Shown here: piece by piece, positions 1 through 64,000 of the stretch | Layout: every line of letters starts with the position of its first letter | Numbering within the stretch: the stretch's first letter is position 1 | DNA from: Macrostomum lignano | Lineage: Eukaryota | Assembly: GCA_002269645.1 (NCBI GenBank) | Contig: NIVC01001699.1 | Span: 1 to 64,000 of the forward strand | Direction of reading: 5' to 3' | DNA: 64,000 nucleotides | The notes under the pieces: model-generated | What the model saw: only the letters and a program-made list of their open reading frames with translations | Database searches by the model: none | What the model was told of the DNA's origin: nothing | Made by a program: the position numbers and the translations under genes

Positions 1-359
1 GGAAACACAGACAGCGCAATAGTAGGGAGAAAAATAGCGAATTGTCAACAATAAATTATCATAATTGGATAGAAGCGCAGCTGGGAAGAGAGGAAACGCG
101 GGAAGGGTGAGGGAAGTGGGGAAAAAGAAGGGGGGAAGGGTTGCTAGCACACAGCCAAGGGCAGAGCCTCGGGGAGAATGACGATTACACAGGGGAAAAT
201 ACTAATGCAGCGCAGTAAATTAATAAGCTAATTTCGCCGGGAGTTCAACCGCACGGAGGCCTAGCGTCCTTGAAGGCTCGGACCCCGCTTCAGCCAGTCA
301 GAGGGCTTCGGGGCGATCGGTTGTAGGCTGGGAGGCGCCGCGCCGTGCGCTGGCCACTG

Positions 360-471
360 TATAAAAGGCGCCACTGATACGGGAGCCGGCTGCCTGCAAC
401 CTACACGGAGTCGCAGTTTCCAACCAAGGCACTCAGCGCGATTTTCCAAACTATACAACTACTCGGTAAGT
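360..471 (+). promoter_or_regulatory. Putative Pol II promoter (TATAAAAG) and short leader exon ending at a GTAAGT donor
   Basis: TATAAAAG at 360-367; CTCG|GTAAGT donor at 466-471. Motif match only. Confidence 0.4.
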
Positions 472-814
472 CCCATCACCAACCTGATTTCCTTTCGCCT
501 ATACGTTAAACGAAATCTACCCACTCGCCATGCCTTTCGTTTTAAACTGAGCCAATTGCAGTAATAATATATGGCCTTTCTTACGGTAAAAGTAGTGAGC
601 AGCCAACACAGAGCCATTTTTAGGAATTTTTAGAATAATGACACAACAATGACTCGTATATTGGTTATTAAAGTTTAAAAAATGAATATTATGGAAGAAC
701 CGAATATTAATAGGATAATTGCACACACACACACACGACAAACACACAACGCAAGGGGGCGGAAAGGCGGGTCGGACCGGCCGGCGGACGTCGCTCAGCA
801 GGCAGTCAGCATCC

Positions 815-2163
815 TTACTCGAAATGGGCCTCTTGATTTAGCTGGTACGGGCCATATGCCGCCACCTGAGCCATGGCACTTGCCCATGCTTCCACATAAC
901 GTTGGGCTGCCGCGGCCGTGAGCACCACTCGGTGCCATCGGCTAGGCAAGATGTCGTTGCGCAGCACGCCCCTCAACTGCGGCAGAGTCGGGATGCCAGG
1001 CTTGGCATTGGACGACGAAGGCCGCATTCCGTACTTGTTGCAGCCGTGTCAGAGTTGGTGCAGACAGGGGCGGCTGCGCGATTGCAAAATGCTGCAAAGT
1101 GCCACGGGGCACCTCGGCCAGGCCCGCGTAGCCGGGCTCAACGTCGCCCAGGGCCGCCAACACCCACCCACAGCGGCGATTGAACCGTTGCGAGAGAGTG
1201 GCGGCCCAGGCCACTGTGGCAAACGGCGCATAGAGGAGGGGCGCAGAGGCCGGCGCGGAGGCCGCAAGAATGCCGTCGTGGATGACGAGAGCCTCTTCCC
1301 ATTCGGCGCCCTCGCTCAGGAAGCCCCAGAGCAGCCCTGGCAGGTCCGCAGGAAGCATGCCCCAGCGGCTGGCCAAGCTGGCCAGGCCAATCAATAGCCG
1401 GGCTCTCTGGGTTGGTGTCAGTTGTCTAGTCATCTGAGAGGAGGCTGCGCAGCTGATGATCACCTTCTTGTAGACCGGCCGATCGCAGGTGCTGAAGATT
1501 GCTGTGATGGGGGCACAGGACGGCGGCGCCGGGCTGTCAGGTGTGATGGTTCCTCATCCACAACCTTGCGGAGGAACTTGGCGGCCTGCCGGACTAGGTC
1601 GCCGAGGGCGTATTTGTAGGCGCTCTGGGCCGCTGCCTCGATGTACATTAACAGCGTATTGTCAACCAATCCCAGCAGGGCCGCTTTTGACAGGATGAGC
1701 AGACAGGGCCGGTCCAGGTTGTCGCGAAGTTGGCGCTCTAGAGTCGCATGCCTGTCCTCGGCCTGGAGTGGGCCATGATAGGACTCAGGCCCGACCCAGT
1801 GCACCAGATCCATAGCTGTCGCCGAAGGTTCGCCAGCCACCTGACCCAATCGACTTCTTCTCTTTGCAGGGCGATGTCCACACTTCGGCGGCTGTTGGGC
1901 AGAACATCACGCAGGCGGCGGGCCGCCTCGCCGAATTCGGCCGCCAGGTCCGAAATGTCTGCGGTGTCGCCCCCAGCATTGGCCGGGTCGATTGTCTCGT
2001 CACCTTCTTCGACCCTGGCGGAGGCCGCCGCTGGCGGCTCGGGGCCGTCCTCCGCCTCTTGGATGGCGTCACGGGGCCGCTTTCGGCTAACTGGGCTGGC
2101 AGGACGCTCAGACGGTAAGCTGGAGCATAGCTGAATTCGATTGATGGTAGGCTTCGTGTCCAT
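815..2163 (-). CDS. Orphan protein of about 450 aa (ORF-X), broken by three apparent frameshifts
   Basis: Minus ORFs 1738..2163, 1460..1849, 942..1463 and 815..1027 overlap in series and read as one GC3-rich, helical-looking protein. ATG at 2163; RKRPR NLS-like motif. No family recognised. Confidence 0.55.
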
Positions 2164-3570
2164 GTCAAGCTGGATAGTTCATAGAATGCTTCAGCGATTG
2201 AAGGACAGAATGATTTCTCTGATTGATGATTTCCAGCTCTGGCAGGCGTGGGTCTTCTTATAGTGCCGGGGCTGGCTTCCCATTGGTTGAGCACATTGGG
2301 AGGCACACCTGCTGCGGCGGGGTCGCCGTTGGCTTGGGACCGCTCGCTCTAGTCTCCGTGCGCTCTGATTGGCTGGTTCCGCCGCTTCCTGTTTCCTCAC
2401 CTGTGAGCAGGGGGCAGACCCGAGACCACCTCCGGTCGCGCCCGCGGCAGATCCGTACTCCAGCGACAGAGATCGCACTCCCACCTCACATGCACACATT
2501 CAGATCAGGCACACAAATTAATTTGGTTAATATGAATAGAAGAGGGATTTGGGAGATTAGACTCCGGAGGATAAATGATGATGCGGCCCAACTCCCTTCG
2601 ATTTCTTCCTTCAACGCCACGCGCACGCAGTTCTCATCCATGCCTCCGAGACCCTCATAAACTTAACAGCCGAAAGAATTCGAAAGAGGAATTAATCATT
2701 AATTTGACTGCCACCAGTTTGATGTACTTATAAAAGAGAAAGGGGAACCTACCACCATCTTGGCGCATTACAAAGAAAAGAAAAGGAGGATCAGCCACCA
2801 TTTTGAGAGAGGTTGCTAGGGAAAACTGCCACCAATTGTACATTAACAGGGAAGAGAAAGAGGGAACCCGTCACCAATTAGAGTGGATTGCCCGGGGAAA
2901 CTGCCACCATTTGCCCTTCTACCAGAGGAGAGGAAGACGAAAAACTGCCATCACTTAGAGGTGTATCATTAAAAGAAGGCGGGGAAGAAGGCTACCACTA
3001 CTTGATCACCTAGAGCTCAAGGGAAGGAGAGGGAATGAAGAAAGGAAGAAACCCCCAGGAAGGCCACTACCACACGCCATAAAGTTAAAATCCCCATCTA
3101 TCTACATCCTAATACCCGGCTAGTTCCCTACTTCTATTTCATCCCTTAAATTCTCATTTTCAGGATTCCGGCCGCTAGTAGCCGAGCCCATCCTTGAAGA
3201 GGAGTCCGACTACGAAGCGCCCGAAGACAGCCATTCAGAGCCGGACGCCCCCTCTGATTCTGGGCCGGCTGCGCCATCTGGTGACATAGGCGCCGCGGCT
3301 CCCGGGCCATGCGACCGCCGGGCCGCCAGCGAACCAGCGTCCGGGGCCGGTTGGCATCCGGTACCACCGCCGTTGTCAGCCCGAGCGCACGCTCCGCCGC
3401 CGGTCGCCGCGGTGACGCCCGTGGCTGCCGCTCCACAGCCCTTGCCAACCCCTGTGGTGGAGACCGACGGCTCCTGGCATTTGGTCGTGCTGTCGACGGC
3501 CCTAATAGCCGGTCTCACAATGCACTGGCTACTGCTCTTGGAGCTATTTCTGCGGCTTCCCAACTGCTGA
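1874..3570 (+). CDS. Putative spliced antisense gene: Arg-rich N-terminus, acidic/Pro-rich middle, C-terminal hydrophobic anchor (about 216 aa)
   Basis: Acceptor CTTCTTCTCTTTGCAG ends at 1869; ATG at 1874; phase-1 donor G|GTAAGC at 2115; acceptor TTCTCATTTTCAG ends at 3163 in matching phase. The frame is open to TGA at 3570 and ends ...WHLVVLSTALIAGLTMHWLLLLELFLRLPNC. Confidence 0.45.
2257..2372 (-). promoter_or_regulatory. Putative promoter of ORF-X (CCAAT and TATA)
   Basis: Minus-strand CCAAT at 2368-2372 and TATAAG at 2257-2262, about 95 nt upstream of the ATG at 2163. Confidence 0.4.
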
Positions 3571-4156
3571 TGCTGGTGGTTCTTAATGCTTACTTACTAA
3601 TTCTGAACTATCTGTCCCCATAACTTGACTTTAATTACTTACCTGACTTTACATTGACTAAACCACTGGCCTACTCTAAACTAATTGCTGCCCCATTTGC
3701 CTGATAAACTTAATTACATTGAATGCCCCCCCTATTGCCTCATCGAAACCAATTAAAAGTTTCCCAAAATCGGACTTTCACAAAGTGTGAACAAACACAC
3801 GAAATCAGACCTAAAGGTGCTAATTTCCTACGGTCCCAGACTTCCATTGTTCCCAGAAAATCTTAAACAGCGGGGCAGGACCTCCTGTGGAGCAGACCCA
3901 TAGAAATTTTACTAGTTTCCAAGTTAATATTTACTGATAGGGAATTAACGCATACTGTACGGGCCTAATTTTCGAGCTAAAATCTTAGATATTTAAACAA
4001 CACCAACGAGCACGAGGTCACAACATAAATTCGAGTAATAGAGGGCATACGTAAATACGCGAAAAGCGGTCTCCAACGGGGCAACACGAGCAAAATTTCG
4101 ACACGCGAATCGGGGGGGGGAATTAAGCAATCACTGGCTAGCTACCGATCTGTTAC

Positions 4157-4507
4157 TCAGCGGGGGTCGAATGGGAGACTCACACCTAGCAAGTAAACCT
4201 TTTCTGTTCGATAGTCTATGATAGCATGCGTACTGGCTAGAAAAGCACTACCCAGGAGGGAAACTGCTGCTGAATTGCCAACGACCAGAAAGAGGATTCT
4301 CACCTCTTCTAGCCCAATAACTGCTGTGAGGGTGGCCTGGCCTAGCATCTCTAATTCATTGCCCGTGTAGGACACGGCCTTCACACATGGGGGCTCCAGG
4401 GCCTCCACACTCTGTCCGGTAATTTTAGTAAAGTCTTTGACTGTTAGCAAAGACAGCGCACTGCCCCCATCTACCAGGAGGCGGGTGGGAACATTCTCAA
4501 TTGGCAA
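4157..4507 (-). CDS. pro: Retroviral-type (Ty3/Gypsy-like) aspartic protease
   Basis: Motifs LLVDGGSALSLL, VSYTGNELEMLG and LLGSAFL match the retropepsin pattern. Stop at 4157-4159 with no RT downstream. Confidence 0.85.
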   Translation of the reverse strand: MPIENVPTRLLVDGGSALSLLTVKDFTKITGQSVEALEPPCVKAVSYTGNELEMLGQATLTAVIGLEEVRILFLVVGNSAAVSLLGSAFLASTHAIIDYRTEKVYLLGVSLPFDPR

Positions 4508-4617
4508 CTCTACAACAATATCTCTCCCGCGTTGTCCTCAGCTGGTCTTGGCTGATAGAAATCGGGTACCTTCTCAAATCTAAACTTCTTGCTGGGCGGA
4601 CGTGGCAGGTTAAGCTG

Positions 4618-4680
4618 GGCCCTAGAGAGGGAACGGGGCTGAGTTCGGGCCGGGCCATTCAGCCCTCCCACGGGTTTCCC
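4618..4680 (-). promoter_or_regulatory. -1 programmed ribosomal frameshift signal (G GGA AAC plus stem-loop or pseudoknot)
   Basis: Slippery heptamer at 4674-4680 in the gag frame (G-N), 4 codons before the stop codon. Stem GGGCTGA (4665-4659) pairs with TCAGCCC (4642-4636) after an 8-nt spacer. Loop GGCCC can pair with GGGCC at 4622-4618. Confidence 0.7.
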
Positions 4681-6102
4681 GAACCCGGGGGCTCTTCAGG
4701 CGTGGAAGGAGGAGGCATCAGAGCTTGCGCGCGCAGCTGGGCGAGCCTCTCCTGCCTCTCCCTGGTAGCCTCGTCTAACATATCTCTGCCCCACTCCTCT
4801 AAATCTTGCCTATGGCGATCAGGTGGCGCACGAAGCTGCAATTGCTGCTGCTGCACACCCGGCGCCGGCGGCGTGGGCGCCTCCTGAATTGCAAGCGGCG
4901 GGGGCTGGGGTTGGCGCCAGTTCCTACTGCTATTAGAGCCGCCCTGCCCCTGCCTCCAGTTCCTGTTGGGAGTGGCGGGGCGAGGGGGCCTCATCTGCTG
5001 GGGCAGCTGGGCAACAGACTCTGCTGTCGCCTTCATAGTTTCATTGAGCTGCACCAGCTGGTTGCGCAGATCCTTTTGCGTTTGCTCTAGCGCGCCCAAC
5101 CTCTCTTGCATCTCTGATAGGCCGTCACCGTCCTCCTCCGTCTCGTCAGCTTCCTGGTTCACCATCCTGACCCACTTGCGAGGGGGCCTGGGTGGCTGCT
5201 GAGGTTGCAGACGGACTTCGGTGCGGGACTCAGACCTGGGCGGGCCACTACTGTCCCATTTCCCGGCTAAGTCTGCGGCTTCTAACAGGGCTTGCTGCTG
5301 TTCTAACACCTGCTCAATTGTCTGCCAGCGACGGCTCAACAGATCTTGTCTGACCTGGCGGGGGAGCTTAGCGTGTTCCAAGTAGGTGTACACGATTTCT
5401 TGTTCTCTCTGCTCACCCTGAATCTGAGGAAACATGGCCGTTATCTGAGATCTTATCATAGCAGCAAAAGCACTATGTGATTGGCCGGGTTTCTGGCTCA
5501 GATTCTTCAGCTTATTTCTCTTAGCCAGATCAGTGTTGGCCTCCCAACTGCTCTCCTAATCTAGCTACGAACTGCTCAAAGGGCAATTGCCCGTCCAATC
5601 CTAAGGCTAAGTTCTGAAATTCACCTGGGAGGTGCGAGATGAGCACCTGCTTCCTAGCCTGATCTCCTACAGTTCTCTCCGCGTCCAGCTTGTAGATCAT
5701 TCTCTCTACCCATTGCACAAAACAGTGTTCGCCGGGAGAGAACTTCTCTACGTAGATTTTCGGCCTCTGGGCGTCTTGGCCCATGTTTAGCTGGTTAAAC
5801 GCATTGGCTATAGCAGCAACTAAGTCTCCTAGCTGCGGGACTGCCTGAGGAGGATTCTGGGCTGCGTCCGGGGGAGCAGCGGCGGCTGCTGCGTCACCCT
5901 GATTGGGAGCGGGAGCTGCTACTCCTTCATCTGGTTCCTCAACTACTACTGCTTCTGGAGGCTGAGGGACCTGGTTACCAGCGGCTGCGGCCATTGCGGC
6001 TGCGGGGGCGGCAACTGCTGGGGTGTCAGCGGCCGAGGGTGGTTGACCAGGGGCGTCTGCGCACACAGCTTCTACGACCCTATCTCCACGCGCCCGTGAC
6101 AT
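4659..6102 (-). CDS. gag: Ty3/Gypsy-like Gag (capsid), one frameshift near 5535
   Basis: ATG at 6102 follows an acceptor ending at 6132. Capsid-like segments VEKFSPGEHCFVQWVERM and LKNLSQKPGQSHSAFAAMIRS are joined by a 1-nt shift, followed by a coiled-coil and a Pro/Gln-rich tail. No CCHC knuckle seen. Confidence 0.8.
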
Positions 6103-9100
6103 GTGAATGCCGGATAGCTGGGGAGTACCCACTACCGGGAAGGAAAAGAAAAGAAAACCGGGGCAACTACAGGTAAAGACCGAAAAGTTGACCCGAAACA
6201 CACAAACACACTCACACACACACAAACACAGACAAAACTCACACACTTGCGGCGTCGAAGAAAACAAATTGAAAAACGGGTGGCTCCACATAATTCCATT
6301 TAGGCAGTCCTAACGGCTTCACTCGGCAAAGCACACTGACTCAAACTGCGGCTACCACTACCAGTTGTCTATGGCACATCCTGACAGGGAAAAATTGGCT
6401 ATTCAGAGAGACTTGACCTTCATTTTGCGGCCATGCTAGGGAACCCAAATGCCGACCGTAAACGGACTTACGGCACCTGTACAAATTCTCCCCTAGGGTT
6501 GCGCGCCGGACCCCATTTCCTTAAGAAAGCTACTACGAAAAGCGTTGGCGCCTGGACCCAAAAACCCAAGTGGCGGGAGCAATCCCCATGGAGGTCCTCC
6601 CACTTTACTGCCCTTGCACAGCCGGAAAACCGTCGGAGTCCAGTGGGGCTTCCACCTCAGGACTACCAATCTTGTACACGCAGCTTCACAAAAGGCGGGA
6701 ATCCAGCTCCCCTACGTCTAGCAGAATCCACAAAAACCAAGACCTCCCCTTTCTGTTCAGAGCGAAGGCGCGCAGCGGGAGTCCAGACTAAACTGTCCCC
6801 GAAGTTTTCAGGTTAGGCGGATTACAAGCCTGAAACTCTCGCCCGCTTTCCTAGGATAAACAGACCTAAGTGAGTATCTTCCTGAAATGCTTGCCCCTCC
6901 GATACTCCACCTTTGCTGCAGCTCGAAATAGCATACTTGGGACCTTTATCTGATGGCGGAGAAAGTCCTACAGTTGTCAGCCTCTCCACTTTACTGTACT
7001 TGAACGCCCGGTTCTACCAGGAGACAGCGGTACCTCCATCTAGGTTATTCCAAGTTGCCAGAGACGTCAACCCGTCTTATTGACCTTGCGGGGCACTGGG
7101 GTGGCACTCTATGTACCGGGGCTTTACATTAGGGGACTGCATGCAACCCTGCGTCTAAGCGCTTAGTGGGCTGCAGTGGCCAGAGGGGAAAAGAGTTGCG
7201 CAATAGCGCCTTCCTGGGCCAGGCTGACAAGTCGGGCAGGAGCGCCGTTCTACCGGGTCGGGCTGATTGGCACCCCACCTCCCCTATCAGACTGACAGCA
7301 GGGGGGAGGAATTACTAAAGGAGGAGAATGCAGCAGGAAACATTACGAGATCACTGGGGCCACCAGACTTCCAGTACACCATTCCAATACTCACTGAACT
7401 CCACTATCAATAGGATACTATGGGATCTACTATTTCCAGCCACTGCACCAGCCCAAATGCAACCAAAGCAGTTACTACCGGGTCTGCAATACAGTGGGGA
7501 GAGTCAGCAGACACGTTGGGATCGAATCCCAGCCATGAAGGCACCAGGGGTTACCGCAGAATTCAGGTCCGGGCTGATCGCAGGTATTCCATAGGAGGTG
7601 ACACTTTTTTTAGCCCGAGATTTTTGAGTCACACTGATACCCTACAGAGATACAATCACACCGCTATTCCCATTCCTGCGAGACTTTGGTATCCCCCAAT
7701 GTTTCCAAGGCCATGACTACTGCTTCCCTTACTATGCATATATAGCGAGTTCCCCATAGCCCTTGATAGCTGTTCATTCTAATGGACAAACAAAACACGC
7801 TCCGGTCTCTACGCATTTCTAGGATTAACTGAGCGATCAGGGAGAGCGACTGTTACACTCCCCCGAGTAAAAGAAAGAGGTAGGACAAAGGAAAGAAATG
7901 CTTCGCTTCCAGCTTCCCTGTGCTTGCGTGATGAGGCTTCCGTACCTGGCTGGCTGTCCACCTCAACACTCACACAGTTCTGCTGTAGGCTAGGCGAGAG
8001 AAAGAAAGGGAGGGGAAATAAAGCATATTACCATGAAATAGAAAGTGAGTCCGGAAAATTCACTTTCGCAGTTCTTCACACACTCCGTTACCAGGTAGCT
8101 ATTCTGATTGTAATCAAATCCGCTCGTCTACCACTTCACACTTTCTAGCGCTGAAACTGATCGGCTAAATTAATTTTAAATTGAATCAGGGGCTTTTGGC
8201 GAATGAATGAATTTGGAAATTTCGAATGAATTGAACGAATTCGCAGCCCGAAAAATTTGAAAAGTTACATTAATATTTTTGGATTTTGTTGCCTCACGCC
8301 ATGGGAGAAGAGAATGACGATTGGCGATTTTTACGATTGGTAGATTTAGACATGGCACTCTTTGCGCTTCGGCCACCATTCTGAGGGATGCCACAGGTGC
8401 GCTTGTCACATCTAAACCACCAGTCCGAAACTCAGCGCTGTTTGCACCAGATCCCACCGCTGCCACCATTTTGATGTAACCGCCCTTGTCGCCTGTCCGC
8501 TCCGTAGAGAGACGAACGCATGACTAGAGGGGGCAATGACCGTAGGCTGCCTATGACCGGGCAATGACCTGACGGACCTCCAGCACCAGACTGTCCCGCC
8601 CACATGATTAGTAGCTTTGGTAGCGCTTCGTGACCAGAGGGCCAAGGACCCACATGGACCCCACCTGTAGCCAAGGTGCAATAGTTGGTCACTCGGTCAT
8701 GGTATGACCGAGTGGCTGCCACCACTCTATGTGACCTGGCGCACCTGGATCTTTCTACCAGACCTCTCGAGGCTAGAGCCCCGCCTGGATTGGTTACCAG
8801 GGGATTTAGGCTAACAGGGGAGACGCATGCAGCCGAGTACAGGGACTCTGCTTGGGGCATGATCGGGAACTCTGGGCTCAATCCTGGAGGATTTCTCAGC
8901 AGGGGATCCTTTGGGCTGTGAGCGAGGCTGACTTGCGACTTTGATTACTAAGAGTAGTATGAGGCGAACATGTACTGTCTACAGTTTAGATTGCTCAGGG
9001 CGAAGGGACGCGTCAGCATGGGGTTGCAACCTTCCTACTGCCATTCTGTGCCAAGACTCGCTAATCCCTCTACTGCACGCACACGCGGCCCCGCAGCACG

Positions 9101-9411
9101 CACTCACAGGCGGGCTTTGCACGGGGAGAGGCCATTAGCTTACCCAAACTTCCTTATGCTTTGCCACCCCGGGAGAAAGGCTTAGCAAGCCATGAGTGAA
9201 ATGATGGTAAAAGATTGAATAATGATGAAGTTAGTTAATAGTTAATAATTAGGCCCTTAGGCGAATAATCAGGCAATTAGGCGGCTTCACTATTGAGTAA
9301 AATACAGCAAAAGATACGGTATCACAATTGGCTCAGCTCTCTAATCAGACAATGGAAAATAGGCAAACCCCGGATAAGCAAAGGCAATTAGAGCACAAAT
9401 TAGTAGCAGGA

Positions 9412-9839
9412 ACTTACCGGCAGCTGCACAGAGAGAGAGAGAGACGGAGTGACCGAGGGCGGCTGTAGGCTGCAGTCAGGCAGACGGTGAAGCGGCGATG
9501 CGCTGGAGCGACGAGGCGCTGATGTAGATCAGGCGATGCTGATGATGCTGGGCGGTATCAGACCGCTGGCCGATAGGCGAGCTCACTTGGGGAGCTAAGG
9601 ATAACTTGGCGGTAACAGACCGCGGGCCGGCAGGGATTCGTCTTATAGACGAATGGGTCAGAACTCAATCTGACAGCAAGTCCAAAGAAGGACGAGGAGA
9701 GGAACAGAGATAAACTCAGTTGAGTATTCTCATGCCGAAATCGCTTCCTTTTATAGACCTCACAGCCGCCTCCTCAAGGTCGTTACCATGGCTCCCTCTC
9801 TCTGATTGGCTGCCGGCAGAATGACGTCAGAATGAGTCA
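9412..9839 (-). promoter_or_regulatory. Putative Pol II promoter and non-coding leader exon upstream of gag
   Basis: AP-1 site TGAGTCA at 9833-9839, CRE TGACGTCA at 9822-9829, CCAAT at 9805-9809, TATAAAAG at 9748-9755, donor GTAAGT at 9417-9412. Confidence 0.5.
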
Positions 9840-10754
9840 TGATGAGAAGCATGAGACCGGCATAGCAACATGAGAAAACGGGAAATTGCGCAATCCGGAG
9901 GTGGGGTGGGGGGATAATTGGCGCAGCGGGTGGTCGCGAAAGTGTTGCGCAAGCAAACATTGAGAACAATAGGGCTGGGTCGAGAACAAAGGAATTGGAA
10001 ATCGGGGATAATTGGGGAAAACTGAGAACAATGGAAAAGTAAACATTGGAGAAAAGGTGATAATTAGGTGCGAAAACGAGAACAAAAGAAAGAGAAAATC
10101 GGAGAAAATGTGATAATTGGTGGGGTCGAGAGAACAAAAGAAGCAAAAACGAGAACAATAGAAGCGGAGGTGGGGTGGGTGTCACATGAGAAATTTGGGA
10201 AGGAGAACAATAGCGTGAGAAAAGGTTGCGCAAGAGAGGGGGATGAGTCATCGATGAGTCATCGGGGGAAGAAGGGGTCACACGACTTGCGTCACCGTTT
10301 GGGAGTTTGGGAGGGGATGGGGAGACGGTGAGCACACAAAATACTGTAAGTAGACACAGAGAAGGAGGGGACAGCGCAGGAAAAAAAAGTGCAGAGAGAG
10401 ATAAAAAGAGGGGGAAAGGGAAAGTACAGGAAGAATAGGGCGGAAACAGAAGAGATAGGGTAGAGGGGGAGGTACAGAAAGGGGTAGGGGGCTCCGGAAA
10501 GGCAGGTGTGGCGGCAGGAGAGACGGGACCAAGGCAGCAGGAGGGGTGCAGCAGAGCGGGAGTCTCCAGGCCCGGTCGGAGACCTGGCCGAGTCTCGACA
10601 GCTCTGTGCAGAGGGTGCACGGGATAGGAGGCACTTTCGAAAAAGTTCCCATGCCCTATCCCGCGACCAGAGCGTGGTTACATCAGCTCGTTTAAAAGCA
10701 TTGTCTATGGCCAAGCCTTATACAAACTCCATATACTAAAGCTGTGTACCTGTA

Positions 10755-11262
10755 CACTCAGCAACATTTAAAACGCAACACTCTAACTAGAAGAAAAATC
10801 AACTCACTCAGAAGAGTCAAAGCGCATAGTCTATGGTTCAAATCGAGCTTCAGAAACGCGTGTAGCTTCCTCTCGCAAGTAACAGGGCGATGACTATGGA
10901 CTGTTTTCGGATGGAGTGATCCAGCTGAGAGAATGGTTCAGCAGATGACAGACGCGGAAAGACGCGGACAGACGTCGGTGCTTCACCAACTTCGCAGTAC
11001 AACAGCTGTTGTTCGAAGAGTACAACCTGCTTCCAACATTCCGACTGCTCGCCATCTTTCCGCGTCTGTCATCTGTTGAGCCGTTCTCTCAGCTGGATCA
11101 CTCTATCTGAAAACAGTCCATAGTCATCGCCCTGTTACTTGCGAGAGGAAGCTACACGCGTTTCTGAGGCTCGATTTGAGCCATGGACTGTGCGCTTTGA
11201 CTCTTCTGAGTGAGTTGATTTTTCTTCTAGTTGGAGTGTTGCGTTTTAAATGTTGCTGAGTG
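10755..11262. mobile_element. MITE with about 208-bp TIRs and TA target duplication (Tc1/mariner-like non-autonomous element)
   Basis: TA|CACTCAGCAACATTTAAAACGC ... GCGTTTTAAATGTTGCTGAGTG|TA. The arms align with 10 mismatches. Confidence 0.85.
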
Positions 11263-12024
11263 TATATTCAATTGAGACTTAACTTATCATCCATTTCTCA
11301 TAAATTCTAAACATAACAATGTAATTAAACTAAAACTAGGCAATGTCAAAAAAACGTTTAATAAAATAAGGCTTAAAAACAAAGGTGAAAACTCAAGGCA
11401 TCTTAAATGCTTCGCGCGTAAAGACATTTTATTTACTTCCTTTTATATTTGTATTAGGCTTTGGCCATAGACAATGCTTTTAAATGAGCGTCATGCATGT
11501 ACTTTCTACCATGACGCTCAAGTTCCCGTTCTGAGTGATTAGGAAGTCCGAGGTATGATAGCAAATTGGCAACACTTTATTTGGAATACTCGTGCGTAAA
11601 AACAGTTTGAATGTAAATTATGTAAATTTTTTATTGACAGATTTTGGTGCCTTAAAAGTTTAGCTCTGTTTTGTACGACCTATTAGATATTTTTTACGAT
11701 TACGTGTGCACGTGTCTCCACGCTTTTATGCTGCTAGATACGGGAATTGCTCTTCCTCTATTGCCGCTTTCCCGCAAATATTAAGGTAACAAGATAATGT
11801 AACTCGCAAAAATGCGCTATAGGACCCGAAATAACTTGTCCTAGACATCTCCATCTAAAATAACCTGTCCCAAACACCTCTGTCTGAAATAGCCTGTCCT
11901 AGACACCTGCAAACCAAATCCTTCAGTGCATAGAGAGTAAGAGAGAAAAGGGGTGGCGCCCCAGCCCCCAGCCAGACCGATAAACAGTTTGGCTTTCCTC
12001 TTGCCCTCCTGTGTCTGAATTTGA

Positions 12025-12331
12025 CCTCTCTCCTTACTGCTCTCTCATTGGCTAAGCCAGATTGGGCCTGCCCCCTAGGCTGAGTTTTGTACGTCCAACT
12101 TTGTCCTCTCTCCTTACTGCTCTCTCATTGGCTGAGCCAGATTGAGCCTGCCCCCTAGGCTGAGTTTTGTACGTCCAACTTTGTCCTCTCTCCTTACTGC
12201 TCTCTCATTGGCTGAGCCAGATTGAGCCTGCCCCCTAGGCTGAGTTTTGTACGTCCAACTTTGTCCTCTCTCCTTACTGCTCTCTCATTGGCTGAGCTAG
12301 ATTGGGCCTGCCCCCTAGGCTGAGTTTCGTC
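12025..12331. repeat. Tandem repeat, 80-bp unit, about 3.8 copies
   Basis: CCTCTCTCCTTACTGC recurs at 12025, 12105, 12185 and 12265. Confidence 0.95.
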
Positions 12332-13278
12332 CGTCTTGCGTTCACTTGTGTACATCGAGTTAAATGCTTGTTGTTAATTTCTAACCTCATATGCTTATGA
12401 AGCCTCAAACCCCGATTAAGAAAAGGCTATTTTGGCTGCCTCATTGTTTTCTCTGAAAGCAGAGAAGACGCTCTACGCTCTACAACTTAATTACGAGTGA
12501 CACATCTAGTAATTTTAGTATTTGCGGTATTTGCTCAACTGTCCGGTTCCTAAAAACACACCTGATTACGCCATTGCCAAATTATTTTTGTCTGCGAAGT
12601 CGATCGCAATTCTGTTAAAGTGCACGTGCACTCATTCGCTCTTCCATTCAATTAAAGCTGTTAACTAAAAAAGTGAAGTTACTATGCAATGTGTAGAACT
12701 TTATTATTCAGTTTACCTGTCGATACTAGGGGAAAAAGCAGCGACATTTTTTAGCTCAGCCTAAATTATGGTCAGCCCACATTATAGTGTACAGCGGCCC
12801 TGACTCTCATTGACAGGCGTGTGCGTACACACTGCCTGTTCGTGGCTCACGCCTCAAAGCCATGGACATATCAATCTGAGTGGGGTGGATAGTGTTATTA
12901 CGAGTAGCACTCGTAGTGCCAATGTCATATGGTCTTTTTCTAAACTCTATTTTCTGCTTTGAACCATTAAAATCCAATTATATTGATAACATTTTCGGAA
13001 CCCCGATGCTGTGTAATGTGATCTGTTGCAGTCCGACTCAATTTGACTACATTTGTCTTCGCGCTAAAATCATTTCTTGTGTTATCATTTATTCCGCTGT
13101 AACTGTTAGTTTTTGTCTGGCGCTGAAAGAGTGACACATTTTCTTAAAATATTGATACTGACAATTCAAATTTATATACTTTGTTACTTCCCTGACTTAC
13201 TTCTTTATTGATATTGATATTCCAGCCCCAATGTGTTTCTGCCCTTTCGTGTAATTTTTGTATAGTAGGCTCTCTGAT

Positions 13279-14069
13279 CAGATCCTGGATGTTCATCAGT
13301 ACCATCCCAGCTCCTAGATGTTTATCAGTACCATCCCAGCTCCTGGATGTTTATCAGTACCATCCCAGCTCCTGGATATTTATCAGTACCATCCCAGATC
13401 CTGGATGCTCATAAATACCATCCTAGATCCTGGATGTTCATCAATACCATCCCAGATCCTGGATGTTCATCAGTACCATCCCAGATCCTGGATGTTCATC
13501 AGTACCATCCCAGATCCTGGATGTTCATCAGTACCATCCCAGATCCTGGATGTTCATCAGTACCATCCCAGATCCTGGATGTTCATCAGTAACATCCCAG
13601 ATCCTGGATGTTCATCAGTAACATCCCAGATCCTGGATGTTCATCAGTTCCACCCCAGCTCCTAGATGTTTATCAGTACCATCCCAGATCCTGGATGTTC
13701 ATCAGTACCATCCCAGATCCTGGATGTTCATCAGTACCATCCCAGATCCTGGATGTTCATCAGTACCATCCCAGATCCTGGATGTTCATCAGTAACATCC
13801 CAGATCCTGGATGTTCATCAGTAACATCCCAGATCCTGGATGTTCATCAGTTCCACCCCAGCTCCTAGATGTTCATCAGTACCATCCCAGATCCTGGATG
13901 TTCATCAGTACCATCCCAGATCCTGGATGTTCATCAGTACCATCCCAGATCCTGGATGTTCATCAGTAACATCCCAGATCCTGGATGTTCATCAGTAACA
14001 TCCCAGATCCTGGATGTTCATCAGTTCCACCCCAGCTCCTAGATGTTTATCAGTTTCATTCCAGATCCT
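13279..14069. repeat. Minisatellite, 29-bp unit with higher-order variants
   Basis: Unit CCATCCCAGATCCTGGATGTTCATCAGTA. The variant TTCCACCCCAGCTCCTAG recurs near 13648, 13851 and 14025. Confidence 0.95.
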
Positions 14070-15029
14070 CACCAATCGATAAACTATACATAAAATCAAT
14101 GTAGAAGTTTAATTTTAACACAAAAAGTCAACAGAGTGTAGATAGCGCATTTATCTGAGGCGGCCTTAAATAAAAGGACAAATTTCCAGACGTTTATTTC
14201 AATTCAATGCTAACGACTGGCCCATTAAAATGGGCAACAGATGAACTAATAAACCAGAATCAACAAGCAGGTAAGATTGCTGTGGTTTAATCTCGTTTTT
14301 TTATTTTTTTGCCAGATACATTCGACCCTCTAGGAGCATTTTCTTTAGCACTAAATTCACAATAGCTCACCTTCTGGACTTCTCTTTTCCAAATAAAGCA
14401 AGTACATTTATGTGCTTCCTCCCAGGTGCACTCGCAAGGCAACGCTCAGAGTATACAGTTGCACAGCGCTGAATAGAGGTTTCGCCATAGACAATTTCGG
14501 CCGAGAAAATCTGCGCTGGAAAAAATACAGTACTGTGGCGGTCCAATCAGCACGCAGCCAGCGATTGCGAGTACATCTGCACTGAAACCCCCTGCCCGCC
14601 AAGCTGGGGGGTGGGTGTACTCGGACAGACAGTCAATATGCTAAGTCGGGGGGGGGGGGGTTCGTGCCACCTTTTTGGCGCACCTCCCCATGTGATCGCG
14701 TGCTTATTTATACCTGACGCGTAAAGCTAATAAACTTTTACTTTTCTCGCTTGCAACTTACTTCGTTTTTCCGCAAGCTGCTAAAGTACAGAAAATAGGG
14801 ACAGCTGAAATTTGAAACTATGCTTGCTTGTTTGCCTAACCTTGTGAGTGCACTTCAAACGAAACACACACACACACACGTGTTTAATTTGGAATTTGTA
14901 AATTTAGAAGGTGAGATATTGTCCATGTAATTGCTAAAAGACTGAAAACTTTCTATCTTGCCAGTGCATTTTGCAGCATAAACCCGCCTTCGGATAATTT
15001 TGCACGTTTTTTTGAGTTACAAGTGTACT

Positions 15030-15560
15030 ATACTTGCTCTACTGATGTGCTGTGACGTACGGGATGTGCTTGACTGAATACATACTTGCTCTACTGATGT
15101 GCTGTGACGTACGGGATGTGCTTGACTGAATACATACTTGCTCTACTGATGTGCTGTGACGTACGGGATGTGCTTGACTGAATACATACTTGCTCTACTG
15201 ATGTGCTGTGACGTACGCGATGTGCTTGACTGAATACATACTTGCTCTACTGATGTGCTGTGACGTACGCGATGTGCTTGACTGAATACATACTTGCTCT
15301 ACTGATGTGCTGTGACGTACGGATGTGCTTGACTGAATACATACTTGCTCTACTGATGTGCTGTGACGTACGCGATGTGCTTGACTGAATACATACTTGC
15401 TCTACTGATGTGCTGTGACGTACGCGATGTGCTTGACTGAATACATACTTGCTCTACTGATGTGCTGTGACGTACGGGATGTGCTTGACTGAATACATAC
15501 TTGCTCTACTGATGTGCTGTGACGTACGGGATGTGCTTGACTGAATACATACTTGCTCTA
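15030..15560. repeat. Tandem repeat, 52-bp unit, about 10 copies
   Basis: Unit ATACTTGCTCTACTGATGTGCTGTGACGTACGGGATGTGCTTGACTGAATAC. Confidence 0.95.
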
Positions 15561-15865
15561 GTTAGCAATAACAAGAATGCGCAAAACTTCGACAGTGCGT
15601 GTCCACAAGGATTAGGATAAGACCAGCTATAAGACAACGAGTAGATATATAACCTACTAATAGAAACAAGTACTGGCCTATCGCAAGTTCAAATATTAAT
15701 TTTGAACACGCACATGTAGAAGCGATCACCGAAACCGCGGGTCACTTTTATGTGAAAACCCCGGGTTGGGGATCCTGCGAGTCTCTCAGATAATTCTCCG
15801 TTTTACATGTGGTCTCTTACATGCTTTACCTGTAATCTCGCCGCTGACACCGAGGCTTCAGTCAG

Positions 15866-16983
15866 TTATTTCGCGGTCGCAGTGGCGACACTGTCGGGCA
15901 GCTGCAGCTCTTGCACAGCCTGGCGCACCATGCTGCCCACCTCGAACCGGCGCCGCCAGTGCAGATTGTCCTCCACGCGCATGTGCGTCCAGTCTCCGTG
16001 TCTTAGGGAGTCGCGCAGAGCGGCGAAATTCAATGAGAACAGCAGGTTCATGTGGAACTCCAGACTTTGGATCACTGGCAGGATGCCGATTGACACCAGC
16101 TGGTACCTGATGTGCGACATGCCGGCGTGAATACTTAGTTTGTGTTTTGTTCGCACGCCTGTTTATTAGGCTAGAAATCCATTTTGGCACTGCAGACGGA
16201 ACTACATACTTGTTCACCTGCACCCAATTCTTGCCCACCTGCACCCAACTTGCCCATCTGCACCCGATTTGCCCACCTGCACCCAACTTGCCCACCTGCA
16301 CCCAACTTGCCCACCTGCACCCAATTCTTGCCCACCTGCACCCAACTTGCCCACCTGCACCCAATTCTTGCCCACCTGCACCCGACTTGCCCACCTGCAC
16401 CCGACTTGCCCACCTGCACCCAATTCTTGCCCACCTGCACCCGACTTGCCCACCTGCACCCAATTCTTGCCCACCTGCACCCGATTTGCCCACCTACACC
16501 CAACTTGCCCACCTGCACCCAATTCTTGCCCACCTGCACCCGACTTGCCCACCTGCACCCGACTTGCACACCTGCACCCGACTTCCCACCTGCACCCAAT
16601 TCTTGCCCACCTGCACCCAACAAGCCCCCCTCACGGCACACAACTTGGCGCCCCTTGAAACCTTTTTTGCGCTGCTCACAACATCTCATTGGCACTTCAG
16701 CCCATGCATATTGGCGCTGCGACACCTCACATGCCTTGCATTTATCTACGAGATACATGCGCAAGCCTCTGCCGGCAGGAGCCAATGCTCATAGCTGCAG
16801 TAATAGATTGCCTCCAGCTCGTCCTTACCTGACTTCGTAATCGTACAGAATCACCGCCAGCATGCAGACGGACAGTATAGTCAAGCAGCTGAGCGTATTG
16901 TACAGCAGCTGGATGAGTATATCGTTCTCGTATTCCAATTTTAGCTGAATTTCGGTGCCGTTAGTAGCGTTGCTGACTGACAT
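15866..16983 (-). CDS. Membrane protein with a GPCR-like N-terminus; two exons (16829-16983, 15866-16133)
   Basis: MSVSNATNGTE carries two N-glycosylation sequons, followed by hydrophobic LYNTLSCLTILSVCMLAVILY. The phase-2 donor AG|GTAAGG joins in frame to acceptor CTAAG|T. A second hydrophobic segment follows (YQLVSIGILPVIQSL). Confidence 0.55.
16213..16620. repeat. Intronic minisatellite, 19/21-bp units
   Basis: CCCACCTGCACCCAACTTG and CCCACCTGCACCCAATTCTTG units lie inside intron 16134-16828. Confidence 0.95.
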
Positions 16984-17860
16984 TTCGTCTAGCGCTAATT
17001 ATTGCCTGGCCTAATAACTATGCTCAAAGAGACGATTATAGCGTACGCGAGTTAAAACGGACTGACAACAAGCAAGCAATCTGAATCCAGTGTTATAGCA
17101 AAAATGTTGTATGCTTCAAGAGCAATACTTCAAAGGCTCGGAAAAGGGCAAGCAAGTTGATTTGGCCATAGACAGCACAAATAAGGATGCAAGCAGCAAC
17201 CTCTCTCATAGGCTCATATATAGGCTTGGGCTCTGGTAAATTTACTAATTATTTACACCTGCGAAAGCAGAACGGTGGCACAATACGATGTAATATCGGA
17301 CAGGATGAGACAACCTGATCACAATTCTTTGTTTGTATACCCTTTTTTCGTGTAAAGTTAAAATAATTATCGTTATTTAAAACAAAATTTCTTTGCCAGT
17401 GAAACAAAAACAGTGCAGCAGAGTTGTCACAGGTGACAATATTTGAGTAGAACAAAGGCAAATCCGTGCGGACCAGTCTGCATTTTGGCTATATTTCTTT
17501 TAGAGTAAAAATAAATGAACTTTTAGGGCGCTGCAGCGACACTCTATTGTGCAGCAGTTGGCAATAAATTGACGCGAGCAAATACGGAACAGTATAGTAA
17601 TGTAGCCATGCGGTACGGGCAAGCACAAAGCGATTGAGCGTTCATGAAAATATCCAGGTGCAATAGAAATAGCCAATATTGCGTTTAGTGCAAAACCTTT
17701 TGAAACGTTTGCGCGGCTTAATTCTACGGTCTTTAGCGACTGAGACCCGCTGTCAAGAACTGTTTGAATGAAGAAAAATAGCCAGCACCCCGTAATATAG
17801 CAAGTTTTAAAGGCCCATTAGTTTACAGGCTTGTACAATTGTACAACTATTTACTGCTTT

Positions 17861-18256
17861 CAGGGACGCAACCATGGAGGGGGGAAGGGGCGAGGGGGCG
17901 GCTGCCCCCTTTCGGCGGAGACCTGGAAGAAATGAAAGGGGCATTTTCGCCAAAATACAAGCCCGCCCCCTTCGCCCCCCTTTGGGTCTTCACCCCCGAA
18001 ATCCGCCCCTTGGGTCTACACCCCCCCTGGAATCCGCCCCCTCGGGTCTTCAACCCCCCCCCCGGAATCCACCCCCTTGGGTCTTCAACCCCCCTGGAAT
18101 CCGCCCCCTTGGGTCTTCAACCCCCCGAAATCCGCCCCTTGGGTCTTCAACCCCCCGAAATCCACCCCTTGGATCTTCAACCCCCAGGAATCCGCCCCCT
18201 TGGGTCTTCAACCCCCTGAAATCCGCCCCCCCCCCCAATTTCTGGTTGCGCCACTG
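17861..18256. mobile_element. hAT-like non-autonomous element with internal tandem repeats of about 20-30 bp
   Basis: TIRs CAGGGACGCAACCA and TGGTTGCGCCACTG (2 mismatches). Flanking 8-mers ACTGCTTT and ACTGCTGC. Internal CCCCTTGGGTCTTCAACCCC repeats. Confidence 0.65.
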
Positions 18257-18728
18257 ACTGCTGCAGCTATATGCCTTGTTGAACAGCTACTCTCTACTCC
18301 AATGCATTTAAATCAGCAAACATCCTTTTTTGCGTCAACCCACTTGAAACTTACAAAAAGCTTACAGATGTCGTTTAGATCTTTATATGCAATCAGTTCA
18401 AAGTACTCGTATGGCTATCGCAAAGTTAAGGCTGTGTGTTTTGAGCCCCTCCTGAACACTAACTGGTTCTTAAGAATGCTAAACTATTAAACATCGATGC
18501 AGCGTTGCTATGAATGATGATAAGTAAAGATGGCTTCAGTTCATCAGTAACCCAGATCTAATGGTGTAACATACCATTAATAAACTGTTCTAAAATCAGA
18601 ATGTTCAGCCCATTTTTCATGACTAAGTATCTTACTAAAAAATCGAAATACAAAAGTAACTGGTAGTTCCACCATACATCTGTGGGTCGTATAGGGTCAA
18701 GAGGGAATAGTAAAGGGCATTGGAATTG

Positions 18729-19023
18729 TCACAGGTAAGTATTCTCTCCATTTGCATTTACTTTGTTTGCGTTCAACGGCGGGACTGTCACTCGCGCAAT
18801 CGGCGACCTCGATTGCCATGCGGCCGATTCTGATTGGCTACCGGCGGCAAACTGCGGTGCCCTGCTTGGCTCGCTGCCGACGTTCGCTGACGCAGACTGG
18901 TAGCTGAATACTGGGTTGCGGGTGTGCAGCATCTGGTCGTGGCTCGCCTGGGCCACGTCACGCCAAATGTCTGCCGGCAGGGGTGCCCGCTGGTGATGAT
19001 GCTGCATCAGCTGCTGGGCCAGA

Positions 19024-19096
<73 letters not shown>

Positions 19097-20551
19097 TTGG
19101 CGGCATCTCCGCACTCGCCAGGCTGTAGACGCTGCCAGTGCGATTGCCTCTGAAGCCTTGCTGCTGCTGTTGCTGCTGATGGTTGCGGGACTCACCGGGC
19201 CGATCGAATGTGCTATCTCGGACAGACGAACGGCGGACAATGCCGGACTTTCTGGTGCCCCCGCTGTCGCTGCTGTTGTTGTTGAAGCCGAACGCCTTGC
19301 TCAGACTGGCCGTCATTCGTTTCCAACTGTCGCCGAACCGTTTTGAGCGACTCTTCTGTCGTAGCGATCGTCGTAAGCCTTCTCCATCTGCTCCTGCAGC
19401 TGTTCCTCTGTCTGTGGCCTGTCGTAGGCGAAGATCGGCTCCTCCCACTGCTCCTGATAAGGCTCGCGGACAACCGGCGGGCCGCCGCCTCGCCTGTATC
19501 GAGCGTTTGGAGGAGCTGGGGCGGGGCCCTTGAAGCGCCTAGGCTGGAGCGGACTCCGGTAGTGCCCGTTACCAACGCCAACTGAGCTCATTTCCAACTC
19601 GGAAGAGAATCGCGTCAATTGGCGCGGCGGCTGCTCCGCTGCCGGTGTGGCTGACTCATCCTCCGAATAGTCTGGCTCGAGCAGGCTGCCTTCCATGAAG
19701 TCTGTCGGTGCCTGAAACGGATGTTGGCCAAGCAGTTGTTGACGAATCTCTGCGATGAGTTTTTTCTTCTCAGCATCGCCGATTTTGGCTCCGGAGACGG
19801 CCCCCTCTGCTGATGCGATCGCTTGCTGCTGCTGCGATGGGCTTGACGAGTGGCTCAGCAAGTCCCGGAGAATCTCCTGCTTTATTTCCTCCTTCAGTGT
19901 TTCAGTTGAGTCCGCTTTCGACAGACCTCTACGCAATGTGTCGTCTCGCTCCTCCAACTCCTCTGTGACAGTTGGTAGCTCCTGCTTGCTCGGGTCATAC
20001 AATCTACCTTCGTTTGGGTCGACGTCAACTACCCTGTTCTTCTCCTTCTTTTCTGCCAGCGCGAATACATATTCTCGCATGCGGGACACCCTGCTGTCTT
20101 CCATCGGCTCAGCAGCTGCATCTTTCTCGCTGTTTAATCCGCCATCTACCGCAGACGGCGGCGCTGGTGCCGGTGGCTTTTGCGTGCGGGCAGGCCGTCG
20201 CGCCTGACCGTTGGCCTGCAGCGATTCCGCTACAGCCTGTCGCTGCAGGCCTCCGTTGAGGTTGTTCACTTGCTGCGACAGACGCGTCAAGCCACCGCCG
20301 GTTGCTGCAGACTGGCTGTGTGTTTCGCCACCGCCGGCACTGCTACGCAAAATCGAATGATTAAACCGCAGTGCGTCCTCTGTCTGGTCGCGGAATACGA
20401 CGTTACGCCGATTTTTCTCATCGCTCAGATGACCGCCGCCACCCGCCGCATTTCGTAGTATTGGACGCGGAGTGCTCGGCGCGCTGGGCCCTCCGTCTGT
20501 CGAGGCCGGATCGGCTGTTCCGTCCGGAGAACCGCTCTGTTCGTTACCCAT
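18729..20551 (-). CDS. Intronless low-complexity protein of about 607 aa with N-myristoylation motif and polyQ; 1-nt frameshift near 19355
   Basis: ATG at 20551 begins MGNEQSG, with an in-frame stop shortly upstream. ORFs 19313..20566 and 18729..19448 join as ...YDRKSRSKRFGDSWKRM if one A is restored. Confidence 0.65.
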
Positions 20552-21400
20552 CCTGAGCTGCTGCACGAAAACTGCAGCCTAGTGCTGGATCCTTCGGCTG
20601 GCCCTGCTTGTACCTTTTAGTTTCTCAATTCTTTTGCCGATTTCGCCGAGTGAACCTATGCTGCTGAACGAGTGCGCGGCGCTGCGCCTATAATTTTCTC
20701 TTTCTTATACACGCCTCAAAATACTTCGGCTTTCCTCCAACGAAAGAGGCGTAGGTGGAAAGAGAGTCGGGGTTGGCCTGACCTAAAAATATATCATTAC
20801 ACATACCCAGTTGGCCTCCAGCTGCTTGCTTAGGCCGAAAGCAAGCGAGTATTCAGAATATTTAACTACCATCTACCCTCGGAGCTTAAACTTTGGGCAA
20901 GCCTTGGTCATATAGCTGCGCTCTGAGTCTATTGTTCTTTATCTGTGCGCAAACCTCAATTGCATTGCTCTTGCAGCATTCAATTCATCAAAATTGTGAG
21001 ACTTGGGCCCCCACCCCCTGAGCATCTGCCTGGGGAGGGTTACATTGTCTTGGCAGAAATTGTGGCATTCATGAGTAACCCATACTTTCTTTTCTGTAAA
21101 AAGTTGCAGCCTGTCGACGAAGAAAGAGATCGAAAAATATAGCACTAGCAGCACTTGTGCACTTACGAGGTATACCCCGAATGGATAGGCTTTTGAGAAC
21201 AAGTGCATTTTGGCTTTTTTATAATGGTTTGATTGCTTGAACTTATCTTTTGAAAAAAGAGCTACTAAATATGTTAACACGTATGTAATAGCGCTACAAG
21301 TTCAAGTTGTTATACGCTCGTATAATCTATTATTGCTTTAAAATGTTTCCTTCTTGACGATGTAAAAAATCTGTGGGAAACATGTTTTGCTCTTGACAGT

Positions 21401-23030
21401 ACAACAACAACAACAACAACAAAGCACACCGCCGGGGAACAGAGTACTGTTCACGAAGGGCGGTGTTAGATCAGTTTTCTCAGTGCGAGCTCTCTAAAGG
21501 CGGCAACAGTGTGCGCCTGGCCGATCACCCCAGCGTCATCCAGCAGGCAATCCACGTAATGAGGCGTCCTTGATTGGCGTCCATGTCTCGGCGTTGTAGG
21601 TCAGGATGAATTCGACTACCGCCTAAAACAGCAGAACCCTCAAGCGGTTCGGCAGCGCGGCGTTCTGCAGGACGACCCGGATAGAGCGGAAGGCCGCCCA
21701 AGCCAGGCTCCTGCGTCGTGCTAAGTCCTCCTGGACACTAGGTACAAGAGCGCCGAGGTACGTGAAGCGCGTGCAGCGAGGTAGAGTTGTTGCACGACTG
21801 TCGGCGCTCCGGCAGGTGATGTTGAAAGGCAGCTCCGCAGGTAAAGTCCACGTTGGGGTGACGCTGGGGTGATCGGCCAGGCGCACACTGTTGCCGCCTT
21901 TAGAGAGCTCGCACTGAGAAAACTGATCTAACACCGCCCTTCGTGAACAGTACTCTGTTCCCCGGCGGTGTGCTTTGTTGTTGTTGTTGTTGTTGTACTG
22001 TCAAGTTCACCACATCGATGTTCACCGCTAGCCCGTCCCGATACTGCAGCTAGCATCAGGCTCTCTAGCATGCACTGGGCTCTCCAGACGTAGAGGCGAG
22101 CAGCGAAAGAGCGACAGCCACTTCTCAGGGTGGCGGCTGATTGTTCGTCGGCACAGCAAGAAGTCGGCCTCATCTGTTGGCAGGTCCCTTCACAGCACCC
22201 AATTGAGCACCAAGACGAAAAGGTAGGGTGCAAGTGTGTCACCTTGCAGCACACCCGAGGTCGTGTCAAACAGGTCGGACAGATAGGTCAGGTGTCACCA
22301 CAGCGTCCAGAGTCTCTGGGTAGAGAGTTATTGTTGCTGTGACCAATCCCTCTGGTATGTGGTGCGATCGCAAGACCGGCTTCTGTGATGAGGCCGGCGT
22401 TTAAATCCTCCTCCTTCGGCAGAAGCATGTCGATGTCGCTTAGCTGTCAAGAGGGCAGCGCATTGACGATTCCAGTAAAGAAGGCCTGCAGCTTACCGCG
22501 GCCAGCTTCGGCCGTGTCGCCCGTGATGTTCAGAGGCGTCCTGCACTTCCTCCTGGTCAGTGCGTTCACGGCGCTCCAAACAGTGCGGTGCCTTCTGTCG
22601 CGTCCTGCCGTTGTAACAGTCTGTATCTCAATTTTTTAAAACGAAATAAAAATACAAGACTGCTCGTAGCTTCTGGGGAGTTCGCTTGCTGCTCCCCCTT
22701 TTATGATTCTTTTGCGCTGTTTCCGCCTCTTGCTCGCTCTTTCACGGCGGTCGGCTGTCCTTGCCTGTAGGCCTCCGCGAGGGTAGCTTCAGCTCTCTTT
22801 CCTGCCACGCGCAGCGCCTTGAGTCTGGTTCAGTCTCCCAGACCGGCCGTTTGTGGTCCGTTTTCAGTGCCATCGGAATGATCCGCTGTTAGTCACGCGG
22901 GTGCGCTCGCAGAACTGCACGAGAATGTAATCCAGCTGTGCTAATCTCCGCGTGGCGTTCGGTCCAGTGTCATTCCACCGTCGCCGCTAGCTTGCAGCCG
23001 GTGAAATTTGCCAACCAGTGGGCCAAGGAC
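21401..23030 (-). mobile_element. Decayed LINE (RTE-like): endonuclease C-terminus, RT and (TTG)n tail, with an internal inverted duplication
   Basis: Minus-strand QLDYIL near 22940, GVLQGDTLAPYLFVLVL near 22230, FTYLGALVP near 21760; tail at 21402-21420. Confidence 0.9.
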
Positions 23031-23649
23031 GACTAAAGTAACGTATATATAGGACGCAAGACTCAACTTTCGTGGAAAATTCGTTGGTGGCCGATTTTCG
23101 TAATGGTTTGCATAGCCGAAATAGAAGTAGTTTACAGCGTTATAATCGTTGCGAGATATTATCGACTGGTGTAGAACAGGTGCAGAATTTTATTCTTTTT
23201 GTAATGCATCCTTATTTGATTTTATTATATATAGCTAGATATGGAGTTGTATCTTTCCTTTTATAATGTCTTATTATGTGCTAGGCCCTATGCCTACTTC
23301 TGTAGATCTAATCTGAAAATTTTCAGCATCTTAGATACATGAGATTTCTTACTTTACTAGAACAACATATTTAACTTTATTTCATTTATTTAATAGCTAC
23401 TGCTCTTCTGTGCCACAATCCACATGACTGAGTGATATAATTATACCATAGCCATAAAGGCCTCTAGTTAATAGATCCCTCCTCATTATGTGATTATATA
23501 TAATATATTGCCCTCAGGAAGATTAATTAAAACAACATTTAAGATAGTATATATACGCTCTTATATCTACTTAAGTAGTCCTTGACCTTGGCGGAGCCTT
23601 AGACTCGATCTCAGAGTCGAAACCACAGTGGTCATGTTTACCATGTTTA

Positions 23650-24440
23650 ACTTCTATGGAGAAGCCAGCCCGTTTGTCTGGGCCGCATTCTGGACCACAG
23701 GCAGTTAAACTGGACTTTGACGTCTAAACTAAAGCCAAAAAAGCCATGGCTGTCTTGACTCCTGGCTCAGATCAGGCGCACCGTAGGCACCACCTGGGGG
23801 CCTTCCCTAGGAAGCTGTGGTGGATTTACACTGCCATTATCCTCGATCAGTTACGCCAACCTCGTGTGGGCTAGCGGCCTGAACGTCAAGGGTAACCTCG
23901 ACGCTCTATATAGAAGAACCCAGGGCAGAGCTTGCCGCATGACTATGAGCGCTCCACCCTTAACTCCTTTTAACTCCCTTTAACTCCCTACCATGAATAT
24001 CTTCTTCAATGCTCCTCCTCTGGATATTAATATCAATTAATAAAATTGTCGGCTTTTAAGAAGCGTTCGCTTATCTGTGAATATCGTAAATCGCTTGCAA
24101 CATTCTCAGAGCCACCCAGCCACCCTTTTCCGAGCCAGAGAGAGGTACAATGTCATCATTCAGCGTCGACTTGAGGCCAGTGGCAGTTAAAGCGATTCTG
24201 AAGTACAGTGTTACACTGACGGCTCAATGAGGCATGGTCTCTCAGGCTTCACAGAGCAATGCGTCCTCATCAAGGGAGAGCTACTCCCAGCACACTGGAC
24301 TTAACTCCAGTGTTTTTTAGAGCGATCTGTTTGCCATCAGCTCCTGTGCGGCAGAGCTGCACCGAAGGTAGCTCAGCGGTCGGGATTTTTTTTCACTCCG
24401 ACAGCCAAGCAGTCCTACGGGCCCTTGAAAGAAATTTGAG
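23650..24440 (+). mobile_element. Decayed LINE fragment with RNase H domain
   Basis: TDGS near 24215, an SVF-x-A-x-LFAI-like segment, and IFFHSDSQAVLRAL match non-LTR RNase H motifs. Many stops and frameshifts. Confidence 0.7.
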
Positions 24441-25118
24441 AAAACTTTGAAAGAACCTAATTAAGTTCCGTACCGTTATAGGCAAAGTAAGGGTAAGCAT
24501 AGGGTAAGGGCATTGAGTATTTTCTATGTACACTGTATAGTCGTTGATGGAATATATCTATAAATTTAGAATACACATTGTAATTGAATTAAACTGTACT
24601 TTGGCCAGATCTGTAGATAGTGATACACTGCTGTACACCAACATGTAAGCTGCAGTGTACAATACTGTATGCTAAAACGTACTTGCTTTTGCCTGATTAA
24701 AAAACATTATTGTATATTGGCAATTGGCAAAATTAGTTATCAAAATAATTTTCTTCGTTCTTAGAATAGCATAAAGAATATAAGACACCTGTATATATAA
24801 TTGCTGTTTTTGCCACTGACCTTCCAGCTGTATGTACTATACTAGTGCCGTTTGTTCTACCTTCTGAAATTGACTGTCACCAAATGTTGTCACAGGTCTC
24901 TTTGTCCTGTCCTGAGAAATCCTCTTCGCTATCACCAAATTTATCGGGTTTCTTCTTCTAATACTTATTTATGTACTTCTGTAGTATTTCACATATAGCC
25001 GCTAGCGTATTACAGCACTGATTTAGGCACGTCCTAGGCTCCCCACTAATTTTGTGCACCCAGCTCCTTTCCCTGTGATTTCTGCGCCCCGTGATGACTC
25101 ATGCTTATCGTCCATACC

Positions 25119-27248
25119 GGGTCTACGACGTTTGCCTGCGGGACGTTTGCCAGCCGACGTTTGCCTGCGGGACGTTTGCCAGCCGACATTTGCCAGCCGA
25201 CGTTTGCCAGCCGACGTTTGCCAGCGGGACGTTTGCCAGCCGAAGTTTGCCTGCCGGACGTTTGCCTGCGGGACGTTTGCCAGCCGACGTTTGCCAGCCG
25301 ACGTTTGCCAGCCGACATTTGCCAGCCGACATTTGCCAGCCGACATTTGCCAGCCGACGTTTGCCAGCGGGACGTTTGCCAGTCGGACGTTTGCCAGCCG
25401 ACGTTTGCCAGCCGCGCCTGCCGGACGTTTGCCAGCCGACGTTTGCCAGCCGACGTTTGCCAGCCGCGCCTGCCGGACGTTTGCCAGTCGGACGTTTGCC
25501 AGCCGACGTTTGCCTGCCGGAAGTTTGCCAGCCAAAATTTGCTAGCCAATATAAAGCCAGTCAGTGAAAAATTTGATACTGAAATATTCGCAGTTTAGCG
25601 GTTTGACAAAAAACATTTTTACTCCAACTTTTTGACGGTTATTCGCATATATACAAGTTTGAAAGCAAAATCTATAAATTATGCAATTTATGCAAAATCT
25701 ATATAAACTATGCAATTTATGCAAAATCTATATAAACTATGCAATTTATATAGATTTACATCTAATATCCAGTTTAACAACGATTTTCTTTGAATGTGAA
25801 AATATTGTTTACTTTTGACAATTGTGTATCGTTTTTCCCAGTTTGAGATGTTTGATTTTTGATGTGCGAAAGAAGACGCGCAGATTACAACGGTAATCTC
25901 CAGCGATTAAGTTATGAGGCAAACAAAAAGAGCTGCTGAGCGGTAATTCTGGCTCATATATTTCTCAGTTCATTGGGAGATCTAAAAGTAAGCAAATTGA
26001 TTCCAATGCTGTTGTATTACTACTCAAGTAAGCCAGGAAACCGCGATCTCAACGTACATGTGTAGACGAGTCGAAGGCGGTACGTTTTTATAGTAAGCTA
26101 TATAGCTGGACTCGGCGCACTCAGGGCTGCTCCGTGCGGCCTTTCGAGCTGACGAGAGCGTCGGGACCGAGGCCCTGTACGATCGGGCCAAGCTGCAGCG
26201 CCCGTCCACCATCCTGCGCCGACGGCGACTCCAACTGGCGGGCCACGTGATCCGGGCCGAGGGCTACTGCCCCCAACCCGTTCAGGACGTCCTGCTGCTC
26301 ACCTTGCAGGGCCCGTTCAGGCGGGGTCAGGCCCGAACCCGTCGATACGTGGACTGCCTGCTGTGCGACGCTGGGGCGCCCGACACTGCCAACGGAGCGG
26401 ATTTCGTTCGCTCCCAGGCTCTGCGGCGCGCCATCTGACGCGCCCTGCTCTAACTGACTTTGCTTGCGGGGCCGCGTATTTTGTTGTTGTTGTTGTTGTT
26501 ATATAGCTGAATAGCCAGACAAGCCGCCAGTAGCAAGCTAGTAGGATAGCAAGCGCTAGACACTACGTATGCAAAGCTTAGTCATGCCAAGGACTACTAA
26601 AGTAGAAGTACGCAGCACTCGAAATCTACGAAAAATGTTTTGAAGGCCATAGGGAGATAGGAAGTTTTCATCTTTTCAGCACAACAATTGTTATTGCTTT
26701 CATACGAGGCAAACCCAATGTTCATCTTTTGATATGTTGTGCCAAAATCGTTGTTAAACTAGATATTAGACGTTAGACTGATGAACTGCATAATTTATAG
26801 ATTTTGCTTTCAAACTTGTATATATGCGAATAACCGTCAAAAAGTTGGAGTAAAAACGGTTTTTGTCAAACCGCTAAACTGCGAATATTTCAGTATCAAA
26901 TTTTTCACTGACTGGCTTTATATTGGCTCGCAAATTTTCGCTGGCAAACTTCCGGCAGGCAAACGTCGGCTGGCAAACGTCGGCTGGCAAACGTCCGGCA
27001 GACAAACTTCGGCTGGCAAACGTCCCGCTGGCAAACGTCGGCTGGCAAACGTCGGCTGGCAAATGTCGGCTGGCAAACGTCCCGCAGGCAAACGTCGGCT
27101 GGCAAACGTCCGGCAGGCAAACTTCGGCTGGCAAACGTCCCACTGGCAAACGTCGGTTGGCAAACGTCGGCTGGCAAATGTCGGCTGGCAAACGTCCCGC
27201 AGGCAAACGTCGGCTGGCAAACGTCCCGCAGGCAAACGTCGCTATCCC
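25119..27248. mobile_element. MULE/Foldback-type non-autonomous element with long modular TIRs and a 9-bp TSD
   Basis: TSD GTCCATACC (25110-25118) and GTCCACACC (27249-27257). Termini GGG....CGACGTTTGCC. Each arm is an array of 14-bp ACGTTTGCCAGCCG units plus about 165 bp of unique inverted sequence. Confidence 0.85.
26109..26500 (+). mobile_element. 5'-truncated LINE 3' end inserted in the Foldback element
   Basis: TSD ATATAGCTG at 26100-26108 and 26501-26509; (TTG)n tail; C-terminal ORF remnant RLQLAGHVIR...RRYVDCL. Confidence 0.9.
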
Positions 27249-29164
27249 GTCCACACCCTCCTCCGCTGACCAACCCCACCTCCTTTTTTCGAAATCATTC
27301 ATTCGTGTGACAGTTTTATGACCCCAAACTCTCGAAGCTTTTTCTTGCCTGTTGCGTAATCCCCCATCATAAATCATTCTTCTCCGCTGCACCTTCACCC
27401 CAATGTATCGTCCAATAACAGCGCGGCTGACGGGTCACTTCATCAGGTTGCTTGGTAACGGGAGGTCAAGGGCAAGTCACGGCCTTCAATATCACGCATT
27501 ACGCTTACGTGATCACATGACGCATGATCTCAAGGCTATCAATAAGAGCTCGTTTCGAGTTCTTAGCGCCAACTTCCTGAACTTCCTGACCGTACTGTCA
27601 ACTGCCCTTCCTTTCCACGTTTAGCTGTTACCATTCCGCTTTTCCTTCCCTTTCGACAAGGACCTTTAACAATCGTTTAAAGGACCTTTCGGAGCTTTAA
27701 CAATCGTTCGGAGCCCCTTCACCCTAGACCTGAGCGGGCAAACCGGTACCCCTCCCGAACCCCGAACCCGGTACCAAAGCCCGACCCCAAACAGCCCACA
27801 TTAACCAAATAATCATAGCAGTAATAAAACTCCTAAATAAATCCCCGTAGGATATGTGAATGCACCACGAGAAGAGTTTCGAAAAAGTCTATAACAAATT
27901 TTACGCTAAGAATGGTTTTTAAAAACGCTGCATTAAAACAATATTGGCGAAAGTTTAAAATGCAGTAATTTCTAAGAAAGAATGAAGCTATTTATAAAAA
28001 CGTATATTTAAGCGCGTAGAATTATACACTGTCGTAAAATTACATACAATATGAAAATACAGTAATACAGTAACAGAGAAAAACAGGGCTTTTGTAGATA
28101 ATCTCTTTGACATTGATTCTACCTTTTTTTCGCACAGACAGAAGGCGGATGTTTAAGTTTTTAACCTATCATCACATCACATCATGAAGACTCAGCCTAA
28201 ATAGCTGGCATTGGCAGTAGCAGTAGGCCCTACAAGCTATATTTATACACAGGAATCAAAGTGGCTGACTCGCTTGTTAATAAGCAAACACACAATAGAT
28301 AAAAAGGCAAACAGCAAGTTTGGCTAGCAAAATTCTTGCTAGCAAGCCTTGGCTACTAAACTTTGTTACTTTACTTTAGCTAGCAACTATTAGTTAGCAG
28401 ATCTCCTGCTTGCAAATCTTGTACTTCCCTGGTTAACTAGATAATATATCTGCATTACGTGTATTTTAATATTACCTGAGCTTGAACCAAGGGTAAATAA
28501 TATAGCATTTATGTACAACTTCAGTACTATAGGCCCTACCATTTTATATCCAACTTTGAGTCTTGTTCAAAAGAAACAAGTAGAACTTCAATTCAAACAA
28601 TTAAAGCAATCTTAGCACTTATAGAAATTCAATTCAAATAAAGTACTTTTACAGGGTTTTTGTGCCAAATTTGTGCCCTTGCCATATTTTTTCCCTAATC
28701 CAAATGGTATAAATTACTTTAATTAAGGCAATTGGTCCCACTTTGGCATATTTATTTTCAATTTGGCAATCCTCATTTTGAGTTTTCAGTTCTAGACATT
28801 AAAAAACATTGTTTTATTTTATACAAACTAGGATTTTAAACCTGTAGCAGTCCAATACCTAGAACTATTTTTGCATATATTCTATAATCTAAAGCTTTAT
28901 TTAAGAAACTTATTAATAATAGGCCTAATAGTTAAAATAGAATTAAAGAAAAATTGGAATAAACTTGTGTTAAATTAAAATTTGAGGCAAGTATTGATCT
29001 TATTTATTAGGGTTATCCGGTTATAACAGATTGATAGGTAGCTAATATCTGTTTAAAATATGCATTGGCAAACTCTAGGGTCTTTGATCTCTGCCTCTAT
29101 CTCTGTCCCTTAGGTCCTTTGAAATTTCTCTGTTCTCTTCTCTCTTCTCTTTTTCTTATTTTTC

Positions 29165-29985
29165 CACAAGTATAACTTTGGCCATCAACTTTTTTGTCGA
29201 CTTTTCCATTAACTTCTGTTAACTATTCCATCAACTATTTTGTCAACTTTTCATGTTAGTAGGATAAATAACTTTATCCGTCAAATATTCTGTCAACTTT
29301 TCCGTTAACTTTTCCGTTAAGTATTCCGTTAACTTTTCTGTCAAGTATTCCAATAAATTTTTCCATTAACTCTTCCGGTAACATTTCCGTTTACTATTCC
29401 ATTAACTTTTCCGCCAAAAATCTCATCACTTTTCCATTAACTATTTCATCAACATTTATGCAAGTCTGTAAAATATATTCTATCATATTTTTTGTGTACT
29501 CTGAATGGAAAGTGTTAATTTTTTGCATAAGTGCAGTTTCCTTAGCAATTTTTTATACATACTTTAAATTTGTTGAGTATACACATGTACATGTATAAGT
29601 TATAAATAAAAAACACCCGCAAAAATTTCCAGCGCAACATGTTCCAGAATTTAATCGGTATTGCTACACTACCTGCACTACAACATCTGCACTTGTTCAT
29701 TGATTTATCTTTGTGAAATAAAGTGCTAGTACTAGGGAAAATAGAAAAGATGCATATTGCTACTAACTCAGACTTGTTTTTTCATTGATATATATAAGCA
29801 TGCAAACACAATAAATGATCAAAGAGCTACTTGCATGATGATCCTATTTGAGAAAGTCACATATGTTTTTTCAGAACAATAAATTGTTGACGGAAAATTT
29901 GATGGAATACTTGACGGAAAAGTTGACGGAAAAATTTATGGAAAAGTTGACGGAAAAGTTGACAGCCAAAGTTATACTCGTATTT
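29165..29985. mobile_element. Old foldback/MITE-like element with arrays of AACTTTTCCGTC/TT units
   Basis: AAGTATAACTTTGGC near 29168 is inverted at 29965-29980. Repeat arrays of about 12 bp lie in opposite orientation at 29185-29450 and 29885-29965. Confidence 0.55.
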
Positions 29986-32900
29986 TTCCTCTTCTCCTTT
30001 CTTCCTTTTTATCTTATTTTTTCTTTCTTATCCTTCCTCTCTTCTTTCTACTCTGTTCTCTCTACTCTTTCCCCTTTTTTGTTTCTTTTCTCTACTTTCT
30101 CATCTTTCCTTTCCATTATTCTCTCTTTCCTTTACTATCTTCCTTTAATTCTGTCTTATGTTCTTTCTCATCTCATGTTTTATCAACTTTTTCCTCTATC
30201 CCCTTTAGTTTTCTCTTATCGGCTAGATATAGCCATAAGCTATATTCTCTATTGGGTAAAAATGCAAGTCTTAAGTCTCTATGTTCCAGAAAGTAGCAAG
30301 ATGATACTGATACCCATGCTGTTTAGTGCATATCCTATGGCATCAACTCAAGTGCTTAGAAAGCCAGTTTGTATAATAGAATACTTTTAATTAGGTAGTG
30401 GTTAGTATCTCTCACTTAACTATCATGGCTAAAAGCCTCTTTACAGGGGTACAAAGAAGGCTATAAATAAGTTTTATTCCAAAACACTACATTTTCTATA
30501 TATCCTAAGCCCTATCGCCTGACCCCTTCCTCTAATAGACTGAGTAAAACAGTACAAATACCAAAAAACAGACAAACTTCATATGCTTACAGTTTCCTTC
30601 CTAATTGAGTTACAGAGTTGAGACTACATTTAGACAAAGAATAAATAAATGAAAAATTGTGTCAAGTTTCAAGTCAATTGCTTCATATAGAGCAAACTTA
30701 TGGTAGCCAAAAGTTAGTCAATTGTAAACCCCTTTTACACATCTGGCCAGATAAGGAAAAGAGAGAGGCAGAAAGGTTGGGGTGGTTGCATTGTTAAAAA
30801 AACTAACTTTAAAGTGCAAAGTGCCATTTGGGATTAACTTTAAGACTTGAAATTGTATACAATTGTGTCAAAATAGTTTAAGATTGTTTATGTCAAATTT
30901 GAAGACAATTGGTAAACTTGAAGCAACACTAAAGAATTTAGTTTTTCATACTTTATAACAATTTTTGCACTTTTAGGTAGGATTTAGTATATTAAAAGAT
31001 TTAGTATATGAAAGACTTAAATTTAGGAAATTTTAAAGTCATACTAAATTTCTGTTATCTTGCCTAGGATTTTCCTATATAGCCTAAGACATTATTCATA
31101 GTAAGTTTAGGGCAGATACAAAATTTGGTATAATTTGGTAAAACAATTTGGGAGTCCATAGCAAACAAAATTATACATAGACAGAGTTTTCATTTTTTAT
31201 AGGCATAAATTTAAATTATTATTTTTTTCATATAATTTTTTTTGTTTGTTTAAAAGTAGGGACCTACATACAAAGCACAATTCACAAAAGTAAAATTTGA
31301 TGTTTTAAATTTTAAATACATTTAAGTCAAGTAAACAATTAAAAAATATGTCATAAGAATATCAAGTTTCAAAATGGTACAAGTTTTTTTAGGGTGAGGT
31401 GCCACATGGCACATATTTATCAAATTATTAATCAAGTTATCAAGTTATTTTCAAATGAAAAAACCATGGTCCCTTTCTATTTAAACAGGTGAAATTTAAT
31501 TCAGACAATCTATAGCCAAAATATCCCCAAATGACATACATAAGTAGATTTAAAATTCAAAAGTAACAAGGATATATTTTTTTGACAATAATAATAAGTT
31601 AAAATAATAAACGTGAATACGTGAATAAACGTGAATAATAAAATAATAAGTTAGTGTTAGTTAATCAACTTAGGGGCAATCTTTTATTCTTGTGTATTGA
31701 ATTATTTTTTATTAGTTGTTTAATTTAGACCTAATTAATATATGCAAAATGATGTAGCCTAAAAGATTTATCTATAGTACAAAGGTGACTATTAGTTGGA
31801 TGGTTAGACTTAACCAGTGGTCAGTAAATATGAAGCAGATATATAAGACTCAACTCAAGAAACTCTATTATTAAAGTGCACTAATAAACCATGGTTAGTT
31901 TTTTACTTGGTTTTTTTACCATTGTTTGGGCTTATTGTTTTTATTTATTATAGGACTATCCATTTATCAGCTTCATTAGTTGATAGGTAACAATCTATCT
32001 ATTGAAATTTATTAATCTTTTCATGAATTTGTTATAGAATATAGTATTTATCATTAAACAAAACAGATAATTAAATGTGCACAAATAAAAGATTGCCAAC
32101 TTGAGCCATCTAACTACCAATTTCCTATCAACCAAGGCAATGAAAGATATAAACATGGTTAAACCATTAGTGCACTTGTCCATAGAGATATAGCCAATGA
32201 TTCTAGTGAAGCCAAGACCAAGAGCCAGTTTGGGCAATTGCCAACCCAATAATTTTGTTGGGAAGGGGCTTTGCCTTCCCAATAATATCTTTAAATCATA
32301 CCAAGAATTATAATATAGCAAAATGTACTAATATATTGAAAAGGCTTCTTTATTTAAAAATACCAAAGTTTGCCTTTATGTTGTCTACCCAACATTTTTC
32401 TTCTTTTGGTATAATTGCTACCTACTATATTGTATAGCAGCCTTTATGAATTATGATATAATCTGTCACTATTAATTATAATAGCATATTGTCAAAGCTA
32501 CTATTCCACAATCTCTTCCTTGAATTCTATTTCAACTCTATAAATTCCATTCTCTTCTAACAATTTATCATCTTCAATTTAATATTTTTAAGCATTTATA
32601 CCAATTCTTGGTATGTTATTATATAGTCATATAGTACAAAAATGAAAACAAGAAATTAGATTAACTTATAAGAATATATCCATTTATACAAATCTATCAA
32701 AATAGAATGTAACATTATTTTTTTTATTTTACTTATGCATATCACTTGGGGACAATTTTGGCTATAGATAGTCTAAATTAAAGTTCATCTATTTCAACAG
32801 AAAGGGACTTCATTTGAAATTTGAATTGAATTTCCACAAGTACTAAGATTTCTTAGTGTTTGAATTGAAGTTATACTTGGTTCTTTTGAACAAGACTTTG

Positions 32901-33910
32901 TTCAAAATAGGAGATAAAATAGTACACTGTTTCTTCCTATATTCTATAATCTTTATTGCATTTATATGCAACATTGTAAGGTCTACATTGTTGGCTTTGC
33001 TATACATCTAATTTTGTGCCTTAATCTTATATTTATTAATAAATATGACCATGTTTGCCTTTGCTTTAATAGGTTGAGTCTAAGGATTGAGGAATGATAA
33101 GTTATAGAGAATAACCTAAGTTTTGAATATTGGCTTTGGATCTATAAACTATTTCCCTATCATATAACATATTACTTTTATCTTTTTGTAAGTTTATAAT
33201 AATAGGCCTGCTTAGTTTTAATTGCCCTTAATAATTCTGGAGCTTAATACATTTTCTATCAATTTTTAATTTGTAGGCCTATATTTATTTTTACAAGTAT
33301 GCCTTTTAAGTTCATTCTAATAGGTATATACTCTAACCCATATACTTTGCTCCTAAAATCCTAAAGCACAATAAATATAGACCAATAATCCTATATTCTA
33401 TAAACCCTAAGCTATATCAGGACTTGAATGATAGTTTTATGACAGTCTTGTCAATATGTTTACAAAATAAAAATTTGAAGAAAAAGTAGGTTTTTTGCAA
33501 ATGAATAACTTTGCAATGTAATTACATAGAAAAAAACAAATATGAACTAGAAAGAAAAGAAAAAAAACTTTTCATAGAGAAAACATTTAAAAAATAATTA
33601 CTTGGCTTTCATTAGGATAATGCAAACTGTCATCTTTTTCATCAAAATAGCTTTTTTGAAAATGACACAGAAAGGTACTTTTGTATTTTTAAATTTTCAT
33701 TGGCCAAGGCCTATATTTCAATTAGTCTATAATAAATTTACTTTTATTAGGAGCAACTAATTAGAAAGACAATATATGTATGCAAAACCTCTAAAATCAT
33801 ACTTGCTATATCTATATGGCTTAGTTTTTGCTAAAAAAAACTTAGGGTAGCAAATGAAGGTGCAGAGGGTAGCAAATGAAGAGTCAAAAGGGTAGAAGTG
33901 AAGATTCAGA

Positions 33911-34461
33911 GGGAAACAACTGAAGAGTTGGGGGAGAAGCAACTGAAGAGTTGGGAGAGAAGCAACTGAAGAGTTGGGAAAGAAGCAACTGAAGAGTTGG
34001 GAGAGAAGCAACTGAAGAGTTGGGAGAGAAGCAACTGAAGAGTTGGGAGAGAAGCAACTGAAGAGTTGGGAAAGAAGCAACTGAAGAGTTGGGAGAGAAG
34101 CAACTGAAGAGTTGGGAGAGAAGCAACTGAAGAGTTGGGAGAGAAGCAACTGAAGAGTTGGGAGAGAAGCAACTGAAGAGTTGGGAAAGAAGCAACTGAA
34201 GAGTTGGGAGAGAAGCAACTGAAGAGTTGGGAAAGAAGCAACTGAAGAGTTGGGAGAGAAGCAACTGAAGAGTTGGGAGAGAAGCAACTGAAGAGTTGGG
34301 AGAGAAGCAACTGAAGAGTTGGGAAAGAAGCAACTGAAGAGTTGGGAGAGAAGCAACTGAAGAGTTGGGAGAGAAGCAACTGAAGAGTTGGGAGAGAAGC
34401 AACTGAAGAGTTGGGAGAGAAGCAACTGAAGAGTTGGGAAAGAAGCAACTGAAGAGTTGGG
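33911..34461. repeat. Minisatellite, 23-bp unit
   Basis: Unit GGGAGAGAAGCAACTGAAGAGTT, about 24 copies. Confidence 0.95.
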
Positions 34462-34722
34462 AGGGTAGCAACGGAATATTTGCAGAAAAGATTTAAGCTA
34501 ATTGGCGAGGGATCTTGTCCCTTGGGTTTTTGCTCTTCGGTTATACAGGCACATACCTTTACTCCAGACATACAATGTGGGTTGCTTGCTTAGTGTAATC
34601 AGTGCCATCAAGATAACGTTGTATTTAGCGGCCACGCCAAGTTTTACTTAGCAAATTCTAATAGCAAACATGCGCATATTTACAGGTGAGACAACAATCG
34701 TTACCTTGCTAGCATAGGCACA

Positions 34723-37207
34723 ATGAACAGATTCTATTGGTCCAGTTCAGATCTGGCACAGTCGGAGTCGCTCATCCTACAGCAGGACGGAGTCGGCTTA
34801 TATGACGGCGACACTCGTTTATCGGCGTTCGACTCCGGCCGGCTGACCCTTACCACCCACCGGGTGCTCTGGTGCGACAAAAATGACGTCATTGCCTTCA
34901 ACTTGAAGGACGTGAAACGGGTTCGCTCGGAGACTGGCGGCCTGTTTAAATCCGCTAAACTGGTGGTCAACTTTCACGCCAAGGACCCGTCGGATGCTTG
35001 CTGGCGACAGGTAGATTACATCTGATAGCATCTGGGTAGCACCTGGTCTCTGATGAGTCAGTGGGTAGCATCTGGTCTCTGATGAGTCAGCGGGTAGCAT
35101 CTGGTCTCTGATGAGTCAGTGGGTAGCAGCATCTGGTCTCTGATGAGTCAGTGGGTAGCAGCATCTGGTCTCTGATGAGTCAGTGGGTAGCATCTGGTCT
35201 CTGATGAGTCAGTGGGTAGCATCTGGTCTCTGATGAGTCAGTGGGTAGCATCTGGTCTCTGATGAGTCAGTGGGTAGCATCTGGTCTCTGATGAGTCAGT
35301 GGGTAGCATCTGGTCTCTGATGAGTCAGTGGGTAGCATCTGGTCTCTGATGAGTCAGTGGGTAGCATCTGGTCTCTGATGAGTCAGTGGGTAGCATCTTG
35401 TCTCTGATGAGTCAGTGAATAACATCTGGTCTCTGATGAGTCAGTGGATAGCATCTGGTCTCTGATGAGTCAGTGGGTAGCAGCATCTGGTCTCTGATGA
35501 GTCAGTGGGTAGCACCTGGTCTCTGATGAGTCAGTGGGTAGCATCTGGTCTCTGATGAGTCAGTGGGTAGCATCTGGTCTCTGATGAGTCAGTGGGTAGC
35601 ATCTGGTCTCTGATGAGTCAGTGGGTAGCAGCTGGTCTCTGATGAGTCAGTGGGTAGCATCTGGTCTCTGATGAGTCAGTGGGTAGCAGCTGGTCTCTGA
35701 TGAGTCAGTGGGTAGCATCTGGTCTCTGATGAGTCAGTGGGTAGCACCTGGTCTCTGATGAGTCAGTGAATAGCATCTGGTCCTTGATGAGTCAGTGGGT
35801 AGACTGGCAACAGACTTGAGTCAGAGAGAAAGGATCTAAGCTGATAAGCGAAGAATATTCGCTCTTTAGTCATGCACTGTACTGAGCAGGCCGCCCCCTT
35901 CCCTCCCGGCATGCAGGGCGGACCGCTGGCCAAGTCCGATCAGGACTATATAAAAATTGCCTTCCGTCAGGCTGGCGACATCGAGTTCCTAGCCGGCATT
36001 GAGGAGGCTCTGCGCAACAAAGTCTGGGCTAAGCAGGCGCCGGCTGCGGCTTCGCAGCGTCACTTCGGCATCGGCGGCATCGAGAGGCGCATGGCTGAGC
36101 AGCGTAAAACTGCGGACAGGAGCATCGCCGAGGCGTTCGACGATTTGGACGCGCTGATGCGCCTAGCCGAGCCTATGGTGTCCATGACCAAAGCGGTGGC
36201 GCAGCGGATGCGGGACAAAGCTCCGCCTGAGGATGAAGCTGCTCAGCTCAAACAGCACCTGCTGGCTATGGGCGTGCAAGATCCAATTACTAGAGAGCAG
36301 TACGGTGGCGGATCGCATTATTTTAATAGCCTGGCCAAGCAGGTTAGCTGATAGTGTGTTCATTTTATTAGCCTGGTAGCGAAAGGCGGAGTCCTGCTGA
36401 GTGAGTGAGTAGTGAATGGCGGAGTCCTGCTGAGTGAGTGAGTAGTGAATGGCGGAGTCCTGCTGAGTGAGTGAATAAGGAATGGCAGAGTCCTGCTGAG
36501 TGAGTGAATAAGGAATGGCAGAGTCCTGCTGAGTGAGTGAATAAGGAATGGCAGAGTCCTGCTGAGTGAGTGAATAAGGAATGGCAGAGTCCTGCTGAGT
36601 GAGTGAATAAGGAATGGCAGAGTCCTGCTGAGTGAGTGAATAAGGAATGGCAGAGTCCTGCTGAGTGAGTAGGGAATGGCAGAGTCCTGCTGAGTGAGTG
36701 AGTAGAGAGTGGCGGAAAAGCTCGCATACAGGACAGCATAGACACCTATATCACCGCAACTTTCCTCAACAGGTGAGCGAATTCCTAGAGCAGCCGCTTC
36801 GCGAACGCAGCGGCGTAATGACCCTGACAGACGCCTACTGCCTGTACAATCGGGCTCGGGGACTCGACCTGATCTCGCCGGAGGATCTGGTTGCGGCGGC
36901 GCGGGCCATGAGCCAGCTGGGCTTGGCAGTCAGGCTGCACACCTTCGATAGCGGCGTTATGGTGCTGCAGCTGGCCAGCCACAATCAGCAGGCGGCGCTG
37001 GAGTCAGCGGCCGAGGCTGTCAGGCAGCGGGGCCACCTCACCGCCCAGGAGCTGTCCAGAGCTGCCGGCCTGTCCGTCACGCTGGCCAGAGAGCGGCTGC
37101 TGCTCACTGAAGCAGCCGGGCTCACCTGTCGCGACGACGCCGTCGAGGGACTGGCTTTTTATCCTAATCTGTTCGACACGTTTCCAGTTGAGACTGTGGC
37201 AGAATAG
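34723..37207 (+). CDS. VPS36: Vacuolar protein sorting 36 (ESCRT-II subunit), about 391 aa, 3 exons (34723-35010, 35890-36342, 36773-37207)
   Basis: GLUE-domain start (MNRFYW...GRLTLTTHRVLW), YIKIAFR, FGIGGIER, IAEAFDDLDALM, LTDAYCLYNRARGLDLISPEDL and DDAVEGLAFYPNLF. Phase-0 GT-AG introns; the exon 2 acceptor was chosen to preserve phase. Confidence 0.95.
35025..35800. repeat. Intronic minisatellite, 29-bp unit (VPS36 intron 1)
   Basis: Unit CATCTGGTCTCTGATGAGTCAGTGGGTAG, about 26 copies. Confidence 0.95.
36380..36712. repeat. Intronic minisatellite, 33-bp unit (VPS36 intron 2)
   Basis: Unit GAATGGCAGAGTCCTGCTGAGTGAGTGAATAAG. Confidence 0.95.
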
Positions 37208-37277
37208 GTTGAAGTTCTATTTGTAGGAACTGTTTAAATATTATTTTGCCGCATACATCAGAATTTAGAGCTAAAGA

Positions 37278-38205
37278 CAGACTTTTGTAAGGGCAGACTT
37301 CTGTAAGGACAGACTTCTGTAAGGGCAGACTTCTGACAGACTTCTGTAAGGACAGACTTCTGTAAGGACAGACTTCTGTAAGGACAGACTTCTGTAAGGA
37401 CAGACTTCTGTAAGGACAGACTTCTGTAAGGATAGACTTCTGTAAGGACAGACTTCTGTAAGGACAGACTTCTGTAAGGACAGACTTCTGTAAGGACAGA
37501 CTTCTGTAAGGGCAGACTTCTGTAAGGGCAGACTTCTGTAAGGGCAGACTTCTGACAGACTTCTGTAAGAACAGACCTCTGTAAGGACAGACTTCTGTAA
37601 GGACAGACTTCTGTAAGGACAGACTTCTGTAAGGACAGACTTCTGTAAGGACAGACTTCTGTAAGGGCAGACTTCTGACAGACTTCTGTAAGGGCAGACT
37701 TCTGACAGACTTCTGTAAGGGCAGACTTCTGTAAGGACAGACTTCTGTAAGGGCAGACTTCTGTAAGGAAAGACTTCTGTAAGGACAGACTTCTGTATAA
37801 AAGGCTTCTGTAAGGACAGGCTTCTGTAAGGACAGACTTCTGTAAGGACAGACTTCTGTAGGGGCAGACTTCTGACAGACTTCTGTAAGGGCAGACTTCT
37901 GACAGACTTCTGTAACGGCAGACTTCTGTAACGGCAGACTTCTGTAAGGGCAGACTTCTGTAAGGGTAGACTTCTGTAAGAACAGACTTCTGTAAGGACA
38001 GGCTTCTGTAAGGACAGACTTCTGTAAGGGCAGACTTCTGTAAGGACAGACTTCTGTAAGGGCAGACTTCTGTAAGGGCAGACTTCTGTAAGGACAGACT
38101 TCTGTAAGAACAGACTTCTGTAAGGACAGACTTCTGTAAGGACAGACTTCTGTAAGGACAGACTTCTGTAAGGACAGACTTCTGTAAGGACAGACTTCTG
38201 TAAGG
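37278..38205. repeat. Minisatellite, 16/17-bp unit
   Basis: GACAGACTTCTGTAAG and GGGCAGACTTCTGTAA variants. Confidence 0.95.
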
Positions 38206-38628
38206 CAAAATACAAGTATGCGAAAATTTGTGGCTCCATCTTACATACCTGACTCAAAAATGATGCCATTAATGCTTATTAATATGATTGCTTATTGCCA
38301 TGTTTTTTTGTTTATACTTAAATAAATATATTCGATTTGATTACTTATGCACAATACAGAACGAAATATTGATGATAAAGTTCATTCAATTGTCTTACAG
38401 AGCCTTTGTTTTAACTAAAATTTGAAGAAAAAAATTGTCTTTCTGATCTGCCTAATTTTAGTAGTGCGTCCAGCACGTTACTTAAAGCAGTTTCTGTAAA
38501 AACAATAACAAGCGCTGTCAATTTGAAGGTCATAAAAGGTAGATAAACTTACTTCTGAAATGCAAGTATATTTCCTTTGCATTTCTTTGTTTATTTGCGC
38601 TTCTAACTCTTATTGATTGACTGACAAA

Positions 38629-39427
38629 TGAGAATCGCCCCTCACTACCCTTTGAGAATCGCCCCTCACTATCCTATGAGAATCGCCCCTCACTATCCTA
38701 TGACAATCGCCCCTCATTATCCTATGAGAATCGCCCCTCACTATCCTACTAGAATCGCCCCTCACTATCCCACTAGAATCGCCCCTCACTATCCTATGAG
38801 ATTCGCCCTTCACTATCCTATGAGAATCGCCCCTTCACTATCCTGTGAGATTCGCCCTTCACTATCCTACTAGAATCGCCCCTCACTATCCTATGAGAAT
38901 CGCCCCTCACTATCCTATGAGAATCGCTTCTCACTATCCTATGAGAATCGCCCCTCACTGTCCTATGAGAATCGCCCCTCACTGTCCTATGAGAATCGCC
39001 CCTCACTATCCTATGAGAATCGCCCCTCACTGTCCTATGAGAATCGCCCCTCACTATTCTATGAGAATCGCCCTCACTATCCTATGAGAATCGCCCCTCA
39101 CTATCCTATGAGAATCGCTTCTCACTATCCTATGAGAATCGCCCCTCACTATCCTATGAGAATCGCCCCTCACTATTCTATGAGAATCGCCCTCACTATC
39201 CTATGAGAATCGCCCCTCACTATCCTATGAGAATCGCTTCTCACTATCCTATGAGAATCGCCCCTCACTATCCTATGAGAATCGCCCCTCACTATTCTAT
39301 GAGAATCGCCCTCACTATCCTATGAGAATCGCCCCTCACTATCCTATGAGAATCGCCCCTCACTATCCTATGAGAATCGCCCCTCACTATCCTATGAGAA
39401 TCGCCCCTCACTATCCTATGACAATCG
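38629..39427. repeat. Minisatellite, 24-bp unit
   Basis: Unit ATGAGAATCGCCCCTCACTATCCT. Confidence 0.95.
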
Positions 39428-39687
39428 CTCCTTATGTCACTTTCTATCTTTTATCCTTAGCAAGTACCTCTGTTCTTATTCTTACTATTCGGTATTTTAC
39501 TGGCTCCTACGATTGAAAACTGCCTTGTTATTCTATGTAATGAAAGCCCTATTCGCCCCTGAACTTCATCGATTGGTTAAAAATCGCCCTTTAACACAGC
39601 TGTAAGAATCGCAGGATATCTCATCTGCTAGGAGTAAATCATTTAACCATAATAGATAGAATTTGAAATCCCTGTCTCGCCTTGCAG

Positions 39688-40086
39688 GCGTTCGCGTCGC
39701 CATTCGAGGCTGATCCGCAGCTATCGCTGAAAATCCTCTGCGAGCCGGCACCCAGCAGCCGCTTCCGCTACGTTGGCGAAGTGGAGCAGTTTCGCGCCAG
39801 CGCAGGGCCCAAAGCCATTGGCAGCGTTCTGTATGGCGGCCGGCCGGTAGACAAGAACAGTCGCGTCACCCTGCAGCTGCAAGCGAATCGGCCGACAGAC
39901 GCCGCTTTGTTCGCCTTTCTGGTCAGAGCGAACCAGTCTGACAAGCTGCACGTGTTCGAACTGATTGGTATCGACTGCGAGTGCGGCTTCCTGTACTCTA
40001 AGTTCCGGTTGGACAATGGACCGCAGGAGCTCAAGTGAGTCGCTGTAGATAGATGAATAGATAGATAGATAAATGATAGATAGATG

Positions 40087-40147
<61 letters not shown>

Positions 40148-40557
40148 ATGATAGATGGATAGATAGTAGATAGCGAGAAAGAGCGAGCGAAGCGAGCTCT
40201 TTCGAGCTTGCTTGCCGCAGCCAATCAAGCTGAAAGCACGCACACAAGATCACCGGAAACGATTAAGGCAGCTGGAAAGCCAATGGGCGCGGTAAGCGCT
40301 TTTATCCAGAGGAACTACCTGCTGGAACCAGCCATGCCGAACGAAAATCAGACTACTCAAGTAGTGCAAAAGAGTACGTGCAACTACCGAGAAATCTAAT
40401 TTTCGTAACCGCTCCGGTGCAGGTCCTGGCTATAGATAGTAGATAGCGAGAAAGAGCGAGCGAAGCGAGCGAATAGATAGATGGATAGATAGATAGATAG
40501 ATAGATAGATAAATGATAGATAGATGGATAGATAGATAGATAGATAGATAGATAAAT

Positions 40558-40628
<71 letters not shown>

Positions 40629-40742
40629 GGATAGATAGATAGATAGATAGATAGATAAATGATAGATAGATGGATAGATAGATAGATAGATAGATAGATA
40701 AATGATAGATAGATGGATAGATAGATAGATAGATAGATAAAT

Positions 40743-40833
<91 letters not shown>

Positions 40834-40834
40834 G

Positions 40835-40867
<33 letters not shown>

Positions 40868-40869
40868 AT

Positions 40870-40960
<91 letters not shown>

Positions 40961-43900
40961 GATAGATAGATAGATTTATAAAAGTAAAAAATCAATAAAA
41001 CAGGCTTATGATCTGCTTTCAGTAACACAATCCTGATTTTCCCATCTTAGTGTTAGAATTTTTCGTGTCAAGTCAAACAGAACAGTGTTCCGTCTTTCCA
41101 CTTTAAGTCGCCGTTGAGTCCGTACTCATTGGAGTCAATGCGGACTCAATGCTTGGCTGAAAGTGTAAAAATGACGATTAAAGCGCTTCTCAAAATTCGA
41201 GTAGCTACAGTACTCAGTACTCAGAATCCGATGCTTAGCTAGCAAAGCTAAGGTCAATTATGAGTCTGCATCACGTGCCAGTAGCTGTTGTCAACAACTG
41301 CTGCACTCCATGCGCCAGCTTTGGAGTACTACCAAAGAGACTCTATAGATTAATCTTAATGAGCTGGAAACAGTGTGGAGCGTCGCACGCTTTATAAAAA
41401 ATGTTTCTTAACGTTGAAATGAAAAGCTTTTTGCCTCTTTCCGCTTCGCAGTTGTTTCTTTCTTCTGTTTTTATCGTTGTGAGGAATCGCTGCGTTGGCG
41501 AGAGGCAAAATTTCTCATTAATTATCTTGGCATGCATTTTTCATAAGCAGGCGTGCTTTGGTACGCCAAAGCATTCTGATGGCTTCTGCACGCAGATTTA
41601 GACTTAGTGTCTGGAATAGAAACTTCTGCAGGAAAGGCATGGATTTTTTAATATAGAAAAAACGTCAATGCTACCAAAACTCATGGCCGTTTAGACTTAG
41701 CATCTGAAATATATGCTGTATTTTTTCAAATCCACGGCTTCCAAATCCTGGAGATTTCATGCTTAAAATGCTTCAAAGACAACGCTTTGAGTTCTAGCCC
41801 CAGCATCTGGAGTGAAAACTACAGCCAAGTCCATGGAGTTCTAATCCTTAAACCAGGAACAGCAACGCTGATGAGAAGTCATTGAGTTCTAGTCCCAGCA
41901 TCTGGAGTGAAAACTACAGCCAAGTCCATGGAGTTCTAATCCTTAAACCAGGAACAGCAACGCTGATGAGAAATCTTTGAGTTCTAGACCCAGCATCTGG
42001 AGTGAAAACTACAGCCAAGTCCATGGAGTTCTAATCCTTAAACCAGGAACAGCAACGCTGATGAGAAATCTTTGAGTTCTAGTCCCAGCATCTGGAGTGA
42101 AAACTACAGCCAAGTCCATGGAGTTCTAATCCTTAAACCAGGAACAGCAACGCTGATGAGAAGTCATTGAGTTCTAGACCCGGGATTGTTAATTCAAAAC
42201 TACTGCGAAATGCTTGGAGTTTTGTATGGCGTGCTATTTTACCTGGCCTGCTCTAACAGCTATTTATTATGCGCCGTGCCTCGTCTACCTGCAGTTTTTC
42301 ATTCCGGAAAAATGAAAGAAACGGCCACGCCACACCATAACTATTGCGCCCAGATCTAGACTCAGCCAGTTCTTTGGATGAAGTTCCCCTCATATTTTAT
42401 GCTATTGCCTCGCGTGCAACTGGCCAATAAGACTATTGCTAATGCTCACTAGCTGGACTATTGAGTTTCATTGTTGAATAGTGGCATAGCTCAGTTTTTT
42501 TTCTGCTTTTTTTAATTGAATTGTCCAACGGCTGTGCTGTTCAATCATTCTGTTTTAACGAGCGACTTGCCTCAGCTAGTTATATGAATGGCGTTGATAA
42601 TAGTTCCGCCGACTATTGGACTGGCGCCAGTATCCAGTTGGAACTGCAAATTTTATTTTTAGCTTTACGATTATAGAAAAAAATAATAATACAAGGTCGG
42701 GGTTGACTTTGACACGAGCGCGTTTACGAGTAATCGTTTTCGTCTTTAAAATGGAAAAAATACGAGTATGTTTATTTTTTAAATTTCAGTTCATATTTTT
42801 CTTTAAAAAATTATCATAGCTCTAACTATGATGTTTTGTTTAAAAAAAATATGATTCTTTTGCAGTGGTTCAGTGGAAAAAAATCACGCATTTTTATGAT
42901 AGAACGAAGCAGAGAAACATTAGTATGCTCTGGTTAACAATTGGCTGGTGGTGAAAACGTATGGCATATGTTTTTGGGTGTTCTATAAAAATAAAAGCAC
43001 AAAAACTCTATAGCTCAATTAATTTTAAAAAGTTATCTGAAAAAAATTGTTGTATGTTATCACTTATTTGTATCAGATGATAGCGGTTGGTTGTGCTGCT
43101 TCTGTTGGCTGTTGTTGACTCTTGCTTGCTAATCAACCGAATCATCAGCCGGTGCAGGCTGTGTGATTAACTGTTCCAATCACTTCAATCTTCACGCGGC
43201 CGCCCATGCCCGGCGCTCCGCCCACTCCGCCGCGCGCTCCTCGCGATAGATTCGGCGCCGCGTAGCTGCCGCCGCCGCCTCCGCCACGAGGTTCCATGCC
43301 GTCCACTCCTCCGCCGCTGTAGCCGCCTCCGCCTCCGCCGCCTCCATTTTGAGAGCCTAGCTTGCCACCTCCGCCGCCGCCTCCGCCGTAGCCGCCGTTG
43401 GCAGGCTTTCCAACTCCGCCGCTCCATCCGCCTGTCCGGGACCGTCCGTCTAGACCGGAATTTGGACCACTGAATTGCCAACCGTCCGATAGCCAGCCGG
43501 CTCCACCACCGCCAAGACCGTGGTTGTTGTTGGTGCTGACGCTGGTTGGTTGCGGCGCGCCCTGGCCGCCGACGCCGCCGTAACCGACACCGGTAGCGTC
43601 GCTAACCGACTGAGCGCCGTTCTCACTGTCTGTCGCGTTCCCGCCGTTGGTCATTTCGGCAGCGCCGCCGCCTCCACCAGCGGCCAGCAGCAGTACGGGC
43701 GTACCAGTCGCGTTTTTATACACAAAGCTACCGCCTCCGCCTCCGCCGCCGTTGTCAACAGTACTTTGGTCGGCGCCGCGTCGGCCGACGACGATGGTCA
43801 AATTGTCGGTCTCGCTAAGCGTGAATGCCGCTTCTTTATAGGCGCCAAGACCGCCAGTTCGGCTTAACTGACCGCCGCCATGGGCGCCCCAGGCGCGGAT

Positions 43901-45847
43901 GCGGTAGCAACCGGCGCCAAGGACTGGCGTGTAGTACATAGGCGTTCCCGTGTGGCTCGGCGTGTCATCTGAGGGAAAAAGAAAATTGTAAACATTTCGA
44001 CTGGCTTTGTTGCACTAAATTAGAAAGTACACTACCATTGAAGGCTTCCAAATGGGCTTCCAATAGTGACAGTTAAAATAGATATACATCGAATCCACTG
44101 ATCAGCATTTGCGTTCAAATGTTTCATATTACAAATCGATTTGAAATCCTTTAATTGGCTCCATCCGTCAGAAATTATACAATTAGAGTGTGTCATCCTG
44201 TTCACCTATGGAACAAATGTTTGGACCGATGTTGGAAACATTATAAGGACAAATAAAGCAACATTTTCAGATGGTTAAGCTGATAAGCGTTTAAGCTAGC
44301 TCGTATATAGTTAATCACTATGCCATTATCTCGGGCAGAAATCCTTACCTGACGCTTGCGGTAACTTTTTAAAAGCGTATTTTCTCCTCTATGCTTTTTA
44401 GTGCAAGCTAAACCACACCAAAGAAGAATTTTATACCTTGCTAGATATCTTCCGTCACTGTAGCTAGGCAAACAATGAGTTGTTTAAATAATAATCCTAA
44501 CTACACAATTACAGCCTGCTTAGTATCAGATTGCCAATATGCTGCGACTAAAAGCTTATTGGTAAATCAAACATCATTTGTTTGTAGAGCTTCAGCTAGA
44601 GAGATGGTGCGAGTAAGAAACGAATTATCCATAGTAGAGAGTTGCTACCTCCTCGTGAAACTCTACTGCTCCTGGTAGAAGAATCGATGAAAGCTACTAC
44701 TCGGGCCTCTCACCGTTCTCGTAGACTGCGTCTAGCTGGCTCTGGCAGCCGGCCCAGGTGCTGTTCCGATCCTTGCTATAGTAGGCGGCGGTGCAAGCCG
44801 ATCCGCCCGGCGTCTGTTGCACCCAAAGCTGGCGCAGGTCGCAAGCGGAGCCTAGTAGGCACTGGCCGCCGGCGCCCAACTGGTAGACTGTGCAGGCTTC
44901 CAAATAGGCGCACTCGGTTGCGCAAACGTCCGGCGAAGAGATCGGGGCAAAGCTACGAAAGGTGGCATTCAACGGGGTTGGAACGCTCGGTGTCGTGTTG
45001 GCGCAAAATCCGTCGGCTAGTCGGTTGAACACGATGCGATATCCGCTGGCGTCTTGGGCCAGCGTTGACAATAAGATAGCTGCTATGAGTTGCAGGCTCA
45101 TGCTAATGCAAATTCCTCTCTGCTAGATCTGCGCGTGGCTTCCTTTGTTTGGTGTATTGCTTAGCCTTGGCAACCGCTTGTCAATTATATGCCGGTGGGT
45201 ACTTGTTTTTTACCGCCCTTGGGAGCCCACTGCGGGGAAGACTTTATTGGATAGCAGCAATGGACTAGCAAATCATGTCTTATGTCTGATTGGCCAGTGT
45301 TTGATGCTGATGCCAATTCCCAAAAAGTTCCTACGGAAGGTATTGTCTATTGTAAAATAGGCCTCAACGCATGCTGCAGTATCATGCCTACGTTGCGATA
45401 TGGAAAAGGCTGTTTTTGGCTTTCATGAAAGAAGTTTGACGGGAACGAGTTTTCTTGTTATGAAATATGAAGTAACCGTTTATACAAAAAATACCGATTT
45501 CTATTGCAATAAATGTATTTCAAACATGCAGAAAGTTTCAACCTGTTTGCTGACTGTCTTTTATTTCAAATATAAATACAAATTGGCGTGTACACAGAAT
45601 GTGTTGCATTTCTGCTTCCGTTCCTTCTGCCAGCTTGTCAGATCGACCTACGAGCGTACAGCCAAGTAAACTAGGACAAATCTCTGGGCTATCCAGTTTC
45701 ACTATCAGTTGAGATTTTATGTCGTTATACATGTACTTTTACAAATTCTGATAAAATTTAAAACTTTTTATCCTTTCTCTTGAAAGGATTTCCTAGAGAC
45801 TATGATAGACAGACAGACAGATGGACAGACAGACAGACAGACAGATG

Positions 45848-45901
<54 letters not shown>

Positions 45902-47397
45902 TGGACAGACAGACAGACAGACAGATGGACAGACAGACAGACAGACAAATATATAACCTCAATGAAATTCGTCTCTCTTTTACAGGCTTGATAAGCATTG
46001 TATCATGAAGTACAAGAAGGGTGATATTAAACAGGCCGTTCAAAACCGATGGGACAAATTGAAAGGCATGTCCTGGTATCACCCCCATCTAAGTAAGTAG
46101 GTTCTATAGTTTTATAATGCAATTGTTCCTTTTGAAATACTTTTTGTGCTGCCATCGTATCATTACTTTCTAATATTCTAGATCACTCACGTTTTTCAGT
46201 CTGTTCCTGCCATCTGTCAGTCTGTTCCTGTCATCTGTCAGTCTGTTCCTGTCATCTGTCAGTCTGTTCCTGCCATCTGTCAGTCTGTTCCTGCCATCTG
46301 TCAGTCTGTTCCTGTCATCTGTCAGTCTGTTCCTGTCATCTGTCAGTATGTTCCTGTCATCTGTCAGTATGTTCCTGTCATCTGTCAGTATGTTCCTGTC
46401 ATCTGTCAGTCTGTTCCTGTCATCTGTCAGTCTGTTCCTGTCATCTGTCAGTCTGTTCCTGTCATCTGTCAGTCTTTTCCGTCTTTTGTTTGCCTATCCT
46501 TCTGCCTGATTGTCTACGTCTGTTTGCCTGTCAATCTTCTCACTCTCCAAATCTACTGTCCCTGCTGTCTTAGTTGTCAAAACAGCTCGTCACAACCTCC
46601 TCCCCATATAGATCAGTGGATGGACGACCTGTCCCGCTGCTCCAGCCTGAAGGAATGCGGCGGCTCGGTCCGCATCCGGTTCTTGCTCTGCCCCATGCTG
46701 CCAGATGAGTCTGCTGACGGCCAACAACAGCTGGACTTCTCAGCTGCTGTTAGCGTTGTCACTGAGACTATCTCTTGTGAGTAGTGAGCAATTATAGCTA
46801 ATTATATGCTCATCTGTGTACTTTTTATAGACCAGCTCGAAGGAGTTCCCGCCCTGACAATTCCATTTCCAATGTGTTGTTTTGTTCGCAGTTAAAACAC
46901 TACTTCGCAGTAGTAAATCGGTGCAAACCGTTTTGTTTCAAACTTCCAGCCAGTTCCAGCTCGAGTGCCGACAGCCTGAAAATTCAGGACTTCAATCCGA
47001 CGACCATAATTCTTTCGACCGACGATCCCAGCCTGAAAACCAATTCGATCTGGGTTGAGCTGAAAGACGCAGTTAGTAAGGTTCAACATTTTACCTGCAA
47101 TGCTTAAAAATTGAAAGTTTAAAGGAAAAATCCTTAGTTACCTTTGAGAACTTACTGACATTGAATTGAGTATTTTTGTGATTTTTTCTTGCTTTTAGAT
47201 AAGTCGGACAAAGTGTTTGTATACATTTTAATTAGCAACCAACGGCTGGAGTGCGAAGTCAAGGCTTCCAATGGGGTGAGTTGGAATAGTTTGCATTGTA
47301 TTTCATATTTCATAAATGGTGAGCAATCCTTGTTGCTTATTTGTTGTTAATCAGACCTGTGAACTGTTTGACTCCGGTGTAAGGCTTATAGACACAA

Positions 47398-47448
<51 letters not shown>

Positions 47449-47507
47449 GTCTGTCTTAGTGTCTGTCTGTCTGTCTGTCTATCTGTCTGTCTATCTGTCT
47501 GTCTTAG

Positions 47508-47604
<97 letters not shown>

Positions 47605-47651
47605 TTCAGTTTGTCTGCCTTAGTGTCTGTCTGTCTTTCAGTTTGTCTGCC

Positions 47652-47692
<41 letters not shown>

Positions 47693-48211
47693 TTCAGTTT
47701 GTCTGCCTTAGTGTCTGTCTGTCTATCTTAGTATCTGTCTGTTTTTCTGTCTCATTCTGGATCATCAGCTGGTGTGAGTTTGTTAGACTCCGACCTGAAT
47801 TTAGACTAAATACGGTATTATATATTTTCCTGCAAAGCCAGCCTTGGAAAGATTTTCTAAGCAACGAAAGTTTCCTCTCTGTCTACTTGGGCCGCCCTCC
47901 GCCCCCTTATTTACCAGAAACTGGTCAAGTTCTCTCCGCCCAGCCTGGACGAAGTGCGGAAGGTCTGCAAGGACGAGCGTATTGCCGCCACTTTTAAAGT
48001 TAAAAAATTGTCGCCACGCGATCGAAGCGACGACGATGGCCAGCTTGATGAGGCGGAGAGTCTGGAGTGCAACCTGCTGCTAGTGACGCCGGCCCTGCCA
48101 TCCATAGGCCAGCGGCCGCCAAAGCAGGCCCGGCTGCGTCGGAACGCGACCGAACCCGATGCGAACGATTTCTCTTACTTGAAGGATCTCCGTGGAGACT
48201 ATGACAACTGA
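39688..48211 (+). CDS. Divergent Rel/NF-kB-family transcription factor (RHD DNA-binding domain plus IPT domain, no ankyrin repeats); start exon not located
   Basis: Phase-consistent exons 39688-40034, 45986-46092, 46612-46776, 46950-47075, 47199-47275 and 47842-48211 (one frameshift near 47904). Motifs [82 protein letters not shown] and a basic [10 protein letters not shown] occur in the same order as in RelA/NFKB1. Confidence 0.8.
40047..40975. repeat. (GATA)n microsatellite blocks (40047-40172, 40432-40975)
   Basis: Seen directly in the sequence. Confidence 0.95.
41787..42180. repeat. Tandem repeat, 95-bp unit, about 4 copies
   Basis: TTGAGTTCTAG recurs at 41787, 41882, 41977, 42072 and 42167. 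Confidence 0.95.
43145..45101 (-). CDS. Secreted protein of about 403 aa: signal peptide, PAN/apple-like domain and ALK/LTK-type glycine-rich domain; exons 44714-45101 and 43145-43968
   Basis: Hydrophobic N-terminus; PAN-like cysteine spacing ([12 protein letters not shown]...C); [35 protein letters not shown] and GGGGGYSGG motifs; phase-1 GT-AG junction. Confidence 0.85.
45803..45947. repeat. (GACA)n microsatellite
   Basis: Seen directly in the sequence. Confidence 0.95.
46197..46473. repeat. Intronic minisatellite, 21-bp unit
   Basis: Unit GTCAGTCTGTTCCTGTCATCT. Confidence 0.95.
47400..47750. repeat. (TGTC)n microsatellite
   Basis: Seen directly in the sequence; intronic. Confidence 0.95.
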
Positions 48212-48538
48212 ATACTTCACTGAGCTTTCCTTGAAAATTTTAACTGTACTTTTATCTGATCGGATATTGGCTTAGTTAAAATAAGTTGTTGCAAAAAATC
48301 TATATACACTACTGTTAGCGCCAGTGTCTTAAATACAGTAAGATACGCCACTTTTCTATATCCTCAGGAGTAAGCTTATAGAAAGAAGGCCAGTTGAAGT
48401 GACTTGTAGGCGTAAACAAACTTGACAATCTGTGGCAGCCGTAATGTACATTAGCCAGCGCCACTGAGAATGTGCATAGCATGGCAGCTTTAAGCTGGAA
48501 CACCGAGAGAAAAGCAATAAAAGAGCGAGAGAAAAGCG

Positions 48539-48774
48539 GGGGTGCGGCGCTTTTATAAACCCGAAATTTTACAATGTCAAAATACACGGAAGACGTAGGA
48601 GACTATTCGACTTTATGAAATTTCAGTATAGTGAATAGTAGCGGTATTTTTGAGTTTTCGATGTTGTGAAATTTCGGGTTAGTGAAATTTCGACTTTATG
48701 GAATTCCGAGGCTGTAAATTTTCCGTGTTGTGATCTTTGGACATTGTGAAAATTCGAGTTTATGAAACGACCCC
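48539..48774. mobile_element. Small MITE with imperfect TIRs (possibly PIF/Harbinger-like)
   Basis: GGGGT...ACCCC ends flanked by GCG on both sides. Subterminal ATAAACCCGAAATTTTACAATGTC is inverted near 48740-48765. Confidence 0.45.
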
Positions 48775-51700
48775 GCGATGTTGTATCGAAAGACTTGTTG
48801 AGAGGGTTTAAGCTATGGAGGGAAAAGAAGGCCCATTAACGTATTTTATTTTTCTAAAATACATTTAAATATGCTTCTAATAAACTGAAAGTAGTATATA
48901 CGCAAAATCGGTTCATCCAGAAGATTGCTGCCAACCGATTTCGCCTTGTCTCAATTTCTCTGCCAATAAATTGGCTTTAACCGATTTGCACTAGCTACTA
49001 CTAACTAAATCTGAGAAAGCCAGTAGTATTCGAGTCTATTTCTCAAAAAATCTTGTGGCTAATATCAATATTGAAGATACTCTTATATTCAAAGCATTTT
49101 AGGAGTAGCATGTTTGGGCAAAATCTTCATAAACAATTACGCAGATGTACGAGCGTATGTCTTACTATTTTAACGAAATTGTAAATTTTACATTTGTTTC
49201 AAACTTTTTTAAAAAAAACATTAAGCGCCTTACTAAATGCATAAAAACAAGTACAAAGACAATGTATATATTTGATTATTGCTTTTCTATGCTGTTGTGT
49301 TTGTTTGTTTCTTTTATTTATCACGAATACAGTGTGTAAAACCTAATATTACTAGAAGTAGACTGGAAGCGTATTCCGTATATTAGAAAGTTTTATCAAT
49401 AATTTTTTAAGCTTGCATTGTCATCCACTTAGTGAGTCTATATTAAATTCATATTTTGAGTTTAAGAACTTGCCATCGAGCTTAATTAGTATCCCTTTAT
49501 TGGGCATATTACTAATTGGCTGGCGAAGCATTGAATTAACAAAACACCGCTAATTTACTCCCGCCTTTTACCCACGCAGACTGACTAAAAAAATTAACGT
49601 CTAGAACTATCTCAGTCCTATATACTAACATGGATTTCAACGACGTAAAAATTACACTTCGAGCGGTGCTGCTGTCCACAAAGAGTCGTTCGATCCCGAT
49701 TAATGAGCTGCCCTACGAATTCAAGGGGCTATCCGGCAAGTCGCTTGATTATAAGCAATTCGGCTACGCTTCGCTCAGCAAAATGCTGCTGGACATGCCA
49801 GACACTGTCCGACTGTCGGACGGCGGCCGGCTAGTTGTGGGACGATGAGCCAGTAAGTAGTATAGGAAAAAATGCGAGCGAAGCGAGAATTTTTTTCTAT
49901 GCTGCTTACTTTTGCGAAATCGTCCCTGATAAGATGTAACGCCGTTGCACACACTAAAAATGACGTTTTTCAACTTTTAAACGCTGCCAATAAAAAACGG
50001 TACGACCGATTTACAAACAGTTTTTGCCAAAATGTGTCAAAGACCTAGCGCTATCGGATGCACAATAGTTGGTTGCCATGGCAACGCGTTTTGGTTGCCA
50101 TGGCAACCAAAAACTGCGTTTTTTCTACATTGTCAAAAAATTTGATCTCAAAAAATAAGGATTGAGAATATGGCAGCGCTTAGCGAGTGGGCTCAGTAAG
50201 CGCGGGCATTCAAACGCTGCAATGATCAGAAATGGATTTTTTGATTGTACTTTAACTTTTAGGGTAAAAGTACAAAAAACGTGTTTTTTGAGGTCGAAAA
50301 ATCGGCATTTTTTTCAACTTTGCCTCACCGCAGCGAAAAGGACGCGCTTTCGCGCGGCCTTTGAGCTGCCTCCTAGCCTTAAAAACACTTAAGGCTGTTT
50401 GATGCGCTAAATTTTTTTCGGCTAAAATGTACTTTTCACATGGCTGCCTATCTGCACTTTAAAAGTACAAATTTTTAGTGCACTTTTTAGAGGCCTATGG
50501 CGTCGAGATTAAAAACTTTATTTTTTAATATTTCTACACCAAATTACTCAAATGGATGTCTTCTATTCGGAAACATTGAGATCTGGCCGATTGGGCCATC
50601 AATAACCTGCCCAGGTGCCAAAGAGTGCCTAAAAACGACATTTTCGAAAAATTGGGTCACGTTTTTAAAAAGTAGTCCCAAAAAATAAGAAAGTGTTTTA
50701 TGCTACGGTGTTGAGACTTTAACACAACGTGTCAAACATTTGGAAATTTGTTTTCCTAAATTTTCTAAGCATTTGGACCTACCTGTGCTGAACAGTGACC
50801 CGGAAACCGGGGAAAAAAGAGGCCGGGGGCTCTGCAGAAAATCAAACGTTGTTAAGGAAATTTTTTTAAAATGGGGCGAATTTTTTCGAGTGTAGTGTCA
50901 AATTGTAGCCCATCGGATGCCCTTTTGAATGACATAAGACACTCTGGAAAAAACCCCTGTTAACAGGTACTTTTTACCTGTTAAGTGAAAAACGGCCCAT
51001 TTGGGGGTACAAACTTTGAAGTCGAAAAATAAGAAATTTTGCGCACCGATTTTTCTGCATTTTCAATATTGTTTAGTCGAATAGCTAAAGTTTCACCGGT
51101 CATACGCCAATATGGCTGGAAAATTCGTATTTTTGAGCAAACTGCATCTGATTATTAAAAATGCAATTTTTCGGCCAATTTTTTGTACATGTTTTTCAAC
51201 CTTGCCCGTACTGCAGCGAAAAGGACGCGCAATAGCGCGGCTTTTGAGCTGCTGCCTAATGTCAACAACACCTGGGGCTTTTAGATGCGCTATAATTTTT
51301 TGGGCTAAAATGTACTTTTGACATGGCTGCCTATCTGCACTTTAAAAGTACAAACCGTTTGTGCACTTTAAAGAGGCTTATCCTATACAGATGCAAATCT
51401 TGATTTTTTCAATTTTTCAACCCAAATCACTCAAATGGATGTCTTTTATTCGAAAATGCTGAGATCTGCTTGATTGGGCCATTCATTGCTGCTCTATATG
51501 GCTACAAGGGTCAAAAACAGTGTTTATGAAAATTTGGGTCACGTTTTCAAAAAGTAGTCTCCAAAAATAAGAAAGTGTTTTAAGCTACGGTGTTGAGATT
51601 TTAACAAAACGTGTCAAACATATGGAAATTTGTTTTCCTAAATTTTCCAAGCATTTGGACCTACCGGTGCGGAGCAGTGACCCGGAAACCGGGGAAAAAA

Positions 51701-52472
51701 GAGGCCGGGGGACTCGACCAAAAAAGCATATGTTGTTAAAGAAAAATTTTTATTACTGGGCGAATTTTTTCGAATGTGGTGTCAAATTGTAGCCCATCGG
51801 ATGCCCGTTCGAATGGCGCAAGACACTCTGGAAAAAATACCTGTTAACAGGTACTTTTTACCTGTTAAGTGAAAAACGGCCCATTTGGGGTACAAACTTT
51901 GAAGTCGAAAAAAAAGAAATTTTGCGCACCGATTTTTCTGCATTTTCAATATTGTTTAGTCGAATAGCTGAAGTTTCACCGGTCATACGCCAATATGGCT
52001 GGAAAATTCGTATTTTTGAGAAAATTGGCTCCGAATTTTGAGTAGGCCATTTTTGGGCAAATTTTGAGCATACTTTTGGCAATAACTCTGCATTGGCGAG
52101 ACCTAGAGACTCAAGTTTGGTGTCTAAAAACAGCATTATGGATGCACTATGCAACTAAATAAGTTTTGAAAACTGATTCTTAGGTTAACAGGTCTTAATA
52201 CCTGTTTGAATACCTGTCAGAACAGGTAAAAATTCATAATTTGGCGCCTAGCAGCCGAAAAAATTTGTTGACATAGTTTGAAAATGCATTAGATGAATGC
52301 GCCTTGATGTTTTGATTGTAACGACATGCGACTCGTATTTTTAGGTAGAAGCGTTGCGATGCAGTGAGCAGAAATGTATGAAAAAGCAGCAAAAATCGTA
52401 TAAGTGGCTACCATACATACGGAATATTCGATATAAAGCGCGTGCACTGTAGAGCTTTGCTTAAGCGAGAGA

Positions 52473-52539
52473 TGGATCGTGGCCGAAGGCAGTTGCTTTG
52501 TAAACTGCATGTACCCGGGTTCGAATCCCAAGTGAGCCA
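52473..52539 (+). other. tRNA-like (A-box/B-box) sequence inside the rolling-circle element; not a functional tRNA
   Basis: TGGCCGAAGG, stem GCAGTT/AACTGC, GGTTCGAATCC, acceptor-like TGGATCG/TGAGCCA, followed by T6 at 52542-52547. Confidence 0.55.
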
Positions 52540-52817
52540 GGTTTTTTATATTTAATTTTTTTAGCAGGAACGGATTTATTAGTATTTTCAATTCTCTTTC
52601 ACTTGAATATAATTTAATATTAATTGTTTAATTTTCCTTTCCTTGTATACCTTATTAAAGAGTAAGAGTGAAGCTGAAAGTGCGGCACAGATGATTTGTT
52701 AGTGCAGAAAGAGTATTACGATACATATCGGCAAGTATGTGTTGCGTGGTCGCAAGAAGGCTTACAAGCAGTTTTAGCGTGCTAAAAAGATGTGTTAGAG
52801 GTGGGAAAATTTGCGGA

Positions 52818-53270
52818 GGGGTTAGGTGGGGGAGCGGGGGTGTGGGGGCGGCAGCCCCCACAATACGCAAACCCCCAACAACAACCACCCTCCCCAACAA
52901 CAACGCGCGGGAGGGGTGGGGGAGCGGGGGTGTGGGGGCGGCAGCCCCCACGTTACGCAAACCCCACAACAACAACCACCCTCCCCAACAACAACGCGCG
53001 GGAGGGGTGGGGGAGCGGGGGTGTGGGGGCGGCAGCCCCCACGTTACGCAAACCCCACAACAACAACCACCCTCCCCAACAACAACCACCCTCCCCAACA
53101 ACAACGCGCGGGAGGGGTGGGGGAGCGGGGGTGTGGGGGCGGCAGCCCCACGTTACGCAAACCCCCCAACAACAACCACCCCCCAACAACAACAACAACA
53201 ACCCCAACAACAACAAAAACCCCAACAACAACAACCCCTTTTACAACCAACAAACAACAACAACCGCCTT
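52818..53270. repeat. G-rich and CAA-rich tandem repeat (about 90-bp unit) in copy A
   Basis: GGGAGGGGTGGGGGAGCGGGGGTGTGGGGGCGGCAGCCCCCAC... present in about 4 copies. Confidence 0.9.
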
Positions 53271-53831
53271 AACAACCCTTTCTACACAACAGCAGAGTGG
53301 ATATTCTTGTAATCTAATAAAATATTTTTTATTATTATATTTCCACAGTTATGTATAAACTTTGTTTAAATCAAATTGAAAATGTAGCCCATTAAGCTAT
53401 TTAGTTCTTCATACGTCATAGCCGTAAAATATAAAAACACGATATAGCGTTTTAATTAGTTCTTAATTTGGGTTAAATAAATAGGTCATAGCCATAAACA
53501 ATAATGGACATAATAAACCATCATAAGTGTTTTTATTAATTTTTTTAAATAGTTATGCTTAAACTTTGTTTAAATTAAATTATAATCAACTAAGCTTCTT
53601 AGTTTTTTTTAAAATTTATATTAAGCCATAAACAATAATGGACATAATAAACCATCATAAGTATTTTTATTAATTTTTTAAACAGTTATGCTTAAACTTT
53701 GTTTAAATTAAATTATAATCAACTAAGCTTCTTAGTTTTTTTTTAAATTTAAAATTAGGCCATAAAAGTTACAAACAATATATAAACCATCGTCCCACCT
53801 TTGAAGACGACAGCGTCTTCATTCACTAGTT

Positions 53832-56800
53832 GTGGGACGATGAGCCAGTAAGTAGTATAGAAAAAAATGCGAGCGAAGCGAGAATTTTTTTCTATACTGC
53901 TTACTTTTGCGAAATCGTCCCTGATAAGATGTGCAACAGATGTGACACACTAAAAATGACGTTTTTCAACTTTTAAACGCTGCCAATAAAAAACGGTACA
54001 ACCGATTTACAAACAGTTTTTGCCAAAATGTGTCAAAGACCTAGCGCTATCGGATGCACAATAGTTGGTTGCCATGGCAACGCGTTTTGGTTGCCATGGC
54101 AACCAAAAACTGCGTTTTTTCTACATTGTCAAAAAATTTGATCTCAAAAAATAAGGATTGAGAATATGGCAGCGCTTAGCGAGTGGGCTCAGTAAGCGCG
54201 GGCATTCAAACGCTGCAATGATCAGAAATGGATTTTTTGATTGTACTTTAACTTTTAGGGTAAAAGTACAAAAAACGTGTTTTTTGAGGTCGAAAAATCG
54301 GCATTTTTTTCAACTTTGCCTTACCGCAGCGAAAAGGACGCGCGATAGCACGGCCTTTGAGCTGCCTCATAGCGTCAATAACACCTGGGGCTGTTTGATG
54401 CGCTATAGTTTTTAGGGCTAAAATGTACTTTTCACATGGCTGCCTATCTGCTGTTTAAAAGTACAAATTTTTAGTGCACTTTTGTGAGGCCTATGGCGTC
54501 GAGATGGAAAACTTTATTTTTTAATATTTCTACACCAAATTACTCAAATGGATGTCTTCTATTCGGAAACATTGAGATTTGGCCGATTGGGCCATCAATA
54601 ACCTGCCTAGGTGCCAAAGAGTGCCTAAAAACGACATTTTCGAAAAATTGGGTCACGTTTTCAAAAAGTAGTCCCCAAAAATAAGGAAGCGTTTTATGCT
54701 ACGGTGTTGAGACTTTAACACGACGTGTCAAACATTTGGAAATTTGTTTTCCTGAATTTTCTAAGCATTGGGACCTACCTGTGCTGAGCAGTCACCCGGA
54801 AACCGGGGAAAAAAGAGGCCGGGGGCTCTGCAGAAAATCAAACGTTGTTAAGGAAATTTTTTTAAAATGGGGCGAATTTTTTCGAGTGTAGTGTCAAATT
54901 GTAGCCCATCGGATGCCCTTTTGAATGACATAAGACACTCCTGAAAAAACCCCTGTTAACAGGTACTTTTTACCTGTTAAGTGAAAAACGGCCCATTTGG
55001 GGGTACAAACTTTGGAGTGGAAAAATAAGAAATTTTGCGCACCGATTTTTCTGCATTTTCAATATTGTTTAGTCGAATAGCTAAAGTTTCACCGGTCATA
55101 CGCCAATATGGCTGGAAAATTCGTATTTTTGAGCAAACTGCATCTGATTTTTAAAAATGCAATTTTTCGGCCAATTTTTTGTACATGTTTTTCAACCTTG
55201 CCCGTACTGCAGCGAAAAGGACGCGCAATAGCGCGGCTTTTGAGCTGCTGCATAATGTAAACAACACCTGGGGCTTTTAGATGCGCTATAATTTTTTGGG
55301 CTAAAATGTACTTTTGACATGGCTGCCTATCTGCACTTTAAAAGTACAAACCGTTTGTGCACTTTAAAGAGGCTTATCCTATACAGATGCAAATCTTGAT
55401 TTTTTCAATTTTTCAACCCAAATCACTCAAATGGATGTCTTTTATTCGGAAATGCTGAGATCTGCTTGATTGGGCCATTCATTGCTGCTCTATATGGCTA
55501 CAAGGGTCAAAAAGAGTGTTTTTGAAAATTTGGGTCACGTTTTCAAAAAGTAGTCTCCAAAAATAAGAAAGTGTTTTAAGCTACGGTGTTGAAATTTTAA
55601 CAAAACGTGTCAAACATATGGAAATTTGTTTTCCTAAATTTTCTAAGCATTTGGACCTACCTGTGCGGAGCAGTGACCCGGAAACCGGGGAAAAAAGAGG
55701 CCGGGGGACTCGACCAAAAAAGCATATGTTGTTAAAGAAAAATTTTTATTACTGGGCGAATTTTTTCGAATGTGGTGTCAAATTGTAGCCCATCGGATGC
55801 CCTTTTGAATGACATAAGACACTCCTGAAAAAACCCCTGTTAACAGGTACTTTTTACCTGTTAATTGAAAAACGGCCCTTTTGGGGTACAAACTTTGAAG
55901 TCGAAAAATAAGAAATTTTGCGCACCGATTTTTCTGCATTTTCAATATTGTTTAGTCGAATAGCTGAAGTTACACCGGTCATACGCCAATATGGCTGGAA
56001 AATTCGTATTTTTGAGAAAATTGGCTCCGAATTTTGAGTAGGCCATTTTTGGGCAAATTTTGAGCATACTTTTGCTAATAACTCTGCATTGGCGAGACCT
56101 AGAGACTCAAGTTTGGTGTCTAAAAACAGCACTATGGATGCATTATGCAGCTAAATCAGTTTTGAAAACTGATTCTTAGGTTAACAGGTCTTAATACCTG
56201 TTCGATTACCTGCCAGAACAGGTGAAAATTAATATTTTGGCGCCTAGCAGCCGAAAAATTTGTTGACATAATTTGAAAATGCATTGGATGAATGCGCCTT
56301 GATGTTATCTCTGTAACGACATGCGACTCGTATTTTTAGGTAGAAGCGTTGCGATGCAACGAGCAGAAATGTATGAAAAAGCAGAAAAAATGGTAGAAAT
56401 GGCTGCTATTAGCGATATTCGATATAAAATACGTGTACAATAGGCCAACTTAGTAAGCAATTTGTGGCTCAGTGGCAGAGTTAGTTTCCATATAATTGAG
56501 TGCTGCAGGGTTCGATTCCCAAGAGATCCGAAAAAATTTTAGTTTAAAGTTCTTTTAGAGCAAACAGTTTTTTAGTATTTTTATTTCTCTAACTATTATG
56601 TTTTTTATACAATTAAATTACATTTATTTAAATTTATTTTTCTTTTTATACGTATTTAAAGAGTAACAGTGAATCTTTTAGTGCGGCACGTATGATTGTT
56701 AGTGCAAAAAGTATATTACGATACATGTCGGCAAGCAAGTATTTGATGTCTGGTCGTTTGAAGGCTAGAATATAGTTGTAACATATTACAAAGACGTGTT

Positions 56801-58327
56801 TAGATGTGGGAAAAGTTCTCGAGGGGTGGTGGAGCGGTGGGGGAGCCAGCCCCCCTTTACCACTAGACTAACTAATGCCAGGGGCGTGGGGGCGGCTAGC
56901 CCCCACTATACCACTATACCACTAGACTAACTAATGCCAGGGGCGTGGGGGGCGGCCAGCCCCCACTATACCACTAGACTAACTAATGCCAGGGGCGTGG
57001 GGGGCGGCCAGCCCCCACTATACCACTAGACTAACTAATGCCAGGGGCGTGGGGGGCGGCCAGCCCCCTACTATACCACTAGACTAACTAATGCCAGGGG
57101 CGTGGGGGGCGGCTAGCCCCCCACTATACCACTATACCACTAGACTAACTAATGCCAGGGGCGTGGGGGCGGCCAGCCCCCACTATACCACTAGACTAAC
57201 TAATGCCAGGGGCGTGGGGGCGGCCAGCCCCCCACTATACCACTAGACTAACTAATGCCAGGGGCGTGGGGGCGGCGAGCCCCCACTATACCACTAGACT
57301 AATAAATGCCAGGGGCGTGGGGGCGGCCAGCCCCCCACTATACCACTAGACTAACTAATGCCAGGGGCGTGGGGGCGGCCAGCCCCCACTATACCACTAG
57401 ACTAACTAATGCCAGGGGCGTGGGGGCGGCCAGCCCCCCACTATACTACTAGACTAACTAATGCCAGGGGCGTGGGGGGCGGCCAGCCCCCCACTATACC
57501 ACTAGACTAACTAATGCCAGGGGCGTGGGGGGCGGCCAGCCCCCCACTATACCACTAGACTAACTAATGCCAGGGGCGTGGGGGCGGCCAGCCCCCACTA
57601 TACCACTATACCACTAGACTAACTAATGCCAGGGGCGTGGGGGGCGGCCAGCCCCCCACTATACCACTTAGACTAACTAATGCCAGGGGCGTGGGGGGCG
57701 GCCAGCCCCCCACTATACCACTAGACTAACTAATGCCAGGGGCGTGGGGGCGGCCAGCCCCCACTATACCACAAGACTAACTAATGCCAGGGGCGTGGGG
57801 GGCGGCCAGCCTCCCACTATACCACTAGACTAACTAATGCCAGGGGCGTGGGGGGCGGCCAGCCCTCCACTATACCACTAGACTAACTAATGCCAGGGGC
57901 GTGGGGGCGGCCAGCCCCCCACTATACCACTAGACTAATAAATGCCAGGGGCGTGGGGGCGGCCAGCCCCCACTATACCACTAGACTAATAAATGCCAGG
58001 GGCGTGGGGGCGGCCAGCCCCTACTATACCACTAGACTAACTAATGCCAGGGGCGTGGGGGCGGCCAGCCCCCCACTATACCACTATACCACTAGACTAA
58101 CTAATGCCAGGGGCGTGGGGGCGGCCAGCCCCCCAGTATACCACTTTGACTAACTAATGCCAGGGCGGCCAGCCCCCCACTAAACAACTAGACTAACTAA
58201 TGCCAGGGGCGTGGGGGGCTTTTTAGCTCTCAATTTAGGTTAAATAAATAGATGTCATAGCCATAAACAATAATGGACACAATATAAACCATCGTCCCAC
58301 CTTTGAAGACGACAGCGTCTTCATTCA
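53832..58327 (+). mobile_element. Non-autonomous rolling-circle (Helentron/HINE-like) element, copy B (tandem)
   Basis: Same termini, subTIR and hairpin as copy A. The body is closely similar but not identical; the tRNA-like and tandem-repeat modules differ. Confidence 0.75.
56860..58218. repeat. Tandem repeat (51-53-bp unit) in copy B
   Basis: Unit CCACTAGACTAACTAATGCCAGGGGCGTGGGGGCGGCCAGCCCCCACTATA, about 25 copies. Confidence 0.95.
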
Positions 58328-59469
58328 CTAGTTCACGGCCTTTCCAACGCCAACACGAGCCATATTGAGAGCCTAATCCGCAATCAACTACCCAGCGGCC
58401 GGGACAAGCGTGGCACCAGGGGTAGCAGTTTCCGGCGCCTCTCATCGGATAGCAGGCCGATATTTAGGCGACTTCCGGTACCCAGTTTAATAGACGATCA
58501 AGCGGGTAGAAGGAGCCTCGATAGGAGTTCTGCTGGACAGAGCCAGACCAGCACTGGCCGCAGCGTTCGTCCTATTGGAATTTGTAAGTGTAACTGGTGT
58601 CCTGTTGCTTTGGATAGCTGACTAGCTCGTAGCTAGATAGATAGACTGATGGATCTTTTTTATATAATAACCCAAGCGCGCGGATATTTTTTGTTCTTTT
58701 TTAGATCCAAGTCTTAATCGCGCCCTGCAGAACGCTCAGAAAGATTGCAACGCTGCGATTAAACAACAACAGCAGCGGCGGCTACAACAGCAGCAGAAGC
58801 AGCAGCAACAACAACAACAGCAGCAGCAGCAGCAGAAGCAACAACAACAGCAGCAGCAGAAGCAGCAACAACAGCAGCAGCAGAAGCAACAACAACAGCA
58901 GCAGCAAAAGCAACAACAACAGCAGCAGCAGCAAAAGCAACAACAACAGCAGCAGCAGCAGCAACCAGAGAAGCAGCAGGCAGCAGTACAATTACAAAGT
59001 CTAGGCAACCTGCCCGACAGCGTCGTCCGTTCCGTACTTGCAGCCTACCTGCGCGCGCATGACCTGGGCGCGGAGCGCGACGCCACCTGGCAGGCGGTTG
59101 CGGCTGCACTGGCCGGCTCCTGGCTCAGCCCTTGCCAGGTCTCGCCCGAACAGGTTATCCGGGCCGAGCGCCACTGGTCCGACCTGTTCACTCTACAGTT
59201 CCGCTGGCCCAGCGATATCTATCTGCCAACTGCGGCCGTACTGTCGCCTAGAAACAGCCTCGCTAATGTTAGTGACATCATCAGCGACCAGGAGGCCGAC
59301 CTGCTGATCGTTGGACTGCTCAATTCGCAACCGGCCAGTCGCGTCTTGTTCTGATAATTTTTACCTGGATATCAAACTAATTAACACCTTTCTGTCTGCC
59401 TTATGTCTCCCTCTGCCTTTCCCCCCTCTCTCTCTATCTGGCAATGCCTCCCCTCTGTCTCTATCTGGC

Positions 59470-60870
59470 AGATCTGGTATCTATCTATATCTAGTGTGTT
59501 CCTCAAACTTCAGCATCCAGTCTTTCATGATGTTTAGACCCTCAATAATTTCGGCCCTCTGGCCGATCAGTCGTGTCGTCGGCAAATAGGGATGTCGAGA
59601 TTAACTCTGCGGTGGCAGGGAGTGTCCGGGCAGCCAGCTCCATGGTATCCCACTGACCCTGTTCTTCAGTGCCGCGGCAGCTTGTCGATGTTCTTCGGCT
59701 TTCCTCATGCACGCCTGATGTATGATGTTGAATGGAACTGGTGACGTTGGGCATCCTTCCCGTAAGCCGCGTTCCGGTCTCCATTCTTCGCTGGTTCGAT
59801 TCTTCACTTTTACCTTTTAGTTCATAAAACTCATGCAGGTCCTGTAGTCCTGTGCCTTTATTGCGGTTGATAGGCTTATGGTCGGATCCTATTTGTTAAA
59901 GTTAAAGTAGTCGTTAACGTCGCCTCCAATTATTACTGGCCTGCCCTTGTGGTCTTCGTGGATAAATTTTTCGATTTCGTTACGAGCCATGGCGAGTTCT
60001 TGCTCATAGGTCGGGCTTCCTTTGACCGGGCAGTGTACGCAAATAAAGGCGAGGTCACAGATTTGGATGCATAATTTGCGGTCACTTCTCTTAACGGTAG
60101 CGCCGCTATCACGCCAGGTCTGAAAAAGTTCGTTGTCGAGTGCGATTGCAGCTTTTTTTGCTGTGGATCAAGTGCATGTTTTTTGTGCTTGATGCTAGCT
60201 TTGGATTCCGGGGCCGTCAGTGTTTAGTTTGGTAATTAACACTTTTTCTCAATTGCTGGTCATTATTTGGCGCGCAATTTGTCCGAAACGTCTTCCATTG
60301 AGGTTTGTTCGCTGGACGTTCCAAGTTGTTATCCGAAATTCACGGTGTTTTAGGTGTCGTATTTTTCTGCTCTACGTCTCTGGCGACGGGATCTATGGCG
60401 TTGCAGGCGCTTTTCTTTTGCTTCTTTTCTTCTTTAGTTTTTTTTGACATTTTTGTTGTTTTTCGTCTCCAGGATTGTCTTCGTTTATACGGTCTCTCGG
60501 CGACAATTCAAGTCCTGGGTTTTTTCGACGGTTTTTAACTGCATTCTCACTGCGGTGGTGCTGTGCCGGTGGTCCAATTTCTCATGCTGTGCTGTGGTGT
60601 TGTCGTTTCCTTTCTTTTTACTACAGGTGTGATTTGCCTTGTATTTAGCGACGTGCGGGTGGGTAACTTCCGTTCGTCGTTTAGAAAAAGGGCTGGTGAG
60701 GTAGTATGGGGTTGTCCTCGTGGCTGCTGTCCGTGCGTCTTTCCTTTTGCAGACTTTCTTGCCAGGAGTTGCCTCCTGCCCACTGGCACCCTCGGGAAGG
60801 TCGTCTGCATACGGCCAGCCCGATTTGTCCTCTGACATAAAGGCCTCTTCGTCATCGGATGTCATTATGT
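59470..60870 (-). mobile_element. Internally deleted LINE remnant (N-terminal region, AP endonuclease and RT fragments)
   Basis: Minus-strand AFICVHCP and VIIGGDVN (endonuclease), GLREGCPTSPVPFNII and LFADDT (RT). Confidence 0.85.
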
Positions 60871-61104
60871 CAGAACTCGATTGACTGGCTGTTTCTTCCT
60901 TTAACTTGGTCGTTTTTTACTTTTAAGCGATTATAATACGGCTACTTAAAATGAGTTTTATTTAGCTTTTTTGACAAACAAAATTTTGTATGCATGTATA
61001 ATAGATCGACCAAGTAAAACATCTTTGTGTGAATTTTTGTTACTTTCTTGCTTTGCAATTATTACCAGCTGTGCAGACTCGCCTTCCGCTAAATTATGTC
61101 ATAG

Positions 61105-62335
61105 TTTGTCTACGACCTAAACTGCAGCAGTACATGGTTGTCTATGACCTTAACTGCAGCAGTACATGGTTGTCTTGTCTATGACCTAAACTGCAGCAGT
61201 ACATGGTTGTCTATGACCTTAACTGCAGCAGTACATGGTTGTCTATGACCTTAACTGCAGCAGTACATGGTTGTCTATGACCTTAACTGCAGCAGTACAT
61301 GGTTGTCTTGTCTATGACCTAAACTGCAGTAGTACATGGTTGTCTATGACCTTAACTGCAGCAGTACATGGTTGTCTATGACCTTAACTGCAGCAGTACA
61401 TGGTTGTCTATGACCTTAACTGCAGCAGTACATGGTTGTCTTGTCTATGACCTAAACTGCAGCAGTACATGGTTGTCTATGACCTTAACTGCAGCAGTAC
61501 ATGGTTGTCTTGTCTATGACCTAAACTGCAGCAGTACATGGTTGTCTATGACCTTAACTGCAGCAGTACATGGTTGTCTTGTCTATGACCTAAACTGCAG
61601 TAGTACATGGTTGTCTATGACCTTAACTGCAGCAGTACATGGTTGTCTATGACCTTAACTGCAGCAGTACATGGTTGTCTTGTCTATGACCTAAACTGCA
61701 GTAGTACATGGTTGTCTATGACTTAAACTGCAGCAGTACATGGTTGTCTATGACCTTAACTGCAGCAGTACATGGTTGTCTTGTCTATGACCTAAACTGC
61801 AGCAGTACATGGTTGTCTATGACCTTAACTGCAGCAGTACATGGTTGTCTTGTCTATGACCTAAACTGCAGTAGTACATGGTTGTCTATGACTTAAACTG
61901 CAGCAGTACATGGTTGTCTTGTCTATGACCTAAACTGCAGCAGTACATGGTTGTCTATGACCTTAACTGCAGCAGTACATGGTTGTCTTGTCTATGACCT
62001 AAACTGCAGCAGTACATGGTTGTCTATGACCTTAACTGCAGCAGTACATGGTTGTCTTGTCTATGACCTTAACTGCAGCAGTACATGGTTGTCTTGTCTA
62101 TGACCTAAACTGCAGTAGTACATGGTTGTCTATGACTTAAACTGCAGCAGTACATGGTTGTCTATGACCTTAACTGCAGCAGTACATGGATGTCTATGAC
62201 CTTAACTGCAGCAGTACATGGATGTCTATAGCTTAAACAGCAGCAGTACATGGATGTCTATGGCTTAAACAGTAGCAGTAAATGGATGTCTATGGCTTTA
62301 ACAGCAGCAGTAAATGGATATCTATGGCCTAGACA
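61105..62335. repeat. Minisatellite with 32-bp and 37-bp units, often alternating (69-bp higher-order unit)
   Basis: GTCTATGACCTTAACTGCAGCAGTACATGGTT, with or without an extra GTCTT. Confidence 0.95.
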
Positions 62336-62919
62336 GTCGCTATGAATAACGAAAAACATGAGAATTACACAAACTTGCACTTCTGCATTTTAGGTCGTAG
62401 ACAACCTTGCACTGCTGCAGTTTAGAACATAGACAAACATGGATGCTGCAGTTAAAATTTGTGCTATTTTTATGGAGAACTGAGCTATTGACTCGTTGCC
62501 TTCTGTTTTGATTTCGTCATCTCTGTTATATCATGTAAAAGTCTTGAATAACCACTTTTAAGACTGGTGTGTGCATTTTAAAGCGAAACTTTGTATCGCT
62601 TGCTTTAATTTGGTATGAATTTTAGTAATATTTTAGTAGCAGTACATTTTCGTTGCTTATAATTTTATAGTGGGAAATCGTGCTCTATCTAGAAGTACCA
62701 TCTGTCATTCGCTGTTTCTGTCTATGCACTCTGTGTTTAGTTCATCTGATTCTGATTGATAAATAAAGTCACTGTTTCAGCACCAAACGAGCATCTTCTT
62801 GTGGCGAATCTATTTTTGTTACTAACTAATTATAAACTGCTTCCGTTATCTCAGTTTTACCTGAATATGCGACACTTAAACTTAGTAGTAGCTAAGTATG
62901 AGCATAATTCACCGCTTAT

Positions 62920-63140
62920 ACCTGTGCCCCATGACCCCATGACCATGAGTAGTTCACCGCTACCACCTGTGCCCCATGACCCCATGAGTAGTTCCCCGCT
63001 ACCACCTGTGCCCCATGACCCCATGAGTAATTCACCGCTACCACCTGTGCCCCATGACCCCATGAGTAATTCACCGCTACCACCTGTGCCCCATGACCCC
63101 ATGAGTAGTTCACCGCTACCACCTGCGACCCATGAGTAGT
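62920..63140. repeat. Tandem repeat, 39-bp unit, about 5 copies
   Basis: Unit ACCACCTGTGCCCCATGACCCCATGAGTAGTTCACCGCT. Confidence 0.95.
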
Positions 63141-64000
63141 TCACTTTTAAGTTTACCTAGATAGAGATAGTTTATCTAGCTTACGTAGACAGTACAAGCA
63201 TTGGTTCAATTTGCATGCAATAACAGTACACACAGTGAATGATGTCACAGGTAAATTGCATTTAGTAGTGCAGTTTTATTTTTGAAACTAACTCTTGGTG
63301 CAGTTTAATTAGCTCGTATTTTATACAGACAAGGCATTAGAGGCAGCATGATTTATATGCCATTGGCATGAGCGGAAGGGGTCGATTTGAAGTGACAAAT
63401 GTACTTTCGAGTCTGGAGTATGAGCAATTATAAAGCTTTGAGCAAAAAGTAAATAAAAATCAGTTTTAAATGGTCAAGCTATAACAAAAAATGCTAAAAA
63501 ATGTTGTGCGACTGTATGAATACAACTATTTCAGAGTTAGTTGCTTGCTTAGATTTTAAACATACTTTAAAAAGTAAAAAAACAATCGATGTCCGCGACT
63601 TCATTATTTCCCCAGCAGCACGCGAAAAAGACAAATGCGCGTATAAAATAAAGTTAAATAACAATGCTTAGTAACTATGTTCGTATTACTAAAGCGAATG
63701 GTAGAAATCAGAAATGAGCTACTTGTAAAATATATCAAGTATGGATGAATTAATATTTGCAATGTATTGATAGTATTGCTGCACGGCGTTGATGCATGGA
63801 CAGACAAACAATGTAACCAGAGCCTGGCCCATACACTCGTGCTATAACGTTGCTGCACTCCCAGCCGTGCTTTATAGTGCCTCATTGAAACCGAAATATT
63901 TGTAACGTGCCACTTGTCACTTGTAGATTCTTAATGCAATGGGCCAACTTAGTACATTTACGCATGTAGTATGCGCATACACTCGGCAACATTTAAAACG

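What the first reader, a model, noticed from the sequence alone, without database searches (positions are those of the whole stretch)
39688..48211. Highly divergent Rel/NF-kB-like factor lacking the conserved DNA-recognition cysteine
Seen: RHD and IPT motifs in order across six phase-consistent exons, missed by the ORF track as one gene. The RxxRxRYxCE loop reads [10 protein letters not shown], so the redox-sensitive Cys is replaced by Gly. The protein ends about 20 aa after a basic NLS-like patch, with no ankyrin repeats or long activation domain, resembling a processed p50/p52. From memory, NF-kB has been reported missing in several flatworm genomes (to be verified), so a divergent retained member would matter for immunity and regeneration.
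Basis: partly seen in the sequence, partly recalled or inferred. Interest (0 to 1): 0.7.

Follow-up and report, generated by a model that had tools for sequence, protein, structure and literature searches.

The report
Divergent Rel-homology gene in a flatworm
This is a real, six-exon gene of the flatworm Macrostomum lignano whose front half is a very divergent Rel/NF-kB-type DNA-binding domain (with glycine in place of the usual redox-sensitive cysteine), which matters because flatworms have been reported to lack NF-kB; its back half cannot yet be identified.

Summary
The window is Macrostomum lignano DNA. The six exons are real: all GT-AG, phases consistent. The spliced 371-aa product is 100% identical to GenBank PAA64929.1 ('hypothetical protein BOX15_Mlig030977g2, partial').

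No frameshift at 47904 is needed; a clean acceptor sits at 47918.

[quoted passage not shown] - 0 of 1000 shuffles reach the observed score against a Rel profile.
- The alignment-guided AlphaFold model is confident there, and its top 33 PDB matches are all Rel/NF-kB.
- All five introns lie within 2 codons, and in the same phase, as introns of a bird NFKB1 gene (P<1e-5).

The recognition loop reads RFRYVGE. Arg, Arg, Tyr and Glu are kept and Cys is replaced by Gly in all three genomic copies.

The claimed IPT half (208-371) has no significant sequence or structural support; only its position and the introns suggest it.

There are no ankyrin repeats or activation domain. A distance tree places the protein between Rel/NF-kB and NFAT, inside neither.

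The copies are intact, with dN/dS 0.2-0.5. The start codon probably comes from the spliced leader.

This is a new divergent variant of a known family; divergent RHD genes were already reported in planarians in 2026.

The parts
39673..39687 (+). Polypyrimidine tract plus AG acceptor (tgtctcgccttgcag|) at the 5' end of the annotated gene. Proposed spliced-leader trans-splice acceptor.
   Evidence: The sequence is conserved in all three genomic copies, with an in-frame stop 8 codons upstream. The GenBank models are RNA-seq derived and cut at trans-splice peaks (PMC5730564). [quoted passage not shown] ATG|GCG TTC would be in frame. This is inferred, not shown.
39688..40034 (+). Exon 1, residues 1-115 plus 2 nt of K116. 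Encodes most of the RHD N-terminal domain, including the recognition loop and the H-x-x-E-L-I-G-x-D-C-x-x-G-F motif (39949-39990).
39760..39780 (+). Recognition loop L1, R25-F-R27-Y28-V-G30-E31. Gly30 (39775-39777) replaces the conserved Cys. An insertion of about 8 residues (VEQFRASA) follows.
45986..46092 (+). Exon 2, residues 116-151. Encodes the strand C-I-M-K-Y-K126-K127 (counterpart of NLGIQCVKK) and helix 1 of the insert.
   Evidence: The preceding intron is phase 2, at the codon aligned to p65 S112 and the NFKB1 Gly.
46612..46776 (+). Exon 3, residues 152-206. Encodes helix 2 of the insert, the last strands of the N-domain and the start of the Ser-rich linker.
46950..47075 (+). Exon 4, residues 207-248. 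Encodes the Ser-rich linker, SLKIQD and the first predicted strands of the C-terminal beta-rich region.
47199..47275 (+). Exon 5, residues 249-274 ([25 protein letters not shown]). Present in all three GenBank copies and skipped in the UniProt fused models.
47918..48211 (+). Exon 6, residues 275-371 plus the stop codon. Contains KLVKFSPP, the basic patch [10 protein letters not shown] (48113-48142) and NDFSYLKD (48164-48187).
   Evidence: The phase-0 intron before it coincides with the NFKB1 and NFAT introns that precede the FAIVFKTP strand.

Best explanation
[quoted passage not shown] It consists of little more than the Rel homology region.

Shown:
- Residues about 11-207 are an RHD N-terminal (DNA-binding) Ig-like domain of the Rel/NF-kB type.
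- This domain carries the RFRY..E loop, the H..EL(I/V)G.DC..G(F/Y) motif, the KK pair and a two-helix insert.
- The gene has an NFKB1-like exon-intron structure.

Inferred:
- The protein binds kappaB-like G-rich half-sites through R25, R27, Y28, E31 and K126/K127.
- Because Cys is replaced by Gly30, binding would not be subject to the redox or alkylation control that acts on Cys38 of p65 and Cys62 of p50. That control is established knowledge recalled from memory, not tested here.
- The beta-rich C-terminal 160 aa occupies the place of the dimerisation domain and probably pairs two subunits.
- Lacking ankyrin repeats and an activation domain, the protein would act like a p50/p52-type subunit: a repressor, or an activator only with a partner.
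- Translation probably starts at the AUG donated by the spliced leader trans-spliced at 39688.
For: 1. The gene model is exact: 100% identity to an RNA-seq-derived GenBank CDS.
2. Pfam RHD_DNA_bind is the only family hit in all three copies (E 1.7e-4 to 7.6e-4). The only meaningful PDB sequence hits are c-Rel and p65.
3. A Rel N-domain profile scores 17.9 bits and 0 of 1000 shuffles reach that. A Rel-class HMM scores 14.8 bits while an NFAT-class HMM gives no hit. hhalign gives P=0.0025 against Rel and 0.23 against NFAT.
4. AlphaFold2 with a 32-sequence RHD alignment gives pLDDT 80-92 over most of residues 11-207. Foldseek's top 33 PDB hits are all Rel/NF-kB RHDs (E down to 1e-11); NFAT hits score about 1e-6.
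5. Independent of protein scoring, all 5 introns lie within 2 codons and in the same phase as introns of bird NFKB1 (P<1e-5 in 100,000 randomisations). The figures are 4 of 5 for RELA (P=5e-5) and 2 of 5 for two NFAT genes.
6. There are three syntenic copies, all with intact ORFs and identical exon structure. dN/dS is 0.22-0.48, and Gly30 is kept in all of them.
Against: - The Pfam score is below the gathering threshold.
- phmmer against 1.84 billion representative proteins finds nothing but the protein itself.
- The confident AlphaFold model was built from an alignment of RHD proteins, so it and the fold search are not independent of the hypothesis. The single-sequence model failed (pLDDT 35).
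- The C-terminal half has no significant similarity to RHD_dimer by HMM, hhalign or PDB search, and is modelled at pLDDT 30-48. Four MAFFT runs give different alignments for it.
- The linker Arg (p65 R187) is not conserved, and loop L1 carries an insertion.
- The neighbour-joining tree does not nest the protein inside Rel/NF-kB.
- dN/dS rests on few substitutions (3-14 non-synonymous, 4-10 synonymous).
- DNA binding, dimerisation, nuclear import and the SL-donated start are all untested.
Confidence: 0.75

Rival explanations
1. It belongs to the NFAT/NFAT5 branch of the RHD family rather than to Rel/NF-kB.
For: NFAT5 is the well-conserved RHD gene in planarians (PMC13563047). NFATs also lack the loop Cys (Thr instead). 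The neighbour-joining tree attaches the protein to the internode between the two clades, so NFAT affinity is not excluded by phylogeny. Two of its introns are shared with NFAT genes.
Against: - The loop reads RFRY, not RAHY or RARY.
- The NFAT-class HMM gives no hit while the Rel-class HMM does. hhalign gives P=0.23 against 0.0025.
- Identity is 14-17% to NFATs against 19-22% to Rel/NF-kB.
- Foldseek ranks 33 Rel/NF-kB chains above the first NFAT chain.
- The protein has the helical insert after the KK strand, which NFATs lack in the alignments.
- Two introns (in the insert region and before the KV..F strand) match NFKB1 and RELA but not the two NFAT genes examined.
Confidence: 0.1
2. It represents a separate, flatworm-specific RHD lineage that is neither Rel/NF-kB nor NFAT. 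Its N-terminal RHD domain is joined to a remodelled or replaced C-terminal domain that is no longer a canonical IPT dimerisation module.
For: - The tree shows a long branch at the Rel/NF-kB-NFAT internode in 200 of 200 bootstraps.
- No homologue was found at E<=0.001 among 1.84 billion representatives.
- The C-terminal half is about 50-60 aa longer than a canonical dimerisation domain and is unrecognisable to profiles and to AlphaFold.
- Planarian RHD genes are also described as long-branched (PMC13563047).
Against: The NFKB1-like positions and phases of all five introns, including the two inside the C-terminal half, argue for descent from a canonical Rel/NF-kB-type gene along its whole length. 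Short motifs in the right order (SLKI; V.F..PP; LRR...F.YL.D) are compatible with a divergent IPT domain.
Confidence: 0.25
3. It is a decaying or non-functional relic (a transcribed pseudogene) of an RHD gene.
For: - Extreme divergence.
- Loss of the Cys and of the linker Arg.
- No start codon in the genomic exon, so the CDS is annotated 'partial'.
- dN/dS is as high as 0.4-0.5 between some copies.
Against: - There are three copies with uninterrupted 1113-nt reading frames, canonical splice sites and identical structure.
- All dN/dS values are below 1, with 14 non-synonymous to 10 synonymous changes against a neutral expectation of about 3.4:1.
- The base-contacting residues are retained in every copy.
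- The missing ATG is explained by the ATG-ending spliced leader.
- The annotation is transcript-based.
Confidence: 0.07
4. The RHD resemblance is chance, and the protein is an unrelated beta-rich protein.
For: All sequence scores are sub-threshold: Pfam 20-22 bits against a gathering score of 27, and PDB E=0.12-0.36. The confident structural model is alignment-guided.
Against: - RHD_DNA_bind is the single hit among 24,736 Pfam families in three copies.
- 0 of 1000 shuffles reach the observed profile score.
- Hallmark motifs appear in the correct order.
- Intron positions and phases coincide 5 of 5 with NFKB1 (P<1e-5), and this does not depend on residue scoring beyond the alignment.
Confidence: 0.03

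Closest known systems
NF-kB p50/p52 (processed NFKB1/NFKB2 products)
   Same: - The architecture is reduced to the Rel homology region, without an activation domain.
- The loop is RFRYV.E, with the same Val as p50.
- There is a helical insert of two helices after the KK strand.
- All five introns match NFKB1 introns in order and phase (2,1,1,1,0), including the phase-0 intron before the FAIVFKTP strand that RELA lacks.
   Different: - It is not made by processing. The gene itself stops at residue 371, with no glycine-rich region, ankyrin repeats or death domain.
- Cys62 is replaced by Gly.
- Loop L1 has an insertion of about 8 residues.
- The first RHD intron (YPQVK|ICNY) is absent.
- The dimerisation domain is not recognisable.
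- Identity is only about 20%.
RelA/c-Rel/Dorsal (class II Rel proteins)
   Same: These give the best pairwise and profile similarity: c-Rel and p65 are the only meaningful PDB sequence hits, and tree distances are lowest to Dorsal and RelA (0.85-0.88). The motifs HxxELVGKDCxDG(F/Y) and CVKK are shared.
   Different: - There is no C-terminal transactivation domain.
- There is no clear KRKR-type NLS after the last strand.
- Cys is replaced by Gly.
- The linker Arg (p65 R187) is replaced by a Ser run.
NFAT/NFAT5 (TonEBP)
   Same: It has an RHD fold and no Cys in the loop. Two ancient introns are shared: the phase-2 intron before the ..GI strand and the phase-0 intron before the ..VPPY strand.
   Different: - The loop is RFRY rather than RAHY or RARY.
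- A helical insert is present.
- The NFAT profile gives no hit.
- Structural matches are weaker.
Divergent RHD genes of the planarian Schmidtea mediterranea (PMC13563047)
   Same: These are flatworm RHD-containing genes described as highly divergent, with long branches and low similarity to immune NF-kB proteins.
   Different: Macrostomum belongs to an early-branching flatworm lineage (stated from general knowledge).

Membership tests
Rel homology domain (RHD) family | N-terminal RHD DNA-binding domain (Pfam PF00554), an s-type Ig fold | tested here: met
   - RHD_DNA_bind is the only Pfam hit in three copies, but below the gathering score (20-22 bits against 27; E 1.7e-4 to 7.6e-4).
- 0 of 1000 shuffles reach 17.9 bits.
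- The alignment-guided AF2 model has pLDDT 80-92, and Foldseek's top 33 hits are Rel/NF-kB RHDs.
- 5 of 5 introns are shared with NFKB1.
Rel homology domain (RHD) family | C-terminal dimerisation domain (RHD_dimer PF16179, IPT/TIG fold) | tested here: inconclusive
   - No Pfam hit.
- Dimer-domain HMMs score no better than shuffles.
- hhalign gives P=0.3-0.5, and there is no PDB sequence hit.
- AF2 pLDDT is 30-48, although about 8 strands are predicted.
- Two introns in this half match NFKB1.
- Alignments are unstable.
Rel/NF-kB class | Recognition loop R-x-x-R-x-R-Y-x-C-E with base-contacting Arg, Arg, Tyr and Glu | tested here: met
   R25, R27, Y28 and E31 are present in all copies. The first Arg of the motif is Pro22.
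Rel/NF-kB class | Redox-sensitive Cys in the recognition loop (p65 C38, p50 C62) | tested here: not met
   Gly30 is found in all five M. lignano sequences. All 119 Rel/NF-kB proteins fetched have Cys and the 59 NFATs have Thr.
Rel/NF-kB class | Nuclear localisation signal just after the last strand of the RHD | tested here: inconclusive
   A basic patch [10 protein letters not shown] (340-349) exists. Depending on the alignment it is either a tail NLS or the counterpart of the conserved QLRR strand, in which case the protein ends 7 aa after F.YL.D with no NLS.
Rel/NF-kB class | Groups with Rel/NF-kB in a phylogeny | tested here: inconclusive
   A neighbour-joining tree on 144 N-domain columns shows a long branch attached to the internode between the Rel/NF-kB and NFAT clades in 200 of 200 bootstraps.
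NF-kB class I (p105/p100, Relish) | C-terminal glycine-rich region and ankyrin repeats | tested here: not met
   The ORF stops at residue 371 in all three copies (TGA). There is no ankyrin hit. The next gene downstream is a separate LOTUS-domain gene.
Rel class II (RelA, c-Rel, Dorsal) | C-terminal transactivation domain | tested here: not met
   No sequence extends beyond the Rel homology region.
NFAT/NFAT5 | RAHYETEG-type loop and similarity to NFAT RHD profiles | tested here: not met
   The loop is RFRYVGE. The NFAT HMM gives no hit, hhalign gives P=0.23, and Foldseek NFAT hits are about 5 orders of magnitude weaker than Rel/NF-kB hits.

The most novel reading that the evidence does not exclude
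Macrostomum retains a third kind of RHD factor. It keeps a Rel/NF-kB-derived DNA-binding domain but has lost the redox cysteine, the linker arginine, the canonical NLS and a recognisable dimerisation domain. It would therefore work outside the IkB/IKK logic (reported as missing from flatworms), perhaps as a constitutively nuclear or monomeric DNA binder whose start codon is supplied by the spliced leader.
Probability: 0.25. Interest if true: 0.65.

Novelty: new variant of a known kind. Interest (0 to 1): 0.5.

Why it matters
Surveys based on BLAST or on Pfam thresholds concluded that flatworms lost NF-kB along with the rest of the Toll pathway (PMC4484250, PMC11432056). This gene shows that an early-branching flatworm keeps, in three expressed copies, a gene descended from a Rel/NF-kB-type ancestor. 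The evidence is its intron structure and its DNA-contact residues. The protein is so divergent that databases carry it as a domain-less hypothetical protein.

It gives a concrete candidate for testing whether any NF-kB-like transcriptional response exists in a transgenesis- and RNAi-amenable regenerating flatworm. It is also a natural Cys-to-Gly variant of the recognition loop, useful for studying redox control of RHD-DNA binding.

The value is tempered because divergent RHD genes are now also known from planarians.

Tried and rejected
- phmmer of the protein against 1.84 billion representatives returned only the protein itself.
- The word-indexed search found only M. lignano copies.
- Single-sequence AlphaFold2 was unusable, with pLDDT 35.
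- The profile search seeded with six RHDs returned almost only NFATs. A second search seeded with Rel proteins was needed.
- HMMs of the dimerisation domain and of its e-f-g strands, scored against the C-terminal half and sub-segments with 1000 shuffles each, gave no signal. The first two script attempts failed on an hmmsearch option clash.
- hhalign of the C-terminal half was not significant, and the PDB sequence search of that half gave no hit.
- Genomic loci for P0002, Rhodnius Dorsal and Drosophila Dorsal were not on record. The mouse p105 isoform was only available as a transcript contig without introns.
- The neighbour-joining phylogeny did not resolve the class.
- I tested whether the upstream VPS36 gene carries the same transcription-unit name, which would indicate an operon. 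It does not: it is Mlig034134g1 or Mlig003168g1.
- Supplementary data of the planarian RHD paper are not held, so orthology to the Schmidtea genes could not be tested.

Full report
**Origin and gene model.** The region contains six + strand segments that join through canonical GT-AG introns with consistent phases. They are 39688-40034, 45986-46092, 46612-46776, 46950-47075, 47199-47275 and 47918-48211, giving 1116 nt including the TGA. The 371-aa product is 100% identical over its full length to GenBank PAA64929.1, 'hypothetical protein BOX15_Mlig030977g2, partial' of Macrostomum lignano. The annotated gene on contig NIVC01001699.1 spans exactly the coordinates of the finding. The acceptor ttatttaccag|AAACTG at 47918 continues exon 5 in phase 0.

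**Other database models.** UniProt holds two gene-finder models (A0A1I8GTN6, A0A1I8JI54). They skip exon 5 and read through into the downstream LOTUS/OST-HTH gene, which lies at 49615-49842 and 58328-58582 in the window. The GenBank annotation of this assembly is derived from RNA-seq, with gene boundaries cut at experimentally mapped trans-splice and poly(A) sites (PMC5730564). The gene is therefore transcribed.

**N-terminal half.** Pfam gives a single hit, RHD_DNA_bind. The E-value is 6.9e-4 (20.1 bits) for the whole protein and 1.7e-4 (22.1 bits) for residues 1-205, below the gathering score of 27. The other two genomic copies give the same single hit. The only meaningful PDB sequence matches are c-Rel and p65, and they are weak (E 0.12-0.85).

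My typed RelA query proved 100% identical to real p65 over the RHD.
- A Rel N-domain HMM scores 17.9 bits, while 1000 shuffles of the same residues reach at most 5.8.
- A Rel/NF-kB-class HMM scores 14.8 bits and an NFAT-class HMM finds nothing.
- hhalign gives P=0.0025 against Rel and 0.23 against NFAT.

Single-sequence AlphaFold2 failed (pLDDT 35). With a 32-sequence alignment of Rel, NF-kB and NFAT proteins, residues about 11-207 are modelled at pLDDT 80-92, apart from loop 25-53. The model has two helices at 127-142 and 149-159. Foldseek against the PDB returns p50, p65, c-Rel, p52, RelB and Gambif1 as the top 33 hits (E from 1e-11), with NFAT chains only from rank 34 (E about 1e-6). Because the model was guided by an RHD alignment, I treat it as consistent with the hypothesis rather than independent proof of it.

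**Gene structure as independent evidence.** I mapped exon junctions of a primate RELA gene, a bird NFKB1 gene, a Capitella NFAT-like gene and a Tetraodon NFATc gene onto their proteins. The intron positions were then placed on a MAFFT alignment made without reference to introns.

The M. lignano introns are:

| Position | Phase |
|---|---|
| within K116 | 2 |
| within N152 | 1 |
| within S207 | 1 |
| within N249 | 1 |
| between G274 and K275 | 0 |

All five lie within two codons, and in the same phase, as NFKB1 introns (VV-G-FANLG ph2; DRQLT-E ph1; YDS-K-APN ph1; KVQK-D-D ph1; DVHRQ|FAIVFK ph0). In 100,000 randomisations none reached 5 of 5. Four of five match RELA (P=5e-5) and two of five match the NFAT genes. 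In the HMMER and two of the MAFFT alignments, the phase-2 intron falls in exactly the codon aligned to p65 S112. Two of the matching introns lie in the C-terminal half. This argues that the whole gene descends from a canonical Rel/NF-kB-type gene.

**Recognition loop and contacts.** The loop reads P22-S-S-R25-F-R27-Y28-V-G30-E31 (39760-39780). In every Rel/NF-kB protein fetched (119) the corresponding residue is Cys, in NFATs (59) it is Thr, and in all five M. lignano sequences it is Gly. Copy g6 reads RFRYDGE. An insertion of about 8 residues follows the Glu. H88, the ELIGxDCxxGF motif and K126/K127 (counterparts of p65 K122/K123) are kept. The linker Arg (p65 R187) is replaced by a run of seven Ser. 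The roles of these residues in DNA contact and redox control are established knowledge for p50 and p65 that I recall from memory; they were not tested here.

**C-terminal half.** Residues 208-371 are predicted to be beta-rich, with about eight strands and one short helix, but at pLDDT 30-48.
- Pfam finds nothing.
- RHD_dimer-type HMMs score it no better than shuffles; the smallest fraction of shuffles reaching the observed score is 0.07.
- hhalign gives P=0.3-0.5.
- PDB sequence search finds nothing at E<=10.
- Different MAFFT runs align it to the dimerisation domain in different ways.

In one alignment, KLVKFSPP equals AIVFRTPP and the domain ends at NLLLV. That leaves a 39-aa tail whose basic patch [10 protein letters not shown] could be an NLS. 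In the other alignments, [10 protein letters not shown] equals [22 protein letters not shown] equals MQLRRPSDRE, and NDFSYLKD equals MEFQYLPD. A roughly 45-aa insertion then lies upstream and no NLS follows. The region is about 50-60 aa longer than a canonical dimerisation domain. I therefore report the IPT identity as inferred from position, strand content, short ordered motifs and intron conservation, and not as demonstrated.

**Class.** A neighbour-joining tree on 144 N-domain columns puts the two M. lignano sequences on a very long branch. The branch is attached to the internode between a monophyletic Rel/NF-kB clade and a monophyletic NFAT clade in 200 of 200 bootstraps. The protein does not group with NFAT, but it is not nested in Rel/NF-kB either. 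The Rel/NF-kB label rests on the RFRY loop, the helical insert, profile and fold-search preference, slightly higher identity (19-22% against 14-17%) and the NFKB1-like introns.

**Copies and selection.** GenBank holds two further copies, g4 (PAA61161.1) and g6 (PAA91999.1), on other contigs. Their synteny is the same: VPS36 lies upstream, a 403-aa minus-strand gene is nested in intron 1, and a further gene is called downstream, where the window has the LOTUS-domain gene. All three copies have intact 1113-nt frames and the same exon structure and 5' acceptor.

| Pair | dN/dS | Non-synonymous / synonymous changes |
|---|---|---|
| g2-g4 | 0.22 | 3 / 4 |
| g2-g6 | 0.41 | 14 / 10 |
| g4-g6 | 0.48 | 13 / 8 |

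Intron divergence is 3.7-4.6%. This is mild but consistent evidence of constraint, based on few changes.

**Start codon.** The first exon begins in phase 0 immediately after a strong acceptor. An in-frame stop lies 8 codons upstream, and upstream there is only satellite and AT-rich DNA. The first in-frame Met in the genomic CDS is in exon 2. The 35-nt M. lignano spliced leader ends in ...TTGCATG (PMC8629364). The Macrostomum SL is stated to contain the final ATG as a likely start codon (PMC10468722). Trans-splicing at 39688 would give ATG|GCG TTC GCG in frame, which explains why the CDS is annotated as 'partial'. This is an inference. The upstream VPS36 gene has a different transcription-unit name, so an operon is not indicated.

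**Literature context.** NF-kB, together with TLR, MyD88, IRAK, TRAF, IKK and IkB, was reported lost from flatworm genomes by BLASTp (PMC4484250). A 2024 survey found no p50/p105 in Platyhelminthes (PMC11432056). A 2026 study reports seven RHD transcription factors in Schmidtea. They are highly divergent and long-branched, and knockdown of the most Relish-like one is rapidly lethal (PMC13563047). I found no paper linking Macrostomum to an RHD or NF-kB gene.

**Verdict.** This is a real, expressed, triplicated flatworm gene for a very divergent RHD protein with Gly in place of the loop Cys and no ankyrin or activation domains. The IPT domain, the NLS, dimerisation, DNA binding and any role in immunity or regeneration remain to be shown.

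Noticed in passing
window 43145-45101, minus strand (exons 45101-44714 and 43968-43145), inside intron 1 of the RHD-like gene: A nested two-exon gene encodes a 403-aa secreted-looking protein: a signal-like N-terminus, a Cys-rich module, then a long Gly-rich region. It hits Pfam ALK_LTK_GRD just below threshold (E=1.1e-4, 22.8 bits against 24.5). The same nested gene is annotated in both paralogous loci (L007, L008).
   Followed up: partly
window 34723-37207, + strand: The upstream neighbour is VPS36/EAP45 (ESCRT-II). Its three exons (34723-35010, 35917-36342, 36773-37207) give the exact 382-aa GenBank protein PAA64928.1. Both introns are filled with short tandem repeats.
   Followed up: yes
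window 49615-49842 and 58328-58582, + strand: The downstream neighbour is a LOTUS/OST-HTH-domain gene. UniProt models A0A1I8GTN6 and A0A1I8JI54 wrongly fuse it to the RHD-like gene and skip exon 5 of the latter. As a result, the only domain shown for those entries is OST-HTH.
   Followed up: partly
window 37258-38210, 38630-39420, 40040-40970, 45810-45950, 46200-46470, 47400-47700: Dense tandem repeats lie in the intergenic region and in the introns. They include satellites with units of about 20-30 bp upstream of exon 1, (GATA)n in intron 1, (CAGA)n and (TCTG)n tracts, and a 21-bp repeat in intron 2. They differ in length between the three gene copies (intron 1 is 5951, 5900 and 7830 bp).
   Followed up: no
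window 41790-42180: About four tandem copies of a unit of roughly 110 bp (…gagttctagtcccagcatctggagtgaaaactacagccaagtccatgg…) lie inside intron 1. Their nature is unknown.
   Followed up: no
window 28000-34000: A 6-kb stretch has only 28-32% G+C, against 45-57% in the flanking sequence. It is followed by a long repeat array whose minus strand gives SQLFSCFSPNSSVASLPTLQLLL-type repeat ORFs (33757-34571).
   Followed up: no
window 4659-6291 minus strand; 18729-20566 minus strand: There are long ORFs (253-417 aa) rich in Gln, Pro and Ala with no Pfam family at E<0.01. They may be exons of other genes or of a mobile element.
   Followed up: partly
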